A stretch of 64,000 bases of DNA, from the NCBI GenBank assembly GCA_950097015.1, contig CATNEN010000038.1, forward strand, positions 3,782,001 through 3,846,000, given 5' to 3'. Positions 1-64,000 of this stretch are shown piece by piece; position 1 is the stretch's first letter; every line of letters begins with the position of its first letter. The notes beneath the pieces are model-generated. The model did no database searches and was not told where the DNA came from. It was given only the letters and a program-made list of their open reading frames with translations. A program made the position numbers and the translations under genes. This DNA comes from Macrostomum hystrix (Eukaryota > Animalia > Platyhelminthes).

Positions 1-122
1 CGAGTCAACGAGACTAGCGATGTGAGGCCTTCTAAAAATGCTGAGTGCTTTGTAGTGCGAATTGGAACTGAAATACTCAATAGAATGCCAATTTTTCCTG
101 TTGATTAATTCTTCACCGCCAG

Positions 123-3100
123 GCCGGCAAGCAGTTTACAGCGCTTTTGAGGAACCCCAGCTTTGGCGCCAAACTGGGTGCCGTGTCTGGCGCCGTCTGT
201 TTCATCGGGCCGGGTGAGTTCTTTAGTACTTGAGTTCTTGAGTTCGTGAGTTCATGAGTTCTTGAGTTCTTGAGTTCTTGAGTACTTGAATTATTGAGTT
301 CGTGAGTTCATGAGTTCATGAGTTCGTGAGTTCATGAGTTCATGAGTTCATGAGTTCATGAGTTCTTTAGTTCTTGAGTTCTTGAGTTCATGAGTTCATG
401 AGTTCATGAGTTCTTGAGTACTTGAATTCTTGAGTTCGTGAGTTCATGAGTTCATGAGTTCATGAGTTCATGAGTTCTTGAGTTCTTGAGTTCTTGAGTA
501 CTTGAATTCTTGAGTTCGTGAGTTCATAAGTTCTTGACTTCTTGAGTTTTTTAGTTCGTGAGTTCGTGAGTTCGTGAGTTCTTGAGTTCTTGAGTTCATA
601 AGTTCTTGAGTAAACTAATGAGTTCATGAGCTCATTTACCTCTCTCAACTCGCAGAAAATTCGACCCACGACGAGGCGCAGCTGATCCAGAATGCTCAGA
701 ATGATGATGATGACGAGGAGCTCACCTACAAAGGACAGTTCATCCAGTGAGCTCAGTTCAGACCCGTGTTTTTTGTTTTGTTTTCTTCTCGAATTGCAAA
801 GGCCAATGAATTTGATTTCCACAGAGCGATGAGCATCGACGCGGGGCAGGACGAGAACGGCAGGCCGAACGAGATCAGCGGTCTGGACTTGCTGCTGCAC
901 TTTTGCACCTTCTTCTTCAAGGTGCTGCTCGCCCTGGTGCCGCCGAGGTGAGTTGCCGAGATTTGGCATCGTTAGACTGAGAGGACTGAGAGAACTGAGA
1001 GCAGTAGAAAGAACACTATTTTCCTTCTGGGGAAAAACCACGGGGGTATTTCAAATAGTCATAGCCGACATGGTTACATGATGAAATTTTGTGCCTACAT
1101 TTGTGGTTCTTGCCACCAGACACTCCGACGAGAATCGTTGAATATCTCGACGATCTCGACGAAAATTTTTGCCCATTTTCTGGATTTTAATGGCGATTGG
1201 TTTCATATTTTAGGAGATACAGAAAAAATGAAAAATGCGACAATTTGAACTGCCCCATGGTCTTTGTACTGTTAATAAACTTTTACTTTTACTCTTTCAC
1301 CTGCCATCATTTTCCAGGCAGTACTTCAAGGCCTATCCGGCATTTTTCTGCTCGTTGGTGGTCATCGGAACCCTGACCGCCTTTGTGGAGCAGGTGAGAC
1401 CGGAAGGACTCAAGCTAGTTAGTTAGTTTTTCTACCGTAAATAGAATCAGCTGGTCAATTCTCCAAAATCTAGGACTAGAGCTAGGTTCGGCAACCTTAT
1501 GTTCGTACATCGTGGGCCAGAGATTGAATCCAGAACACGACAGCGGACTGCATAGAATTAGGAAATTCAATTAAGTTCAGTACATTTAGTTCAGATATGA
1601 CAGGCTAGGATGAGACAGGGAGAGGTGAGACAGTTAGAGATGAGACAGGGAGAGATGAGATAGGGTAAGATGAGACAGGGAGAGATGAGACGCGCGAGAG
1701 CAAAGACAGGTGGGTAGGTGCTAGAAGGAGCTAGGGGCCAGATTTATTTAGGAGGGCCGCATCTGGCCCGCGAGCCAGAGGTTTGGGCTAGGGTTTCGGA
1801 TAACTACAACATGACCCAATGACCAGATGATTAAGAAGATGATGATCTTAATCATCTGGTGAGATTCGAACTCCCGACCTCTAGCCGTTGGGCTACCAGC
1901 TTTGCCCAAATCTCCATCAGCTATAAAATATCCCCGTGTTCGCCCAAGCTTGGAAACCTGCTTGGCTGCGTGCTGGGAATCCACCAGGCCGTGACCGGCA
2001 TCACGATTGTTGCCATCGGCACCTCGCTGCCCGACACCTTCGCTAGCCGGACGGCGGCAATTCAGGACGACTCAGCTGACAACAGCATCGGCAATGTCAC
2101 TGGTGAGACTCGAGTCTTATTGCTGGATTGTCGATGTGAATTTAAAATTTAGCGATTGCCTCTTGAGTCCTTGAGCTCGATTCCACGGCGAGGCAACATT
2201 CATTTGGGGCGCAGCCGCGGAGAGAAGGCTTGCGGGCTTGTCGTGCAATTTACGCCCTCGAGGGCCAACCTCCAAAGCAGAGTAAGAGTGTGCACTGCCA
2301 GACGATGAAAAAGTCAGGGCAGATGTATACACCTGTGTGACCGTGTACCTGCGTAGGGTATCTGTGTGCGTGTGTGCTCAGGAGTCAGCGAAATGGGCAG
2401 AATTGCCTCCTCGCTGGCTGCGGGTCTAGTGTCACCAAATGATGTGCCATTGCCTGCAGCCCTCCTGCAATTACTATTATTTCAAATTATTGGTGCACTT
2501 AAGTATTGGTGCACTAAAGTATGTGACACTAAAGTACTGGCGCACTAAAGTACGGTCACACTTTAAGTTTAAAGTGGGCGTGCTAATGTTTTTGCGTACT
2601 TAGTTTCGGTGTCAGTTCAAGTTCGGGTGCACTTCTAAAGCGAGTTAGCAGCCGTAGCCGCTGACCGAAATGAATCGTCAACAATCACTGCACAATATGC
2701 ACACCAGGCTCAAACAGTGTCAACGTGTTTCTGGGCCTCGGCCTGCCGTGGTGCATCGCGACCATCTACGCGGCCATCAAAGGCAAGCCCTACTGCGTGG
2801 ACCCGGACAACCTGTTCCAATCGCTGATCTTCTTCCTGGCCGTTGCCATGGTCTGCCTGGTCATGCTGTTCATTCGAAGGGTGAGGCAGCTTGCAGTTTC
2901 CTAAAAACGAAATAAGTTTACCCAGTTGGTTAAGCAGTGAATCCACCGTGCAGCATAGCCGCATGGACTGCCCAAACCACATAAATTTCTACTCCAAGGA
3001 CCACTGCAGCTATACAAATCAGGGCGGGACACTCTTGTTTCCTGGAAAACTTTGGTAGGCCTGCTTTTGTCGCAAAACGCATTAGCTAGATAGACTGGCG

Positions 3101-4313
3101 TTGCTCCGTTTTCTTTCATGTCTAGATCATAATTACAATACTCTTACAATATGTTATTTGAGATAGAGGTTGTAGCCTAGTGGTTAGAGCGTCGGACTCA
3201 CGACTTGAAGGTCGGGGGTTCGATTCCCAACTCCACTAGAACAATTTGTGTCCTTTAGCAAGACACTTAACTCTGCACTGCTTCAGTTCACCCAGCTGTT
3301 AAATGGGTACCAGCATCAGCTGGGATAATTGAAGGTGGGTGTGGCGTCCCCCCAGTCCATGGACTGAACTGCCGTACGCAGCCTTCAGATGCGCCGCGCA
3401 ATAGCTGCGGCTGTGCTGTTGGCTGCACATCTGGCCTAATTGGGGCAGGTGTAATCAATTATTATAATTATTTGAGATATTTTGTGTTTGGAAATCGTTG
3501 CAATGCAAACCAACAACTACAAGTACTACTAACTACAACTTACACAGGAATATCCACAGGTTCCTCCCATACAACCATTCTAAGTCGAGCTTTCCTTCTT
3601 CTAGTCTTGTCTTTCTGATTTTAGGAGTAAATAATATAGTACAACTTGTAATAATTGCAGGAGGGATGCGGGCAATGGCACATCACTTGGTGACACTTGA
3701 CCATTTCGCTGACTCCTGAGCACACACGGACACAGGAACCATTAGCAGGCACACGCTCACACAGTTGTGTACATCTGCCCTGACTTTTTCATCGTCAGCC
3801 AGTGTACACTGTCACTGTGCTTTGGAGGTTGGCCCTCAAGGGCGTAAATTGCACGACAAACCCCAAAGCCTTCTCTCCGCTCAGAGCTTAGGGACCTTGG
3901 TGCAAGAGGCAGACGCGTATACCGCTGTGCCACTCACCTTCCTGATTTTACGAGGAATAACTGCTTCGAAATAATTCTCGTCGGATAAAATGGTCATCCT
4001 GGATGCTAGGCATTCTTTATGGGGAAGCATCTCAAAATTTCTCAAACTACAACACTGTCAGACTGTTCTTAGGGGGTATTCCAATACGAGTACAAACCCA
4101 GCTATTTACTCAACCTTCTGTCTCGCTGCTCAGGCTCTCGGAGGCGAGTTGGGCGGACCCAAGGCTGTCAAATGGGCCTGCGGCATCAGCATGATCACCC
4201 TGTGGATTCTCTACGTCATCCTGGCTTCGCTGAAGGCCTACAACATCTTGAACTTCAACGTCAACCTGCCGGCAGCTACCGGCATCTGTAGCACCGCTAA
4301 GTCGAGCTCTTGA
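123..4313 (+). CDS. SLC8A: Sodium/calcium exchanger (NCX/SLC8 family), 3' part; 5' end lies outside the window
   Basis: Phase-consistent GT-AG exons 123-213, 656-746, 825-947, 1318-1393, 1949-2102, 2708-2880, 4134-4313. Protein includes a Calx-beta-like end ([14 protein letters not shown]), QFIQAMSIDAG...[18 protein letters not shown], the alpha-2 repeat [10 protein letters not shown]...[21 protein letters not shown] and GGELGGPK. Confidence 0.95.
214..632 (+). repeat. 8-bp intronic tandem repeat (G/A/T)TGAGTTC
   Basis: Array fills an NCX intron and starts at the donor GTGAGTTC. Confidence 0.95.
1037..1261. mobile_element. MITE-like non-autonomous DNA transposon relic
   Basis: Imperfect TIRs ACCACGGGGGTATTTCAAAT (1037-1056) and ATTTGAACTGCCCCATGGT (1243-1261). 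A diverged copy of the interior (TTGCCACCAGACA, TGAATATCTCGACGAT, TTCTGGATTTT) lies at ~25860-26085. Confidence 0.6.
1482..1792. mobile_element. hAT/Charlie-like non-autonomous element carrying a GAGATGAGACAGGG minisatellite
   Basis: Left end (TAGGTTCGGCAACCTT) and right end (GGGCCGCATCTGGCCCGCGAGCCAGAGGTTTG) resemble typical hAT-Charlie termini. Internal repeat at 1600-1700. Confidence 0.45.
2150..2482 (+). mobile_element. tRNA-derived SINE family A, 5'-truncated copy
   Basis: Shares GAGCTCGATTCCACGGC, GGCTTGTCGTGCAATTTACGCCCT, AAAGTCAGGGCAGATGTA and CAGCCCTCCTGCAATTA tail with about 10 other copies in the window. Confidence 0.85.
2490..2640. repeat. Dispersed degenerate GGGCGCACTT/AAAGTA repeat (also ~4480-4570 and 5180-5330)
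   Basis: Recurring G(C/T)GCACT(A/T)AAGTA units at three loci. Confidence 0.6.
3166..3467 (+). mobile_element. Full-length tRNA-derived CORE-type SINE (family B) with 12-bp TSD
   Basis: A box TAGCCTAGTGG, B box GGTTCGATTCC, CORE-like GTGTCCTTTAGCAAGACACTTAACTC...CAGCTGTTAAATGGGTACC, AT-rich tail. TSD TTATTTGAGATA at 3154-3165 and 3468-3479. Confidence 0.9.
3646..3940 (-). mobile_element. SINE family A copy (internally deleted)
   Basis: Reverse-complement match to the family A head, body and tail. Confidence 0.85.
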
Positions 4314-5849
4314 CTCATCAGACTATTGTGTGAAACGGTCTTTAAAACTGTGATTGGTCACTTGTTGGTTTGAATTGTGGTCAGTTCTAGAAAACCCCTT
4401 GGGAATTGAAAGGACAGGCCTCTACACCACCCATAGACGAAATGACCAAACTAGCCAACGATGAGCACACCAAAGTATTCAGTAAAATATGGGTGCGCTA
4501 AAAAACACATGCACGAAAGTACCGGCGCACTAAAGTATGGGCGCACTTAAGGACGGGCGCACTAACGGCCCAATGCATACACATGACTAATCGCAGCAAA
4601 TAATTTTTTAAAGACCGCATTGCGTAAGAACGCTTTAGTTTCCTCCACTTCCTTGTTAGAAAACTCTTGTTTATGATTTAGAAATACCACAGTGTCGACT
4701 GCTCTCTTTTCCCTTTTACTTTTTTTCATAATGTGTACGTTTTATAGAATTGGTAAAACCAACAGTCGATGAAAAAATTATCAAAAGAAAGATGCATAGG
4801 AACTTGAATTTCTTTTTTAGTAGCTTCCGTTTAAATCTGCAGAGAATATTTTTAATAACTAGGATTGTAAAAGACATCAACTTGTTGGTGCGCCAGCAAG
4901 TCCCAAACGAGTCGACGTGCGCATATTGACTGCCTTTTTGGAACATACTTTCCGGTTTTAATTCAGCCTTTTCTTATTTAGCGACTGTAGTTCGCTCATA
5001 TGCATTCCGCACATTTATTCTCTGTTACGCGTCATTTTGTTTTAATTCGAGCGTATATTGCCATCTGGTGATTCAATGCTTCGTACAGATTTTTCCCTTA
5101 TTTGCTAAGCGCGCCTAAATTTTGTATCTGATGTAAGCATATAGTGAATCACAGTGACCTAGATTAGCGCATTGGAGTGCGGGAGCACTTAAGTGTAGGC
5201 GCACTTTACGTGCCGGCGTACTTTGAGTACGGGCGCACTTTAGGTGCGAGCAAACTCTGAGTACGGGCGCACTTTAGGTTTGGGCGCACTTTGAGTACGC
5301 GCGTACTTTAGGAGTGGGCGCACTTGAGTGCCACATGCAAATAAATGCCTTAATGCCTTGCCCCTGACCTCAGTAATAACTCTGCCTGTTTGTATAATTC
5401 AATGCTGCGATTCGTAGCACTTGCACCTTTAGATATTCTCGTAGTCAATTTTCTGCTTGCAAATCGGTTGTGAACTTGAACACTTTGTTTATCCTTGATG
5501 CTGATTTGAAGCTCGCTTTTAAATCCTCTGAGCTTATTTTTGAGACCTTTTAATATTAATCGAATGCGCAGAAAACCTTTGACGCAATTTTTGGGTAGCA
5601 CCGTCTTAGATAAGCACCTTACTCATTAGCACTCCACTAACACGACTGGCGCCCTGTGTTTTCTGTTTATGCGTTTCTATGACACTGTAATCAAGAAAAT
5701 CTCTGTTTCTATTACAATATTTTGTTTCGAATTACAACGCATCTGAATCTTTTAATTTGTCTTCTAAAGTCTTAATATTTGTTTATTTTTTGGCATTCAC
5801 TTAAAGCCTTGGTTTGGGTTTCCATAATACAGAGCTGGGGCCCTCAGAC

Positions 5850-6470
5850 CCTGTCTCACCTGTCTCATCTCCTATCTTATCTACCTTGCCTCATCTCCCC
5901 CGGTCTCATCTACCCTGTCTGATCCCTTACCTATCTCATTTTTCCCTGTCTCATCTCTCCCCTGTCTCATCCATCCCTGTTTTATCTCTTCCTGTCTCAT
6001 CTCCCCCTGTCTCATCTCCCCCTGTCTCATCTCCCCCTGTCTCATCTCCCCCTGTCTCATCTCCCCCTGTCTCATCTCCCCCTGTCTTATCTCTCCCCTG
6101 TCTCATCTCCCCCTGTCTTATCTCTCCCCTGTCTCATCTCCCCCTGTCTCATCTCCCCCTGTCTTATCTCTCCCCTGTCTCATCTCCCCCTGTCTCATCT
6201 CCCCCTGTCTTATCTCCCCCTGTCTCATCTCCCCCTGTCTTATCTCTCCCCTGTCTCATCTCCCCCTGTCTCATCTCCCCCTGTCTTATCTCTTCCTGTC
6301 TCATCTCCCCCTGTCTCATCTCCCCCTGTCTCATCTCCCCCTGTCTTATCTCTCCCCTATATTTTGTCTCCCCTGTATTTTGTCTCCCCTGTATTTTGTC
6401 TCCCCTGTATTATCTCAATTCTTTTTCATCTCTCCCCTGGTTAATCTCTTCCATCTTATCTCTCCCTTTT
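5850..6470. repeat. 15-16-bp minisatellite CCCCCTGTCTCATCT
   Basis: Tandem array; same family as 1600-1700 and 54600-55640. Confidence 0.95.
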
Positions 6471-7605
6471 TTATCATTATCTGCCATCAGAACCCACCAC
6501 TGCCATCTTTTCGTATCCCTAATTTGTTAACTTTCCTGTTCTCATATACCTAATCCAAACCTCCTGAGTGGAACGTCACATATGTACCAAAATTAAACGA
6601 ATATTAACCGTTTGGAACAAACTAATTATCGAATGACGGAATCGCACAAAAAAACTCGAAAGTAATATTTTGTTTATGTGCGCTGTGAGCATACAATATG
6701 CTCGGAAAATATATATAATAATAGTAAAAAACAAGTTTTTGAAAGTCAGATAGCACTATATTAATCAGTAAAATGTGCGTTTTGTCAAGGAAAATCGATT
6801 TAAACAAAAATTATCTGCGGTTTTATTTGTTATAAATTGCACGCCTGCGAGTGCCCCGCCAAACACGCTTTGGTACAAATTCTAATTACAGGGTACTATT
6901 TCGTGATCGAAGACGTACAAGAAAATGTTTAATTATCTTGTAAATCAAAAACAATCAACTGGTTCGTGAAACCTATTTTGCTGTACGACATTTAAGATAT
7001 AGTTTCGCCTAGAAATTAACTTCTCAATTAAAATAGAAAACTGTGTAAATGTGCAATTAGAGACTGTACACATCTTGAAACTTAAATTTTCCTAAGCACA
7101 GATTAATTCTCGCTTAATAGGCATGTGAGAGCTAAATATAGACAATTTTAAGGCTATCACGTTAGCATCGCGTGCAAACAGACCTTTGTTGCTAAAAATA
7201 GCAACAAGTGACAAGTGCTATTAATGGAACACAAAATTCCACTGATGAGAAAATAAACAAAATTGATTTGGACCCTTGAAGCCAAAATGGAGTCCTTTGC
7301 TTTCGCTAAATCATGATTAAATTTTTACAATTTCTCTGTGTTCTCGATAATGCAAAAATATACGTGCAATGTGTATAACGTGAGAGACGAGGCAAATGTG
7401 TCACATTTAAAAGTAAAAATATAGTATGTAAAGTTGTCTTGCGGGTGACTATAAATAAAATATTTAGCCCCTGTATAAATAAAATTTGACTGTATTCGAG
7501 TAAAAGATTGTAATGTAAAATAGACATGGTGTAATGTCATTTTATATTTTATTTTTTCTTTAGACTAAGCTGTCACAACTAAAATATTGACAAGTTGATC
7601 TAGAC

Positions 7606-10600
7606 TTAGTCGTCCTCGAAATCGTCCTGGTACTGGCGACTTCTCGACTTCTTAGAGCTCAGCGGGCGCCCTGACCGTTCACAGGGGTGATCAATTATCG
7701 ATTAAAGCCAAGTAGCAACTTTTTCAATACATCGACGATTAGACTCACAACATGATCAGTGACCAACAGCTGCCCTGTCACACCGCTGCCATCATGACCC
7801 ACCACTTCATCATGACCCACCACTTCATCATGACCCACCACTTCATCATGACCCACCACTGCTATGATGACCCACCACTGCTATCATGACCCACCACTTC
7901 ATCATGACCCACCACTGCTATGATGACCCACCACTGCTATCATGACCCACCACTGCCATCATGACCCACCACTTCTATCATGACCCACCACTGCCATCAT
8001 GACCCACCACTGCCATCATGACCCACCACTGCCATCATGACCCACCACTTCTATCATGACCCACCACTGCCATCACGACCAATCACTGCTATCATCACCC
8101 ACCACTTCTATCATGACCCACCACTGCCATCATGACCCACCACTGCCATCATGACCCGTCACTGCTATCATGACCCACCACTTCTATCATCACCCACCAC
8201 TTCAATCATGACCCACCACTGCTATCATGACCCACCACTGCTATCTTGACCCACTGATAATTTGCCCAAAGACTCAATTGACTGAAGTGACTCAAGTGAC
8301 TCACCTCCGTTTTCCCTGAGCCTGTCTCCGTCGCCGAACTCATCTTCCTCGTTGAAGTCGTCTCGCCGGCCGGAGCTCTTTAGCTTCTGCTTGCGGCGCG
8401 ACCCGTGACTCCGACTGCCGCCTTCCAGGCTTTCGGCAGCCGCTGCAGCAACTCCTTCGGTGATGTCCCGCGACACCTGGCGGGTGAGCTTCCTGCCAAC
8501 ACCGGCCATGGCGCCGGCGCGGTCCACCATGTCCTGCATCTCCGACTTAGGGATGTTGGTCAGGCGGGCCAAGTCCCCAAACAGGCGCTTGCGCTGCTCC
8601 TGGGTTGCGAAAGGCATGGGGATTAAATATATTTAATCACAATCCCTCCTTAAAATTCCTGTCCCTCCCTAAAATCCCAGTCCCTCTCTAACATCCGGAT
8701 CCCTTTCTAAAATCCCAGTCCCTCTCTAAAATCCCAGTCCCTCCCTAAAATCTCAGTTCCTCTCTAAAATCCCAGTCCCTCTCTATAATCCCAGTCCCTT
8801 TCTAAAATCCCAGTCCCTCTCTAAAATCCCAGTCCCTTTCTAAAATCCCAGTCCCTCTCTAAAATCCCAGTCCCTCTCTAAAATCCCAGTCCCTTTCTAA
8901 AATCCCAGCCTCTCTTTTAAAATCCCAGTCCCTCTCTAAAATCCCAGCCTCTCTTTTAAAATCCCAGTCCCTCTCTAAAATCCCAGTCCCTTTCTAAAAT
9001 CCCAGTCCCTCTCTAAAATCCCAGTCCCTCTCTAAAACCCCAGCCTCTCTTTTTAAATCCCAGTCCCTCTCTAAAACCCCAGTTCCTCTCTAAAATCCCA
9101 GTCCCTCTCTAAAATCCCAGTCCCTCTCTAAAATCCCAGTCCCTCTCTAAAATCCCAGTCCCTCTCTAAAATCCCAGTCCCTCTCTAAAATCCCAGTCCC
9201 TCTCTAAAATCCCAGTCCCTCTCTAAAACCCCAGCCTCTCTTTTTAAATCCCAGTCCCTCTCTAAAACCCCAGTTCCTCTCTAAAATCCCAGTCCCTCTC
9301 TGAAATCCCAGTCCCTCTCTAAAATCCCAGTCCCTCTCTAAAATCCCAGTCCCTATCTAAAATCCCGGTCCCTCTCTAAAATGCTAAACCCCTCTCTAAC
9401 AGGGGGTGAGTGGCAGAGCGGTCAAACGCTTTTGTCTCCTCACACCAAGGTCCCTGAGCTCGATTCAGCGGCAAGGCAAAATTTTTTTGGGGAGCAGCCG
9501 CGGAGAGATGGCTTGGATAATCCTCCAATTGACGCCCTAGAGGGCCAACCTCCAGGGCACAGTGAAACTGTACGCTAGCCCCGATGATAAGGAAGTCAGG
9601 GCAGGTGTGACCACCTGTGTGAGTGTGCGCCCAGTAGTCAGCGGAATGGCCTCCTTTAAAACTGACAGGTGATTCGAAAGCGGCGCACTCTCACCTCCAG
9701 CGACTTCTGCAGGTCGGCCTCCATCTCCCTGTCCAGATGCTCCTGCTGGCGCTTCATCTCTAGGCGCATCTCCTCCTCCATAGACATCATCGAGTTGCGG
9801 AACTTGGCGTCCAGGGACAGCTCCAGCACGTAGCGTGCGATTTGACTGAAAAAAGCAGTAAATTCATGGATTTCTGTCGATGGGAAGTCAGGAAGCACTT
9901 TGAAGAGCAAATCACAGCGGAGATCGATGTTTAGCATTAAAGCAATTAACAAAGATATTGACAGCGAGAGATGAAGATCTGTAAAATTAAAGTTTAGAAT
10001 ATCTGAATCCCTTAGAAAACTCAACCCCGCTCCAAACCCACCCAACCCACTCCAAACCTCTCAACCCCACTCCAAACCTCTCAATCCCACTCCAAACCTC
10101 TCAACCCCACTCCAAACCTCTCAATCCCACTCCAAACCCCTCAACCCCACTCCAAACCCCTCAACATCACTCCAAAACCCTCAACATTACTCCAAACCCC
10201 TCAACCCCACTCCAAACCCCTCAACCCCACTCCAAACCCCTCAACCCCACTCCAAAACCCTCAACATTACTCCAAACCCCTCAACCCATTCCAAACCCCT
10301 CAACCCCACTCTAAACCCCTCAACCCCACTCCAAACCCCTCAACCCCACTCTAAACCCCTCAACGCCACTCCAAACCCCTCAAAATCACTCCAAACCCCT
10401 CAACATTACTCTAAACCCCTCAACCCATTCCAAACCCCTCAACCCCACTCCAAACCCCTCAACATTACTCTAAACCCCTCAACCCATTCCAAACCCCTCA
10501 ACCCCACTCTAAACCCCTCAACCCCACTCTAAACCCCTCAACCCCACTCCAAACCCCTCAACATTACTCTAAACCCCTCAACCCATTCCAAACCCCTCAA

Positions 10601-13600
10601 CCCCACTCTAAACCCCTCAACCCCACTCCAAAACCCTCAACCCCACTCCAAACCACTTAACAGGACTAAAGACTCAAATATTACGGTTTCAAATTTTATA
10701 TACTTTTTAATACTTATATAGATAGCACTCCAAAGATATTTATAACATTTGTATCTCGTTCAAAATGTTGAACAACAATTTCTAAGCCAAATAGGGCAAT
10801 AATGCAATGATTTTTTGTCAGGGATCAAAGCGCATAACGACAATCAGCCTCGCTAGCGTCAATAAACACTTTTATTGAAATGTCGAAGAGAGACAGAAAG
10901 CAGAGCGGAAATATTTTCCTAAGAAATCCTAAATTATTTTCTTCTGCGGATTCTAAGTTTCCTCAGCTGGGGAACAACTTTGCGTCAGGTCATAGTTTAT
11001 TAAGCACGGGTGCGTGCGCAAGTGCTGTTTAATTAGATATATTTTTTTGTCTGGGGAATTCCTTGAGATTTTTTTAGGGGTATCCCGGTTCTATTTTTAG
11101 CATCGCCGCATTACTAAATAAGGTCAAGGTCACACGGAAAATTTTTTTTTGCTTAGGACATTTTAAAACAAAAAAACTTCGTGCATTATACACAGTTTAC
11201 AGCTAAACATATTGTTTGCAAATAGAAAAAGTAAGAAAAAAACCTTTCAATTCCAGGAAACATTATTTTATTCCGAAGTACAATCATCACTTCGCCTTAG
11301 TTTCTGCTCTGTAATTTGCCAACTAAAATTCTAATTTTAATTGGCAAATTACCGACTTGCTAAATTAGTTTTTTCTCAAAGACGCACAGAGAAAATAAAA
11401 CTTTTAACTGGCACTTACCTTCCAGGGCTAAAAAGTAATTGCAATATATTTATTGTTAGTAGAAATTTTAGTAAAATAATGAATATTAACAATTTTAAAC
11501 TCACTAAAGTGAATGAAACATTTAGGGCATGAAAATCTATGAGCTCAAAAACTTTCTCGTAGCATAATTAATTTCTGGTTTTTAGTCTTTGTAAGAACAA
11601 AGCACAAAATGCATAAATTATGTTAAAAAAATAGCGTATTCCTTAGAGCAAATAATTTGTTAGAATTTTTAACAGTTCTGTCTAAAAGCCAGGTGACACT
11701 CCTGCCTAACTAGTGAATAACAGGTAGCACTCCTGTCCAACACTAGCACTCTTAACTAACAGGTAACACTCAAGTTTAACAGGCAACACTCCTGTCCAAC
11801 AGGTAGCACTCCTGTCCAACAGGTAGCACTCCTGTCCAACAGGTAGCACTCCTGTCCAACACTAACACTCTTAACTAACAGGTAACACTCAAGTTTAACA
11901 GGCAACACTCCTGTCTAACTCGGGGCTTGTAGCAAAACTCGCTTGCAGGGCGGAGGCTGAAGCGTTCCACTCACCCGTGTCCGCTGCGATCCAGCGCCCT
12001 AGCTGCGTCCTGCTCCTCCTTATCCACCGTCTGCTTCACTTCGTCCTCCTTTTCTAGTTTTCGTCGCTCAAGTCGCTCTTTAAGCAGCATCTCCTGCTGC
12101 CGTTTCTCCCGGTCCATCTGCTCAGTGAGGTTGGCCACCTGAGCAGGGGGTGACGGATTCAGAACAAGGTAATTGACTCCGCCTGACATTTTAGGACGAA
12201 TTCATACGAGTTCAAACGCCCAGTTTTTGATGAACTCCACACAATCCAGCAGCCACCCCACTCCATTCAGCACCCACCTCACTCCATCCAGAACCAACCC
12301 CACTCCGTGAAGCACCCACCTCACTCCCTTTAGCACCCACCTCACTCCGTCCAGCACCACATCACTCCATTGACCACCCAGCTCCCTCGGTTCAACATTC
12401 ACCTCACTCTATCTAGCACCCACCTCCCTCCGTAAAAAGCTTAGAGTTAATAATTATTAGATACCGAATAAAGTGATGGATTGGCAATATATGTAGACGC
12501 ACTTAACAGGCTCAAAACAAGACCAACCTGATTGCGGTGGCTCTGCAGAATCTGGTCTAGTCCGCGGATGTCCATGTCTTCGCCGACGCCGGAGCCGCTC
12601 ATGCCGGCCTCGGCTAGCCGAGCCTCCAGCTGGGCCTCCAGCTCCCGCAGCACCTTCTCCTGCCTGTAGATAAGTCCCCGCCGACGAGCCTGCCCAGTCT
12701 GCAGCCGGCCGATGGACTCGCCAAGCCGCACCTCCTGCTCCCTTAAAGCCTTCGCCGTCTCAGCTGCCAGACTGTCACGCAGCCGCTGACGTCCCAGACG
12801 GCTCTCGTCGGCTAGTCGGCGCTTCTCCTCCTCCATGCGGGTGGCGAGCCGCGCCTCGAGCTTGGCGGCCTCCGGGCCGCCGGCCTTCTGCTCGTCCAGG
12901 GCCAGCTTGGCCTCGCGCGTGTCCCGCTGCAGGCGGGACATTGCTGCCCTGCGGGCTGCCAGCTTCGCCTCGAGGCCCTGGATTGAAGAGGAATCCAGAT
13001 GGGATCGGATGTTATTTTACTTTATTCACTATTTTCTTACTATTGACCTACATATACAAAGTCTAATTCTTTTAAGCATCGAAGCATTAAGAGTAATTGA
13101 CCCAGGAATCGACAGCGAGAGGAAAACATTAGGTTTACACAGATTTCTGGGCAAAGAATATTACCTTAGTAATTGACTTTTCATCAAACTTTGTTTTTAA
13201 CAAAATCTTTAGATGTGGCATCCGTTAGAAAGATTATTAATTAAACTTAAGACAAACCCCTGAAACCCTCAACCCCGCTCCAACCGCATCAAACCCTCAG
13301 CGCCGCCCCGTCCCCTCAAACCCTCAACCCCGCCCCAAACCCCTCAAACCCTCTACCTAACCCTAAACCCCTTCCAACACCTCAACACCGCCCCAACCCC
13401 TCAAACCCTGCCCCAAACCCCTTCCAGACCCTCAAACCCGCCCCAAACCGCTCAAACCCTCAACCCCACTCCAAACACCTCAAACACCCAACCTAGCTCC
13501 AAGCCCGTCAGCCCTTCAACCACTCTCTAAACCCCTCAAACCCGCAACCCAGCTCCAAATCCCATAAACCCTCGAGCTCACTCCAACCTCTAACCCCGCA

Positions 13601-16600
13601 TTACAATGCCCGCAGAACCGTGTATCAAAGCGCACCTTCTCCTGCCGCAGCCGGCTCAGCTGAAGGCTGTTCCCCAGAGCCAGCATCTGTCTCTCATGCT
13701 CCTCAACAATCTGTTTGCGCGCCAGCTCATCCGTGTCAGTCTGCAGTGTCAGCGCCTTCTGCAGCACCAGGTCCTGGCCGCGCTTCACCTCGGCCAGCTC
13801 GGCTTCGCGAGCCGCTCGGGCGGCGGCGAACTTCACCTGCCTGCTGGCGAGCTTCTCCTCCAGTCGGCGCTGGTTGCGCTGCTGCTCGTTGCGCTTGTCT
13901 TCTGCAGAAAAATTTTCACACAAAGATGTGATCTGCGTTAGCTTGGCACTCAGCCAATCGGAGTTGAATTTGGGACAGGCCAATGAGAGAGAGCCTTAGC
14001 CCGAACCAATGAAAGTAATTTTACTATCTAGTAGCCAATCAATGAGGCCTTATGTCTTATCCGATGGGACTATCTTCCGTTCCAGCCGATTCTCCAGCCT
14101 ATGGGGCCAAGCTTAGCGCTCGGTTAATAAGATTAGAATGGGATTCTTTAGAATGGGATTCTTTAGAATGGGATTCTTTAGAATGGGATTCTTTAGAATG
14201 GGATTCTTTAGAATGGGATTCTTTAGAATGGGATTCTTTAGAATGGGATTCTTTAGAATGGGATTCTTTAGAATGGGATTATTTAGAATCAGATTCTTTA
14301 GAATGGGATTCTTTAGAATGGGATTCTTTAGAATGGGATTCTTTAGAATGGGATTCTTTAGAATGGGATTCTTTAGAATGGGATTCTTTAGAATGGGATT
14401 CTTTAGAATGGGATTCTTTAGAATGGGATTCTTTAGAATGGGATTCTTTAGAATGGGATTCTTTAGAATGGGATTCTTTAGAATGGGATTCTTTAGAATG
14501 GGATTCTTTAGAATGGGATTCTTTAGAATGGGATTCTTTAGAATGGGATTCTTTAGAATGGGATTCTTTAGAATGGGATTCTTTAGAATGGGATTCTTTA
14601 GAATGGGATTCTTTAGAATGGGATTATTTAGAATCAGATTCTTTAGAATTCGCCTTCACTCACTCCTGAACTTGTCGACCTGTCGCCGGTGCAGATCCAG
14701 CATCCGGCCGACTTCCTCCTCGCTGAGCCCCAGCTGCTGGCTGAGCTCCTCTTCCGCCAGAGCCTCGCCGTTGCTTTTCTCCTGCAGCAGGTCGTCTCGA
14801 AGCGCAATCAGCTGGCCGCAGTCGCGCGAGTCTAAATCTTCGTGCATCGCCGACAGCGCCGAGTTGCGTGACTCCAACGCGTCGGCGAGAGCGTCGGCTG
14901 CTCTTTCAGGATCCGACGTGTCGGTGCCGGCCTCAACCCGGTCGGCCATTTTTCTCAGCGACATGGCGTGCCGGCGTTCAAGATCCGCGGCCTGAGCTTC
15001 GCGAGCCTGTCGTAGGCGTTCCGCCAGGGCCTTCTTTTGCAGCTGATAAGCTGCGGACAGGATGGGGACATCGTGACGGAGTGACATCGTGACGGAGTGA
15101 CATCGTGATGAAGTGACATCGTGACGGAGTGACATCGTGACGGAGTGACATCGTGACGGAGTGACATCGTGACGGAGTGACATCGTGACGGAGTGACATC
15201 GTGACGGAGTGACATCGTGATGAAGTGACATCGTGACGGAGTGACATCGTGACGGAGTGACATCGTGACGGAGTGACATCGTGACGGAGTGACATCGTGA
15301 CGGAGTGACATCGTGACGGAGTGACATCGTGACGGAGTGACATCGTGACGGAGTGACATCGTGACGGAGTGACATCGTGACGGAGTGACATCGTGACGGA
15401 GTGACATCGTGACGGAGTGACATCGTGACGGAGTGACATCGTGACGGAGTGACATCGTGACGGAGTGACATCGTGACGGAGTGACATCGTGACGGAGTGA
15501 CATCGTGACGGAGTGACATCGTGACGGAGTGACATCGATAGTTGATTGATAATTGATAGCAGGAACTCTACTCAAACAAATCTTACATTTCTCAAACGCC
15601 TCCTTCTGTTTTAGCAGAGACTTCTGATAAGCGGCCATTATCTTTTGCCTTTCGCTGTCGCTTAACTTCTGATCCCTAACCAGTCCGCCCAGCTGCAGCC
15701 GCCGGGACTCCATCAGCTGCTCCATGCCGTAGGCAGCCTCCTCGTCGGCAGCCATCTGCTGCGCAAGCAGCTGCCGACGTCGGGCCAGAGTTGACTCCAT
15801 GCCGGCGCACTGGCGCAGTCGCTGATTCGCCAGGCGGCCCTCCAGCCTGGCCACTCCGGCCTAAGAATCGATGGGTAAAATTGTCCGAGATTTCTTCATT
15901 TCCTTCTGAAAAACCGCACACCACATCTGCCTACCTTCAGGTTGGCCATCAGGGCATCCGCCTTCTCGGCGCCGAGCTTTGGCAGACTGGAAAGCCGACG
16001 CCGCAGTCGCGCGATCTCTAACTGGGCCGCCGAGTCCAAGCTGGCAGCCCGCTTGGCCTCCTCCTCGGAAGCCGCCTCCGCTTCTTCAGCAGCCGCAGCC
16101 TCCGTTGACACGCTTCTCGATTGACGATTCTTAAGTCGCTCTTCCCTGGCCTCTTCAAGCTCCTCATCGACTCGCGCCTATGTAAAAGGTCACGAATACG
16201 TCAATCATCAGTAGTTTTTATACGAGTAATAGACTATTCATCTTTAAGCACCCACGCAGTGTGTTTCTTTGCTAGATTTAACAGCTTTATCAAATTAGTA
16301 TAGTAGACTAGCTTTTTAAACCCCCTTTAGGCAGTGCCTTGATTATTTTATTTGTTTAGAATAAGCGGAATGTACGCGCAAAAATCAGAAGACGGAAAGG
16401 TAACAAAAAAGATTGTCATAACAAAAAATTATAATTCTTTCTAAGTTATATAGGGTAGCTTGTACGAATAGGGTTAGGGGTCAGGAGTTCCGAATGGGAA
16501 ACAATTTGAGCGAAATTTAAGCTCGAAAATCTAATTGTTTTTTATTATTAACTACCGATAATAACAGTTCACATTTTTCAATATACTGAGCGCATTACTA

Positions 16601-18094
16601 CCTGAGCATCCGCCAGTTGGTCAGTGTGCTCACGCAGCAGCCGCTGTCTAGTGTCCTCATCAATGACACCGTCGGCTGCCAGACGGTTAAGCAGGGCGCC
16701 GACTAACTGCCAGAGGCCGAGAAGACGAGCTCGCCAGAGGTCTCGCTCCTGGCGCGCGGTGGCCGCCCAGTCCTGGTTTATGAGCTCCTGCTCGCCCTCT
16801 TGTCTGTGAGATGAGTGTGAGCACGGTTGAAGAAAGCTTTACTTGCTTTACTTTTCCTTCGATTTCGACAATCGCAAACTCCTCTTCCATTCACCAGTCA
16901 ATGCTTCTTAGCAAAATCATAACGACGCATTTCGACTCAAATCTTACTCAGTGACCTGAGCCAGGGCGTCAATCATAGCGAGTCGCTCAGCCGCCTGCGC
17001 CGCGTCAATCTGCAGCAGCCGGAGCCTCACCAGGATGCTTTCCTCGCCGTTCTTCTCGCCTGCGTCTTCCAGTGGGATCAGCGACTGTCGGCCGTTGCTT
17101 GTTTCTAAAGTTTCGGTTTGTCGTCGTATCGAGCGCAGTCTCAGAGAGTCACCACGCGACACAGCTGAAGCCCGACGGAAACTCTAAAGTACAAAGAATT
17201 CCTAATTCAGTGAAAAATTTTCCAATGCGATACAGTATAATGGTAGCAAAGAATGTTTATATCTTACAGGATCAGCCTCTTCAACTTTTCCATGATTTCG
17301 GTCTAGGCAAGTCATGCTATTGCTGAATTTCTGCAAAAAAATAGTAGTCACATTGTTCTCGTTTGAGACATTGTGATATTATTGTCCTCGTATTATAATC
17401 CAATGTACAATGCACAATCAGACTCACAACTCCGCAGTTTCGCTCTGCCCCAGGGGAGTAGAGACAGCTCAGAAAGCTAGTGTTGTAGGTGCGGCTGCGA
17501 AACTAAAAATTGTAAGTCAGAAATGAGGTTTTTTCTGGATAATGTTGAGGACATTTACAATACAGTAGCAACGTTGCCTGTAAAAGCTGTATGCAAGCAT
17601 TTAAAGTGCCACAAAAGAACCTGAAAATGTATTTGATAAGCAGATGGACTGAAGTAAACTAAAAAATTGTTTCCCTAATGATTTTTCTGGATGATCGTAT
17701 GCCACAAATATATATTAAACGTACTGCAGTAAATCCGAAAAATGTTCTGAAAAGTTCTTTATAAACACGTTGATTGTGTGAAAGATAGACTGCTGGTAGT
17801 AATTATATTCGAATAAATGGAAGTAAATATATAAATAACTAATAAATATAAGTTTTGACACTACCATACTGTTGTTATTTATTTATAAAACACACAGTTT
17901 TATAGGAAAAACGACATGACAATTATTTTCGGTTGACTAAGCCATACCTTCATATGGAAGCAGCTGATCCATAGTAAAATAAACGCAATAAAAAAGCCAA
18001 CTATCAGACCAATGATAAGTCCAACAGCAATATATCCGGAGTTATCTTCTGCGACTCCTTTAGCATCTACTTCAAAACGTGCGCACGTTGACAT
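7606..18094 (-). CDS. ~1005-aa N-terminally membrane-anchored coiled-coil protein, EVC/EVC2 (Limbin)-like
   Basis: 14 phase-consistent exons: 18094-17948, 17502-17428, 17330-17268, 17183-16948, 16803-16602, 16177-15935, 15860-15587, 15050-14664, 13901-13636, 12977-12528, 12138-11975, 9845-9695, 8599-8305, 7670-7606 (3018 nt, ending ...QDDFEDD*). TM YIAVGLIIGLIVGFFIAFILLWI. Segment MIDALAQ...ATARQERDLWRAR...GALLNRLAADGVI aligns by eye with the EVC2-like domain as I recall it (MIDILSS...ATLNRADADLEACR...ALLLKNLTSSGHL). Gene model is solid; family call is less certain. Confidence 0.8.
7790..8262. repeat. 17-19-bp intronic minisatellite ATCATGACCCACCACTGC
   Basis: Tandem array in the last intron of the EVC-like gene. 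Confidence 0.95.
8650..9392. repeat. 20-bp intronic minisatellite CTCTCTAAAATCCCAGTCC
   Basis: Tandem array. Confidence 0.95.
9402..9655 (+). mobile_element. SINE family A copy (3'-truncated)
   Basis: Head GGGGGTGAGTGGCAGAGCGGTC...GAGCTCGATTC plus family body. Confidence 0.8.
10020..10655. repeat. 20-bp intronic minisatellite CTCCAAACCCCTCAACCCCA
   Basis: Tandem array; a degenerate relative lies at 13255-13600. Confidence 0.95.
10656..11595. mobile_element. Possible AT-rich non-autonomous DNA transposon
   Basis: Imperfect inverted ends CTTAACAGGACTAAA / TTTAGTCTTTGTAAG around an AT-rich block. No TSD resolved. Confidence 0.3.
11690..11918. repeat. 20-bp minisatellite CTCCTGTCCAACAGGTAGCA
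   Basis: Tandem array, related to 41595-42175. Confidence 0.9.
12225..12432. repeat. 21-bp degenerate repeat with core CAGCACCCACCTCACTCC
   Basis: Tandem array; same core at 33250-33390. Confidence 0.85.
14133..14649. repeat. Near-perfect 15-bp minisatellite TTAGAATGGGATTCT
   Basis: About 34 units; each contains the hairpin AGAAT-GGG-ATTCT. Source of the DSLEW/MGFFR ORFs. Confidence 0.97.
15067..15537. repeat. Near-perfect 16-bp minisatellite GACATCGTGACGGAGT
   Basis: About 29 units filling most of a 536-nt intron. Confidence 0.97.
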
Positions 18095-19385
18095 TTTTGG
18101 ATGCTTTTAAAAGATAGCTTACGTCGCCATTTAGACAGCTTAAAAACGTAAAAACACAAATAACCGTGATCTTAAGGCTTTTCAGGCTATAAGAAAGCAC
18201 CTGATTAGAAATTATAATGACTAGAAATTATTATATCAATCATATTATTTCACCGGTTATCATTTTGAAAGACTTAGTGACAAAGTCAACAATAATTAAT
18301 TTGAAAATAACGCGTTGCAGGTTCATATTTTTGTTAAATTCAAAATAAAAAACTGAGTAATAGTATACATTAGCATATCTATTGTTAGCTAAGTGTGTGT
18401 TTTTTGTTTAAAAAGTATCATTTGTAGGCTTTTAAAATGTGAATTATAATTAATATTTCCTAGAACTATAAATATATTCGCGATAGGCGATAGCAAAAGA
18501 CAATACAATAGACAAAAGTCAACAACTTTTGTCCACCTAGCGACAATAGTTACTGTCTCGCATTGGTTTACGTTACAAAAAATTTCATAATAATAATTCT
18601 TCATTTGCATTGCTCTCACTAGTCAACATAAAAACTGAGTAAGGACTACATGAAATGAATATTTGATAGGATGCACGAGATCTAGAAACGGTAATATAAA
18701 AAGATATAACCTTTCGCTAGCCTAGGAATGGCTAAGAATTACAAAAATATAAAATTCACTTATTAGTTCAATAATTCAAAGATAACTAAGACTATCAATT
18801 CTTAATCTGTAGTTAAAGTTATTTGGTATTTAATTTACATATGTTACTTGTACCTACTTTAATAAATTGCTTTGTAAGAGATTCTAGTATCACTTTAGCT
18901 ATTTAGCAAAAATTTATGCAATTTTCATAATGATTAGCTAACTATTGACAAAAGGACTTTGTGATTTGGGTTGGTTAGATAAATTTTATCAATATTCAGC
19001 TCTAGATTTTTCTATTTTGTTATTACAAAACTATTTTGTAAATAAAAGTATGTGTTAGAGCACAGTACCCACTACATTATATTTTTAACAGTTCTTTAAA
19101 GGTTATAGCCATTTAGCTTTTTTGTATAAATTAATTTTTTACCATTTTTGGTTCATGATCTTAAAAATGAAACTGCTATTGTTTCAGTCAATGCTAGAAT
19201 TGTGTTTGTCTTTTCAGCTAGGCCTACTTACTTAAGAAAGTATTTAATTGCTGCCTCTTCTACAGTCAATAAAGCAAGATCTAGACTGTTGTCCACATCA
19301 TATGCAGCATTTTCGGTCCATTGCTACATATATCACTATTCCAAGTAGTAAACAGTGGCAGAGCATTGGGCATAGATTTTTCACC

Positions 19386-19992
19386 ATGGAGGCTGAAGCA
19401 CAGAAATCGAATAAGGTGAAAGCATACCTTGTATTACATCTATAACATTATAATTCAATAATTCAACAATTTACTTTTATATTCTCCACAAGGTAGCTAA
19501 GCTGACACCTGAGCAGAGACAGGAGCTGCTGAATCCGCTGCTGGAGCGAGACTGGAAGCTCGTCGTCAACCGCGATGCCATCTTTAAGAGCTTCAAATTC
19601 AAGAACTTTCAACAGGTCAGTCTGGACTTCGCTACATAATTTTATATGCGCAGTTGATTTGTTCTAAAATGTGAAGTGAAATGCGATTTGGAGAAACTTG
19701 TTCTTCGCTAATGTTAGCTAGAGAATTCCATTTAGACTTAGGTAAGATATTTTAAAGCGTTAACCGCTTTAAAATTTCAAATTTCAAAGCTGAACTGCAT
19801 CATTCCCAGGCCTTCTCCTTCATGACCCACGCGGCCCTGAATGCCGAGAAATTCGACCATCACCCGGAGTGGTTCAACGTGTACAGCCGAGTTGACGTCA
19901 CCCTGACAACTCACTCCTGCAGCGGCCTCTCCAACAAGGACGTGAAACTTGCCGGCATTATGGACAACGCGGCTGCGAAGTTTGCCGGCTAA
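19386..19992 (+). CDS. PCBD1: Pterin-4-alpha-carbinolamine dehydratase (PCD/DCoH)
   Basis: Exons 19386-19415, 19493-19615, 19810-19992 give [27 protein letters not shown]...[63 protein letters not shown], with the signature [10 protein letters not shown]. In-frame upstream ATG at 19302. Confidence 0.95.
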
Positions 19993-20240
19993 AATCACTT
20001 AACTTTCATGTTCGCATCATGCTACTGTCTGTTCATCTTTTAGTAGTGTAGCGTGCATTTTAAGTAGGAAAATTGGAATGATTTTTTCAACTTTTTACTT
20101 AATTATTTATTAGTAAGACTCACATCGTGCATATATACATCGTATTTCATTTTAATCGCTGATAATTAAATTTTTACATGCTCAATCATCCAATTTGACT
20201 TTGTCGTGTATAGTTTCATTATTTTCAGTTTATTGGCCTT

Positions 20241-20480
20241 GGAGAGAAGGCTTGGGGGCTTGTCGTGCAATTTACGCCCTTAAGGGCCAACCTCCAGGGC
20301 ACAGTGAGACTGTACACTGCCTGACAATGAGAATGTCAGGGCAGATGTACACACCTGTAAGAGTGTGTGCTCAGGAGTCAGCGAAATGTGCAGAATTGCC
20401 TCACCGCTGGCTGCAGACTGCTGTCACCAAATGATGTACGATTGCCTGCAGCACTCCTGCAATTATCATTATTATCATAA
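20241..20480 (+). mobile_element. SINE family A copy (5'-truncated)
   Basis: Family body plus CTCCTGCAATTATCATTATT tail. Confidence 0.85.
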
Positions 20481-21714
20481 TTACGCCAAGTCCAGGTTGC
20501 AATTTGTAAGTCTTCGTGTGCTCTTTATCCGCACTTACCAAAAGGTCTGAAGTAATAATCCCTGCCCAAATGAAAACAGTGTGTGCCCCTAAGCAACACA
20601 CTTACTTGACTGGCCTCGTTTTATGTGTGAACAAGGCTTTAAAGTCGATACTGCCCATGCCAGTTACTATCCATGTCGTTGCGAACAATGAATGCAGGAA
20701 TTCAGGAGGGCAATGTCTGTTTTTCCAGCCCCAGTATGCCCGGATCATAGCTCCCTGGCTTGCGCCATCAAAGTAATTAATTATCTTTTACATCTACCTA
20801 AGGGTTGTTGCTTTGCGCACTGGCATCCACCATGATGATATTTTAAGCTGATTTGAATAAGTATTGATTTGTTCAAATTCATTAATAGCATCAGAGCTGC
20901 AGGTAACAATCATGCACCCTCTTAATTATGATAGTATCTGTTTTTTTCAGACACAAATTTGGCATTGGCCTTGCAGCACAGTTAACAGTCGATGGTAAGC
21001 CAATCAGGGATCGGAGTATTGCGGAGTGAGTATAGTCATTTTGTGTTTTAGTTCAACAGTTTTTAATTTATTTGTTCAGTGTGGCAAATCAAATTGTGAA
21101 TAAAAAATTTTCCCCCTGTCCTGTAGGCGCAACGCTAGATTTTTTTGCAAAATTGCACAGGTAACACCTTAAGCCTCGTTGGCCAATCAGCGTTAAGTAG
21201 ACTATGGGGTGTATTTCGGATTCCCCACAAGTTTGTCTAAAAATAGTAAAAATTAATAATCTACGTTGGCCAAAACTGATTGAGTGACACGTCTCTTTTC
21301 TAGATTCGCGTGTATTAACAGCACCCTCCACAATGTCACGTGACTCGATTCCCCAATGATATTTCAATGTTTAAGATTTTCAACTTTTTGTTGCATGGAA
21401 AGTTTAACCGTTTATTTAAGTTTAAAACTGCTGGATAATGATCAATAAATATTCTCAAAAGAAATTTTACGTCATGAATATGCACTCATGCATAATAATA
21501 TACAAGTACGATATGCGGTGTGAGAGTAAAAATAAATATTTTAAAAGATTAAACTATTCAAAAGAGGCAATTAACCATCAATCATTACCAAAATAAAAGG
21601 ATTAAAAAGTGTAAAAAGTGTTTCGCATCGTTTCAGAACTAAAGCAATACTTTTAATTCAAATAAAAACAGTTAAAAAAAATTTGGCGCCAAAGGCATGT
21701 CATTCCGAATGCAT

Positions 21715-21933
21715 TCCGATCCCTGATCTACGATCCCTGCTCTCCGATCCTGAACTCCGATCCCTGATCTCCGATCCCTGATCTCCGATCCCTGATCTCC
21801 GATCCCTGATCTCCGATCCCTGATCTCCGATCCCTGATCCCCGATCCCTGATCTCCGATCCCTGATCTCCGATCCCTGATCTCCGATCCCTGATCTCCGA
21901 TCCCTGATCTCCGATCCCTGATCTCCGATCCCT
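21715..21933. repeat. 14-bp minisatellite (TCCGATCCCTGATC)n at the transposase 3' end
   Basis: About 15 units; overlaps the stop codon. Confidence 0.95.
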
Positions 21934-23393
21934 AATACTTGGTCTTTCCTCCATTGCTGTCCACAACAGCCTGGCATCGCCGCGTCATACTCGACACGAG
22001 TTTCGCCGCCGCTTTCTCTTCGCCCATCAGTCGCCATTCTTCGCTGATGAGTCGCTTGAGGTTCTCTTTGTCGCCGCCGCCACCGAGTAGCTGGCCGCAC
22101 CGATTCCTCACCCGCCGCTTCAGCATGGCCCAGGCGTTCTCAATCGGATTCAAATCCGGCGATCTTGGCGGCCAATCGTCGACGCTCTGTAGGCGAAGTC
22201 GCTGCTTCACCTCCGTCACCTTGGCGGCCCGATGATGCGGTGCGTTGTCATCCATCAGCAGCCAGTCCGGTGGTAGATGGCTTCGGCCGTAGGGGGCGAC
22301 TGAGGTCTCCAGCAAATTTGAGTAGGAGTCCGCCGTGAGTTTGTCAGGAAAAATCACGTCAGTCTGACCGGCCGAGTGGATGCCCGCCCACACCCAGACT
22401 GGAGGAAACTGCAGCCAATGCCGCTGCTGCTGCTGCTGCTGCTTCTGCTGTTGCTGATCTTCCGCTGTCTGCGAAATTCGACTCTGCCGCCGCATTCTCG
22501 GCTGCTGCTGAAGCCATTGACGACCTCTGCCAGTGAAATCGGACAGCTGGAAGCAGGTCTCGTCTGTGAACAGAACTCTGCGAATCGAAATCATGCGATG
22601 GGTGTAGAAACGTTTGGATAATGCGTCATGTGATGCAGTGGGTCATGCGTCATGTGATGCAGTGGGTCGGAGATCAGGGATCGGAGATCAGGGATCGGAG
22701 ATCAGGGATCGGAGATCAGGGATCGGAGATCAGGGATCGGAGATCAGGGATCGGAGATCAGGGATCGGAGATCAGGGATCGGAGATCAGGGATCGGAGAT
22801 CAGGGATCGGAGATCAGGGATCGGAGATCAGGGATCGGAGATCAGGGATCGGAGATCAGGGATCGGAGATCAGGGATCGGAGATCAGGGATCGGAGATGG
22901 GTACTGGGTAATGTGTCATAAGACGCAGAGGGTCATGTACAAACTGATAGCCGTCTCACCTTGCCCAGTCGTGATGGCTCCATTCGAGTCTTTTCATGGC
23001 CCACCTCAGCCTAGCCGGAGCTCCCTTTGTCGCCGCTGCCGCAGCGGTCGCCTGTCCGGCCCTGGACCTGTAGCGAAATCTGGCTGACATGAGTCGCCGC
23101 CTCACTGTAGACCTGGAAGCCCGCACAGACCAGATTCTGGCCAGAGCCTGGCAGGACAGCAGCGGGTTTCTCTTAGCCAGTTGGCAAAGCTCCGTGTCCT
23201 CCTGAGGCCCGCTGAGGCGGCTGAGGCGGCGCGGCTGGTTCCTGACGGTGCCTAAGCGGCCCTGCTTGGTCACATTGTAGTGCGCGGCGCCCACAGAGAC
23301 ATCGAGTTGGCGGGCGATTTGGCGGTAGCTGGCACCGGCCAATCGCATGCCTACCAGTTGGTGGCGCTTGGCCTCTGTGAGCTGCTGCGGCAT
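21932..23393 (-). CDS. Tc1/mariner-superfamily transposase (DD35E spacing), two exons, 359 aa, possibly domesticated
   Basis: Exons 23393-22960 and 22577-21932 (1080 nt). HTH GASYRQIARQLDVS, second HTH SRSTVRRRL; the splice joins WSHHDWAR|VLFTDE; VWVWAGIH; DDNAPHH; WPPRSPDLNPIENAW; C-terminal GGKTKY. 35 residues between the second D and the E. Confidence 0.9.
22667..22898. repeat. 14-bp minisatellite (TCGGAGATCAGGGA)n in the transposase intron, inverted relative to 21715-21933
   Basis: About 16 perfect units. Confidence 0.95.
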
Positions 23394-23823
23394 CTGCACT
23401 GCCTACTTGAGACTGTCATGCAGATTAAGACACAGTGGCACACTCATATGGTCTATATATTTAACTTTTAATTTTTCACAGCTATCCGCAAAACAGTTTG
23501 TTGGGCCGATTCCTCCGCTTGGCCATGGTCACGTGATGCAGCTGGGCTGTACCAGCTGGAGTGGGGGGTGGTGTCGCTGCTATTTTATAATTCAGTCGGC
23601 TGCTCCGTAAATCGGAGTGGATTTTAGTTTGGGCGATATGATTTTAAGCTTTATTGTGAATTGGTAGCATGCTGTCACAATTGCCCGTTCTCCCCACCGT
23701 TTCTTCTTTTACTGCAGAACTGCTTGTGAAGGCAAAAAACTGTTTTACTTAACACCCGTCTCAGTCTGGAGAAGCTAAAAGAAGAGAACTTTAAAAGAAC
23801 TGGCCGACACAGCCGGGCAAGCG

Positions 23824-23980
23824 ATGGGAGTGAGTATAGACTCAATGGGAGTGAGTATAGACTCAATGGGAGTGAGTATAGACTCAATGGGAGCAAGTAT
23901 AGACTCAATGGGAGTGAGTATAGACTCAATGGGAGTGCGTATGGACTCGATGGGAGTGAGCATAGACTCAATGGGAGTGA
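23824..23980. repeat. 21-bp minisatellite ATGGGAGTGAGTATAGACTCA
   Basis: About 7 units. Confidence 0.95.
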
Positions 23981-24465
23981 ATCGAGCGAGTAGACTCGAT
24001 AAATATTTCCCAAATAGATTTAAAAAAATGAGTACTTGTTAATTGTTTACTTGTTTATTGCTTACTCGTTTATTGTTTACTCGTATTAGGTATTTATATT
24101 TATTATTATGTAGAACTTTTTCTATCATTAGCAAAAATTAAGCAATTAGCACATATGACTACTTCTAGTAGAAACTTGGAAACAGATACAATTTTCTGTT
24201 TCTTCTATATTCCCATATTGTATGTGTGCATTCTTACCTTGCTATATTGGTCATGGCAACTTTAATACTTAAGCCTGCCATTCTGTATCCTGTTACTCTA
24301 ACCTGTCACCCTGGTCTGTCACCCTGACCTGTCACTCTTCCGTCTTTATCTAAGTAGTCTGATGCAATCACACTTTGAAAACTGCTTCTAACGATTTCTG
24401 GCAGGATTTTTCATTCACGCACTGATTTATTTGGCTCCAATCACTCGGAAAAAGTCACCACTCCA

Positions 24466-25083
24466 GCAGGGATTCTGATCCCAACAGACACTTCAACTGG
24501 GATTCTGATCCCAACAGACACTTCAACTGGGATTCTGATCCCAACAGACACTTCAACTGGGATTCTGATCCCAACAGACACTTCAACTGGGATTCTGATC
24601 CCAACAGACACTTCAACTGGGATTCTGATCCCCAACAGACACTACAACTGGGATTCTGATCCCAACAGACACTTCAACTGGGATTCTGATCCCAACAGAC
24701 ACTTCAACTGGGATTCTGATCCCAACAGACACTTCAACTGGGATTCTGATCCCAACAGACACTTCAACTGGGATTCTGATCCCAACAGACACTTGAACTG
24801 GGATTCTGATCCCAACAGACACTTCAACTGGGATTCTGATCCCCAACAGACACTTCAACTGGGATTCTGATCCCAACAGACACTTCAACTGGGATTCTGA
24901 TCCCAACAGACACTTCAACTGGGATTCTGATCCCAACAGACACTTGAACTGGGATTCTGATCCCAACAGACACTTGAACTGGGATTCTGATCCCAACAGA
25001 CACTTGAACTAGGATTCTGATCCCAACTGACACTACAACTGGGATTCTGATTTCAACAGGTACTCCAGCAGGGATTCTGATCC
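24466..25083. repeat. 30-bp minisatellite GGGATTCTGATCCCAACAGACACTTCAACT
   Basis: About 20 near-identical head-to-tail units with no spacers; each has the hairpin GGGAT-TCTG-ATCCC. Confidence 0.95.
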
Positions 25084-25513
25084 TCACAGAACTGTTTCTT
25101 CATCAACTTTTTGGTGCAAGTGCCATTCTGAAAGAACACGCGAGAGAAAGAAAAATAAGCATCCCCGCGAATTCGCCTCCTCGCGCGTGCCTGCAGATCC
25201 TTTTCTCCCATTTTCATTCATAATCCCACCAGTTCTGTGCCAGGATAAATCCCATCGGAACTGGACTCCTGGAGCCTGAAGCCTCATCCGTCAGACCACC
25301 CACTGACTCGCCCCTTTAAGACTGCAACAGGGGCAAAAAAATCCCCGATTCCCATCTAGAATCGAACCCTCGACAGGTCGCCCATTCTGTCGCTCACGCG
25401 CCTGCGACTTGAATTAGCGGTAAACAAAAGACAACAGAGAAAATTGTCATCCCATATGGGATTCATTTTCTCATACCTTAATTAATAGGTGCGAAATTTG
25501 CAGCTCTGAATAA

Positions 25514-25850
25514 TACAGTTCGCAGGTACACACTAACACAGATACAGTTCACAGGCACACACTCACACAGATACAGTTCACAGGCACACACTCACACAGA
25601 TACAGCTCACAGGCACACACTCACACAGATACAGTTCGCAGGCACACACTCACACAGATACAGTTCACAGGCACACACTCACACAGATACAGTTCACAGG
25701 CACACACTCACACAGATACAGCTCACAGGTACACACTCACACAGATACAGTTCACAGGCACACACTCACACAGATACAGCTCACAGGTACACACTCACAC
25801 AGATACAGTTCACAGGTACACACTCACACAGATACAGTTCACAGGTACAG
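25514..25850. repeat. 28-bp minisatellite ATACAGTTCACAGGCACACACTCACACAG
   Basis: About 12 units. Confidence 0.95.
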
Positions 25851-26089
25851 GTGAAATATTGAAATCTTGTGTGCAGAAAATTTATGTCTATATTGTTTTT
25901 GCCACCAGACATCAGACGGGAATCTTTGAATATCTCGACGATGCCGGATGTCTTGTGATTCTGAAATTAGTTTAATCAGTGCGGTGCGGTATATTTTAGC
26001 CCGTGTTCTGGATTTTCATAGCAATGGGTTGAATATTTTGGGAGATGCAGAAGAAAGAATTATGTGGAATTTGAAATACTGTGGCTGTT

Positions 26090-26232
26090 TCTACTGACCC
26101 TCGAGGGCGTAAATCAACAAGAGCCTTCACGGCGCGTCTGCGTCCCAAATAAATGTGACCTCGCCGCGGATTCGAGCTCGGGTGCGCCTGGGTGCGAGAG
26201 GCAACGCGTTTATCGTTCTGCCACTCAGCAAA
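26090..26232 (-). mobile_element. SINE family A head fragment next to a MITE relic (25860-26085)
   Basis: Reverse-complement head TGAGTGGCAGAACGATAAACGCGTTGCCTCTCGCACC. Confidence 0.65.
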
Positions 26233-26629
26233 CCCTGAAGGAAGTTTATCAACCATAAGCACCAGCTTTAGCAATAGGTGGCGCTTTTCAGTATTAGTGC
26301 TAACAAGCCAATCTTTATTTATACGAGCTGAATTCGATACTCGAAACTGCTAGTGGAAATTCACTTGACTGGCATTTCCCTCCAGGGATAAATCCCTACT
26401 TCCCATGACACGCACCGACCATTCTGGGTAGCGGCGGCCAGACTTTGCACTTTTAGTCGAGTTTTCTGTCTCTCCCTGGCATCGCTTGGCACTTCACCGA
26501 CTGGTGGGACCTTCAGAAATGGCACAACGAATTTGCGTGATCGCAAAGTCTCAAATCAAAGTCGCCCAAACATTCATCTTTCTCCCGTGATATTTCATCC
26601 CGCAATGTACAGCATCGATGGGTCACTTT

Positions 26630-26870
26630 ATTACCGCGGTTAGAGCTGTGGACTCCTGATCTAAAGGTCGGGAGTTCGTATCTCAGCCCATAAAAAAGCG
26701 ATTTGCGTCTTTAAACAAGAGACATTTTTAACCGATTGCTTCACTTCAGAATTTGATGCGGTAGAAATTTAAAGAAGGTGCGGCAGCCCTTCCAGTCCAT
26801 TGGCTGATCAGCTTCACACCGCATTAGGATGAGCTGCGCAATAGCTGCAGCAGTACCACTGCCTGTACAC
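26630..26870 (+). mobile_element. Degenerate CORE-type SINE (family B)
   Basis: GGTTAGAGC...GAGTTCGTATCTC head, CCAGTCCAT and GCAATAGCTGC motifs. Confidence 0.6.
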
Positions 26871-27390
26871 CTCTCACACTCTCCCTCTCCCACTCTCTCA
26901 CACTCTCCCTCTCCCACTCTCCCACTCTCTCACACTCTCCCTCTCCCACTCTCCCACTCTCTCACACTCTCCCTCTCCCACTCTCCCACTCTCTCACACT
27001 CTCCCTCTCCCACTCTCCCACTCTCTCACACTCTCCCTCTCCCACTCTCCCACTCTCTTCATCTCCCTCTCCCACTCTCCCACTCTCTCACACTCTCCCT
27101 CTCCCACTCTCCCTCTCCCACTCTCCCTCTCCCACTCTCCCTCTCCCACTCTCCCTCTCCCACTCTCCCTCTCCCACTCTCCCTCTCCCACTCTCCCTCT
27201 CCCACTCTCCCACTCTCTCCATCTCCCTCTCCCACTCTCTCCATCTCCCTCTCCCACTCTCCCACTCTCTCCATCTCCCACTCTCTCCCTCTCCCACTCT
27301 CTCCCTCTCTCCCTTTCCCACTCTCACTCTCCCACTCTCAATCTCCCACTCCCACTCCCTCCCACTCCCATCCCTCCCTCTCCCACTCTA
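26871..27390. repeat. CT-rich low-complexity repeat (CTCTCCCA)n
   Basis: Tandem polypyrimidine-rich array. Confidence 0.95.
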
Positions 27391-27859
27391 TAAGTCCCTC
27401 GATTCCAGCCTCTTCTATCAAATGATTCGCATTACTAATTTTCAGCCCTGGCCTATCAAGCCACACGGCCATGTTGTCACACGTATTAAACGCATTTTTT
27501 CATACTTATCGTTTCGGTCGGAAAATTTCACAGTTATATCGATGAGCCCCCGTCAGTCAAGGTGCATTGCACTCCAGGTGTGTGCCCAGCATCTCACCTT
27601 CTGCAATGCTTAGCCTTGTCTCTCCAAGCAAGCTCCGAAACTGACTTCTCATGCTGAATAGAACCTGTTGCTTTCAAGTGCTGGACGGATTGACTTAACT
27701 TGTATCGACGAGTAGAAAACCTACTCGTGTGAGAACAGTTTGCAAACGATGGGACGCGCATACTAGTTTTTATTGTGTTTATTAAAAGGGTAAACAACAT
27801 TAAAAAACGGTTTAAAGCATTTTTCACAAGCCAGCATTTTATATCCTATGCAGTAGGTA

Positions 27860-28122
27860 ATAATTTTAATTGATTAATAACTAATTACGCCTGCCACAAT
27901 TGGGGACATCTGAACACTGCGTTCAGTCCATGGACTGGGGAGACTCGCCACCCATTCTCAATTAACCCAGCTAATGCTGGTACAAATTTAACAGCTGGGC
28001 GAACTGAAGCAATGCAGAGTTAAATGTCTTGCTAAAGGACACAAATTGTTCCAGCGGAGTCGGGAATCGAACCCCCGACCTTTTAGTGGCGATTCCGACG
28101 CCCTAACCACTAGGCAACAATC
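27860..28122 (-). mobile_element. CORE-type SINE family B copy
   Basis: Reverse-complement head TTGCCTAGTGGTTAGGGCGTCGG...GGGGGTTCGATTCCC plus CORE block. Confidence 0.85.
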
Positions 28123-28544
28123 CCATGCATCTAAACATTAATAAATCAACTAGTTGCTAACCAAACTGTCAAAATGTCGCAAACAATTTAAGAAAGCAAC
28201 ACGCGTGCTGTCAAATAGCAATCAATGAAACTTGATTAATAATAGTAGTTGACAATCAGACAGGGGTAAAAATGCACCAACAATTTACAATTGGAAAGTA
28301 AACATTTTAATTTGAAACAAAGAACAAATATTGCATATCAAAGATGAAGTTCTGTTTCTTTAACGCAAAAGATGTGTTTTAAAACACAATTAAGGCATAT
28401 TTATGGATACAGCATGCATTTAGTACTTTTCTGCCGGGTTTTCTGCTGAAAAATGGAAACACTATTAATGACAACTCATCTTCTTGTGTATCTTCACGAA
28501 CAAAGCTATTTATCATAATTTATAAGATCTTTTTCACTTAGTGG

Positions 28545-29175
28545 TGTCAGCTGATGCAGTTTGGTGTGTCAGCTGATGCATTTTGGGTGTCAGCTGATGC
28601 CGTTTTGGGGGTGTCAGCTGATGCAGTTTGGGTGTCAGCTGATGCCGTTTTAGGGGTGTCAGCTGATGCAGTTTGGGGTCGTCAGCTGAGGCAGTTTGGG
28701 GTCGTCAGCTGAGGCAGTTTGGGGGTGTCAGGTGATGCAGTTTGGGGGTGTCAGCTGATGCAGTTTGGGGGTGTCAGCTGATGCAGTTTGGGGTCGTCAG
28801 CTGAGGCAGTTTGGGGTCGTCAGCTGATGCAGTTTGGGGTGTCAGGTGATGCAGTTTGGGGGTGTCAGCTGATGCAGTTTGGGGGTGTCAGCTGAAGCAG
28901 TTTGGGGGTGTCAGCTGATGCAGTTTGGGGTCGTCAGCTGAGGCAGTTTTGGGTCGTCAGCTGATGCAGTTTGGGGGTGTCAGGTGATACAGTTTGGGGT
29001 GTCAGCTGATGCAGTTTGGGGGTGTCTGCTGATGCAGTTTGGGGGTGTCAGCTGATGCAGTTTGGGGTCGTCAGCTGATGTAGTTTGGGGGTGTCAGGTG
29101 ATTCCGTTTGGGGGTGTCAGCTGAGGCAGTTTGGGGATGTCAGGTGATGCAGTTTGGGGGTGTCAGGTGATACAG
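28545..29175. repeat. ~22-bp minisatellite GTCAGCTGATGCAGTTTGGGG
   Basis: Tandem array downstream of the boule stop codon. Confidence 0.95.
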
Positions 29176-29341
29176 TGGTTGACGTCACAGGAGTTACCTT
29201 GCTTGGCTGCTGATATGGCAAAGCAGTAGCTAGAAAAGGGACAGCGGTCTTCTCCTAAAGCAGAACGATAAAGTACTTGAAGTACTGCAGCCAGGTGATC
29301 TTCGAGCTGTCCGAGCCATAGTCAGGAGGAAGTCGCGTTCA

Positions 29342-31360
29342 CTACAGGCTCCATTCGCTCAGCGGCCAGTCCACACAGCGTCGACGCTTCGCATCGCTAT
29401 GACTGGCGGTCGGTGCCGCGAAGTCGATAAGTTGGCCGGGTAGCAACGGTTGCTGGGCAGTAACTAACTGCTGCTGCTGTTGCTGCTGTTGCTGCTGCTG
29501 CTGCAGATTTGAACTAAGCTGATGCTGTTGGTGAATCGCAGCTGCAGCAGCTGACAGCCAAGGATTCGGCAGCAGCTGCGGTTGCTGGGCGGTTGCCATG
29601 CCACTAAGCAACAAGTCCGCGGCGGATAGGGGGCCGATCAAGGAGGGATGCTGATTCAACAGCGACTGCTGCAGGTGAGAATGAGTCAGAAACGGCAGAG
29701 CAATGTGCCCGGTTGAGTAGCTGGTTGTGGCAGCGGAGAGGGCAGCAGCAGCCGCAGCTGCTACCGCGGCACTCGCTGAATTCAACGCGCCGTTGATGCC
29801 GGCGTCCTGCCGAGTTGCTGTGGGCTTTCAGGCGAAAATTTGACAGATTTATTGGCTCCGAATGTTAAGAACAAGAGAGCAGTTAAAAATACCATTGTAA
29901 AGAGATTTGAACATTATTTACATGTAGCTATGGTGTCTCCCCAGTCATCTGATTTTTTTAACTGGTAGCAGAATACATAAAAAATAATAAAATGCTACCT
30001 TTGGATGTACAGCTAGCTGTTCACTCCATGGACTGGTGGAGGGCCCGCCAAAAACCACCCCAAATTCCTCAGAAGAAGCAATCAAGGTCATTCTCAAGGT
30101 CGTCGATTCAATTTCTGTGTCTGGACTGGACTCAGACTGGTCTAACAGTCTAATACTAAAGAAATATAAGTTAGCAATACATGTACTAAACTAATCACAG
30201 CCAACTGAACACATCGCAGCGAGTGAAATCCGTTTTTATTTTCTTCATCCATAAAACGCAGAACGCGGAACAAAAGTGTAACAATTTCAACACTTCCAAT
30301 ATCAAGCTAAGATAAAACCATAGATCTTATATGCCTATGCATATACCTAGGTATATAGGTATATAAGATCTATGAGATAGACAGCCCTATTCGTTTCCTG
30401 TTTATAAACGACTAACGGTGTATAAAAATATGACTTCATATTTTAACAGCCAATTCCTATATATAGCGAGCTGCATTGCTAATTTTATTTACAGATTGTT
30501 TCGCGAATTTCGGATGTTTAACATTGTGCTTAAAACTGTTAAAGCAAAGACAAAATTAGTTTTAAGCTTATCCTAGATTCCTACTTTTAGGCCATTGGTT
30601 GAAGCTTCGGATTTCTGAACAAGAGGTCGAGAGTTCGATTGCCGAACCAAGAGAAGCAAGCTAGTCGAGTCCTAGAGAGAGACATTTAATTGGCCATATA
30701 GCTTTAACTCACCCAGCACTCACAGCAGTGAAAATGGCACTGCAGCATCAGCTGGGGTAGAGAAATTTGAGTGGTCTTGTCAGCCTTCCCCAGTCCCTAG
30801 TCTATAGATGTTATATAAAGTTGTCTATGGCTTAAAGCCTATTATAGGAGCAGCTCATAGAACTCAGACCATAGACAGTTTGAACTATTTAACTGGTCTA
30901 TGGCTAATACTCGTTGGTGAGCCGATCAAATAATTCATTTAATTTAAGCCATAGACGAAAATATAAGAACATTGGCTAGCTCATTCACCGGCTTTTTGAT
31001 GGCCGGACCGATGTTGATCCTGCGCTGGTTGAAAATCAGGCCGTCCTTCGAGTCTCTCTGGATGATGAGCTCGGCGACACCGGCCTCCTCGAAGGTGACA
31101 AAGCCGTAGCCCCTTGAAGAGCCGGTCTTGTCCGCGATGATCTTCACGTCCTTGACAGAGCCGAGCGCGGTGAAGAACTTGCGCAGCTCGGACTCCTCCG
31201 TGCCTGGCGGTATGCCGCCAACGAAGACGCGATTCGGGATCAGCATCCCACCCGGCGGGATCCCCTGCTGCTGCTGCTGACGAGGCTTTCGCTGACTGGT
31301 AGAGTCGGCGCTCTTTACCGCCGACGTTGGCGACGTTGGTGGAGCAGCGTCCGCTGACAT
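29342..31360 (-). CDS. bol: Boule/DAZ-family RRM germline RNA-binding protein
   Basis: Exon 31360-30989 encodes PNRVFVGGI...ELRKFF...GSVKDVKIIADKTGSSRGYGFVTFE...INIGPAIKK, diagnostic of boule. Exon 2 starts at 29824 or 29806 (both phase 0), runs to the stop at 29342 and is A/Q-rich. Confidence 0.9.
30319..30374. repeat. 56-bp near-perfect palindrome CATAGATC...GATCTATG (mini-MITE-like)
   Basis: 20-bp arms with one mismatch around a central ATACCTAGGTAT. A similar CCATAGAC...GTCTATGG unit lies at 30869-30903. Confidence 0.7.
30590..30800 (+). mobile_element. Degenerate CORE-type SINE (family B)
   Basis: GAGTTCGATTGCC B box, CACCCAGC, CAGCATCAGCTGGGGTA, CCCCAGTCC. Confidence 0.55.
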
Positions 31361-32668
31361 TGTTGTCTGTCTGTCTTTCCTGTCCCTGTAAACGTCCCCT
31401 CGGTTAGAATTTTGCTTTGTGCTTTCCTTGTCTTCTTTAATTCCGCCTTATATCGCGTCTGTCCCTGGCTCTCCTGCAAGTGTTCTGCAAGTCTTCCCGA
31501 CCAGTCAGCTTTGCAGTCAAATTTCTATCATATATTGGGCTTAAGGTGAATTCCGCATTCAGCTGTTGCTATGGTGTATTTATGTGTGTGTGTGTGTGTG
31601 TGTGTGTGGGTGTACCCAGCCTATGGCGTAGAAGCTGCAGCACTGAAAACAAAAGGAGACACCACTAGAGAGAGATAGAGAGAGCAGATAGAAGTAGAAA
31701 GTAGAATCCGCTTCGATGGACGCGTAAACACACACACGGAGAGCCGCGGCCCTGACGGAAGGCGCAAATGCGAGCCGACGCAGCTTCGAAATCAGCTCAG
31801 ACCTGGCCGGCACGCTATAGAAAAACAAGATGCTAAGGGCATTGACTTTTTAGTAGCTACGGATTGGGGGAAGAAATAAGCGGCCGGCTACCCGCCCGCT
31901 AAGCTGCGCAGTTTGCGTGCCGCCAAGCAACAAATGCTATCTGCATTTGCCCTAGCAACTACCGCGCTCTCTCTCTCCTCCTCCTCCTATCTGGCTCCCA
32001 CACTTTCGCTATCAACTTTCCAGGCTACCAAACATCTCGGCCCTATCGTTGCTTTCCTTTGGTGTCACTCCCACCATCTGCCTATTTGAGCACACTTGAA
32101 CAGGTATTTTAGTTTTCGGGTGTTTAACACACTTACTTCGTTCAAAGTGCACATAATTACTAGCCTTATTCTTGTATTTTTCAATACATATCGGGCAGTC
32201 CTTTGCCATCAGAAGTGCCACGGTCTTAATGGAACAGAGGCAAAACTATTCGCCTTAAACCGAGTTTTTATTGATACATACTACTAAACAGTAGTCTTTT
32301 CTGCGCTTATTGGAATCTGCATTCGAACCGAATTATCAGTGGAGCACAAAAACAATTAGATGATGAGTTAAGAATAGAGTTAAGAGCTAGTTTCTGCTTG
32401 TAGAGAGACCGCATTCTATAATTGGTTAGGACGCGTACACTCTAGCACGCAGCAGTGTACATTGGCCAACCCTTTTCTTTCTTCTCAGCTCAGATAAACT
32501 CGTTCAACCTACGAGCCTCAGCCGCATGCAGCCTGGGAAATTTCAGACACTTCACAGTGACAGAGCAACAACAGAAACACAGTGTGAGCACAGGTTTCTG
32601 TCTATAAAAATGCTATAAAACACACTTTCAAGACATTTAAGTCTGTTAAAGAAGTCTCACTTGCACCA

Positions 32669-34056
32669 ATGCTGTTCAGTATTCTACTTTCGTTGCTTGT
32701 GTTTGTCTCTGTCTTGCTAGACAAAAGTGACAGCCCTGAGGCAGCAGCAGCTCCAGCTGCAGCAGCGTCAGCAGCAGCAGCAGCAAATGCTGGGTCTTAT
32801 CGCTCTCGCTGCTGGAAGCATGGCTTCAGTCCAGTTCACTCAGAGCCAATAAACCACACTCCGGAGCCTTTCATTGCTGCCCCCGCTTGCCGGGGTCGCT
32901 TCTTTGTCGTGGCAATTGTCCATTCAGCTAGTGGCAACCGCGTCAAACGCGATATAATACGGCGCACCTGGGCCTCCGTCAGGAACATCGATGGTCGTCG
33001 TTTGGCCACCGTCTTCGTAGTCGGTAGGTCCGCTGTCCCCAATGAGAATCGACTGATTGATGCAGAAAGTGAAGAATTTGGCGACTTGGTTGTGGCCAAT
33101 TTTCTAGACAGCTACCGCAATCTCACCTATAAGAATCTCTACGGCGTCAAATGGGCTGCGGAGCACTGCTCGAAAGTTAGCTTTGTGCTCAAGGTAAGTC
33201 TAGCGCCAGTTAGATAAAGTTTTTTTTTACTTTTTTAACAATCCCACTGTACACCCTCCTCACTCCACATCCACCTCACTACACGCCAAACTCACTCCAC
33301 ACCCACCTCATTTAACATCCACCTCACTCCCACACCCACCTCACTCTGCAATACGCACCCACCTCACTCCTCACCCACCTCACTCCAAATCGATCTTAAT
33401 TATTTCCGAACCCCATCTCGGGGAGTGAGTGGCGGAGCGATAAACTTTCCGTCTCTCGCACCAAGATCCCAAACTGGAATCCAGTGTTAGGCCCCATTAA
33501 TTTGAGGCCCTGCCTGATATAGGAAATTGTAATGGTAATTCTCTGGCCATTGTTTTATTTCTCTTTTCCCCATCTCGAATCGCAGACCGACGATGACGTA
33601 GTTGTGAATCCGTTTCACCTGTTCGAGTTAATCTCCGATCGTCTTCTGAATGCGAAAAACCTTTTCTACTGCAAAACCGCCACAGAGACCCGCATATCGG
33701 GAAAGCAGTACAAATGGTATGTTAGACCCGAGGAGTGGCCAGCCAAGGAGTACCCGAAGCACTGCAAAGGTCTCGGCTACCTGTTCTCAGCCGACCTCCT
33801 GCCTGCGATTCACCAGTGCGCTAAATGGCGGCTGTACTTCTGGATCGACGACATCTTCGTGACCGGAGCGATCGGTCACGAGGCTCTGGGAGCGACGCTG
33901 CTGCACTGGTCTCCGGGCTGGGATTTCCGCTACCTGCATCCCAGAGTTATCGGCCCCGGAGTGGCCCAGGCTCTGTTATTAAATGCGTACGACAGTCAGC
34001 CAATGTCAGCGCTGGTTCTGAGGGCCTGGCAGGCGATGCTGCACTACAGTGCCTGA
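32669..34056 (+). CDS. Beta-1,3-galactosyltransferase-like glycosyltransferase (GT31), type II membrane protein
   Basis: Exons 32669-33193 and 33586-34056. N-terminal TM; motifs KRDIIRRTW, VFVVG, ESEEFGDL, DSYRNLTYK, LK|TDDDVVVN, YPKHCKGLGYLFS and IDDIFVTG. Confidence 0.93.
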
Positions 34057-34099
34057 CAGGCAGCCTGCAATGCGCTTCTCGTGTCCATCAAGCGTCAGA

Positions 34100-34300
34100 C
34101 TAGCGACTCCGCCTGAACAATAATCTGTCCTTTAGCAAGACACTCAACTCTGCATCGCTTCAGTCCACCCAGCTGTTAAATGAGTACCAGCATCAGCTGG
34201 GGTAATTGAGGTTGGGCGTCCCCATCCAGTCCATGGACTGAACAGCCGTACGCAGCCTTTAGATGCACCGCGCAATAGCTGCAGGTGTGATCAATTGTTA
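34100..34300 (+). mobile_element. CORE-type SINE family B, 5'-truncated, in the GT31 3' region
   Basis: TGTCCTTTAGCAAGACACTCAACTC...CAGCTGTTAAATGAGTACC. Confidence 0.85.
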
Positions 34301-34535
34301 ATTTGCTTCAGTGACTTCTCAAGTAGCCTATTTTATTCAAGTAGGATTGCTTAAGCTAACGACTTGTTTTCCTAGATAATGAATGTAGTTAATTACATAC
34401 TGTTAATGAGCTGTCCATGACCATTGCTGGCTCTGCATATAGATGCAGAGGCATATTTATCATCGCCTAAAGCAAACATTTACATTTCTGCTGTTTTCCG
34501 CATCAATATTTTCTCAATAAATGACACCGCTGAGT

Positions 34536-35010
34536 GAGGGGCGAGTGGGTCAGCGGCTAACGTCGCTGCCTCGCACTCTAAAGGACGCTAGTTCGATTTA
34601 CCCTTCAAGTCACGATTAATTTCGGGACTTGTTGGGGGCGGAGGTGCACCATATTTCGTGCAATCAAAGCTTGAAATAATAGCTTCGCTCCTACCTCTTG
34701 TGAGCCTGTTCTGCGTTGCGTGAGTTGTGTGCGTTGGCGCTGGGGCGTGAGACCTTGCGGGGGGGTGGCTGGGGGGCGGGTGTACACCGCCGCGCGCTTT
34801 CTGGACTTCCGTCAGCGCGATTGGATATGTGTAGACACTCATCACCCGGCCCCCCCCGGCTGGTCTGTGCTGCTGTGTGTGGTGCCTGCTCAGGGGAGGC
34901 GGCGCGATGGGCGCAAAAGCGCCTAGTTCGCCGGTCTGGGGGCGTGCCGCTCCGTCGCTTGTGCGACAAGTGCCCCGGGCCCCCCCTGCAAAATAGATAG
35001 ATAGATAGAG
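34536..35010 (+). mobile_element. Intact GC-rich tRNA-derived SINE (distant relative of family A) with (AGAT)n tail and 10-bp TSD
   Basis: A-box-like TGGGTCAGCGG, B-box-like AGTTCGATTTACCC, tail AAAATAGATAGATAGATAGAG. TSD ACCGCTGAGT at 34526-34535 and 35011-35020. Confidence 0.8.
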
Positions 35011-35362
35011 ACCGCTGAGTAAGAGCTTATAAGCCTGAGTTCGCATTTTAGTCATCACAACTCAAAGCTGTTTTGGTCTACTGCTTAATTGGCTTCAGTC
35101 ACAGTCGATCAAACGGCTGCCTATTAAAGTTTAGTCTCCGTAACTGCAGTTTTGTAACAGTGTCCCTATCAAACTAATTGCGAAGGCCGCACTGAATCCA
35201 TTTTGGAACTGACAGAATCCATGGATTCACATCCGCTTTGGCTCAAAACGGTCCTCAGTTGTGCCTTTGCGAATATCTTTTATATATAAACAATTTAAAA
35301 TTAAATTCCCAAAACTTTACGCTTGAGCTGAAACATTTTTTGGCTTTAGAACTCAAAAAACC

Positions 35363-36562
35363 ATGACTAGACTGTCGGCATTGCTAATTTTGCTCTGCGC
35401 ATTCGCATTTCTGCTACAGGTGAGCTGCACTTTTGTCTCTCCCTTATATTCTAAATCGAATGTGAACGTCAGTAGTTCATATTTTTATTCTGCTATCTCG
35501 AAAAATGCTGCCAATTCCATCGTAGTAACTCCGCTAACTCCTAAGCACTACTTCTATCTCCCTCACATCCTATCTCCCTCACTCCACCCCATCTCCCCAC
35601 TATACCCCGTCTCCCCCACTCTACCCTATCTCCCTTACTCTACCTCATCTCCCTTACTCTACCCCATCTCCCTCACTCTACCCAATCTCCCTTACTCTAC
35701 CCCATCTCCCTTACTCTACCCAATCTCCCCACTATACCCCGTCTCCCCCACTCTACCCTATCTCCCTTACTCTACCTCATCTCCCTTACTCTACCCCATC
35801 TCCCTCACTCTACCCAATCTCCCTTACTCTACCCATCTCCCTTACTCTACCCCATCTCCCTTACTCTACCCCATCTCCCTTACTCTACCCAATCTCCCCA
35901 CTATACCCCGTCTCCCCCACTCTACCCTATCTCCCTTACTCTACCGCATCTCCCTTACTCTACCGCATCTCCCTTACTCTACCCCATCTCCCTTACTCTA
36001 CCCCATCTCCCTTACTCTACCCCATCTCCCTTACTCTACCCCATCTCCCTTACTCTACCCAATCTCCCCACTATACCCCGTCTCCCCCACTCTACCCTAT
36101 CTCCCTTACTCTACCGCATCTCTCTTACTCTACCGCATCTCCCTTACTCTACCCCATCTCCCTTACTCTACCCCATCTCCCTCACTCTACCCCATCTCCC
36201 TTACTCTACCCCATCTCCCCCACTCTACCCTATCTCCCTTACTCTACCTCATCTCCCTTACTCTACCCCATCTCCCTTACTCTACCCCATCTCCCTTACT
36301 CTACCCCATCTCCCTCACTCTACCCCATCTCCCTTACTCTACCCCATCTCCCCCACTCTACCCTATCTCCCTCACTCTACCCCATAGTCTCAAATACTTT
36401 ATTCCGCAGGCAGCAGCGAGACGTGAGCTTACTCAAGAAGCATTGCAGCGAGAAGTGCGAGTAGGTAGCAGGCACTGCGCTATCTCAAGTCAGGCCGTTG
36501 GCATTCACCGCTGCTTTGGAAAATGCAAGCAAATCAGAAGAGCAAAGTCAAACAAAAACTAA
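35363..36562 (+). CDS. Small secreted cationic orphan peptide (69 aa, 2 exons)
   Basis: Exons 35363-35419 and 36410-36562 give MTRLSALLILLCAFAFLLQ|AAARRELTQEALQREVRVGSRHCAISSQAVGIHRCFGKCKQIRRAKSNKN. Signal peptide, canonical splice sites, TATATAAA at ~35283. Confidence 0.75.
   Translation: MTRLSALLILLCAFAFLLQVSCTFVSPLYSKSNVNVSSSYFYSAISKNAANSIVVTPLTPKHYFYLPHILSPSLHPISPLYPVSPTLPYLPYSTSSPLLYPISLTLPNLPYSTPSPLLYPISPLYPVSPTLPYLPYSTSSPLLYPISLTLPNLPYSTHLPYSTPSPLLYPISLTLPNLPTIPRLPHSTLSPLLYRISLTLPHLPYSTPSPLLYPISLTLPHLPYSTPSPLLYPISPLYPVSPTLPYLPYSTASLLLYRISLTLPHLPYSTPSPSLYPISLTLPHLPHSTLSPLLYLISLTLPHLPYSTPSPLLYPISLTLPHLPYSTPSPPLYPISLTLPHSLKYFIPQAAARRELTQEALQREVRVGSRHCAISSQAVGIHRCFGKCKQIRRAKSNKN
35560..36385. 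repeat. 20-bp intronic minisatellite CTCTACCCCATCTCCCTTA
   Basis: Tandem array; explains the 399-aa ORF. Confidence 0.95.
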
Positions 36563-37703
36563 GTAAAGTAAAAGTAAAGTAAAACTAACTGACTTAAGAA
36601 ATAATAATAAATTACATCTAAGCTGATAGTTGGGCCAGCCATTGCGCTCTGAATCTAGAAACAGGAGAGATAGCTCACCTTCAAACGTCCATATCAAACG
36701 GAGCAGTATCTGAAAATACACTAAGCATAAGCACATTAATGGAAATTCTGGTGCTTTATTGGGCGAAAAACACGGATAACTTCAGTACCGGGCAAGATAT
36801 ATTCAAAATTTTAGTCTTATTAGAAAGCTGAATAAATTCTAATTTTAGCTAAAGCTTGTGCATGCACCTGTTTTACCTATTTAGCTACAGGCTAAGCTAA
36901 TATAAATAAATAATGCAGTTGGGATTAGTAAGTAATAAACAATAAGTAATACTCGTATAAACATTTTTATTATGAAACAGTAGCAGGTTGTAACCTGTTT
37001 TACCTCTTGTAAATAGAGGTAGCCAATGTTTCTTCTAGAAGATTGTCTTTGTATTAATTTGCGTTGAGATATGAGTAGTGTCAGTGAATACAAAGCTCAC
37101 TGGCCCACAAAAGCCAAGTCTACAAAAGCGGCCCTGCCCAAAGGCGAGCAAAAGCAAGCGACAATGCTGTTGCCCCCATAGTAACAAGCAGCAGCCGCAA
37201 CTCTATACTCCCCATGTACATTTCATTGCTTTAAAAGCATTACAAGAGGGCTAGGAGTGAGAATCTGAACGAACCCCTCTCTCAGCTCCACCCCTCGCCT
37301 CTCCCTTCGCTTCGCTGAAAGCTGAAAGACACCCCACCCCACTGAGCACACCCGCCTCAGCTCACAAAACTGACAGGCAGGCAATGGCAGGCCCGGGTTT
37401 CATACACTGGGTTGACCTCTCTCTATCCCGGGCTCATGAACACCCACCCCACCTCCATTCGTCCATTTGCACCCGCCACCCCACTTGGGCCAAACAAGAC
37501 ATGCGCTAAAAATAGAACAGGACTATTATAAAGCTAAACCGTGAAAAAGACTTTGCTAAGCTGCGTAAAGTGTGTATTATATTATTAATAACATAGACAC
37601 CCCAATGACTGCGTGATAAGCCCTCGGCTAAACTGTACCAGGTCCGTTTTTTTTTCAAACAAAATTTGCTTCATCGTCAAATAGACTCGATAGCAACGAA
37701 AAA

Positions 37704-39769
37704 ATGGCCACTGGGGCTTCGGCCGGCTTGCAAAAGGCAAAGCACTATCAGTACGAGTATCAGCAGCAGCAGCCGCCACCGCGTCAGTCCATCCGTAGAG
37801 GCGGCTATCAGACTCAGAGGTACCCGTCGAATCGTCGATTGCAGTCAACGAAGAGGCGGCAAGAAGAAGAGGCATCGGAAGCGGAGGCGGGCTGCGCCGA
37901 ATGCGAGGAGTTCGTCAGACAGCACGGCGCCTGCATGTCAAACAGCTGCAAGCTGCTGAGCTTCATCTACCTGTTCATTCTATCTAGCCTGATCTGTCTC
38001 TATCTGGCCAGACAGTCTCACAATATGGCGCTGGACTCTGCGCCACTGGATGCTGCAACTATGCCTAGCAACCCTTTGCAATGCTTCGAGTTTGCTCAAC
38101 CATTGGAACAGGCGCCTGACGCCAAGGCTTTGTGCGAGTCTTCTTTTAATGCCGATAATTATCCGAAGCAAGCTGGTACAGAGATTCGATTTAACAGGAT
38201 GCTGCGACTGCGCCATATTGACAATGCCCTACTACTAACATACGGTAGCTATCCCACTGAAAGCCAACACGAAAGTGTCCTAGTTGTGCAGCTACCAACC
38301 AACAGCACTCACTTTGGTGACGCTAAGATTAACAATCACTCATCAAACAATGACAAGAACAAAGACTGCGGCATCAGTGCCGGCTATGAAGTGTTCAAAC
38401 TAATCAACGGAGATAGTGCTACTAGATGCAGAAATTTCACAGCAATTCAATTAGCAGATGGGGGCTGCCCCCTGACCTATTTTATGTTCAGCGCTCTGCA
38501 GCTCCGACTGCGACTGGCACATCGCCTGCTGCGCCTGGCTGACTCCGTGGACACTGTCCCACTACAAGACGGTGTCCAGCTTCGACTGCTCCTGTCCCCT
38601 GCCATCCAGCTGGATGACTTCGGCGTGGACAGATTCGGTCAGGTCAAGCTGCTCAACCCGGCTCGACTCCGATTGGTTGCGGAAAACTGGCGCGACCTGG
38701 AGACCGAGGATCTGCGAAACGGTGAGACTGGAGATGGGGTCAGCGGACACCTCTGTAGGATTGGATACTGGTGATGGGGTCAGCGGACACCTCTATAGGA
38801 TTGGAGACTGGAGATGGAGTCAGCGGACACCTCTGTAGGATTGGAGACTAGAGATGGGGTCAGCGGACACCTCTGTAGATTGGACAGTATGGCATGGCCT
38901 GGCCAACTTTGACTTTGACCCCAAACTAGAGGTCAGAGGAGACTTCTTATTCCAATTGAGTGCAATAGTGCAAACAAATAATGACCCGATGCGCGTGGCC
39001 TAAATGACTGAAAAGCTTATCAGTTAGGATTTTGATAAAACTTAAAGTTCGGATTCAAAACGCCTTGATTTACTCATCCTCGCTATACTAATTTTTAGTA
39101 GTGCAGTTTGCATTCTTTTTTATAATTGTTACGGTTAAGGATTTCGATTATTAAAATAATTTTATGATTAAAAAAGATAATCCTAATGACCTGGGTCATC
39201 CTTTCCTAATGACGGGGGTCATCCCTCCCGAATGACGTGGGTCATCCCTGCCTTATGATCTGGGTCATCCCTTCCTATTGACCCGGGTCATTAAACTTTC
39301 ATCTGTCGCCATGACACTTACAGGCGACTGCCAGTGGCACAGTCACGCCAGTCACGCTGCAGTTGCCCAGCTGCTGCACGACGCCAACGACTACATCCCG
39401 GTCTCTGCGTGGGATGCCCTCGACACCAGCCGCTCATTGCCGCAGCCACCGCCGCCGCCTCCGCCAAATCTTCGCCGGTCTCTCCTTCGCGGCTGGCAAC
39501 AATGGCACCACGATCGTCAGCTGCCGCCGCCGCCGCCGCCTCCGCTGTCTCTGCCAACCTGGCCTCGGCTGTCTGACGCAGAACGCCGCGCCGAGCGTGA
39601 GCGCCTGATTCGCTCTGTTGAAGAGTCTCTACAGTCAGACGATGCGTACCTTCTGAAACTGTGGTGGGCCGTCTGCTTGATGACAGGCGGTTCCATCTGC
39701 TATGTACTGCTGAGTTACTGGCTGTGCTACAAGCTCGCCAGCTGCCTTGATAGTCTGTGCAACGGCTAA
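37704..39769 (+). CDS. Divergent protein kinase domain (DIPK2A/DIA1/FAM69-like) pseudokinase, 487 aa, two predicted TM helices
   Basis: Exons 37704-38721 and 39324-39769. TM1 LLSFIYLFILSSLICLYLA. PLTYFMFSALQLRLRLAHRLLRLADSV...LDDFGVDRFGQVKLLN...ENW...LLHD resembles DIPK2A as I recall it (LWSYFNAPWEKRVDLAWQLMEIAEQL...FDNFAV...GKVIIVD...ENW...LLHD). C-terminal hydrophobic helix. Confidence 0.7.
38724..38880. repeat. 39-bp repeat GAGACTGGAGATGGGGTCAGCGGACACCTCTGTAGGATT starting at the splice donor
   Basis: 4 units. A separate 26-bp repeat lies at 39180-39290 near the acceptor. Confidence 0.9.
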
Positions 39770-39921
39770 TTAACTTGCCATCTTAAATGTTGTGCCAAAA
39801 TTAAACAAAGCATATTCTCGCCTCCTTTCCGTCTCAGTGGATCTAAGATTATGTCTAAAAAGAAATCTATGAGCAATACACTTTCACGTCAAAACTGTAC
39901 AATACTATTATTTTAATTCTT

Positions 39922-40103
39922 TTTGGAGATCAAGGTAGATCACAGGTTTGGAGACCAAGGTAGATCACAGGTCACAGGTTCTAAACCTGTGATCTACCTT
40001 GATCTCCAAACCTGTGATCTACCTTGATTTCTAAACCTGTGATCTACCTTGATCTCCAAACCTGTGATCTACCTTGATCTCCAAACCTGTGATCTACCTT
40101 GAT
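39922..40103. repeat. 29-bp repeat with an internal orientation switch
   Basis: Two units TTTGGAGATCAAGGTAGATCACAGG followed by four reverse-complement units AAACCTGTGATCTACCTTGATCTCC. Confidence 0.9.
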
Positions 40104-40335
40104 TAGTCCAATAGTTAGTCCTTACTAGTCCAATTGCTGAGAGCCATATAAAGCTATGGCTGTCAACTGATTAGATATGCGGGTTACCTACCTGGCTGTT
40201 AACAACCGAACAGTCGACAGGTTTACATAAGTTTCATTTCCGTTTTCCGCTTTGTAAATTAGCATTTATGAGGCATTTGTTGCATTGGAATAAAGATAAT
40301 TTTTAACTGAATTACCGAGAGTGACTTCGGCCACA

Positions 40336-41369
40336 ATGAAGCATGCAAAAGTGATCACTATGGTTCTGGCAGCTTTCATGCTGCTACTGGTAGCTGCAAG
40401 GCCTACCCGAGCTTTGCCAGGTAAGTTTATTCACTCTGAATGTCGCTCTGATTTTCACTCTAAATTTTTTCCTTAATGTCACTCTCAATGTCACTCATCA
40501 CTACTGAGTCTAACTGTCACTCTCAATGTCACTCTCAATGTCAATCTCAATGTCAATCTTAATATCACTCTCAATGTCACCCTCAATGTCACTCTCAATA
40601 TCAATCTCAGTGCCAATCTCAATATCACTCTCAATGTCAATCTTAGTGCCAATCTCAATGTCAATCTCAGTGCCAATCTCAATGTCACTCTCCATGTCAA
40701 TCTCAATGTAAATCTTAATATCACTCTCAATGTCACTTAATGTCAATCTCAGTGCCAATCTCAATGTCACCTTCAATGTCAATCTCAATGTCACTCTCAA
40801 TGTCACTCCCAATGTCAATCTCAGTGCCAATCTCAATATCACTCCCAATGTCAATCTCAGTGCCAATCTCAATATCACTCTCAATGTCAATCTCAGTGCC
40901 AATCTCAGTGCCAATCTCAATGTCACTCTCAATGTCACTCTCAATGTCACTCTCAATGTAAATCGCAGTGCCAATCTCAATGTCACTCTCAATGTCACTC
41001 TCAATGTCACTCCACATAACGAAATTGAGGACAATAGATTGTCCTGTCACCAATCTGTGCATTTTACTTTCAGCGGCCGATAGCGAGGACCCAGGAGACA
41101 TCCTGCCCGACCCCGCTGGCGACGCTGACGAAGTCAGCACCAACAACGACGTGGGCACTGGGGACTCTGGCCAGCCCGAGCCCGCCAAGAAGCCGTCGGT
41201 GAACCTGGCCGACCTGAAAGACATCTGGTCGGACCCTGCCATCCCGGAGATTCGATTCGACCGAGCCAAGCCGAAGTATTCCCCGGAGGCGCAGCTCAGG
41301 AACACCATGACGGCTGGGGGCTTTCGAAGGCCGAAGGTTCGATTCGGCGACTATTATATTGAAGGCTGA
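40336..41369 (+). CDS. Small secreted orphan protein (126 aa, 2 exons) with an acidic pro-region-like segment
   Basis: Exons 40336-40420 (MKHAKVITMVLAAFMLLLVAARPTRALP, donor GTAAGT) and 41074-41369 (GC3-rich, ending GGFRRPKVRFGDYYIEG*). AATAAA at ~41490 and ~41531. Confidence 0.85.
40470..41012. repeat. 12-bp intronic minisatellite TCTCAATGTCAC / TCTCAGTGCCAA
   Basis: Tandem array. Confidence 0.95.
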
Positions 41370-41594
41370 GACGCGCGGATTGGTCGGCCAGTCCGCACGA
41401 GTCTTGTGGTTTTGTGCACACACTGGAATTTAATTAAGCTAGTTTTGAATGCAATTGCCATGAAATTGTTAACAAAATACTGCCGAAACAATAAACTAAT
41501 GCAACCGTTCGTGCCAATTCAGCTTGTGAGAATAAAATCAGATAACCTGTTCGCTCTTTTTGATTTAAACAGAAATGGGCTAAGAAATCAGAGT

Positions 41595-42176
41595 TGTGTC
41601 TAACAGGTGAGAATTGTGTCTAACAGGTGAGAATTGTGTCTAACAGGTGAGAATTGTGTCTAACAGGTGAGAATTGTGTCTAACAGGTGAGAATTGTGTC
41701 TAAAATGTGAGAATTGTGTCTAACAGGTGAGAATTGTGTCTAACAGGTGAGAATTGTGTCTAACAGGTGAGAATTGTGTCTAAAATGTGAGAATTGTGTC
41801 TAACAGGTGAGAATTGTGTCTAACAGGTGACAATTGTGTCTAACAGGTGAGAATTGTGTCTAACAGGTGAGAATTGTGTCTAACAGGTAAGAATTGTGTC
41901 TAACAGGTGAGAAGTGTGTCTAACAGGTGAGAATTATGTCTAACAGGTGAGAATTGTGTCTAACAGGTGAGAATTGTGTCTAACAGGTGAGAATTGTGTC
42001 TAACATGTGAGAATTGTGTCTAACAGGTGAGAATTGTGTCTAACATGTGAGAATTGTGTCTAACAGGTGAGAATTGTGTCTAACATGTGAGAATTGTGTC
42101 TAACAGGTGAGAATTGTGTCTAACAGGTGAGAATTGTGTCTAACATGTGAGAATTGTGTCTAACAGGTGAGAATTG
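41595..42176. repeat. 20-bp minisatellite TGTGTCTAACAGGTGAGAAT
   Basis: About 29 near-identical units. Confidence 0.97.
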
Positions 42177-42584
42177 CTGTGTCATAACCCGTGGTGTTCT
42201 GATCAACGTATTTTCTGGCTCCCGAAGGAAAATAAAAGATTCCAGAAAATCCCACGGTTTTAAAAGCTGTCATCCCACGGTTTTGCCCTTTTGACAAGCC
42301 CTCATAACTTGCAAAGGGTTTTCGATCTTCGTGACAGCTATTGACCTGGCTGTATGTTGCCACTCATCTCGGAAGATTTTAAGCTGCTCACAATTACTGA
42401 AAAGTCCTTAAGCAGAATGCCATTGTGTTTTCTTGCTCATTAGCTGAGGGAAAACTGCAGGTTAATTTTTCCGCCACTAAAGCGAAACGCCAAGAAGTGC
42501 ATATTGTGTTTGCATGCATCTATTTTGTGGATTTTAAATGTCTTAGTTTCGATTCTAATAATTTATTCTCTTATGTGGGAACCA

Positions 42585-42952
42585 CGTACTATGTACCATG
42601 TACCTTGTACCATTTCTGTACCATGTAGCATGTACCTTGTACCATTTCTGTACCATGTACCATGTACCATGTGCCATGTACCATGTGCCATGTACCATGT
42701 ACCTTGTAGCATGTACCATGTGCTATGTACCATGTGCCATGTAGCATGTACCATGAACCATGTAGCATGTAGCATGTAGCATGTGCTATGTACCATGTAC
42801 CATGTGCCATGTACCTTGTAGCATGTAGCATGTACCATGTACCATGTGCTATGTACCCTGTAGCATGTAGCATGTACCATGTACCATGTGCTATGTACCC
42901 TGTAGCATGTAGCATGTACCATGTAGCATGTAGCATGTAGCATGTATTCCAT
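42585..42952. repeat. 7-bp repeat CATGTAC/CATGTAG
   Basis: Tandem array. Confidence 0.95.
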
Positions 42953-43815
42953 GAACTGTGACCGCCGAGCAAACTGGCCTGTTCCTTGTCATCCACCAGC
43001 TATAATAATCCTCTATCAAGGACCTCAAAATATTTTGTAAGGATGTTGCACTATTGATCTTTGAAGGCCTATTTCGCATAAAATTATACGACCGTACTAC
43101 GAGCTCGTATTACATTGAGTAGATGGTTAATATAATTTTTCTTAACAATTTTAACAAAGCTTAAACAAATTGACCCAATAACAAACAGGTAATGCAATTT
43201 TCTTGACTGCCGTGAGCTACATTCGCAACTTTTTTCAAGTTACACCGTGCAGAATTCACTAAATGTATGCATCATCTTCCATATCCGGTTTGCCTACCAG
43301 TTAATTTAGCGGCTAAATAATCATTTTGCTTCGTCTGGTCTATCCTATACTTCATCATTTATTCTCTTCTCACGTTTGCTCGATGTAGCAACTGCTGGGC
43401 CAAAAAAAATTGAGTTCCTCACACCTGCCACCCTCATTGTCAGGCGGCCGTTAGAGACAGGCCGAGTCTTGTTTTATCACTCAATCACTCTCTCATTATC
43501 ATTCTCTCACCATCACATTCTGTTACCCCATCGCTCTATCGCTCTCTCACTCTCTTACCTTCTCACTTTCTCACTCTCTCACTCTCACTCTCTCACTCTT
43601 ACTCTCTCACTCTCCCTCTCTGACTCTCTCACTCTCTCTCCCTCTCTCCCTCTCTCTCAGGCCAGCACCGGCGTCTCGTACGACCGAGTCAGTGCCACGG
43701 AGTTGAGTGAGTATGGATTGAGTTGCGGGGCGCTGCCGAATCGATTGCGATATGTTGAGACTGAAAGCAGGATTTGAACAAGCGCCTATAGCCTAATGGC
43801 TAGAGCGCTAGGCTA

Positions 43816-43860
43816 GACTCTACTGATGAGCTCCAATAAGAGCGAAACGCGTCTGGAGTT
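43816..43860 (+). ncRNA. Minimal type I hammerhead ribozyme (Penelope-type)
   Basis: Stem I GACTCTA/TGGAGTT, core CTGATGA (43823-43829), stem II GCTC-CAATAA-GAGC, GAAA (43844-43847), palindromic mini stem III ACGCGT, cleavage triplet GTC ending at 43853. Confidence 0.85.
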
Positions 43861-43944
43861 GCCTTTGTTCGAATCCTGATTTCAATTTTTTCTATACATA
43901 TCGGAATCGATTCCAACATTAGATTTTTGAAATTCAATGGGCAG

Positions 43945-44140
43945 TGTCCTCTCTCCTCTCTCCCGCTCTCTCTCTCCCTCTCTCACACTCACTCTCACAC
44001 TCACTCTCTCACTCTCTCACTCTCTCACTCTCACACTCACTCTCTCACTCATTCTCTCACTCACCCTCTCACTCATTCTCTCACTCTCACACTCACTCTC
44101 TCACTCTCTCACTATCTTATTCTCACTCTCTCTTCCCTAA
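43945..44140. repeat. CT/CA-rich low-complexity repeat (also 43480-43658)
   Basis: (CTCTCA)n-type arrays. Confidence 0.9.
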
Positions 44141-44804
44141 CAATGCACAGATTTTAAGATCAGTTGAGATAGGCAACGCTGGCCAATTAACAGCGTTGCC
44201 ACATTTGCAGGTAGCAACATGGAATAACAAGCGGAAGCTTAAGGCCGAAAGTCGAAATGCAAGAAAGACAAATACTGAGCAAGTGTGCACAGTATTATCT
44301 AGAGAGTTTGAATTTTCATTTGAATCAAGTTTTTTACCTTTCCCCAAAGCACAGCAATGTCCCATTCTGTGAGCCATGATGCCATGCCGCAGCTATTATA
44401 CAATCAGATTGTCAGCCGACTCATGCATCTGTTGCTGATTTCTGTCGAATTTATAAATAGAATTCTACTAGAGACAATGCCCCTTTAGTTCGAAATTCCC
44501 AATATTTTCTGCTAGCAACAATCGTTTGTTCAAATCCATGGATATTCTGATGGTTATAAGGGTTTCACAACAAGTGCATAAAAAATTAGCAAGACTAAAG
44601 GACTTTTCTCAAAGCGTTGCCATTGGTTCAAACCCGAGAAATCTCCACCCTGCCTGCCTGTCTGCCGATTGGTTATGAAATTTTATAAGGATGAGGAATC
44701 TGCGCAGAAGATTTTGTTTTCCCTAAATTTGTCGAAAAGCGAGCCTTGTCAGACAGTGAGTTGGTGTTTAAAAAAGTGAACATTTTTTTCAATCCCGCTT
44801 TCAA

Positions 44805-46462
44805 ATGCCCGAAGACCTTGTTGTGACAACACCAAGCCTAGATTCAGAGGCAGGTAAGATAATATTTGCAAAGTTTATGAGTTCACTTTAGTAGTGTGTG
44901 AGTTAGTGTGCTCAACTATCATAGTTGCAGTTTTATTTAATTTCTCTCCTAGTATCGAGCACAGCTCAGCGCCTTCTGCTCCGGCTGCTGCTGCTGCTGC
45001 TGCTTCGACCACGGCTGGAGCTCGTCCAGGCGCAGCCTGGCTGTCGGGCTTCGCTTCGCTTCGCTGATGTCGGCCAGCGAGGCTTCGTCAAGCTCGACTA
45101 CAGCGTCCGCAGCCAGCTGATTGACCAAGGCTGGACGGCCGGTGCCACTGCCTGCGTCCTGATGTGCCGACTGCGCGGCGACGACTGCGTTGCGGCTGCC
45201 AGGAGCCGCGACGCCAGCGGACGCTGCGTCCTGCTGCTGGTCCTTGATGCTGCCAGCGACGCTGTTGGAGCTGCAGCGGCCTACGAAGGCGCGCTGCTGG
45301 GTGCTAACGATGAGACGAATGTCTGGGTGTCTGAAGAAATGGACATAGTGATACGAAAGAGGAGGATGGAAATTGTAGCGGTTTTCGCGAGTAAGTGAAC
45401 TTTATGACTATGACTAATCAGAAATCTCAACCAATCAGAAATCTCAGCCAGTTAGAATTCCACCCAATCAAACTAGTTAGCAAGCGAGAAGTCCAAGCCA
45501 ATCAGAAGCTCGCAATCTTGCAGACTCAAGCTCGGGCGCGGTGGGGTCGCCTCAGACAGTTCAAGTGAATATTACCGGCTGCTACCTGCTCACAGCTTCC
45601 GGAGCACGCGGCGGCGCCAGCAACAAATCCGCTGACGGGCAGTGGCTTGGCGGTCGCGGCGTCAATGTCAGCGGCATCTTCCGGCTGTCGGCCGGGAGCC
45701 GCCTGACGATCATTGTCGGCCAGCGCGGAGCTGACGCTGAGCAAGCGTCGATCTTTGCGAGCGGAGGCGGCGGTGGTGGAAGCTTCGTCTTCACCTCAGC
45801 GGCCGACAACGACAGCTCGTCCACCGCTCCACAGCTGCTTTTGGCGGCTGGAGGCGGCGGCGGCGGCGCTCGGTACAACGCAGGTAACAAAACTGAGCAA
45901 GTAGTTCAAGAAAACCGTCGAAATCGGATCGATAATCGAAAACTTCTTCGACTACAACGCTGCAGGTCGAGACGGTCAGGCGGGCAACGAGGGCAGCGAC
46001 CCAGCAGTCCCTGCGTCAAACCCGACGTCATACAGCCAAGGTGGCTCCGACGGTTTCGGAGGCCTGACAAACAACACCGGCTTGGGGCAGATCAACGCCG
46101 GTGGTCCTGGCGCAGGCTGGCTGGGCGGAGGCCGCTTCACGAAGGCGCCTCCACGCTCCACCGATGGCGGCGCTGGCGCCAGTCTCTCCGACGGCTGGGT
46201 TGGAGGCCGCGGAGGAGGCCTGAACTTTGGCGCCGTCGGCGGCTTCGGCGGCGGCGGCGGCGCTGGGCAGAACGCGGGAGCGGGCGGTGGCGGCGGCGGC
46301 TTCAGCGGCGGCGGCGCTGGTGCGGGCTCTCACCATGCCGGAGGCGGCGGTGGCTCATTCTGCAGCGGCACCAGCTGCACCTTCTCGATTGTCAGAAGCG
46401 GCGGCGATGGACAGGGGCTCGTACAGCTGCGGCTGTTGCGAGTGCCAGTGGAGAGTTGCTGA
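44805..46462 (+). CDS. Secreted protein: PAN/apple-like Cys module + ALK/LTK-type glycine-rich domain, 447 aa, no TM or kinase domain
   Basis: Exons 44805-44853, 44953-45390, 45524-45883, 45966-46462 (1344 nt). Leu-rich leader ending ELVQA; ACVLMC...DCVAA...GRCVL; RKRR; then TGCYLLTASGARGG, GGRG, LTIIVGQRG, GGGGGGSFVF, LLLAAGGGGG, GAGW, GGFGGGGG, GGGGGFSGG, GGGGGSFC and GLVQL. Confidence 0.85.
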
Positions 46463-47004
46463 CGCTAAAACTAAGATTTCGTTTTTTTCATCAAGGAGCG
46501 AAGTGTTTCTGGCTGAGATAAGAAGCCAGTAAGTCTATATTCTAATCTTAAATCCCAACTCGGAGGATTGCAAGAATCCCAAACTGGGAAGAAAAACTCG
46601 CAGAAAGACTGAAACCCGAATGTTGAACTTTTGGTGGGATTAATAGGCCAACTGGAAGGTCTGGAAGCTCGTAATACATGATATACTACTAGTGTACATG
46701 ATAATAGCAATTTAGGTGACAAAAATTTGCTGGCTTTAATAAAAAATTTGACAAATTGGAGAATCCTGCGTGCTGCCATGGTGAGGAGGGCTACATTAGC
46801 TAGTCTCAATTACTATAGATATTGAAAAAATTCAAGGGCATAAGGGCGCTTAAAAAGATTCTTTGTAGAAAAAATGTTCTAATTTTAATAAATGTTTTTT
46901 TCCAGAGCGTTGAATGTAACTTTTCCTTATTGCTGCGCCATTTTATCAATTGCAAATTAAATTAAAATCAGACAAACCAATTATTAAACATAAAGTCTAT
47001 ATGT

Positions 47005-47346
47005 TAATGGCACTGGGTTGTGGGCAATGGCGCATCATTTGGTGACACTAGACCGGCAGCCTTCGAGGGGGCAATTCTGTCCGTTTCTCTGACTCCTGAG
47101 CACCCTCAGATACCGTATGTAGGCATGCGCTCACACAGGCGTGTACATCTGCCCAACTTTATCGTCAGGCAGTGTACAATTTCACTGTGCCTTGGAGGTT
47201 AGGCCTCAATGGCGTCAATTGCACGACAAGTCCACAAGCCTTCTCTCCGTGGCTGCGCTCCAAATTAATGTGGCCTCGCCGCGGAATCGAGCACAGGGGC
47301 CTTGGTGCGAGAGGCAAACGCGCTAGACCGCTCTGCTACTCACCCG
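47005..47346 (-). mobile_element. SINE family A copy, near full-length
   Basis: Reverse-complement match to head and body. Confidence 0.85.
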
Positions 47347-47634
47347 CGAATGTTAAGTTATAATTACAAGCGAAAATGCTAAGCTATATACTTATCGACG
47401 TTAGTAGTATAAATGGGATAAGCGTGAAATTTAAAAGTGAATGTACAAGCCCTTAAATGTGTCATAGAAATGACGCAATTTCAAAACATTGCTTAGCATG
47501 ATGCAACGTTAAAAGTTATACTTATAGAAGTATATATAAACATGACACCACATGTCAAACCAAGACGCCACAGCAGCCTAGAGAGCTTGCTCAACCAGTA
47601 CGGACTTCCCAGGATGGGTCTGATGTCAAAAATT

Positions 47635-48557
47635 GGGATCTGGTAGAGAGATCTAATATTTGGATCTGGAACGTAGATATAAAATTGGGATCTGGCACTG
47701 GGATCTAACATTGGGATCTGGCACAGGGATCTGACATTGGGATCTGGAACTGGGATATCTAACATTGGGATCTGGCACAAGGATCTGACATTGGGATCTG
47801 GCACTGGGATCTGACATTGGGATCTGGCACAGAGATCTAACATTAGGATCTGGCACAGGGATCGACTATTGGGGTCAGGCATTGGGATCTAAGACTGGGA
47901 ACTGGCACTGGGATCTACCATTGGGGTCAGGCACTGGGATCTAACATTGGGATCTGACACAGGGATCTACCATTGGGGTCAGGCACTGGGATCTAACATT
48001 GGGATCTGGCACTGGGATCTACCATTGGGGTCAGGCACTGGGATCTAACATTGGGATCTGGCACTGGGATCTAACATTGGGATCTGGCACTGGGATCTAC
48101 CATTGGGGTCAGCACTGGGATCTAACATTGGGGTCAGGCACTGGGATCTACCATTGGGATCTGGCACTGGGATCTAACATTGGGATCTGGCACTGGGATC
48201 TACCATTGGGGTCAGCACTGGGATCTAACATTGGGGTCAGGCACTGGGATCTACCATTTTGGTCAGCACTGGGATCTACCATTGGGGTCAGGCACTGGGA
48301 TTTAAGACTGGGATCTGGCACTGGGATCTAGCATTGGGATCTGGCTCTGGGATCTAAGACTGGGATCTGGCACTGGGATCTAACATTTTGGTCAGCACTG
48401 GATCTAACATTGGGGTCTGGCACTGGGATCTAAAATTTTGGTCAGCACTGGATCTACCATTGGGGTCTGGCACTGGGATCTACCATGGGGGTCAGCACTG
48501 GGATCTACCATTGGGGTCAGCACTGGGATCTACTATTGGGGCTGAGCACAGGGATCT
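47635..48557. repeat. Composite GGGATCT minisatellite (ACATTGGGATCTGGCACTGGGATCT)
   Basis: Tandem array of ~26-bp units; related degenerate array at 57230-57545. Confidence 0.95.
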
Positions 48558-48907
48558 AAAAAATGTAGTCTCGAGAACAGCAAGATTTCGAAATGAGTTT
48601 TCATTGTTTATATAACACGCACGCAAGCAAGTGTATTTCAGTTTATTGGAAAATCAGGTGTTTAGCACAAACTGAATCCGCGAAATGAACCGGATGTGCA
48701 AAACCGGTAAACAGGGAGGCAGCAGGTGGGATGTTACTGGAACATTGGGGGACTGCTAAGCAGAGTTAGGCCTGGCGAGTTTAGAAAAGTTTCGTATTTT
48801 TCTCTCACGGTGAAAGAGACTGCGTTTCAGAAATGTCATTTACACAGGACGAACAGGAAACACATGTAAAAATCAACTTGAAGCGCTGATAAGTTCCACA
48901 GTGGCAG

Positions 48908-49386
48908 CTACGCCCAGTCATCCTCCAGGGCCAGCTTCTGTCTGTCCAGCTGCCTGATCCGGCGCCGCATCTCTCGCTTGAGCAGCAGATACTTGAGCTG
49001 GATCGAGTCGCGGTACTCGGACTCCTCGCGTTGAAGGATCTGCAGGAAGTTGCTCAGCTCCGGAACGGAGAAGGCTGACCACTGGAGTGGCATTGGGGAT
49101 GACATGGTTCTGCCTCAAAAGCTGGCCTTAGACTCGGTTGCTTGTAAGACTGTCCTGTCTGACTGCCTGTCCGTCTGTCTGCCTACCTGCCTGTCTGTCT
49201 GTCTGTCTGTCTACCTGCCTGTCTGTCTGTCTGTCTGTCTGTCTACCTGTCTGTCTGTCTGTCTACCTGCCTGTCTGTCTGTCTGTCTACCTGTTTGTCT
49301 GTCTGTCTACCTGCCTGCCTGCCTGCCTGCCTACCTGTCTGTCTGTCTGTCTGTCTGTCTGCCTATCTGTCTGTCTGTCTGTCTAC

Positions 49387-49420
<34 letters not shown>

Positions 49421-49451
49421 ACCTGCCTGCCTGCCTGCCTGCCTGCCTACC

Positions 49452-49532
<81 letters not shown>

Positions 49533-49547
49533 GACTGACTGCCTGCC

Positions 49548-49585
<38 letters not shown>

Positions 49586-51203
49586 ACTGTCTGATCAATA
49601 ATGAAAGCATTCCAGCAAGCAAGCACTCACATTGACCAGTCCGGAGTCGTTCTCCTGCAGCACAATCTTCTTTCGCTCGAAGACAGACTTGCCAGCCTCA
49701 TCGAAGGAGGGACTGGTTGGCTCCCCAGAGGGAATGCCGTGAAGCCACGACAGCACCAGCGCCAGCGGGCTCTCGGTGGGGTGCAGCCGACGGAAGGTCA
49801 CTGGGGAGCAGAATGGGTTAGGGGGGGATTTATTTGCATTCCAGAACAATCTATATATAAATAAAGAAAATAATAGACTAGGATAGTGCAGCATAGAGCA
49901 AGGATGAACAATAATATAATAATAATTGCAGGAGGGCTGCGGGCAATGGCTCATAATTTGGTGACACTGGACCCGCAGCCAGCGAGGATGCAATTCTGCC
50001 CGTATCGCTGACACACACGCACACAGATACTGTACGAGCGTCGCAGGCACAAGCTCAAAACAGGTATGTACATCTGCCCTAACCGCTCTGCAACTTATCA
50101 GGATAAACCCTGGATCTCACTACGAGTCTAGGATAGTAGATAATCTCACTCCCAGACTAGGATAGTAGATAACCTCACTCCCAGACTAGGATAGTAGATA
50201 ACCTCACTCCCAGACTAGGATAGTAGATAACCTCACTCCCAGACTAGGATAGTAGATAATCTCACTCCCATACTTGAATAGTAGATAATCTCACTCCCAG
50301 ACTAGGATAGTAGATAACCTCACTCCCAGACTAGGATAGTAGATAACCTCACTCCCAGACTAGGATAGTAGATAACCTCACTCCCAGACTAGGATAGTAG
50401 ATAATCTCACTCCCATACTTGAATAGTAGATAATCTCACTCCCAGACTAGGATAGTAGATAATCTCACTCCCAGACTAGGATAGTAGATAATCTCACTCC
50501 CAGACTAGGATAGTAGATAACCTCACTCCCAGACTAGGATAGTAGATAATCTCACTCCCTGACTAGGATAGAGATAATCTCACTCCCAGACTAGGATAGT
50601 AGACAATCTCACTCCCAGACTAGGATAGTAGATAACCTCACTCCAATATGATAACTGTTTCTTAGCCAACTCACCAGACTTGTCCCCTTCAATGGAGTGC
50701 TCGTACAGGGCGAATTTGTAGGCCTGCTCCTTGACCTGGAGCGCATTCAGCAGGGCCTGCACCACCTCCTGGCTGCGGACGGCGCTGGTCAGCTGGAGCA
50801 GTCGGGAGTGGCCGCGAGGCACTAGCTGCGGCAGCTCGGTGCGGCCCATCCGAATCGGCCGGATGAGGTTGACGTGCACACGAACACGGCCGCTGAACTG
50901 CCTGGTGGCCGGGTTGAGCCGCGCCGCGGCGCCGCGAAGCCGGCTGAGCTGGCGAATCCTTTCAAGGAGCTCCGCGTCCGACCAGGCGGCGATGACGGTC
51001 TCCGATGGTGGCCGTTGAATTTCGCGAACTCGAATGCCGAAGGTGCGAATGGTCGGCCTGTCCCAGGTGTTGAAGTCGTACTGAAGCTGCGATCGGATCA
51101 GGCTGAAGTCTGAGCCAGCGCCGGCTGCAGACACGCTCGTGAGGTCCGAGGCCTGGGGAGTCCGGGTGGTTGGGCTGGTTGGCGGGCACTTGGAGACAGA
51201 CAT

Positions 51204-51234
<31 letters not shown>

Positions 51235-51237
51235 GCC

Positions 51238-51274
<37 letters not shown>

Positions 51275-51571
51275 GCCAGACAGACAGACAGACAGACAGA
51301 CAAACTGAGAATCGAAAGCCAACCTCAGACGCAGCTCCATCGCAGTCGTCGCTGCCTTCAGCCGCTGCTGCCGCAGCAGAAGCTCCGTTTTCATCATCCA
51401 GCGAGGCGGGCACCTCTTCATCGCCGTCAAGAGTCGACGAGGAGGAACGATCGTCTGAGGAATGATGCTGTTGATGCTGCTGCTGCTGCTGATTGCTTCG
51501 CCGAAGTCTGCAGTGCCGACTGCCTCCGTCGTTGTTGTCATCGTCGCTGTCAGACTGTGGTAGAAGGACCA

Positions 51572-51603
<32 letters not shown>

Positions 51604-54600
51604 GAGGAGCGGCGAGGTCGCTCGATAACGGTGATAACGCTATTCAATGTGCTGCGGCTTTTCATAGAAGCATCGGCCAAGTCAGCCGTCTCAGCAGACT
51701 CATCAGCGTCGTCTCGCTGCGTCGTCTTTGTTGGGGTGGCGTCCTGAGGATCGCGGTGTTGAGTCCATAGATTAGATCCCGAAATTCAGACTCCCGATCG
51801 AATATTTAGATCCCATTGCTGGAGGAGCCATTCCCAAGGTACAGTGTGCAGGGCACAGGGAAGATATACATCCCGTGTGGGTGTGCCTGGCCTACGGTAG
51901 ATGTGCCCACAGCAAATATTCATGAACCTAAATTGCAATCAAATATCATAACTCGTTCGAACTCCAAAACCTCTGCGAAAAATCTGGCTAAGTTTAGCGC
52001 ATGTATCTACCCACTGCGTTTCAATTAAAACACTGACCTCTCACTGCCTTAAAGATCTGGAGGGTAGAGAGAGCTCAGGAAGGGTAGAAAGAGAGCTAGA
52101 AAGAGTTCAGGGAGGGTAGAAAGAGAGCTAGAAAGAGTTCAGGGAGGGTAGAAAGAGAGCTAGAAAGAGTTCAGGGAGGGTAGAAAGAGAGCTAGAAAGA
52201 GTTCAGGGAGGGTAGAAAGAGAGCTAGAAAGAGTTCAGGGAGGGTAGAAAGAGAGCTAGAAAGAGTTCAGGGAGGGTAGAAAAAGAGCTAGAAAGAGCTC
52301 AGGAAGGATAAAAATACATTAAGGGAGAGTTGATTAATAGAGGTAATTCATTTGAAATCCAAACTGGTATCTACTGAGGTGGGCTCGCAAAGGCCAACAG
52401 TGAAATCGCTAACTTTAACGCATGCATATAAAGCCAAACGAATGGCCTCATTTAGCCACTAGCAACTGATCAGTTGATCAATAGTTTTCAAACAAGGAAA
52501 GCTTGACATATTTAACTGCACCACTTCCGCTAACTTTCAGAATAAACTATGAACAAATAATTACCCATTGGTCTGTGTTTGTAATCGTGTATAAGTTATT
52601 TTAGGACATCGAAATAAACTTTAGACTGGCAACTAGACTAATGCATTCAGCGGTTCAGAAATTAAACACTTTCGCAGTCACTGTGTGTGTATAGCATGCT
52701 TTAGACAAACTCACATAATAGCTACATGTTGCCAGCCGGAAAAAAAATAATAATCAGATTGATTTACTGAATCTGGATGATAAGTTAGCTCAGGGAAATA
52801 TATAATTATATTGGGAGCAAGATAGACTATCGAAATTTTGAGTTCGGTAAAGCAAATTATTGAATCTGATTGTGTTTGCTGAGCAACAATAGAAATGCTT
52901 TGGGGAGGGCAGAGTCTTAGAATGGAATAATGACTTTAGGGAGGGTAGAGAGAGTCTTAGAATGGAATAATGACTTTAGGGAGGGTAGAGAGAGTCTTAG
53001 AATGGAATAATGACTTTAGGGAGGGTAGAGAGAGAGTTTTAGAATGGAATAATGACTTTAGGGAGGGTAGAGAGAGAGTCTTAGAATGGAATAATGACTT
53101 TAGGGAGGGTAGAGAGAGAGTCTTAGAATGGAATAATGACTTTAGGGAGGGTAGAGAGAGAGTCTTAGAATGGAATAATGACTTTAGGGAGGGTAGAGAG
53201 AGAGAGTTTTAGAATGGAATAATGACTTTAGGGAGGGTAGAGAGAGAGTTTTAGAATGGAATAATGACTTTAGGGAGGGTAGAGAGAGAGTCTTAGAATG
53301 GAATAATGACTTTCGGGAGGGTAGAGAGAGAGTCTTAGAATGGAATAATGACTTTCGGGAGGGTAGAGAGAGTCTTAGAATGGAATAATGACTTTAGGGA
53401 GGGTAGAGAGAGAGTCTTAGAATGGAATAATGACTTTAGGGAGGGTAGAGAGAGAGTCTTAGAATGGAATAATGACTTTCGGGAGGGTAGAGAGAGTCTT
53501 AGAATGGAATAATTACTTTAGGGAGGGTAGAGAGAGAGTCTTAGAATGGAATAACGACTTTAGGGAGGGTAGAGAGAGAGAGAGAGAGATCAGGAAGGGT
53601 AGAATACTTTAGGGAGGGTAGAGAGAGAGTTCAGGAAGGGTAGAATACTTTAGGGAGGGTAGAAAGAGAGTTCAGGAAGGGTAGAATACTTTAGGGAGGG
53701 TAGAGAGAGAGAGTTCAGGAAGGGTAGAAAGACTTTAGGGAGGGCAGAGAGAGAGAGTTCAGGAAGGGTAGAAAGACTTTAGGGAGGGTAGAAAGAGAGT
53801 TCAGGAAGGGTAGAAAGACTTTAGGGAGGGCAGAGAGAGAGTTCAGAAAGGGTAGAGAGACTTTAGGGAGGGCAGAGAGAAAGAGAGTTCAGGAAGGGTA
53901 GAAAGACTTTAGGGAGGGCAGAGAGAAAGAGAGTTCAGGAAGGGTAGAAAGACTTTAGGGAGGGCAGAGAGTGTACTAAAGAATGACTACAGAAAGTCAA
54001 GAAAAGCACAGCACACTGTATGACGTGATTAAGCTGAACAAAACCTGTGAGTCTGCAGAAGAGTCGGTGGAAAGCAGCCGACTGAGAGCAAAATAAAAAC
54101 GCGCAATTGTTGGCAAGCAAAAGAAACAGCGGAATTTAGCAGAGTGAAATCTGAGCCCAAAAGCCTCAGAGCCCGCTTGCTGCGCCATTCGTTAACAGAA
54201 ATACGAAGAAATTCGTATTCCTTCTGGCAGTTAAAGTTAACATTTCTGCGAAGAAACTTATGAGTTAGTAATAGAATAACTAGGGACTCCCATTTGGCCT
54301 AGACTGAGTATTTCTTGGGAGCAGAGCCCCAGTGCTAAAACAATTACAATACAGTTCACTATATTGGCTAGCTAGACAAAACACAACTAATAACTAGACA
54401 GAAAATCAATTATTCTCAATTAGCTAAAGCTGACCAGTAAAAAAATGAGCAAAAAACAAGATTTGCTGCTGCCATTTTAATAGATATAGTCGCTTTAGCT
54501 CATGCTTTAACACAGATACTAGTTACTCTTCCCTGTGTCCTCATCTACATCTTAACTGTCTCCGGGTCTCATCAACCATGTCTCTTCTGTATTTTATCTC

Positions 54601-57600
54601 CCTTGTCTAAAATATCTCCCCAGTGGCATCTCTCTCCTGTCTCATATCTCTCCTGTCTCATCTCTCTAACGTCTCATATCTCTTCTGTCTCATCTCTCTA
54701 CCGTCTAATCTCTCTCCTGTCTCCTCTATCTACTGTCTCATCTCTCCCCTGTCTCCTCTCTCCCCTGTCTCATCTCTCTCCTATCTCCTCTCTCTCCTGT
54801 CTCCTCTCTCCCCTGTCTCATCTCTCTCGTGTCTCATCTTTCTCCTGTCTTATCTCTCCCATGTCTCATCTCTCCCCTGTCTCATCTCTCCTGTCTCATC
54901 TCTCCCCTGTCTCCTCTCCCCTGTCTCATCAATCTCCTGTCACATTTATCTCCTGTCTCATATCTTTCCTGCCTCCTCTCTCCCCTGTCTCATCTCTCTC
55001 CTATCTCCTCTCTCTCCTGTCTCATCTCTCCCCTGTCTCATCTCTCTCCTGTCTCCTCTCTCCCCTGTCTCATCTCTCTCGTGTCTCATCTTTCTCCTGT
55101 CTTATCTCTCCCATGTCTCATCTCTCCCCTGTCTCATCTCTCCTGTCTCATCTCTCCCCTGTCTCCTCTCCCCTGTCTCATCTCTCCTGTCTCATCTCTC
55201 CCCTGTCTCCTCTCCCCTGTCTCATCAATCTCCTGTCACATTTATCTCCTGTCTCAAATCTTTCCTGCCTCCTCTCTCCCCTGTCTCATCTCTCTCCTAT
55301 CTCCTCTCTCTCCTGTCTCATCTCTCTCCTGTCTCCTCTCTCCCCTGTCTCATCTCTCTCGTGTCTCATCTTTCTCCTGTCTTATCTCTCCCATGTCTCA
55401 TCTCTCCCCTGTCTCATCTCTCCTGTCTCATCTCTCCCCTGTCTCCTCTCCCCTGTCTCATCAATCTCCTGTCACATTTATCTCCTGTCTCATATCTTTC
55501 CTGCCTCATCTCTCCCCTGTCTCATCTCCCCCTTGTCTCATCTCTCGCCTGTCTCATATCTCCCCTGTCTTATCTCTCTCCCGTCTGATCTCCCTCTCGA
55601 TCTCTTTCCCGTTTCATCTCTCTCCTGTCTCATCTCTCTGCTGTCTAATCTTATTTGCTGTCATGCTTGGTTTCGTCAAATCTCTTTGGCCCTTGATAGT
55701 AATAGAAGGTTGCCTTGCGCCGATCCGGTCTAGAGCTTGTGTTGCAAGCCTGTAAGCAAGTGGAGCATGCCGCATTCTCTTCAGCTACTAAGCCTGTTTA
55801 AACTTCTACCGCCAATGACTGCTCAGTTTTCATTTGCCCTAGTGGCCGAGTCGAGTTGCCAGCGTGGCTTGATGAGTCACATGACTCACTGCCGTGTTGG
55901 GTGAGAATGAGTAGGTGCAGGCAGACAGACACCCAGACGGGACTGTCACTACAGGCTTCCACTTAGTAACTGGTGAGACAGAGAGAGCTCTTAAATCATA
56001 CGAGTCTAACGAGTTTTAAGTTTAAGCTTCACATTTGTTAGGTATAATTTATCATTCCACACACTGACGGACTAGTACTGGACACAGTTTATTGATAGAG
56101 AATATATTCAGCTGTCGCCATTATTCTCATCTATATAATCCTAAAATGCCAATCCAGAACTTTCCCAAACGCAGATCGAACAATTTCCGAATCCAAATAT
56201 CAGGGGGTCGGTGGCAGAGTGGTTAACGCGTTTGCCTCTCGCACCAAGGTCCCTGAGCTCGATTCCACGGGCGAGGCCACATTTATTTAGAGGCGCAGCC
56301 GCGGAGTGAAAGCTTGGGGGCTTGTCGTGCAATTTACGCCCTTGAGGGCCAACCTCCAATGAGTAAGTCAGGGCAGGTGTACACAGTATAGGGTGCGTAC
56401 GTACTTAGGATTCAGCGAAATGGGCTGATAAAGCTGCGGGTCTAGCGTCACCAAATGATGTGCCATTGCCCGCAACCCTCCAGTAATAATTACTATTATT
56501 AATATATCCAAATATAAAGTTATACACACAAAATATTTTAATCCCAAAAGAAACTAAAAACCCGATTCTTATCTCAATGCCAACCATTTTCGAATTTGAA
56601 ATCAAACATTCTCAAATCCTGATACGGACACAATAATCCAAATCCTAATATCAGGCGTGTTTCAAATCTCAATCCCAACCCTTTCCAAATCCCAAAAAAA
56701 GGATTCCCAAAAGCACAACACAATCATTAGCTACTAGCCAATGAACGCAACTCAGTATTCTGATTACAACCATCAAGCAGACCTTATCGGGTGTGCAGCC
56801 GCGGAACTCCGGGGACATCTCTGAGTCGGTGAAGCTGCCGCTATCGTTCTTGAACTTGGTGAACTCGGCCAGGTGCGGCTGCTGATGATGCTGAGGATGC
56901 AGCGGCTGATGAGGCTGGCTGGAATGCTGGGCGAGCTGCTGCTCATCGCTTATTGAAATTCGTCTGTGCTGCGGAGAGCCGGACGATGCTGCGATGGAGA
57001 ATGGTGACGGGATGAATAATGGCGACCCTCTGCACGAATTCTGACACATCGAAATCAACAAACTGCGAAGCTTTAAAAACCGCTACTTTAATGACACATT
57101 TCTAAATTGCAGTTTTCCTGTATTCAAATCTTATCACTACTCAGTATTGCTAGAAAAAAAACAATGGAATACTAACTCCCACGCAGCAAATGCCAATTAA
57201 CGTTAGTTAGCTAGCTAATAGATTAAGCTTTGTAGATCCCAGATCCCCATTCGAACTGTTGAGATCCCAAATCGTAGATCGAAGCTGCTAAGATCCCAAA
57301 TCCCAATTTGAACCTGTTCTGATCCCAAATCCCGGGCAATTCGAAGCATTTCAATCGTAAATTCACTAAAAACCTTTCCAGACAAAAGATCCCAACTCTG
57401 AATCCCCATTTGAGGCTGTGCTGATCCCAAATCCCAAATCCCAAATCGAACCTGTTCAAATTCTAAATCTCAGTTCATATCGCAAATAGAAGTTTTTTCA
57501 GATCCAAAATCCCAACTCGAAGCTGTTCAGATCCCAATTTAGAATCCTAAAATTATTAGCTACAAGCGTGAGCCATGACTAATACAGAAGATCTCGCAGC

Positions 57601-60600
57601 TCGATGGATGGGATGGGAGCAATCTGCCCAGGGTGCAATAGATTTGCACTTAGTTCGACCTCGATCTGCCCGCCGCCCGCAGACTGACTAGCCGCTAGTT
57701 TGGTTAGTGTGTCTAGAGAGGAAAAACTGAAAAATGTGCGGAAGCTAGCGGCTTTGGGACTGGGGTTGATCGGGATTACTAGATGCGGCCCGGAGGCTGG
57801 GTAAGGGATGGGGAAGATTCATGGGCAAGAGGGATTAGTTTTCGATGAAGTGTGCACTGTCGGTCAGTAAGAACGGTGGGGAGAGCTTTAAACTACATAC
57901 TAGAGACGTACCGAACTTATGTACACTGAGCTATGGCCCAAAATGAGCAGCTGCTGAGGATATTCGGCCACGGCTATGTAAGTGAAATTAGTCTATTCCC
58001 TTATTCAATAATTGTCCACTAACCTAGCTACGCCAGCAAGAATTGTACGATACATTGAGCATGGTGTGAAAACTATGAGAAATCTAAACAGGTATTTTGT
58101 TATTGACAGCATTGCGCCAGTGAACATTTCACCATTCAGCGCGTTATGCGATTACAATATTTAAATTTAGCTTAGCAACTAAATCGGACCTGTGACAACT
58201 CTTTACATTAGTACTGCGCTGCATTTTCACGATTTCAACGACAGGATTTAAATTTAGACATTTGTTGGTACTGAAATATAGCATATTACATTTACGTCAC
58301 GTTTTTACAAAGCAAGGGTTTCTAAGTAAGGTAAACGGCAGGAGTAACTATACTACTAGATACATATCTAAATACCTCGGCATCTAATTGCCCTCGTAGA
58401 TAATAACGTCTATTACTGGCGCTGTAAATTGGTGCACTTTTGCTCACGGGTGCTCACCTTCAAAAGCAGCCCGATTGCAGCGCACCAAATCAATGGACGC
58501 GCACGAAGAATTCAAAGTTGAACCGTTCGAAGATGGCAGACTGGACGCCCCGGAGTCAGACTCATCGTCCGGCAATTCGCAGTTGACGTGGCCATACAGT
58601 TTAAGACTGTCCGCCGGGTAGAAATAGTTGCCCTCGTCTCTGGACTCAGCCCTAGTGCTGGGCAGCTTGATGCGAGAACTGCGTCTAGAATTGTTAGCCG
58701 CGCTCATTCTTTTCAAATCGCAGCAATTGTAGGGATAGCGGTCCTGATAAGCGAATGGATCTGCTGCTCCGGCTGAGTCGGCAGCTGCATCGACTGCTGC
58801 TGCTGCGCCTTCGAAGCTGGTTGAAAATGTCGACGATTGCGACTGCGTCCGCGACTTGCCGCAGAATCTGCCGGTGCTACTTGGACGCGAGCCTTGCGCT
58901 AATTGTGAAAAACTGCGCCGCAAAGCAACACAGTCGGATTGTTCGGACTCTTCCTGTCTCTGCTCGGCCTGTTTAACCTTGGCGGACTTATTTGGCTGCG
59001 CTGCGGCGTGCAAATGAAAATCACTGCGACAGTTATCGCCAGTTGTTGATACGGAGCAGGAGACGCTAGCACTGGTGTTTAATAAGCCTGCGCTCCGCTT
59101 GTAATTGTAGCACGAGGTGGCACCGCTAGTGGGACACTTTTTCCGTACAGACGGCTGGTGAAGTGATATGAACAAAAATGGGTTGGAATTGGAAAGGTGG
59201 CTTTGAAAACTGCGTGCGGGAAAGAGGTTGAGGACTGGTAAGGGACACCCCCGCACCCTGTTCAAAGTCTGAGCGCGGATTCGCCCGGGCCGGTCGATAT
59301 CACACCCGCACCCCGAGAATGTACATATATCTTTCCGGGGTCTGCCGGGGCTTGAGTGTTCACCCTCTTTGTTCTTCTCTCTCTCCCCTCAGCTGATGAT
59401 TTTACCCACCCTCGTATGCTAGCGAAGCTAGTTTAGACCCGGCCCTAACCGAGGCAGAAAGAGCGAGTGAGTCATCTGGGAAATCTCGTACGAGCGTTAC
59501 GAGCGTTGGTTGGGGTCCGATTTCTTCTCTTGCCTACCCTTCCTACATTCTCATAACCCCCTGCATAGATTAAAGTTTAAATCCACTTTATTAATTTTGA
59601 CCTATCAGTGGCTGTTATATAATATGGGTTTTATAGTGTAATTCATCTACAAGTATTGCTTGTACTTATACGCATTTCTTTGCTCTGAAAGTTTCTAGAC
59701 TATTGATCAAAGTACGAGTACAAGATGCATTCCACCACAGAATCTGGGCATTCCACTGCTTCAAATGCATAGCTTCGGCAACATGCTTAGTCGCGACAAA
59801 AGGCCACATTTATTTGAAATTTACGAAATTATTCGTAATTTGCAATCTTCCTCTGCTAATATATCCTGCTGAGAAATAGCAACGTTTATAGGTGTCTTTA
59901 TTGGCACCACCTCTGATCTGATACAATTTCAGTGACTTAAGGGCCGCTGCCCGCTACCTCTTGACTTGTCTTACTTGACTTAGCTGCAGGGTGGTACGAA
60001 CAGTCAGCAGGGAAAGTTACCTCTGGTCCTTCAGTGTAAATGACGAGTATGATAATTTAATAATAATAATAATTGCAGGAGGGCTGTGGGCAATGGCACA
60101 TCATTTTGGTGACACTAGACCCGCATCCAGCTAGCAGGCAACTCTGCCATTTCGCTGACTCCTGGGCGTAATTGCACGACGAGCCCCCAAGCCTTCTCTC
60201 CCCAAATAAAAGTGGCCTCGCCGCGGAATCGAGCTCAGAGACCTTGGTGCAACAGGCAAACGCGTTAGCCGCTCTGCCACCGAGCCCCTGAATTACGAGT
60301 ATGGTCGCTACCTAACTCTGGTCCTTCAGTGTGAACTGTGAACTTGGGGTTGCTACCTCTGGTCCTTCAGTGTGAACTGTGAATTTGGGGTTGCTACCTC
60401 TGGTCCTTTAGGGAATTAGTGTCGCTACCTCTGGTCATTCAGGTAATTAGTGTCACTACCTCTGGTCCTTCAGGTAATTAGAGTCGCTACCTCTGGTCCT
60501 TCAGGGAATTAGTGTCGCTACCTCTGGTCTTTCACGGAATTAGTATCGCTACCTCTGGTCTTTCATGGAATTAGTGTCGCTACCTCTGGTCTTTCAGGGA

Positions 60601-60888
60601 ATTAGTGTCGCGCTACCTCTGGTCCTTCAGGTAATTAGTGTCGCTACCTCTGGTCCTTCAGGTAATTAGTGTCGCTACCTATGGTCGTTCAGCAAGGCTT
60701 ACCGCAGCCACAACAGTGCGCGAACTCATGGACGCATCAAACGGCGAATGCGTCTGTTGCTGCCTGGGATCTGGGCTGCCACTTTGTCGACAGTGTGCAT
60801 GATGAGAATGCTGATGCCTTCTCTGTTTGCTGCCCCCGCCGCCGCTGTCCTGCATCGATCCTTCTTTGGTATTGAGATTTGACTGCAT
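48908..60888 (-). CDS. RASSF: Ras-association domain family protein (RASSF1/3/5-like; RA + SARAH) with a long low-complexity N-terminus, ~788 aa
   Basis: Exons 60888-60703, 59154-58458, 56988-56783, 51743-51324, 51188-50675, 49800-49631, 49081-48908 (2367 nt, phases consistent). RA: FSGRVRVHVNLIRPI...SQEVVQALL...KFALYE. SARAH: LQENDSGLVN|WSAFSVPELSNFLQILQREE. The three 5' exons are less certain than the last four. Confidence 0.85.
49150..49592. repeat. (CTGT/CTGC)n microsatellite; (CAGA)n also at 51195-51302
   Basis: Intronic tetranucleotide arrays. Confidence 0.97.
49911..50082 (-). mobile_element. SINE family A 3' fragment
   Basis: Tail plus the 3' stem-loop region. Confidence 0.8.
50112..50645. 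repeat. 31-bp minisatellite CTCACTCCCAGACTAGGATAGTAGATAA(C/T)
   Basis: About 17 units. Confidence 0.95.
52060..52312. repeat. Purine-rich ~31-bp minisatellite AGGGTAGAAAGAGAGCTAGAAAGAGTTCAGGG
   Basis: Tandem array. Confidence 0.95.
52905..53970. repeat. Purine-rich ~40-bp minisatellite that changes unit near 53590
   Basis: GAGTCTTAGAATGGAATAATGACTTTAGGGAGGGTAGA units, then GTTCAGGAAGGGTAGAAAGACTTTAGGGAGGG units. Confidence 0.95.
54600..55642. repeat. CCTGTCTCATCTCT minisatellite with higher-order block duplications
   Basis: Marker variant TCAATCTCCTGTCACATTTATC recurs three times; explains the 300+ aa S/L/P ORFs. Confidence 0.95.
56201..56505 (+). mobile_element. SINE family A copy with 10-bp TSD
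   Basis: Head GGGGGTCGGTGGCAGAGTGGTTAACGCG. TSD ATCCAAATAT at 56191-56200 and 56506-56515. Confidence 0.9.
60052..60294 (-). mobile_element. SINE family A copy (internally deleted)
   Basis: Family match; flanked by ACGAGTATG at 60043-60051 and 60295-60303. Confidence 0.85.
60304..60682. repeat. ~30-bp minisatellite GTCGCTACCTCTGGTCCTTCAGGTAATTAGT
   Basis: Tandem array beside the donor of the first RASSF exon. Confidence 0.92.
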
Positions 60889-62132
60889 GTCGTGGCAGTT
60901 TAAGCCGTCAGCTCGAAATAGATACTTGCTCTGCGCTTGCTTATAGACTTTGTTAGATTAATAAACAATGCATGGAATCGCAAGCGATCCTAAAAACCCT
61001 CTGACACTCTACTGTAGATTAGAGAAAAGATCTATTAGCCCCAGAATACGGTAAGTCGGAAAATTTTTTCGCACTGCAGAATTAAAGGAAGTGATTGCAG
61101 GACTGGCTGAAGCTTATAGCCCCTTTTATACACAGCTTATAGGCACTTTTATACACAATCAATGCGGACCGATACCTTGCGGGGGAGGTTCGACGCAACA
61201 ACTTCCCGACCTACCATCGCGACTTTGCACGGCACTGCTGCTGCTGCTGCTGCTACCGCGAGGTTGCACATTCTAAAACGCAATCCCAAAACGTATGACC
61301 TCGCATCAGCCAATTGCTAAGCAACTCCTGTATTTGGGACCAAGCTGTTTAGCCTTAACTTTCCAATGTAACGCACTGTGCCGATCCAGCTAGTTGAATT
61401 CCTGGCTGTGCAGCATTCGTTGTGATTGGATCCTTGAAGGTCTCGCGTTTGCGTACCTCTTCGAATCGGGTACGGAAATTGTATAATATAGTTATAGTAG
61501 GTTGCAGAGGGTGACGTGGCCTCTTCCATCCGCCCCCCTCCAGGGGAGGATTTTAGCTAGCCCCATTGCCTCCTATTTCCATTGCCATCTACTGCTGCTG
61601 CATTATTAACTTCGCTGCCTTGGATCGCAATTACACAATGGAGGCAACTGTTTAGCAATGGGCGGAAAGTTAGGCCTACCAATGCCGGTACGTGTACGTG
61701 AGCCCACGATCCGTCGCCTGGGCATTCATTTTGACATAAAAATGCACAACAAAAACTACGGAAATGCTAAATCTTCGATACTCCATAGTATAATAAGAAA
61801 AGGATATTCCATGTTCATTTACAAACGCCGGTACGCACTGTGTCTCCATTTAACCTGCCGCCTGTAGTCGCTAAAGGAACTGCGGCAGAGGGCGATTTGT
61901 CGGACTGAAAATGGTCAATAAATTAAGTCTATAGTACCATTTCCTGCAGCGACCCTACCTAACTATTTCATATACAGAGTTGCAAACTCTAGGACATTTC
62001 TAGGAAATGTGCGATTTTTCACAGTCAAATCAGTTGTGTCAGAGCGAGCTAAACAATTAGAAATTAAAAGTGCCAACAAGGTCTAATTCTAATCACAAAA
62101 CTTAGCAGGTGTAACCTTTGACTACTAAATAC

Positions 62133-62502
62133 AATAATAATAATATAATTAATAATTGCAGGAGGGCTGCGGGCAATGGCACATCATTTTGGTGACACTA
62201 GACCCGCAGCCAGCAGCGAGGAGGCAATTCTGCCCATTTCGCTGACTCTCAAGCACACGCACACAGATACTGTATGCAGTCAAACGCTCAGGTATGTACA
62301 TCTGCCCTGACTTTCTCATCGTCAGGCAGTTTACACTTCACTGTGCCTAGGAGATTGGCCCTCAAGAACGTAAATTGCACGACAAGCCCCCAAGCCTTCT
62401 CTCCGCGGCTGCACCCCAAATAAATGTGGCCTTGCCGTGGAATCGAGCTTAGGGACCTTGGTGCGAGAAGCAAACGCGTTAACCGCTCTGCCACCGACCC
62501 CC
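62133..62502 (-). mobile_element. Full-length SINE family A copy
   Basis: Complete tRNA-like head, body, 3' stem-loops and (TTA)n tail. Confidence 0.92.
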
Positions 62503-62674
62503 ATACTATATACAAGTATTTAAATAATGAACATATAATATAATAGTTCTTGCGTGTAAACATGCTAGAGTTTAAAGCATATCGGAGACTTTGAGCAAGG
62601 GCCACTATTAGGATACCAATTACACAGTTCTAACTAATAGTTATTGTTGTAAAACAGCGGTCATTAAATTGTAT

Positions 62675-62815
62675 CTCAGTGGTAGAGCAAATCGAAACTT
62701 AACCATAATAATGCTACTTAATTAGCTTCATGTCCTTGAGCAGAAACTTGATTCCCTGTTGCTTCAGCTCTCCCAGCTGTAAAATTTCTACCAGTATTAG
62801 CTGGGGTACTAATTT
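62675..62815 (+). mobile_element. Degenerate CORE-type SINE fragment
   Basis: TGTCCTTGAGCAGAAACTT...CCCAGCTGTAAAA...TAGCTGGGGTA. Confidence 0.55.
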
Positions 62816-64000
62816 AGGCTGGTGTTGCAGCAGCCTCCACTTTTAGATCCCAGCATTAAAGCTCTACGCGCAACCTTTTGAAGCGCTGCGCAGCTGCGGC
62901 TTAGGCTCTGTCTGTCAAGGCCCATCTGGGTATATGTTATCTGTGCATCTACGAGATTGCAAACAAACTCGTTACTGCTAGTATGTTCGATCATACTTGC
63001 AGTCTTACATGTGCATGGTGTTTTAAACTACCTGTAGTAAATACTTTCCTAATTGTATCAATCTTGGTTCACTCAGGCAAATACGATGTTGCTAAAAAGT
63101 TTTTAAATCAAAGAAAATATCGCATCATCGTTTTAGACTTAATTATTACTGTCATTCTAGCGAAGCGCTTCTTCGTGTTGTGCACCTCGAGGACCGGGGC
63201 CGGTGATAGGACGATTTACCTTCGATGGGGATTCGAACTATTTTATAGGTGTGATCGCTCAGTGAACAGATCAGCAGCATTACATTAGATTAGATTTTTG
63301 TAGCATTACACTAGAGTTCTAAATCCAGTCTGAGTAGCTTGGTGGCCTCTTAAAACCCGATTTTCGCCTACAATGGACTTTTCTTCCTGTTGTGATGCCC
63401 AGCAGGCCTGGGAATTGCACTTGCAATGACAATACGGCTGAGTTTTTATCTTGATGAGTTGGCTGTTATATTTCTTGTATGAGAAGGTTTGTTACGAACG
63501 AGCGACAGCATATATAACAGTTATAAAGGCGGACTCTGGGGAAAAGGTAAATCTCTAGTCTATGGCCAAGGGCGCGAGTACTATTAAGACTGAGGCTATA
63601 TAATGTCACTTCCATTCTATTTGGCGCTGACGCCGTTTAGCACCTGATAACAACAACAGCCTGGCTTTCAAACAGACCTTGGGCAGTCTCGTCAGTCGGA
63701 TTACCTGGTTCTAAAGTCTAATTGGCCACGGACAAAAACGCCGGTTGCCATCAGACAGGAGACCCTGTGTATCAATGCGCAACTCCGTCAGCCTTCCCTC
63801 AAGAGACGCTCCAATATATGATATGCTCCTGGTGCACAATGACAGTTTTGGGAGCCCTTGCATATGTGAGAAAGATAAAGACACGCAAACACACAAACAC
63901 ACGTGTTGTGTCTCACACACTGCACTCTCGCATACAGCAGCGCTGATATAAGAGAAACAGAATCATATTTTTAGACTGTGCTCTGCGGCGCTTATATAAC

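What the first reader, a model, noticed from the sequence alone, without database searches (positions are those of the whole stretch)
43781..43925. Hammerhead ribozyme sitting between Pol III A- and B-box-like motifs
Seen: a tRNA/SINE-like 5' half with A box TAGCCTAATGG (43789-43799) runs straight into a complete minimal hammerhead (43816-43860), followed by GTTCGAATCC (43867-43876) and a T6 run near 43886. Established: minimal type I hammerheads with a palindromic stem III typify Penelope-like elements and are thought to cleave as dimers; schistosome SM-alpha repeats combine Pol III boxes with a hammerhead. Inference: either a ~110-nt Pol III-transcribed self-cleaving RNA or retrozyme-like element, or a Penelope terminal fragment inserted in a family B SINE head (a second B-box-like GAATCGATTCC follows near 43904).
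Basis: partly seen in the sequence, partly recalled or inferred. Interest (0 to 1): 0.8.

Follow-up and report, generated by a model that had tools for sequence, protein, structure and literature searches.

The report
Ribozyme nested inside a mobile promoter
This is one copy of a young, repeated 290-base element of a free-living flatworm relative that sits in CT-rich simple repeats and carries a predicted self-cutting hammerhead RNA placed between the two halves of a tRNA-type promoter; it is likely copied by a Penelope-type enzyme, a design known from blood flukes except for the ribozyme's position inside the promoter.

Summary
The hammerhead, A box, B box and T6 run are all at the stated places (Rfam HH9 match, 37.7 bits, E 6e-6). 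The finding is only the middle of a larger unit, 43660-43948 plus a CT tail of about 38 bases. The unit recurs almost unchanged in other samples of the same organism, a Macrostomum relative, at very high contig depth. Copies share one 3' end and begin at several 5' points. The 5' arm (43727-43781) is an inverted copy of the 3' part, so the unit folds as a rod (z -8.9). The 'second B box' is a palindrome in that arm. It is not a one-off chimera, and the ribozyme is of the retrozyme type, not the Penelope minimal type. Best reading: a non-autonomous retrozyme-like retroelement, likely mobilised by a Penelope-type enzyme. The predicted 110-nt Pol III RNA is too short to be the mobile intermediate. 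The difference from schistosome Sm-alpha is that the cut site lies between box A and box B. Transcription, cleavage, tandem copies and the partner element are all unshown.

The parts
43660..43948 (+). Conserved repeat unit, 289 bp, 47.8% GC
   Evidence: One X3 contig spans 43652-43952 with 6 differences; one X5 contig spans 43663-43965 with 5; GC
43477..43631 (+). TCACTCTC-type microsatellite, likely the insertion target (left part)
43632..43659 (+). Nearly pure C/T tract at the 5' junction; element-borne or target, not resolved
   Evidence: 1 purine in 28; 5' loose end at 43656 is CT-only
43690..43726 (+). GA-rich stretch, possibly a decayed inverted copy of the 3' microsatellite
   Evidence: 2 of 1000 shuffles and 5 of 516 neighbouring 37-mers score as well; weak
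43727..43781 (+). Left arm: inverted copy of 43865-43949 lacking a 25-base hairpin
43789..43799 (+). Pol III A-box motif; implied tRNA position +1 is 43782, the first base after the inverted arm
   Evidence: promoter function untested
43810..43864 (+). Type I hammerhead: stem I 4 bp + UA bulge + 7 bp, stem II 4 bp, palindromic ACGCGU in place of stem III, predicted cut after C43853
   Evidence: Rfam HH9; pair probabilities; double-hammerhead energy
43867..43876 (+). Pol III B-box motif, 78 bases after the A box; other copies read G at 43866, giving GGTTCGAATCC
43886..43891 (+). T6 run, predicted Pol III terminator inside the unit (one T longer in a minority of X1 contigs; a T5 follows at 43924-43928)
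43865..43949 (+). Right arm, including the B box, the palindrome GGAATCGATTCC (43903-43914) and a small hairpin (about 43917-43939)
43947..43984 (+). CT tail of about 38 bases shared by other copies
   Evidence: Pieces that start in the unique part run on to 43964-43984 with 1-7 differences (records 6, 7, 8, 12, 16, 24)
43985..44132 (+). TCACTCTC-type microsatellite, likely the insertion target (right part)

Best explanation
The stretch is the core of a young, multi-copy, non-coding element that likely moves as RNA through a Penelope-type reverse transcriptase and endonuclease into CT-rich microsatellites. Shown: the unit's extent, its recurrence, one shared 3' end with a CT tail, several 5' starts, an inverted 5' arm, and an intact hammerhead motif between A- and B-box motifs. 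Inferred origin: a tRNA-derived head (+1 at 43782) took in a hammerhead where the anticodon arm would lie; a Penelope-style inverted copy of its 3' part was then added in front, and the composite amplified recently. Inferred working: unit-length RNA comes from read-through (a neighbouring tandem copy or a host transcript), because the internal promoter starts 120 bases too late and meets T6. Two ribozymes pair through ACGCGU and cut after C43853. Cut-to-cut monomers of about 326 nt would close into rod-shaped circles, and copying primed in the CT tract would give inserts with CT at both ends or 5'-truncated ones. Because the cut lies between box A and box B, a linear monomer carries them in the order B...A; only a circle or an uncut template would restore the promoter in the new copy. 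Each dispersed copy is predicted also to make a 105-110 nt Pol III RNA that cannot transpose but could supply the dimer partner.
For: Unit conserved whole in X3 and X5; the window copy differs from the majority at 5 places. X1's main 86-base contig has depth 2647 against 22-148 for most listed side contigs, which points to many copies. Internal 5' loose ends at 43739, 43850, 43923 (X1) and 43789 (X2), three of four preceded by CT-rich DNA; the 3' loose ends shown for X1 lie only at 43949-43950. Inverted arm ends at 43781, adjacent to the implied tRNA +1; inverted 5' copies, 30-40 bp tails and microsatellite targets are Penelope traits (PMC8557442, passages). The 3' end lies 93-96 bases after the cut site; in anole PAc reverse transcription starts 85-92 bases after it (computed from PMC11167929, main text). 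The + strand folds better than the - strand (-112.0 vs -87.8 kcal/mol) and arm differences are 5 G-U type to 0 A-C type, p 0.06. Active double hammerhead -38.1 kcal/mol, within 0.5 of the dimer minimum of -38.6 and below two monomers at -32.8. A modelled 326-nt circle keeps stems I and II (-121.7). An X2 variant turns a stem I G-U into G-C (43860). A window gene's best relative is Macrostomum lignano at 61%.
Against: No tandem copy was seen: the window holds one copy and no contig joins the 3' end to the 5' start (table 5 empty; joints only inside the CT repeat), though contigs break in CT repeats. No autonomous partner was found: no reverse-transcriptase or GIY-YIG domain in 111 window reading frames scanned, and no genome is held to search. 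In PAc the ribozyme is dispensable for insertion in vitro and uncut RNA is the main template (PMC11167929), and 8 of 9 Xenopus retrozyme dimers did not cleave in vitro (10.64898/2026.07.22.740005). The family is too young for box conservation to show selection. With the window's own letters the G-U bias falls to 3:1. CT on both sides is equally explained by the target alone. Four loose ends and 39 were not shown. Contig depth is not a copy number.
Confidence: 0.58

Rival explanations
1. End repeat (pLTR) stub of an autonomous Penelope-like element that has a tRNA-derived promoter built into its end; the short copies are truncated by-products.
For: Inverted 5' arm, 38-base tail, microsatellite target and 3'-end spacing all fit Penelope insertions (PMC8557442; PMC11167929). 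Unchecked notes on other genomes reach this reading. Contigs break in CT repeats, so a frame beyond the tract cannot be excluded.
Against: The frame from the ATG in the core stops after 17 codons, unlike PAc where the ORF begins there. All end junctions shown lead into CT repeat, one into a SINE. The ribozyme lacks the Penelope minimal-form traits of PMC4209133 (long helix II, extra base before it, short helix I).
Confidence: 0.17
2. A true Pol III SINE: a short form starting at 43782 is transcribed from boxes A and B, reads through the T runs and is copied uncut; the ribozyme is a passenger and the long form is a derivative.
For: An X2 copy begins at 43789, at the A box, behind CT repeat and carries its own variants, one of which lengthens the T-arm stem (43877). 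X1 summed depth is about 5,200-5,500 in the 3' half against 2,784 in the left arm, though overlaps inflate such sums.
Against: T6 and T5 lie inside the unit on the transcribed strand; runs of four or more T usually stop Pol III (own knowledge; not known for flatworms). The main X1 contig (depth 2647) crosses the arm/head junction, so the long form is itself abundant.
Confidence: 0.14
3. The element is a retrozyme as in the best explanation, but boxes A and B are silent relics of its origin and make no RNA.
For: Retrozymes are described as lacking promoters and relying on read-through (PMC7761336 section 9). A related core in organism B has no boxes beside it. No cloverleaf remains. This rival overlaps the best explanation and differs only on the promoter.
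Against: Both boxes fit consensus, spacing 78 is workable (own knowledge of intron-bearing tRNA genes), a T6 follows directly, and no difference is listed inside either box in any run laid.
Confidence: 0.3
4. A miniature inverted-repeat DNA transposon (MITE or fold-back) whose terminal repeats enclose the ribozyme.
For: Long inverted arms, 87-90% complementary in two blocks.
Against: The unit runs 67 bases past the left arm and has a tail past the right arm; truncation is one-sided; arms are far more diverged from each other than copies are from one another.
Confidence: 0.04
5. One-off chimera of a Penelope fragment and a local SINE head.
For: A box matches the SINE at 3173 at 17 of 19.
Against: The whole arrangement recurs in other samples at high depth.
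Confidence: 0.02

Closest known systems
Sm-alpha / Sj-alpha SINE-like hammerhead retroposons of Schistosoma (as described in PMC6765202, PMC2770079, PMC8490949; passages read; the 1998 original was not held)
   Same: Flatworm host, about 330-base unit, type I hammerhead, Pol III-type boxes, multi-copy, promoter left at the wrong end of a cut monomer.
   Different: There the promoter is followed by the ribozyme and the tRNA-Gln-like head is whole enough to be called a tRNA; here the ribozyme lies between the boxes, no cloverleaf remains, T6 follows the B box, and the unit has an inverted arm and a CT tail. Sequence kinship was not tested.
Metazoan non-LTR retrozymes (PMC7229834, Results read; bioRxiv 10.64898/2026.07.22.740005, parts 1-3 of 5 read)
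   Same: Canonical type I hammerhead with palindromic helix III like axolotl HHR_Amex1 and newt, unit of 150-450 bp, GC under 50%, rod-like fold, no coding frame, likely Penelope-dependent.
   Different: Only a monomer is seen here; retrozymes are said to lack promoters (PMC7761336); circular RNA not shown.
Endonuclease-positive Penelope-like elements, e.g. anole PAc (PMC11167929 main text; PMC8557442 passages; PMC4209133 Results and Discussion)
   Same: Inverted 5' copy, 30-40 base tail, microsatellite target, fixed 3' end about 90 bases past the cut site.
   Different: No reading frame; ribozyme is not the minimal Penelope form; target is CT-rich where TA, CA and C runs are reported.
Rfam Hammerhead_HH9 (RF02275)
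   Same: Core, stem II and UA bulge align almost letter for letter.
   Different: Score 37.7 is under the 52-bit threshold; stem III is reduced to a palindrome; this is a young repeat, not a single conserved locus.

Membership tests
Type I hammerhead ribozyme | Core CUGANGA, GAAA and UH triplet in order, closed by stem I | tested here: met
Type I hammerhead ribozyme | Self-cleavage | not testable with these tools
   Dimer energy is favourable but is a prediction
Rfam HH9 | Gathering score 52 bits | tested here: not met
   37.7 bits
Non-LTR retrozyme | Canonical type I hammerhead in a 150-450 bp, <50% GC, self-paired, non-coding unit | tested here: met
Non-LTR retrozyme | Tandem repeats | tested here: inconclusive
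   Monomer at this locus; no 3'-to-5' joint; contigs break in CT; an X2 upstream tract aligns to the tail at 44 of 48 but is low-complexity (record 9)
Non-LTR retrozyme | Expressed as linear and circular RNA | not testable with these tools
   Only contigs available
Sm-alpha / Sj-alpha | Pol III promoter followed by the ribozyme, tRNA-like head whole | tested here: not met
   Ribozyme splits the boxes; no cloverleaf
Sm-alpha / Sj-alpha | Sequence homology to the schistosome element | not tested
   No schistosome sequence was available from the tools
Penelope-like element end repeat | Adjoins or overlaps an RT/GIY-YIG frame | tested here: inconclusive
   Not within the unit or among 111 window frames; beyond the CT tracts in other copies unknown
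Penelope-like element end repeat | Minimal hammerhead (long helix II, extra base, short helix I) | tested here: not met
   Helix II 4 bp, no extra base, helix I 7+4 bp against PMC4209133
Penelope-like element end repeat | Inverted 5' copy, 30-40 bp tail, microsatellite target | tested here: met
tRNA-derived SINE | tRNA head at the element's 5' end | tested here: not met
   Head starts 122 bases inside the long form; one X2 copy does start at the A box
tRNA-derived SINE | No Pol III terminator inside the unit | tested here: not met
   T6 at 43886 and T5 at 43924
MITE | Inverted repeats at both termini, symmetric ends | tested here: not met
   Arms are internal on the 5' side; one-sided truncation

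The most novel reading that the evidence does not exclude
The element has a promoter that its own ribozyme cuts in two: only RNA that has been circularised rebuilds A-box/ribozyme/B-box in the new copy, and each new copy then makes a 110-nt Pol III RNA that cannot jump but pairs through ACGCGU with longer transcripts to switch on their cleavage in trans. That would be a natural self-made activator for a dimer-only ribozyme and a built-in genetic marker for circular intermediates in Penelope-driven retrotransposition.
Probability: 0.15. Interest if true: 0.78.

Novelty: new variant of a known kind. Interest (0 to 1): 0.48.

Why it matters
How non-LTR retrozymes are transcribed and whether circles are their real intermediates are open points (PMC7761336 section 9; 10.64898/2026.07.22.740005 Discussion). 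This family offers a small test case in a genus kept in laboratories: the promoter motifs flank the cut site, a terminator defines a short RNA that differs from the mobile unit, and Penelope-type insertion scars are built in. It also extends the promoter-plus-hammerhead design from parasitic to free-living flatworms. The parts are all known, and nothing functional is shown yet, which caps the interest.

Tried and rejected
No genome held for the window. Exact-pattern scans for relatives: metagenomes 0 hits with two patterns; viral contigs 7 loci and prokaryote genomes 18 loci, of which 0 of 25 have an A or B box beside the match; these are not animal retroelements and are a weak control. No RNA holder listed among 20 runs: no evidence on expression either way. 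X2, X3 and X5 are 42-46 Mb assemblies in which the element has depth 10-31 against thousands in X1, so they may not be whole-genome runs; their library type is not on record and I draw nothing from it. X17 (organism I) holds 43735-43891 nearly identical to the majority; close kin and cross-contamination cannot be told apart. ARAGORN at lowered thresholds gave only calls built from the inverted repeat, rejected. A loose hammerhead pattern over the window was at chance level (16 matches, 13.8 expected). First homolog search found nothing. Stem III probability 0 in monomer folds is forced by the program's minimum loop size and is not evidence. The 43850 junction lies 4 bases before the cut site in one contig with 6 gaps; not counted as a cleavage product. 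No exact target-site duplication could be read in the CT flanks. Literature: 10 searches found no paper describing a hammerhead between A and B boxes or a Macrostomum hammerhead element; the primary Sm-alpha and dimer papers (PMC108972, PMC5785218) were not held, Repbase and SINEBase could not be searched, and supplements of PMC7229834, PMC4209133 and the 2026 preprint were not read and may list such elements. Earlier-findings look-ups by sequence and place returned nothing.

Full report
OBSERVATION. Rfam HH9 matches 43805-43876 at 37.7 bits, E 6e-6 for the whole window, under its 52-bit threshold because stem III is missing. Stem I has 7 pairs, a UA bulge and 4 more pairs; stem II has 4 pairs and the loop CAAUAA; ACGCGU (43847-43852) is a perfect palindrome; the predicted cut follows C43853. 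By the definitions in PMC4209133 (Results read) this is the canonical metazoan type I form, not the Penelope minimal form. Both boxes together arose in 1 of 20,000 shuffles, and the A box region matches the head of a tRNA-derived SINE at 3173 at 17 of 19. No cloverleaf is left. The 'second B box' is a palindrome mirrored in an inverted repeat.

HOST AND PLACE. The window is eukaryotic and full of minisatellites. A galactosyltransferase exon's best relative is Macrostomum lignano at 61% identity (2 hits, both that species), so the host is likely another free-living flatworm of that group. The element probably lies between genes: a + strand frame ends at 41369 and a plausible gene start is at 44805 with a GT-AG intron at 44854-44952.

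THE REAL UNIT. No genome is held, so I laid contigs of 6 of the 20 listed runs. One X3 contig covers 43652-43952 with 6 differences and one X5 contig covers 43663-43965 with 5. The window copy differs from the majority at 43747, 43761, 43769, 43866 and 43893; the majority letter at 43866 gives the fuller B box GGTTCGAATCC. In X1 the main contig over 43721-43806 has depth 2647, while listed side contigs have 22-148 (one has 466). If side contigs are single loci this means tens to about a hundred copies, but the tool warns that depth is no copy number. Copies that begin inside the unit have loose 5' ends at 43739, 43850, 43923 (X1) and 43789 (X2); three are preceded by CT-rich DNA and one by a SINE B box. 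The 3' loose ends shown for X1 are only at 43949-43950 (8 of 12 loose ends shown). Pieces from the unique part run into the CT tract as far as 43964-43984 with few differences, so about 38 bases of tail belong to the element. Both outer flanks are the same TCACTCTC-type repeat. A fixed 3' end, scattered 5' starts and a microsatellite target are the pattern of target-primed reverse transcription (inference).

THE ARM. 43727-43781 aligns as an inverted copy of 43865-43949 that lacks a 25-base hairpin. The 231-nt region folds at -101.1 kcal/mol, z -8.9, 0 of 200 shuffles as good. The stretch before the arm weakly resembles an inverted microsatellite (2 of 1000 shuffles, 5 of 516 neighbours). The arm stops at 43781, and 43782 is tRNA position +1 as implied by the A box. 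This suggests an older short unit that began at the head and gained an inverted 5' copy, as Penelope insertions do (PMC8557442, passages). With majority letters the + strand folds 24 kcal/mol better than the - strand, and arm differences are 5 G-U type to 0 A-C type (p 0.06); with the window's letters 3 to 1.

MECHANISM. A Pol III RNA from these boxes would run from about 43782 to T6 at 43886-43891. It omits 120 bases of the unit's 5' part and the 3' end where copying starts, so it is not the intermediate. Unit-length RNA must start upstream, in a tandem neighbour or a host transcript. The ribozyme is predicted to work as a dimer: the active double form scores -38.1 kcal/mol against -38.6 for the dimer minimum and -32.8 for two monomers. 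A cut-to-cut circle of 326 nt keeps stems I and II. I commit to read-through, dimer cleavage, circularisation and Penelope-type copying primed in the CT tract (0.58). Against it: no tandem joint was seen, no partner frame was found among 111 of the window's frames scanned, PAc inserts without ribozyme cleavage (PMC11167929), and 8 of 9 Xenopus dimers did not cleave (10.64898/2026.07.22.740005).

OTHER SPECIES. Organism B has a core with 5 differences over 43818-43858 whose flanks, as far as the 30 letters shown, are complementary to each other and hold neither box; it also has a relative of the 3' end and tail. So the boxes are a trait of this family, not of all related ribozymes. Scans of metagenome, viral and prokaryote collections found no relative.

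COMPARISON AND NOVELTY. It works most like Sm-alpha and the non-LTR retrozymes. It fails the Sm-alpha layout (promoter followed by ribozyme, PMC6765202; tRNA-like head, PMC2770079) and is unproven as a retrozyme for want of tandems and circles. Unchecked notes from this scan describe tRNA-headed hammerhead or Penelope units in several other genomes, so promoter plus ribozyme is not rare; none of the listed summaries mentions a ribozyme between the boxes. Ten literature searches found no such layout, with the gaps named under Tried and rejected. Papers seen: passages of PMC8557442, PMC6765202, PMC2770079, PMC8490949, PMC10886601, PMC6155905; parts 2-3 of 6 of PMC7229834; Results and Discussion of PMC4209133; section 9 of PMC7761336; parts 1-3 of 4 of PMC11167929; parts 1-3 of 5 of the 2026 preprint; no supplements. 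Verdict: new variant of a known kind, interest 0.48.

Noticed in passing
window 3166-3415 (+), 28120-27921 (-), 34104-34289 (+, headless part): A tRNA-derived SINE family with intact A and B boxes 45 bases apart; copies 83-88% alike.
   Followed up: partly
window 2167-2492, 9397-9648, 20241-20483, 47015-47345, 56200-56505, 60052-60291, 62132-62502 and others: A second, more abundant repeat of about 330 bases with an A box and a degenerate B box (GAGCTCGATTC); copies 70-89% alike.
   Followed up: partly
window 43769 and 43866: Two of the five private letters of this copy turn mismatches in the same block of the inverted repeat into pairs, as template switching in a quasi-palindrome would; a third (43761) does the reverse.
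   Followed up: no
run X1, contig of 619 letters laid at 43850-43952: A 3' piece of the element sits directly behind the B box of the other tRNA SINE, a possible new SINE-head fusion.
   Followed up: no
run X6 (organism B), contig of 232 letters laid at 43818-43858: A related hammerhead core at the tip of a different long hairpin, likely another retrozyme or Penelope family.
   Followed up: partly
window 21935-22642 (-) and 22959-23402 (-): Tc1/mariner-like transposase pieces (DDE_3, HTH_Tnp_Tc3_2) separated and flanked by a 14-base minisatellite at 21715-21933 and 22667-22898.
   Followed up: no
window 44805-46521 (+): Predicted secreted protein with an ALK/LTK glycine-rich domain, about 860 bases downstream of the element.
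   Followed up: partly
L009, L016, L024: Hammerhead-like cores with good local folds in prokaryote records; not examined further.
   Followed up: no
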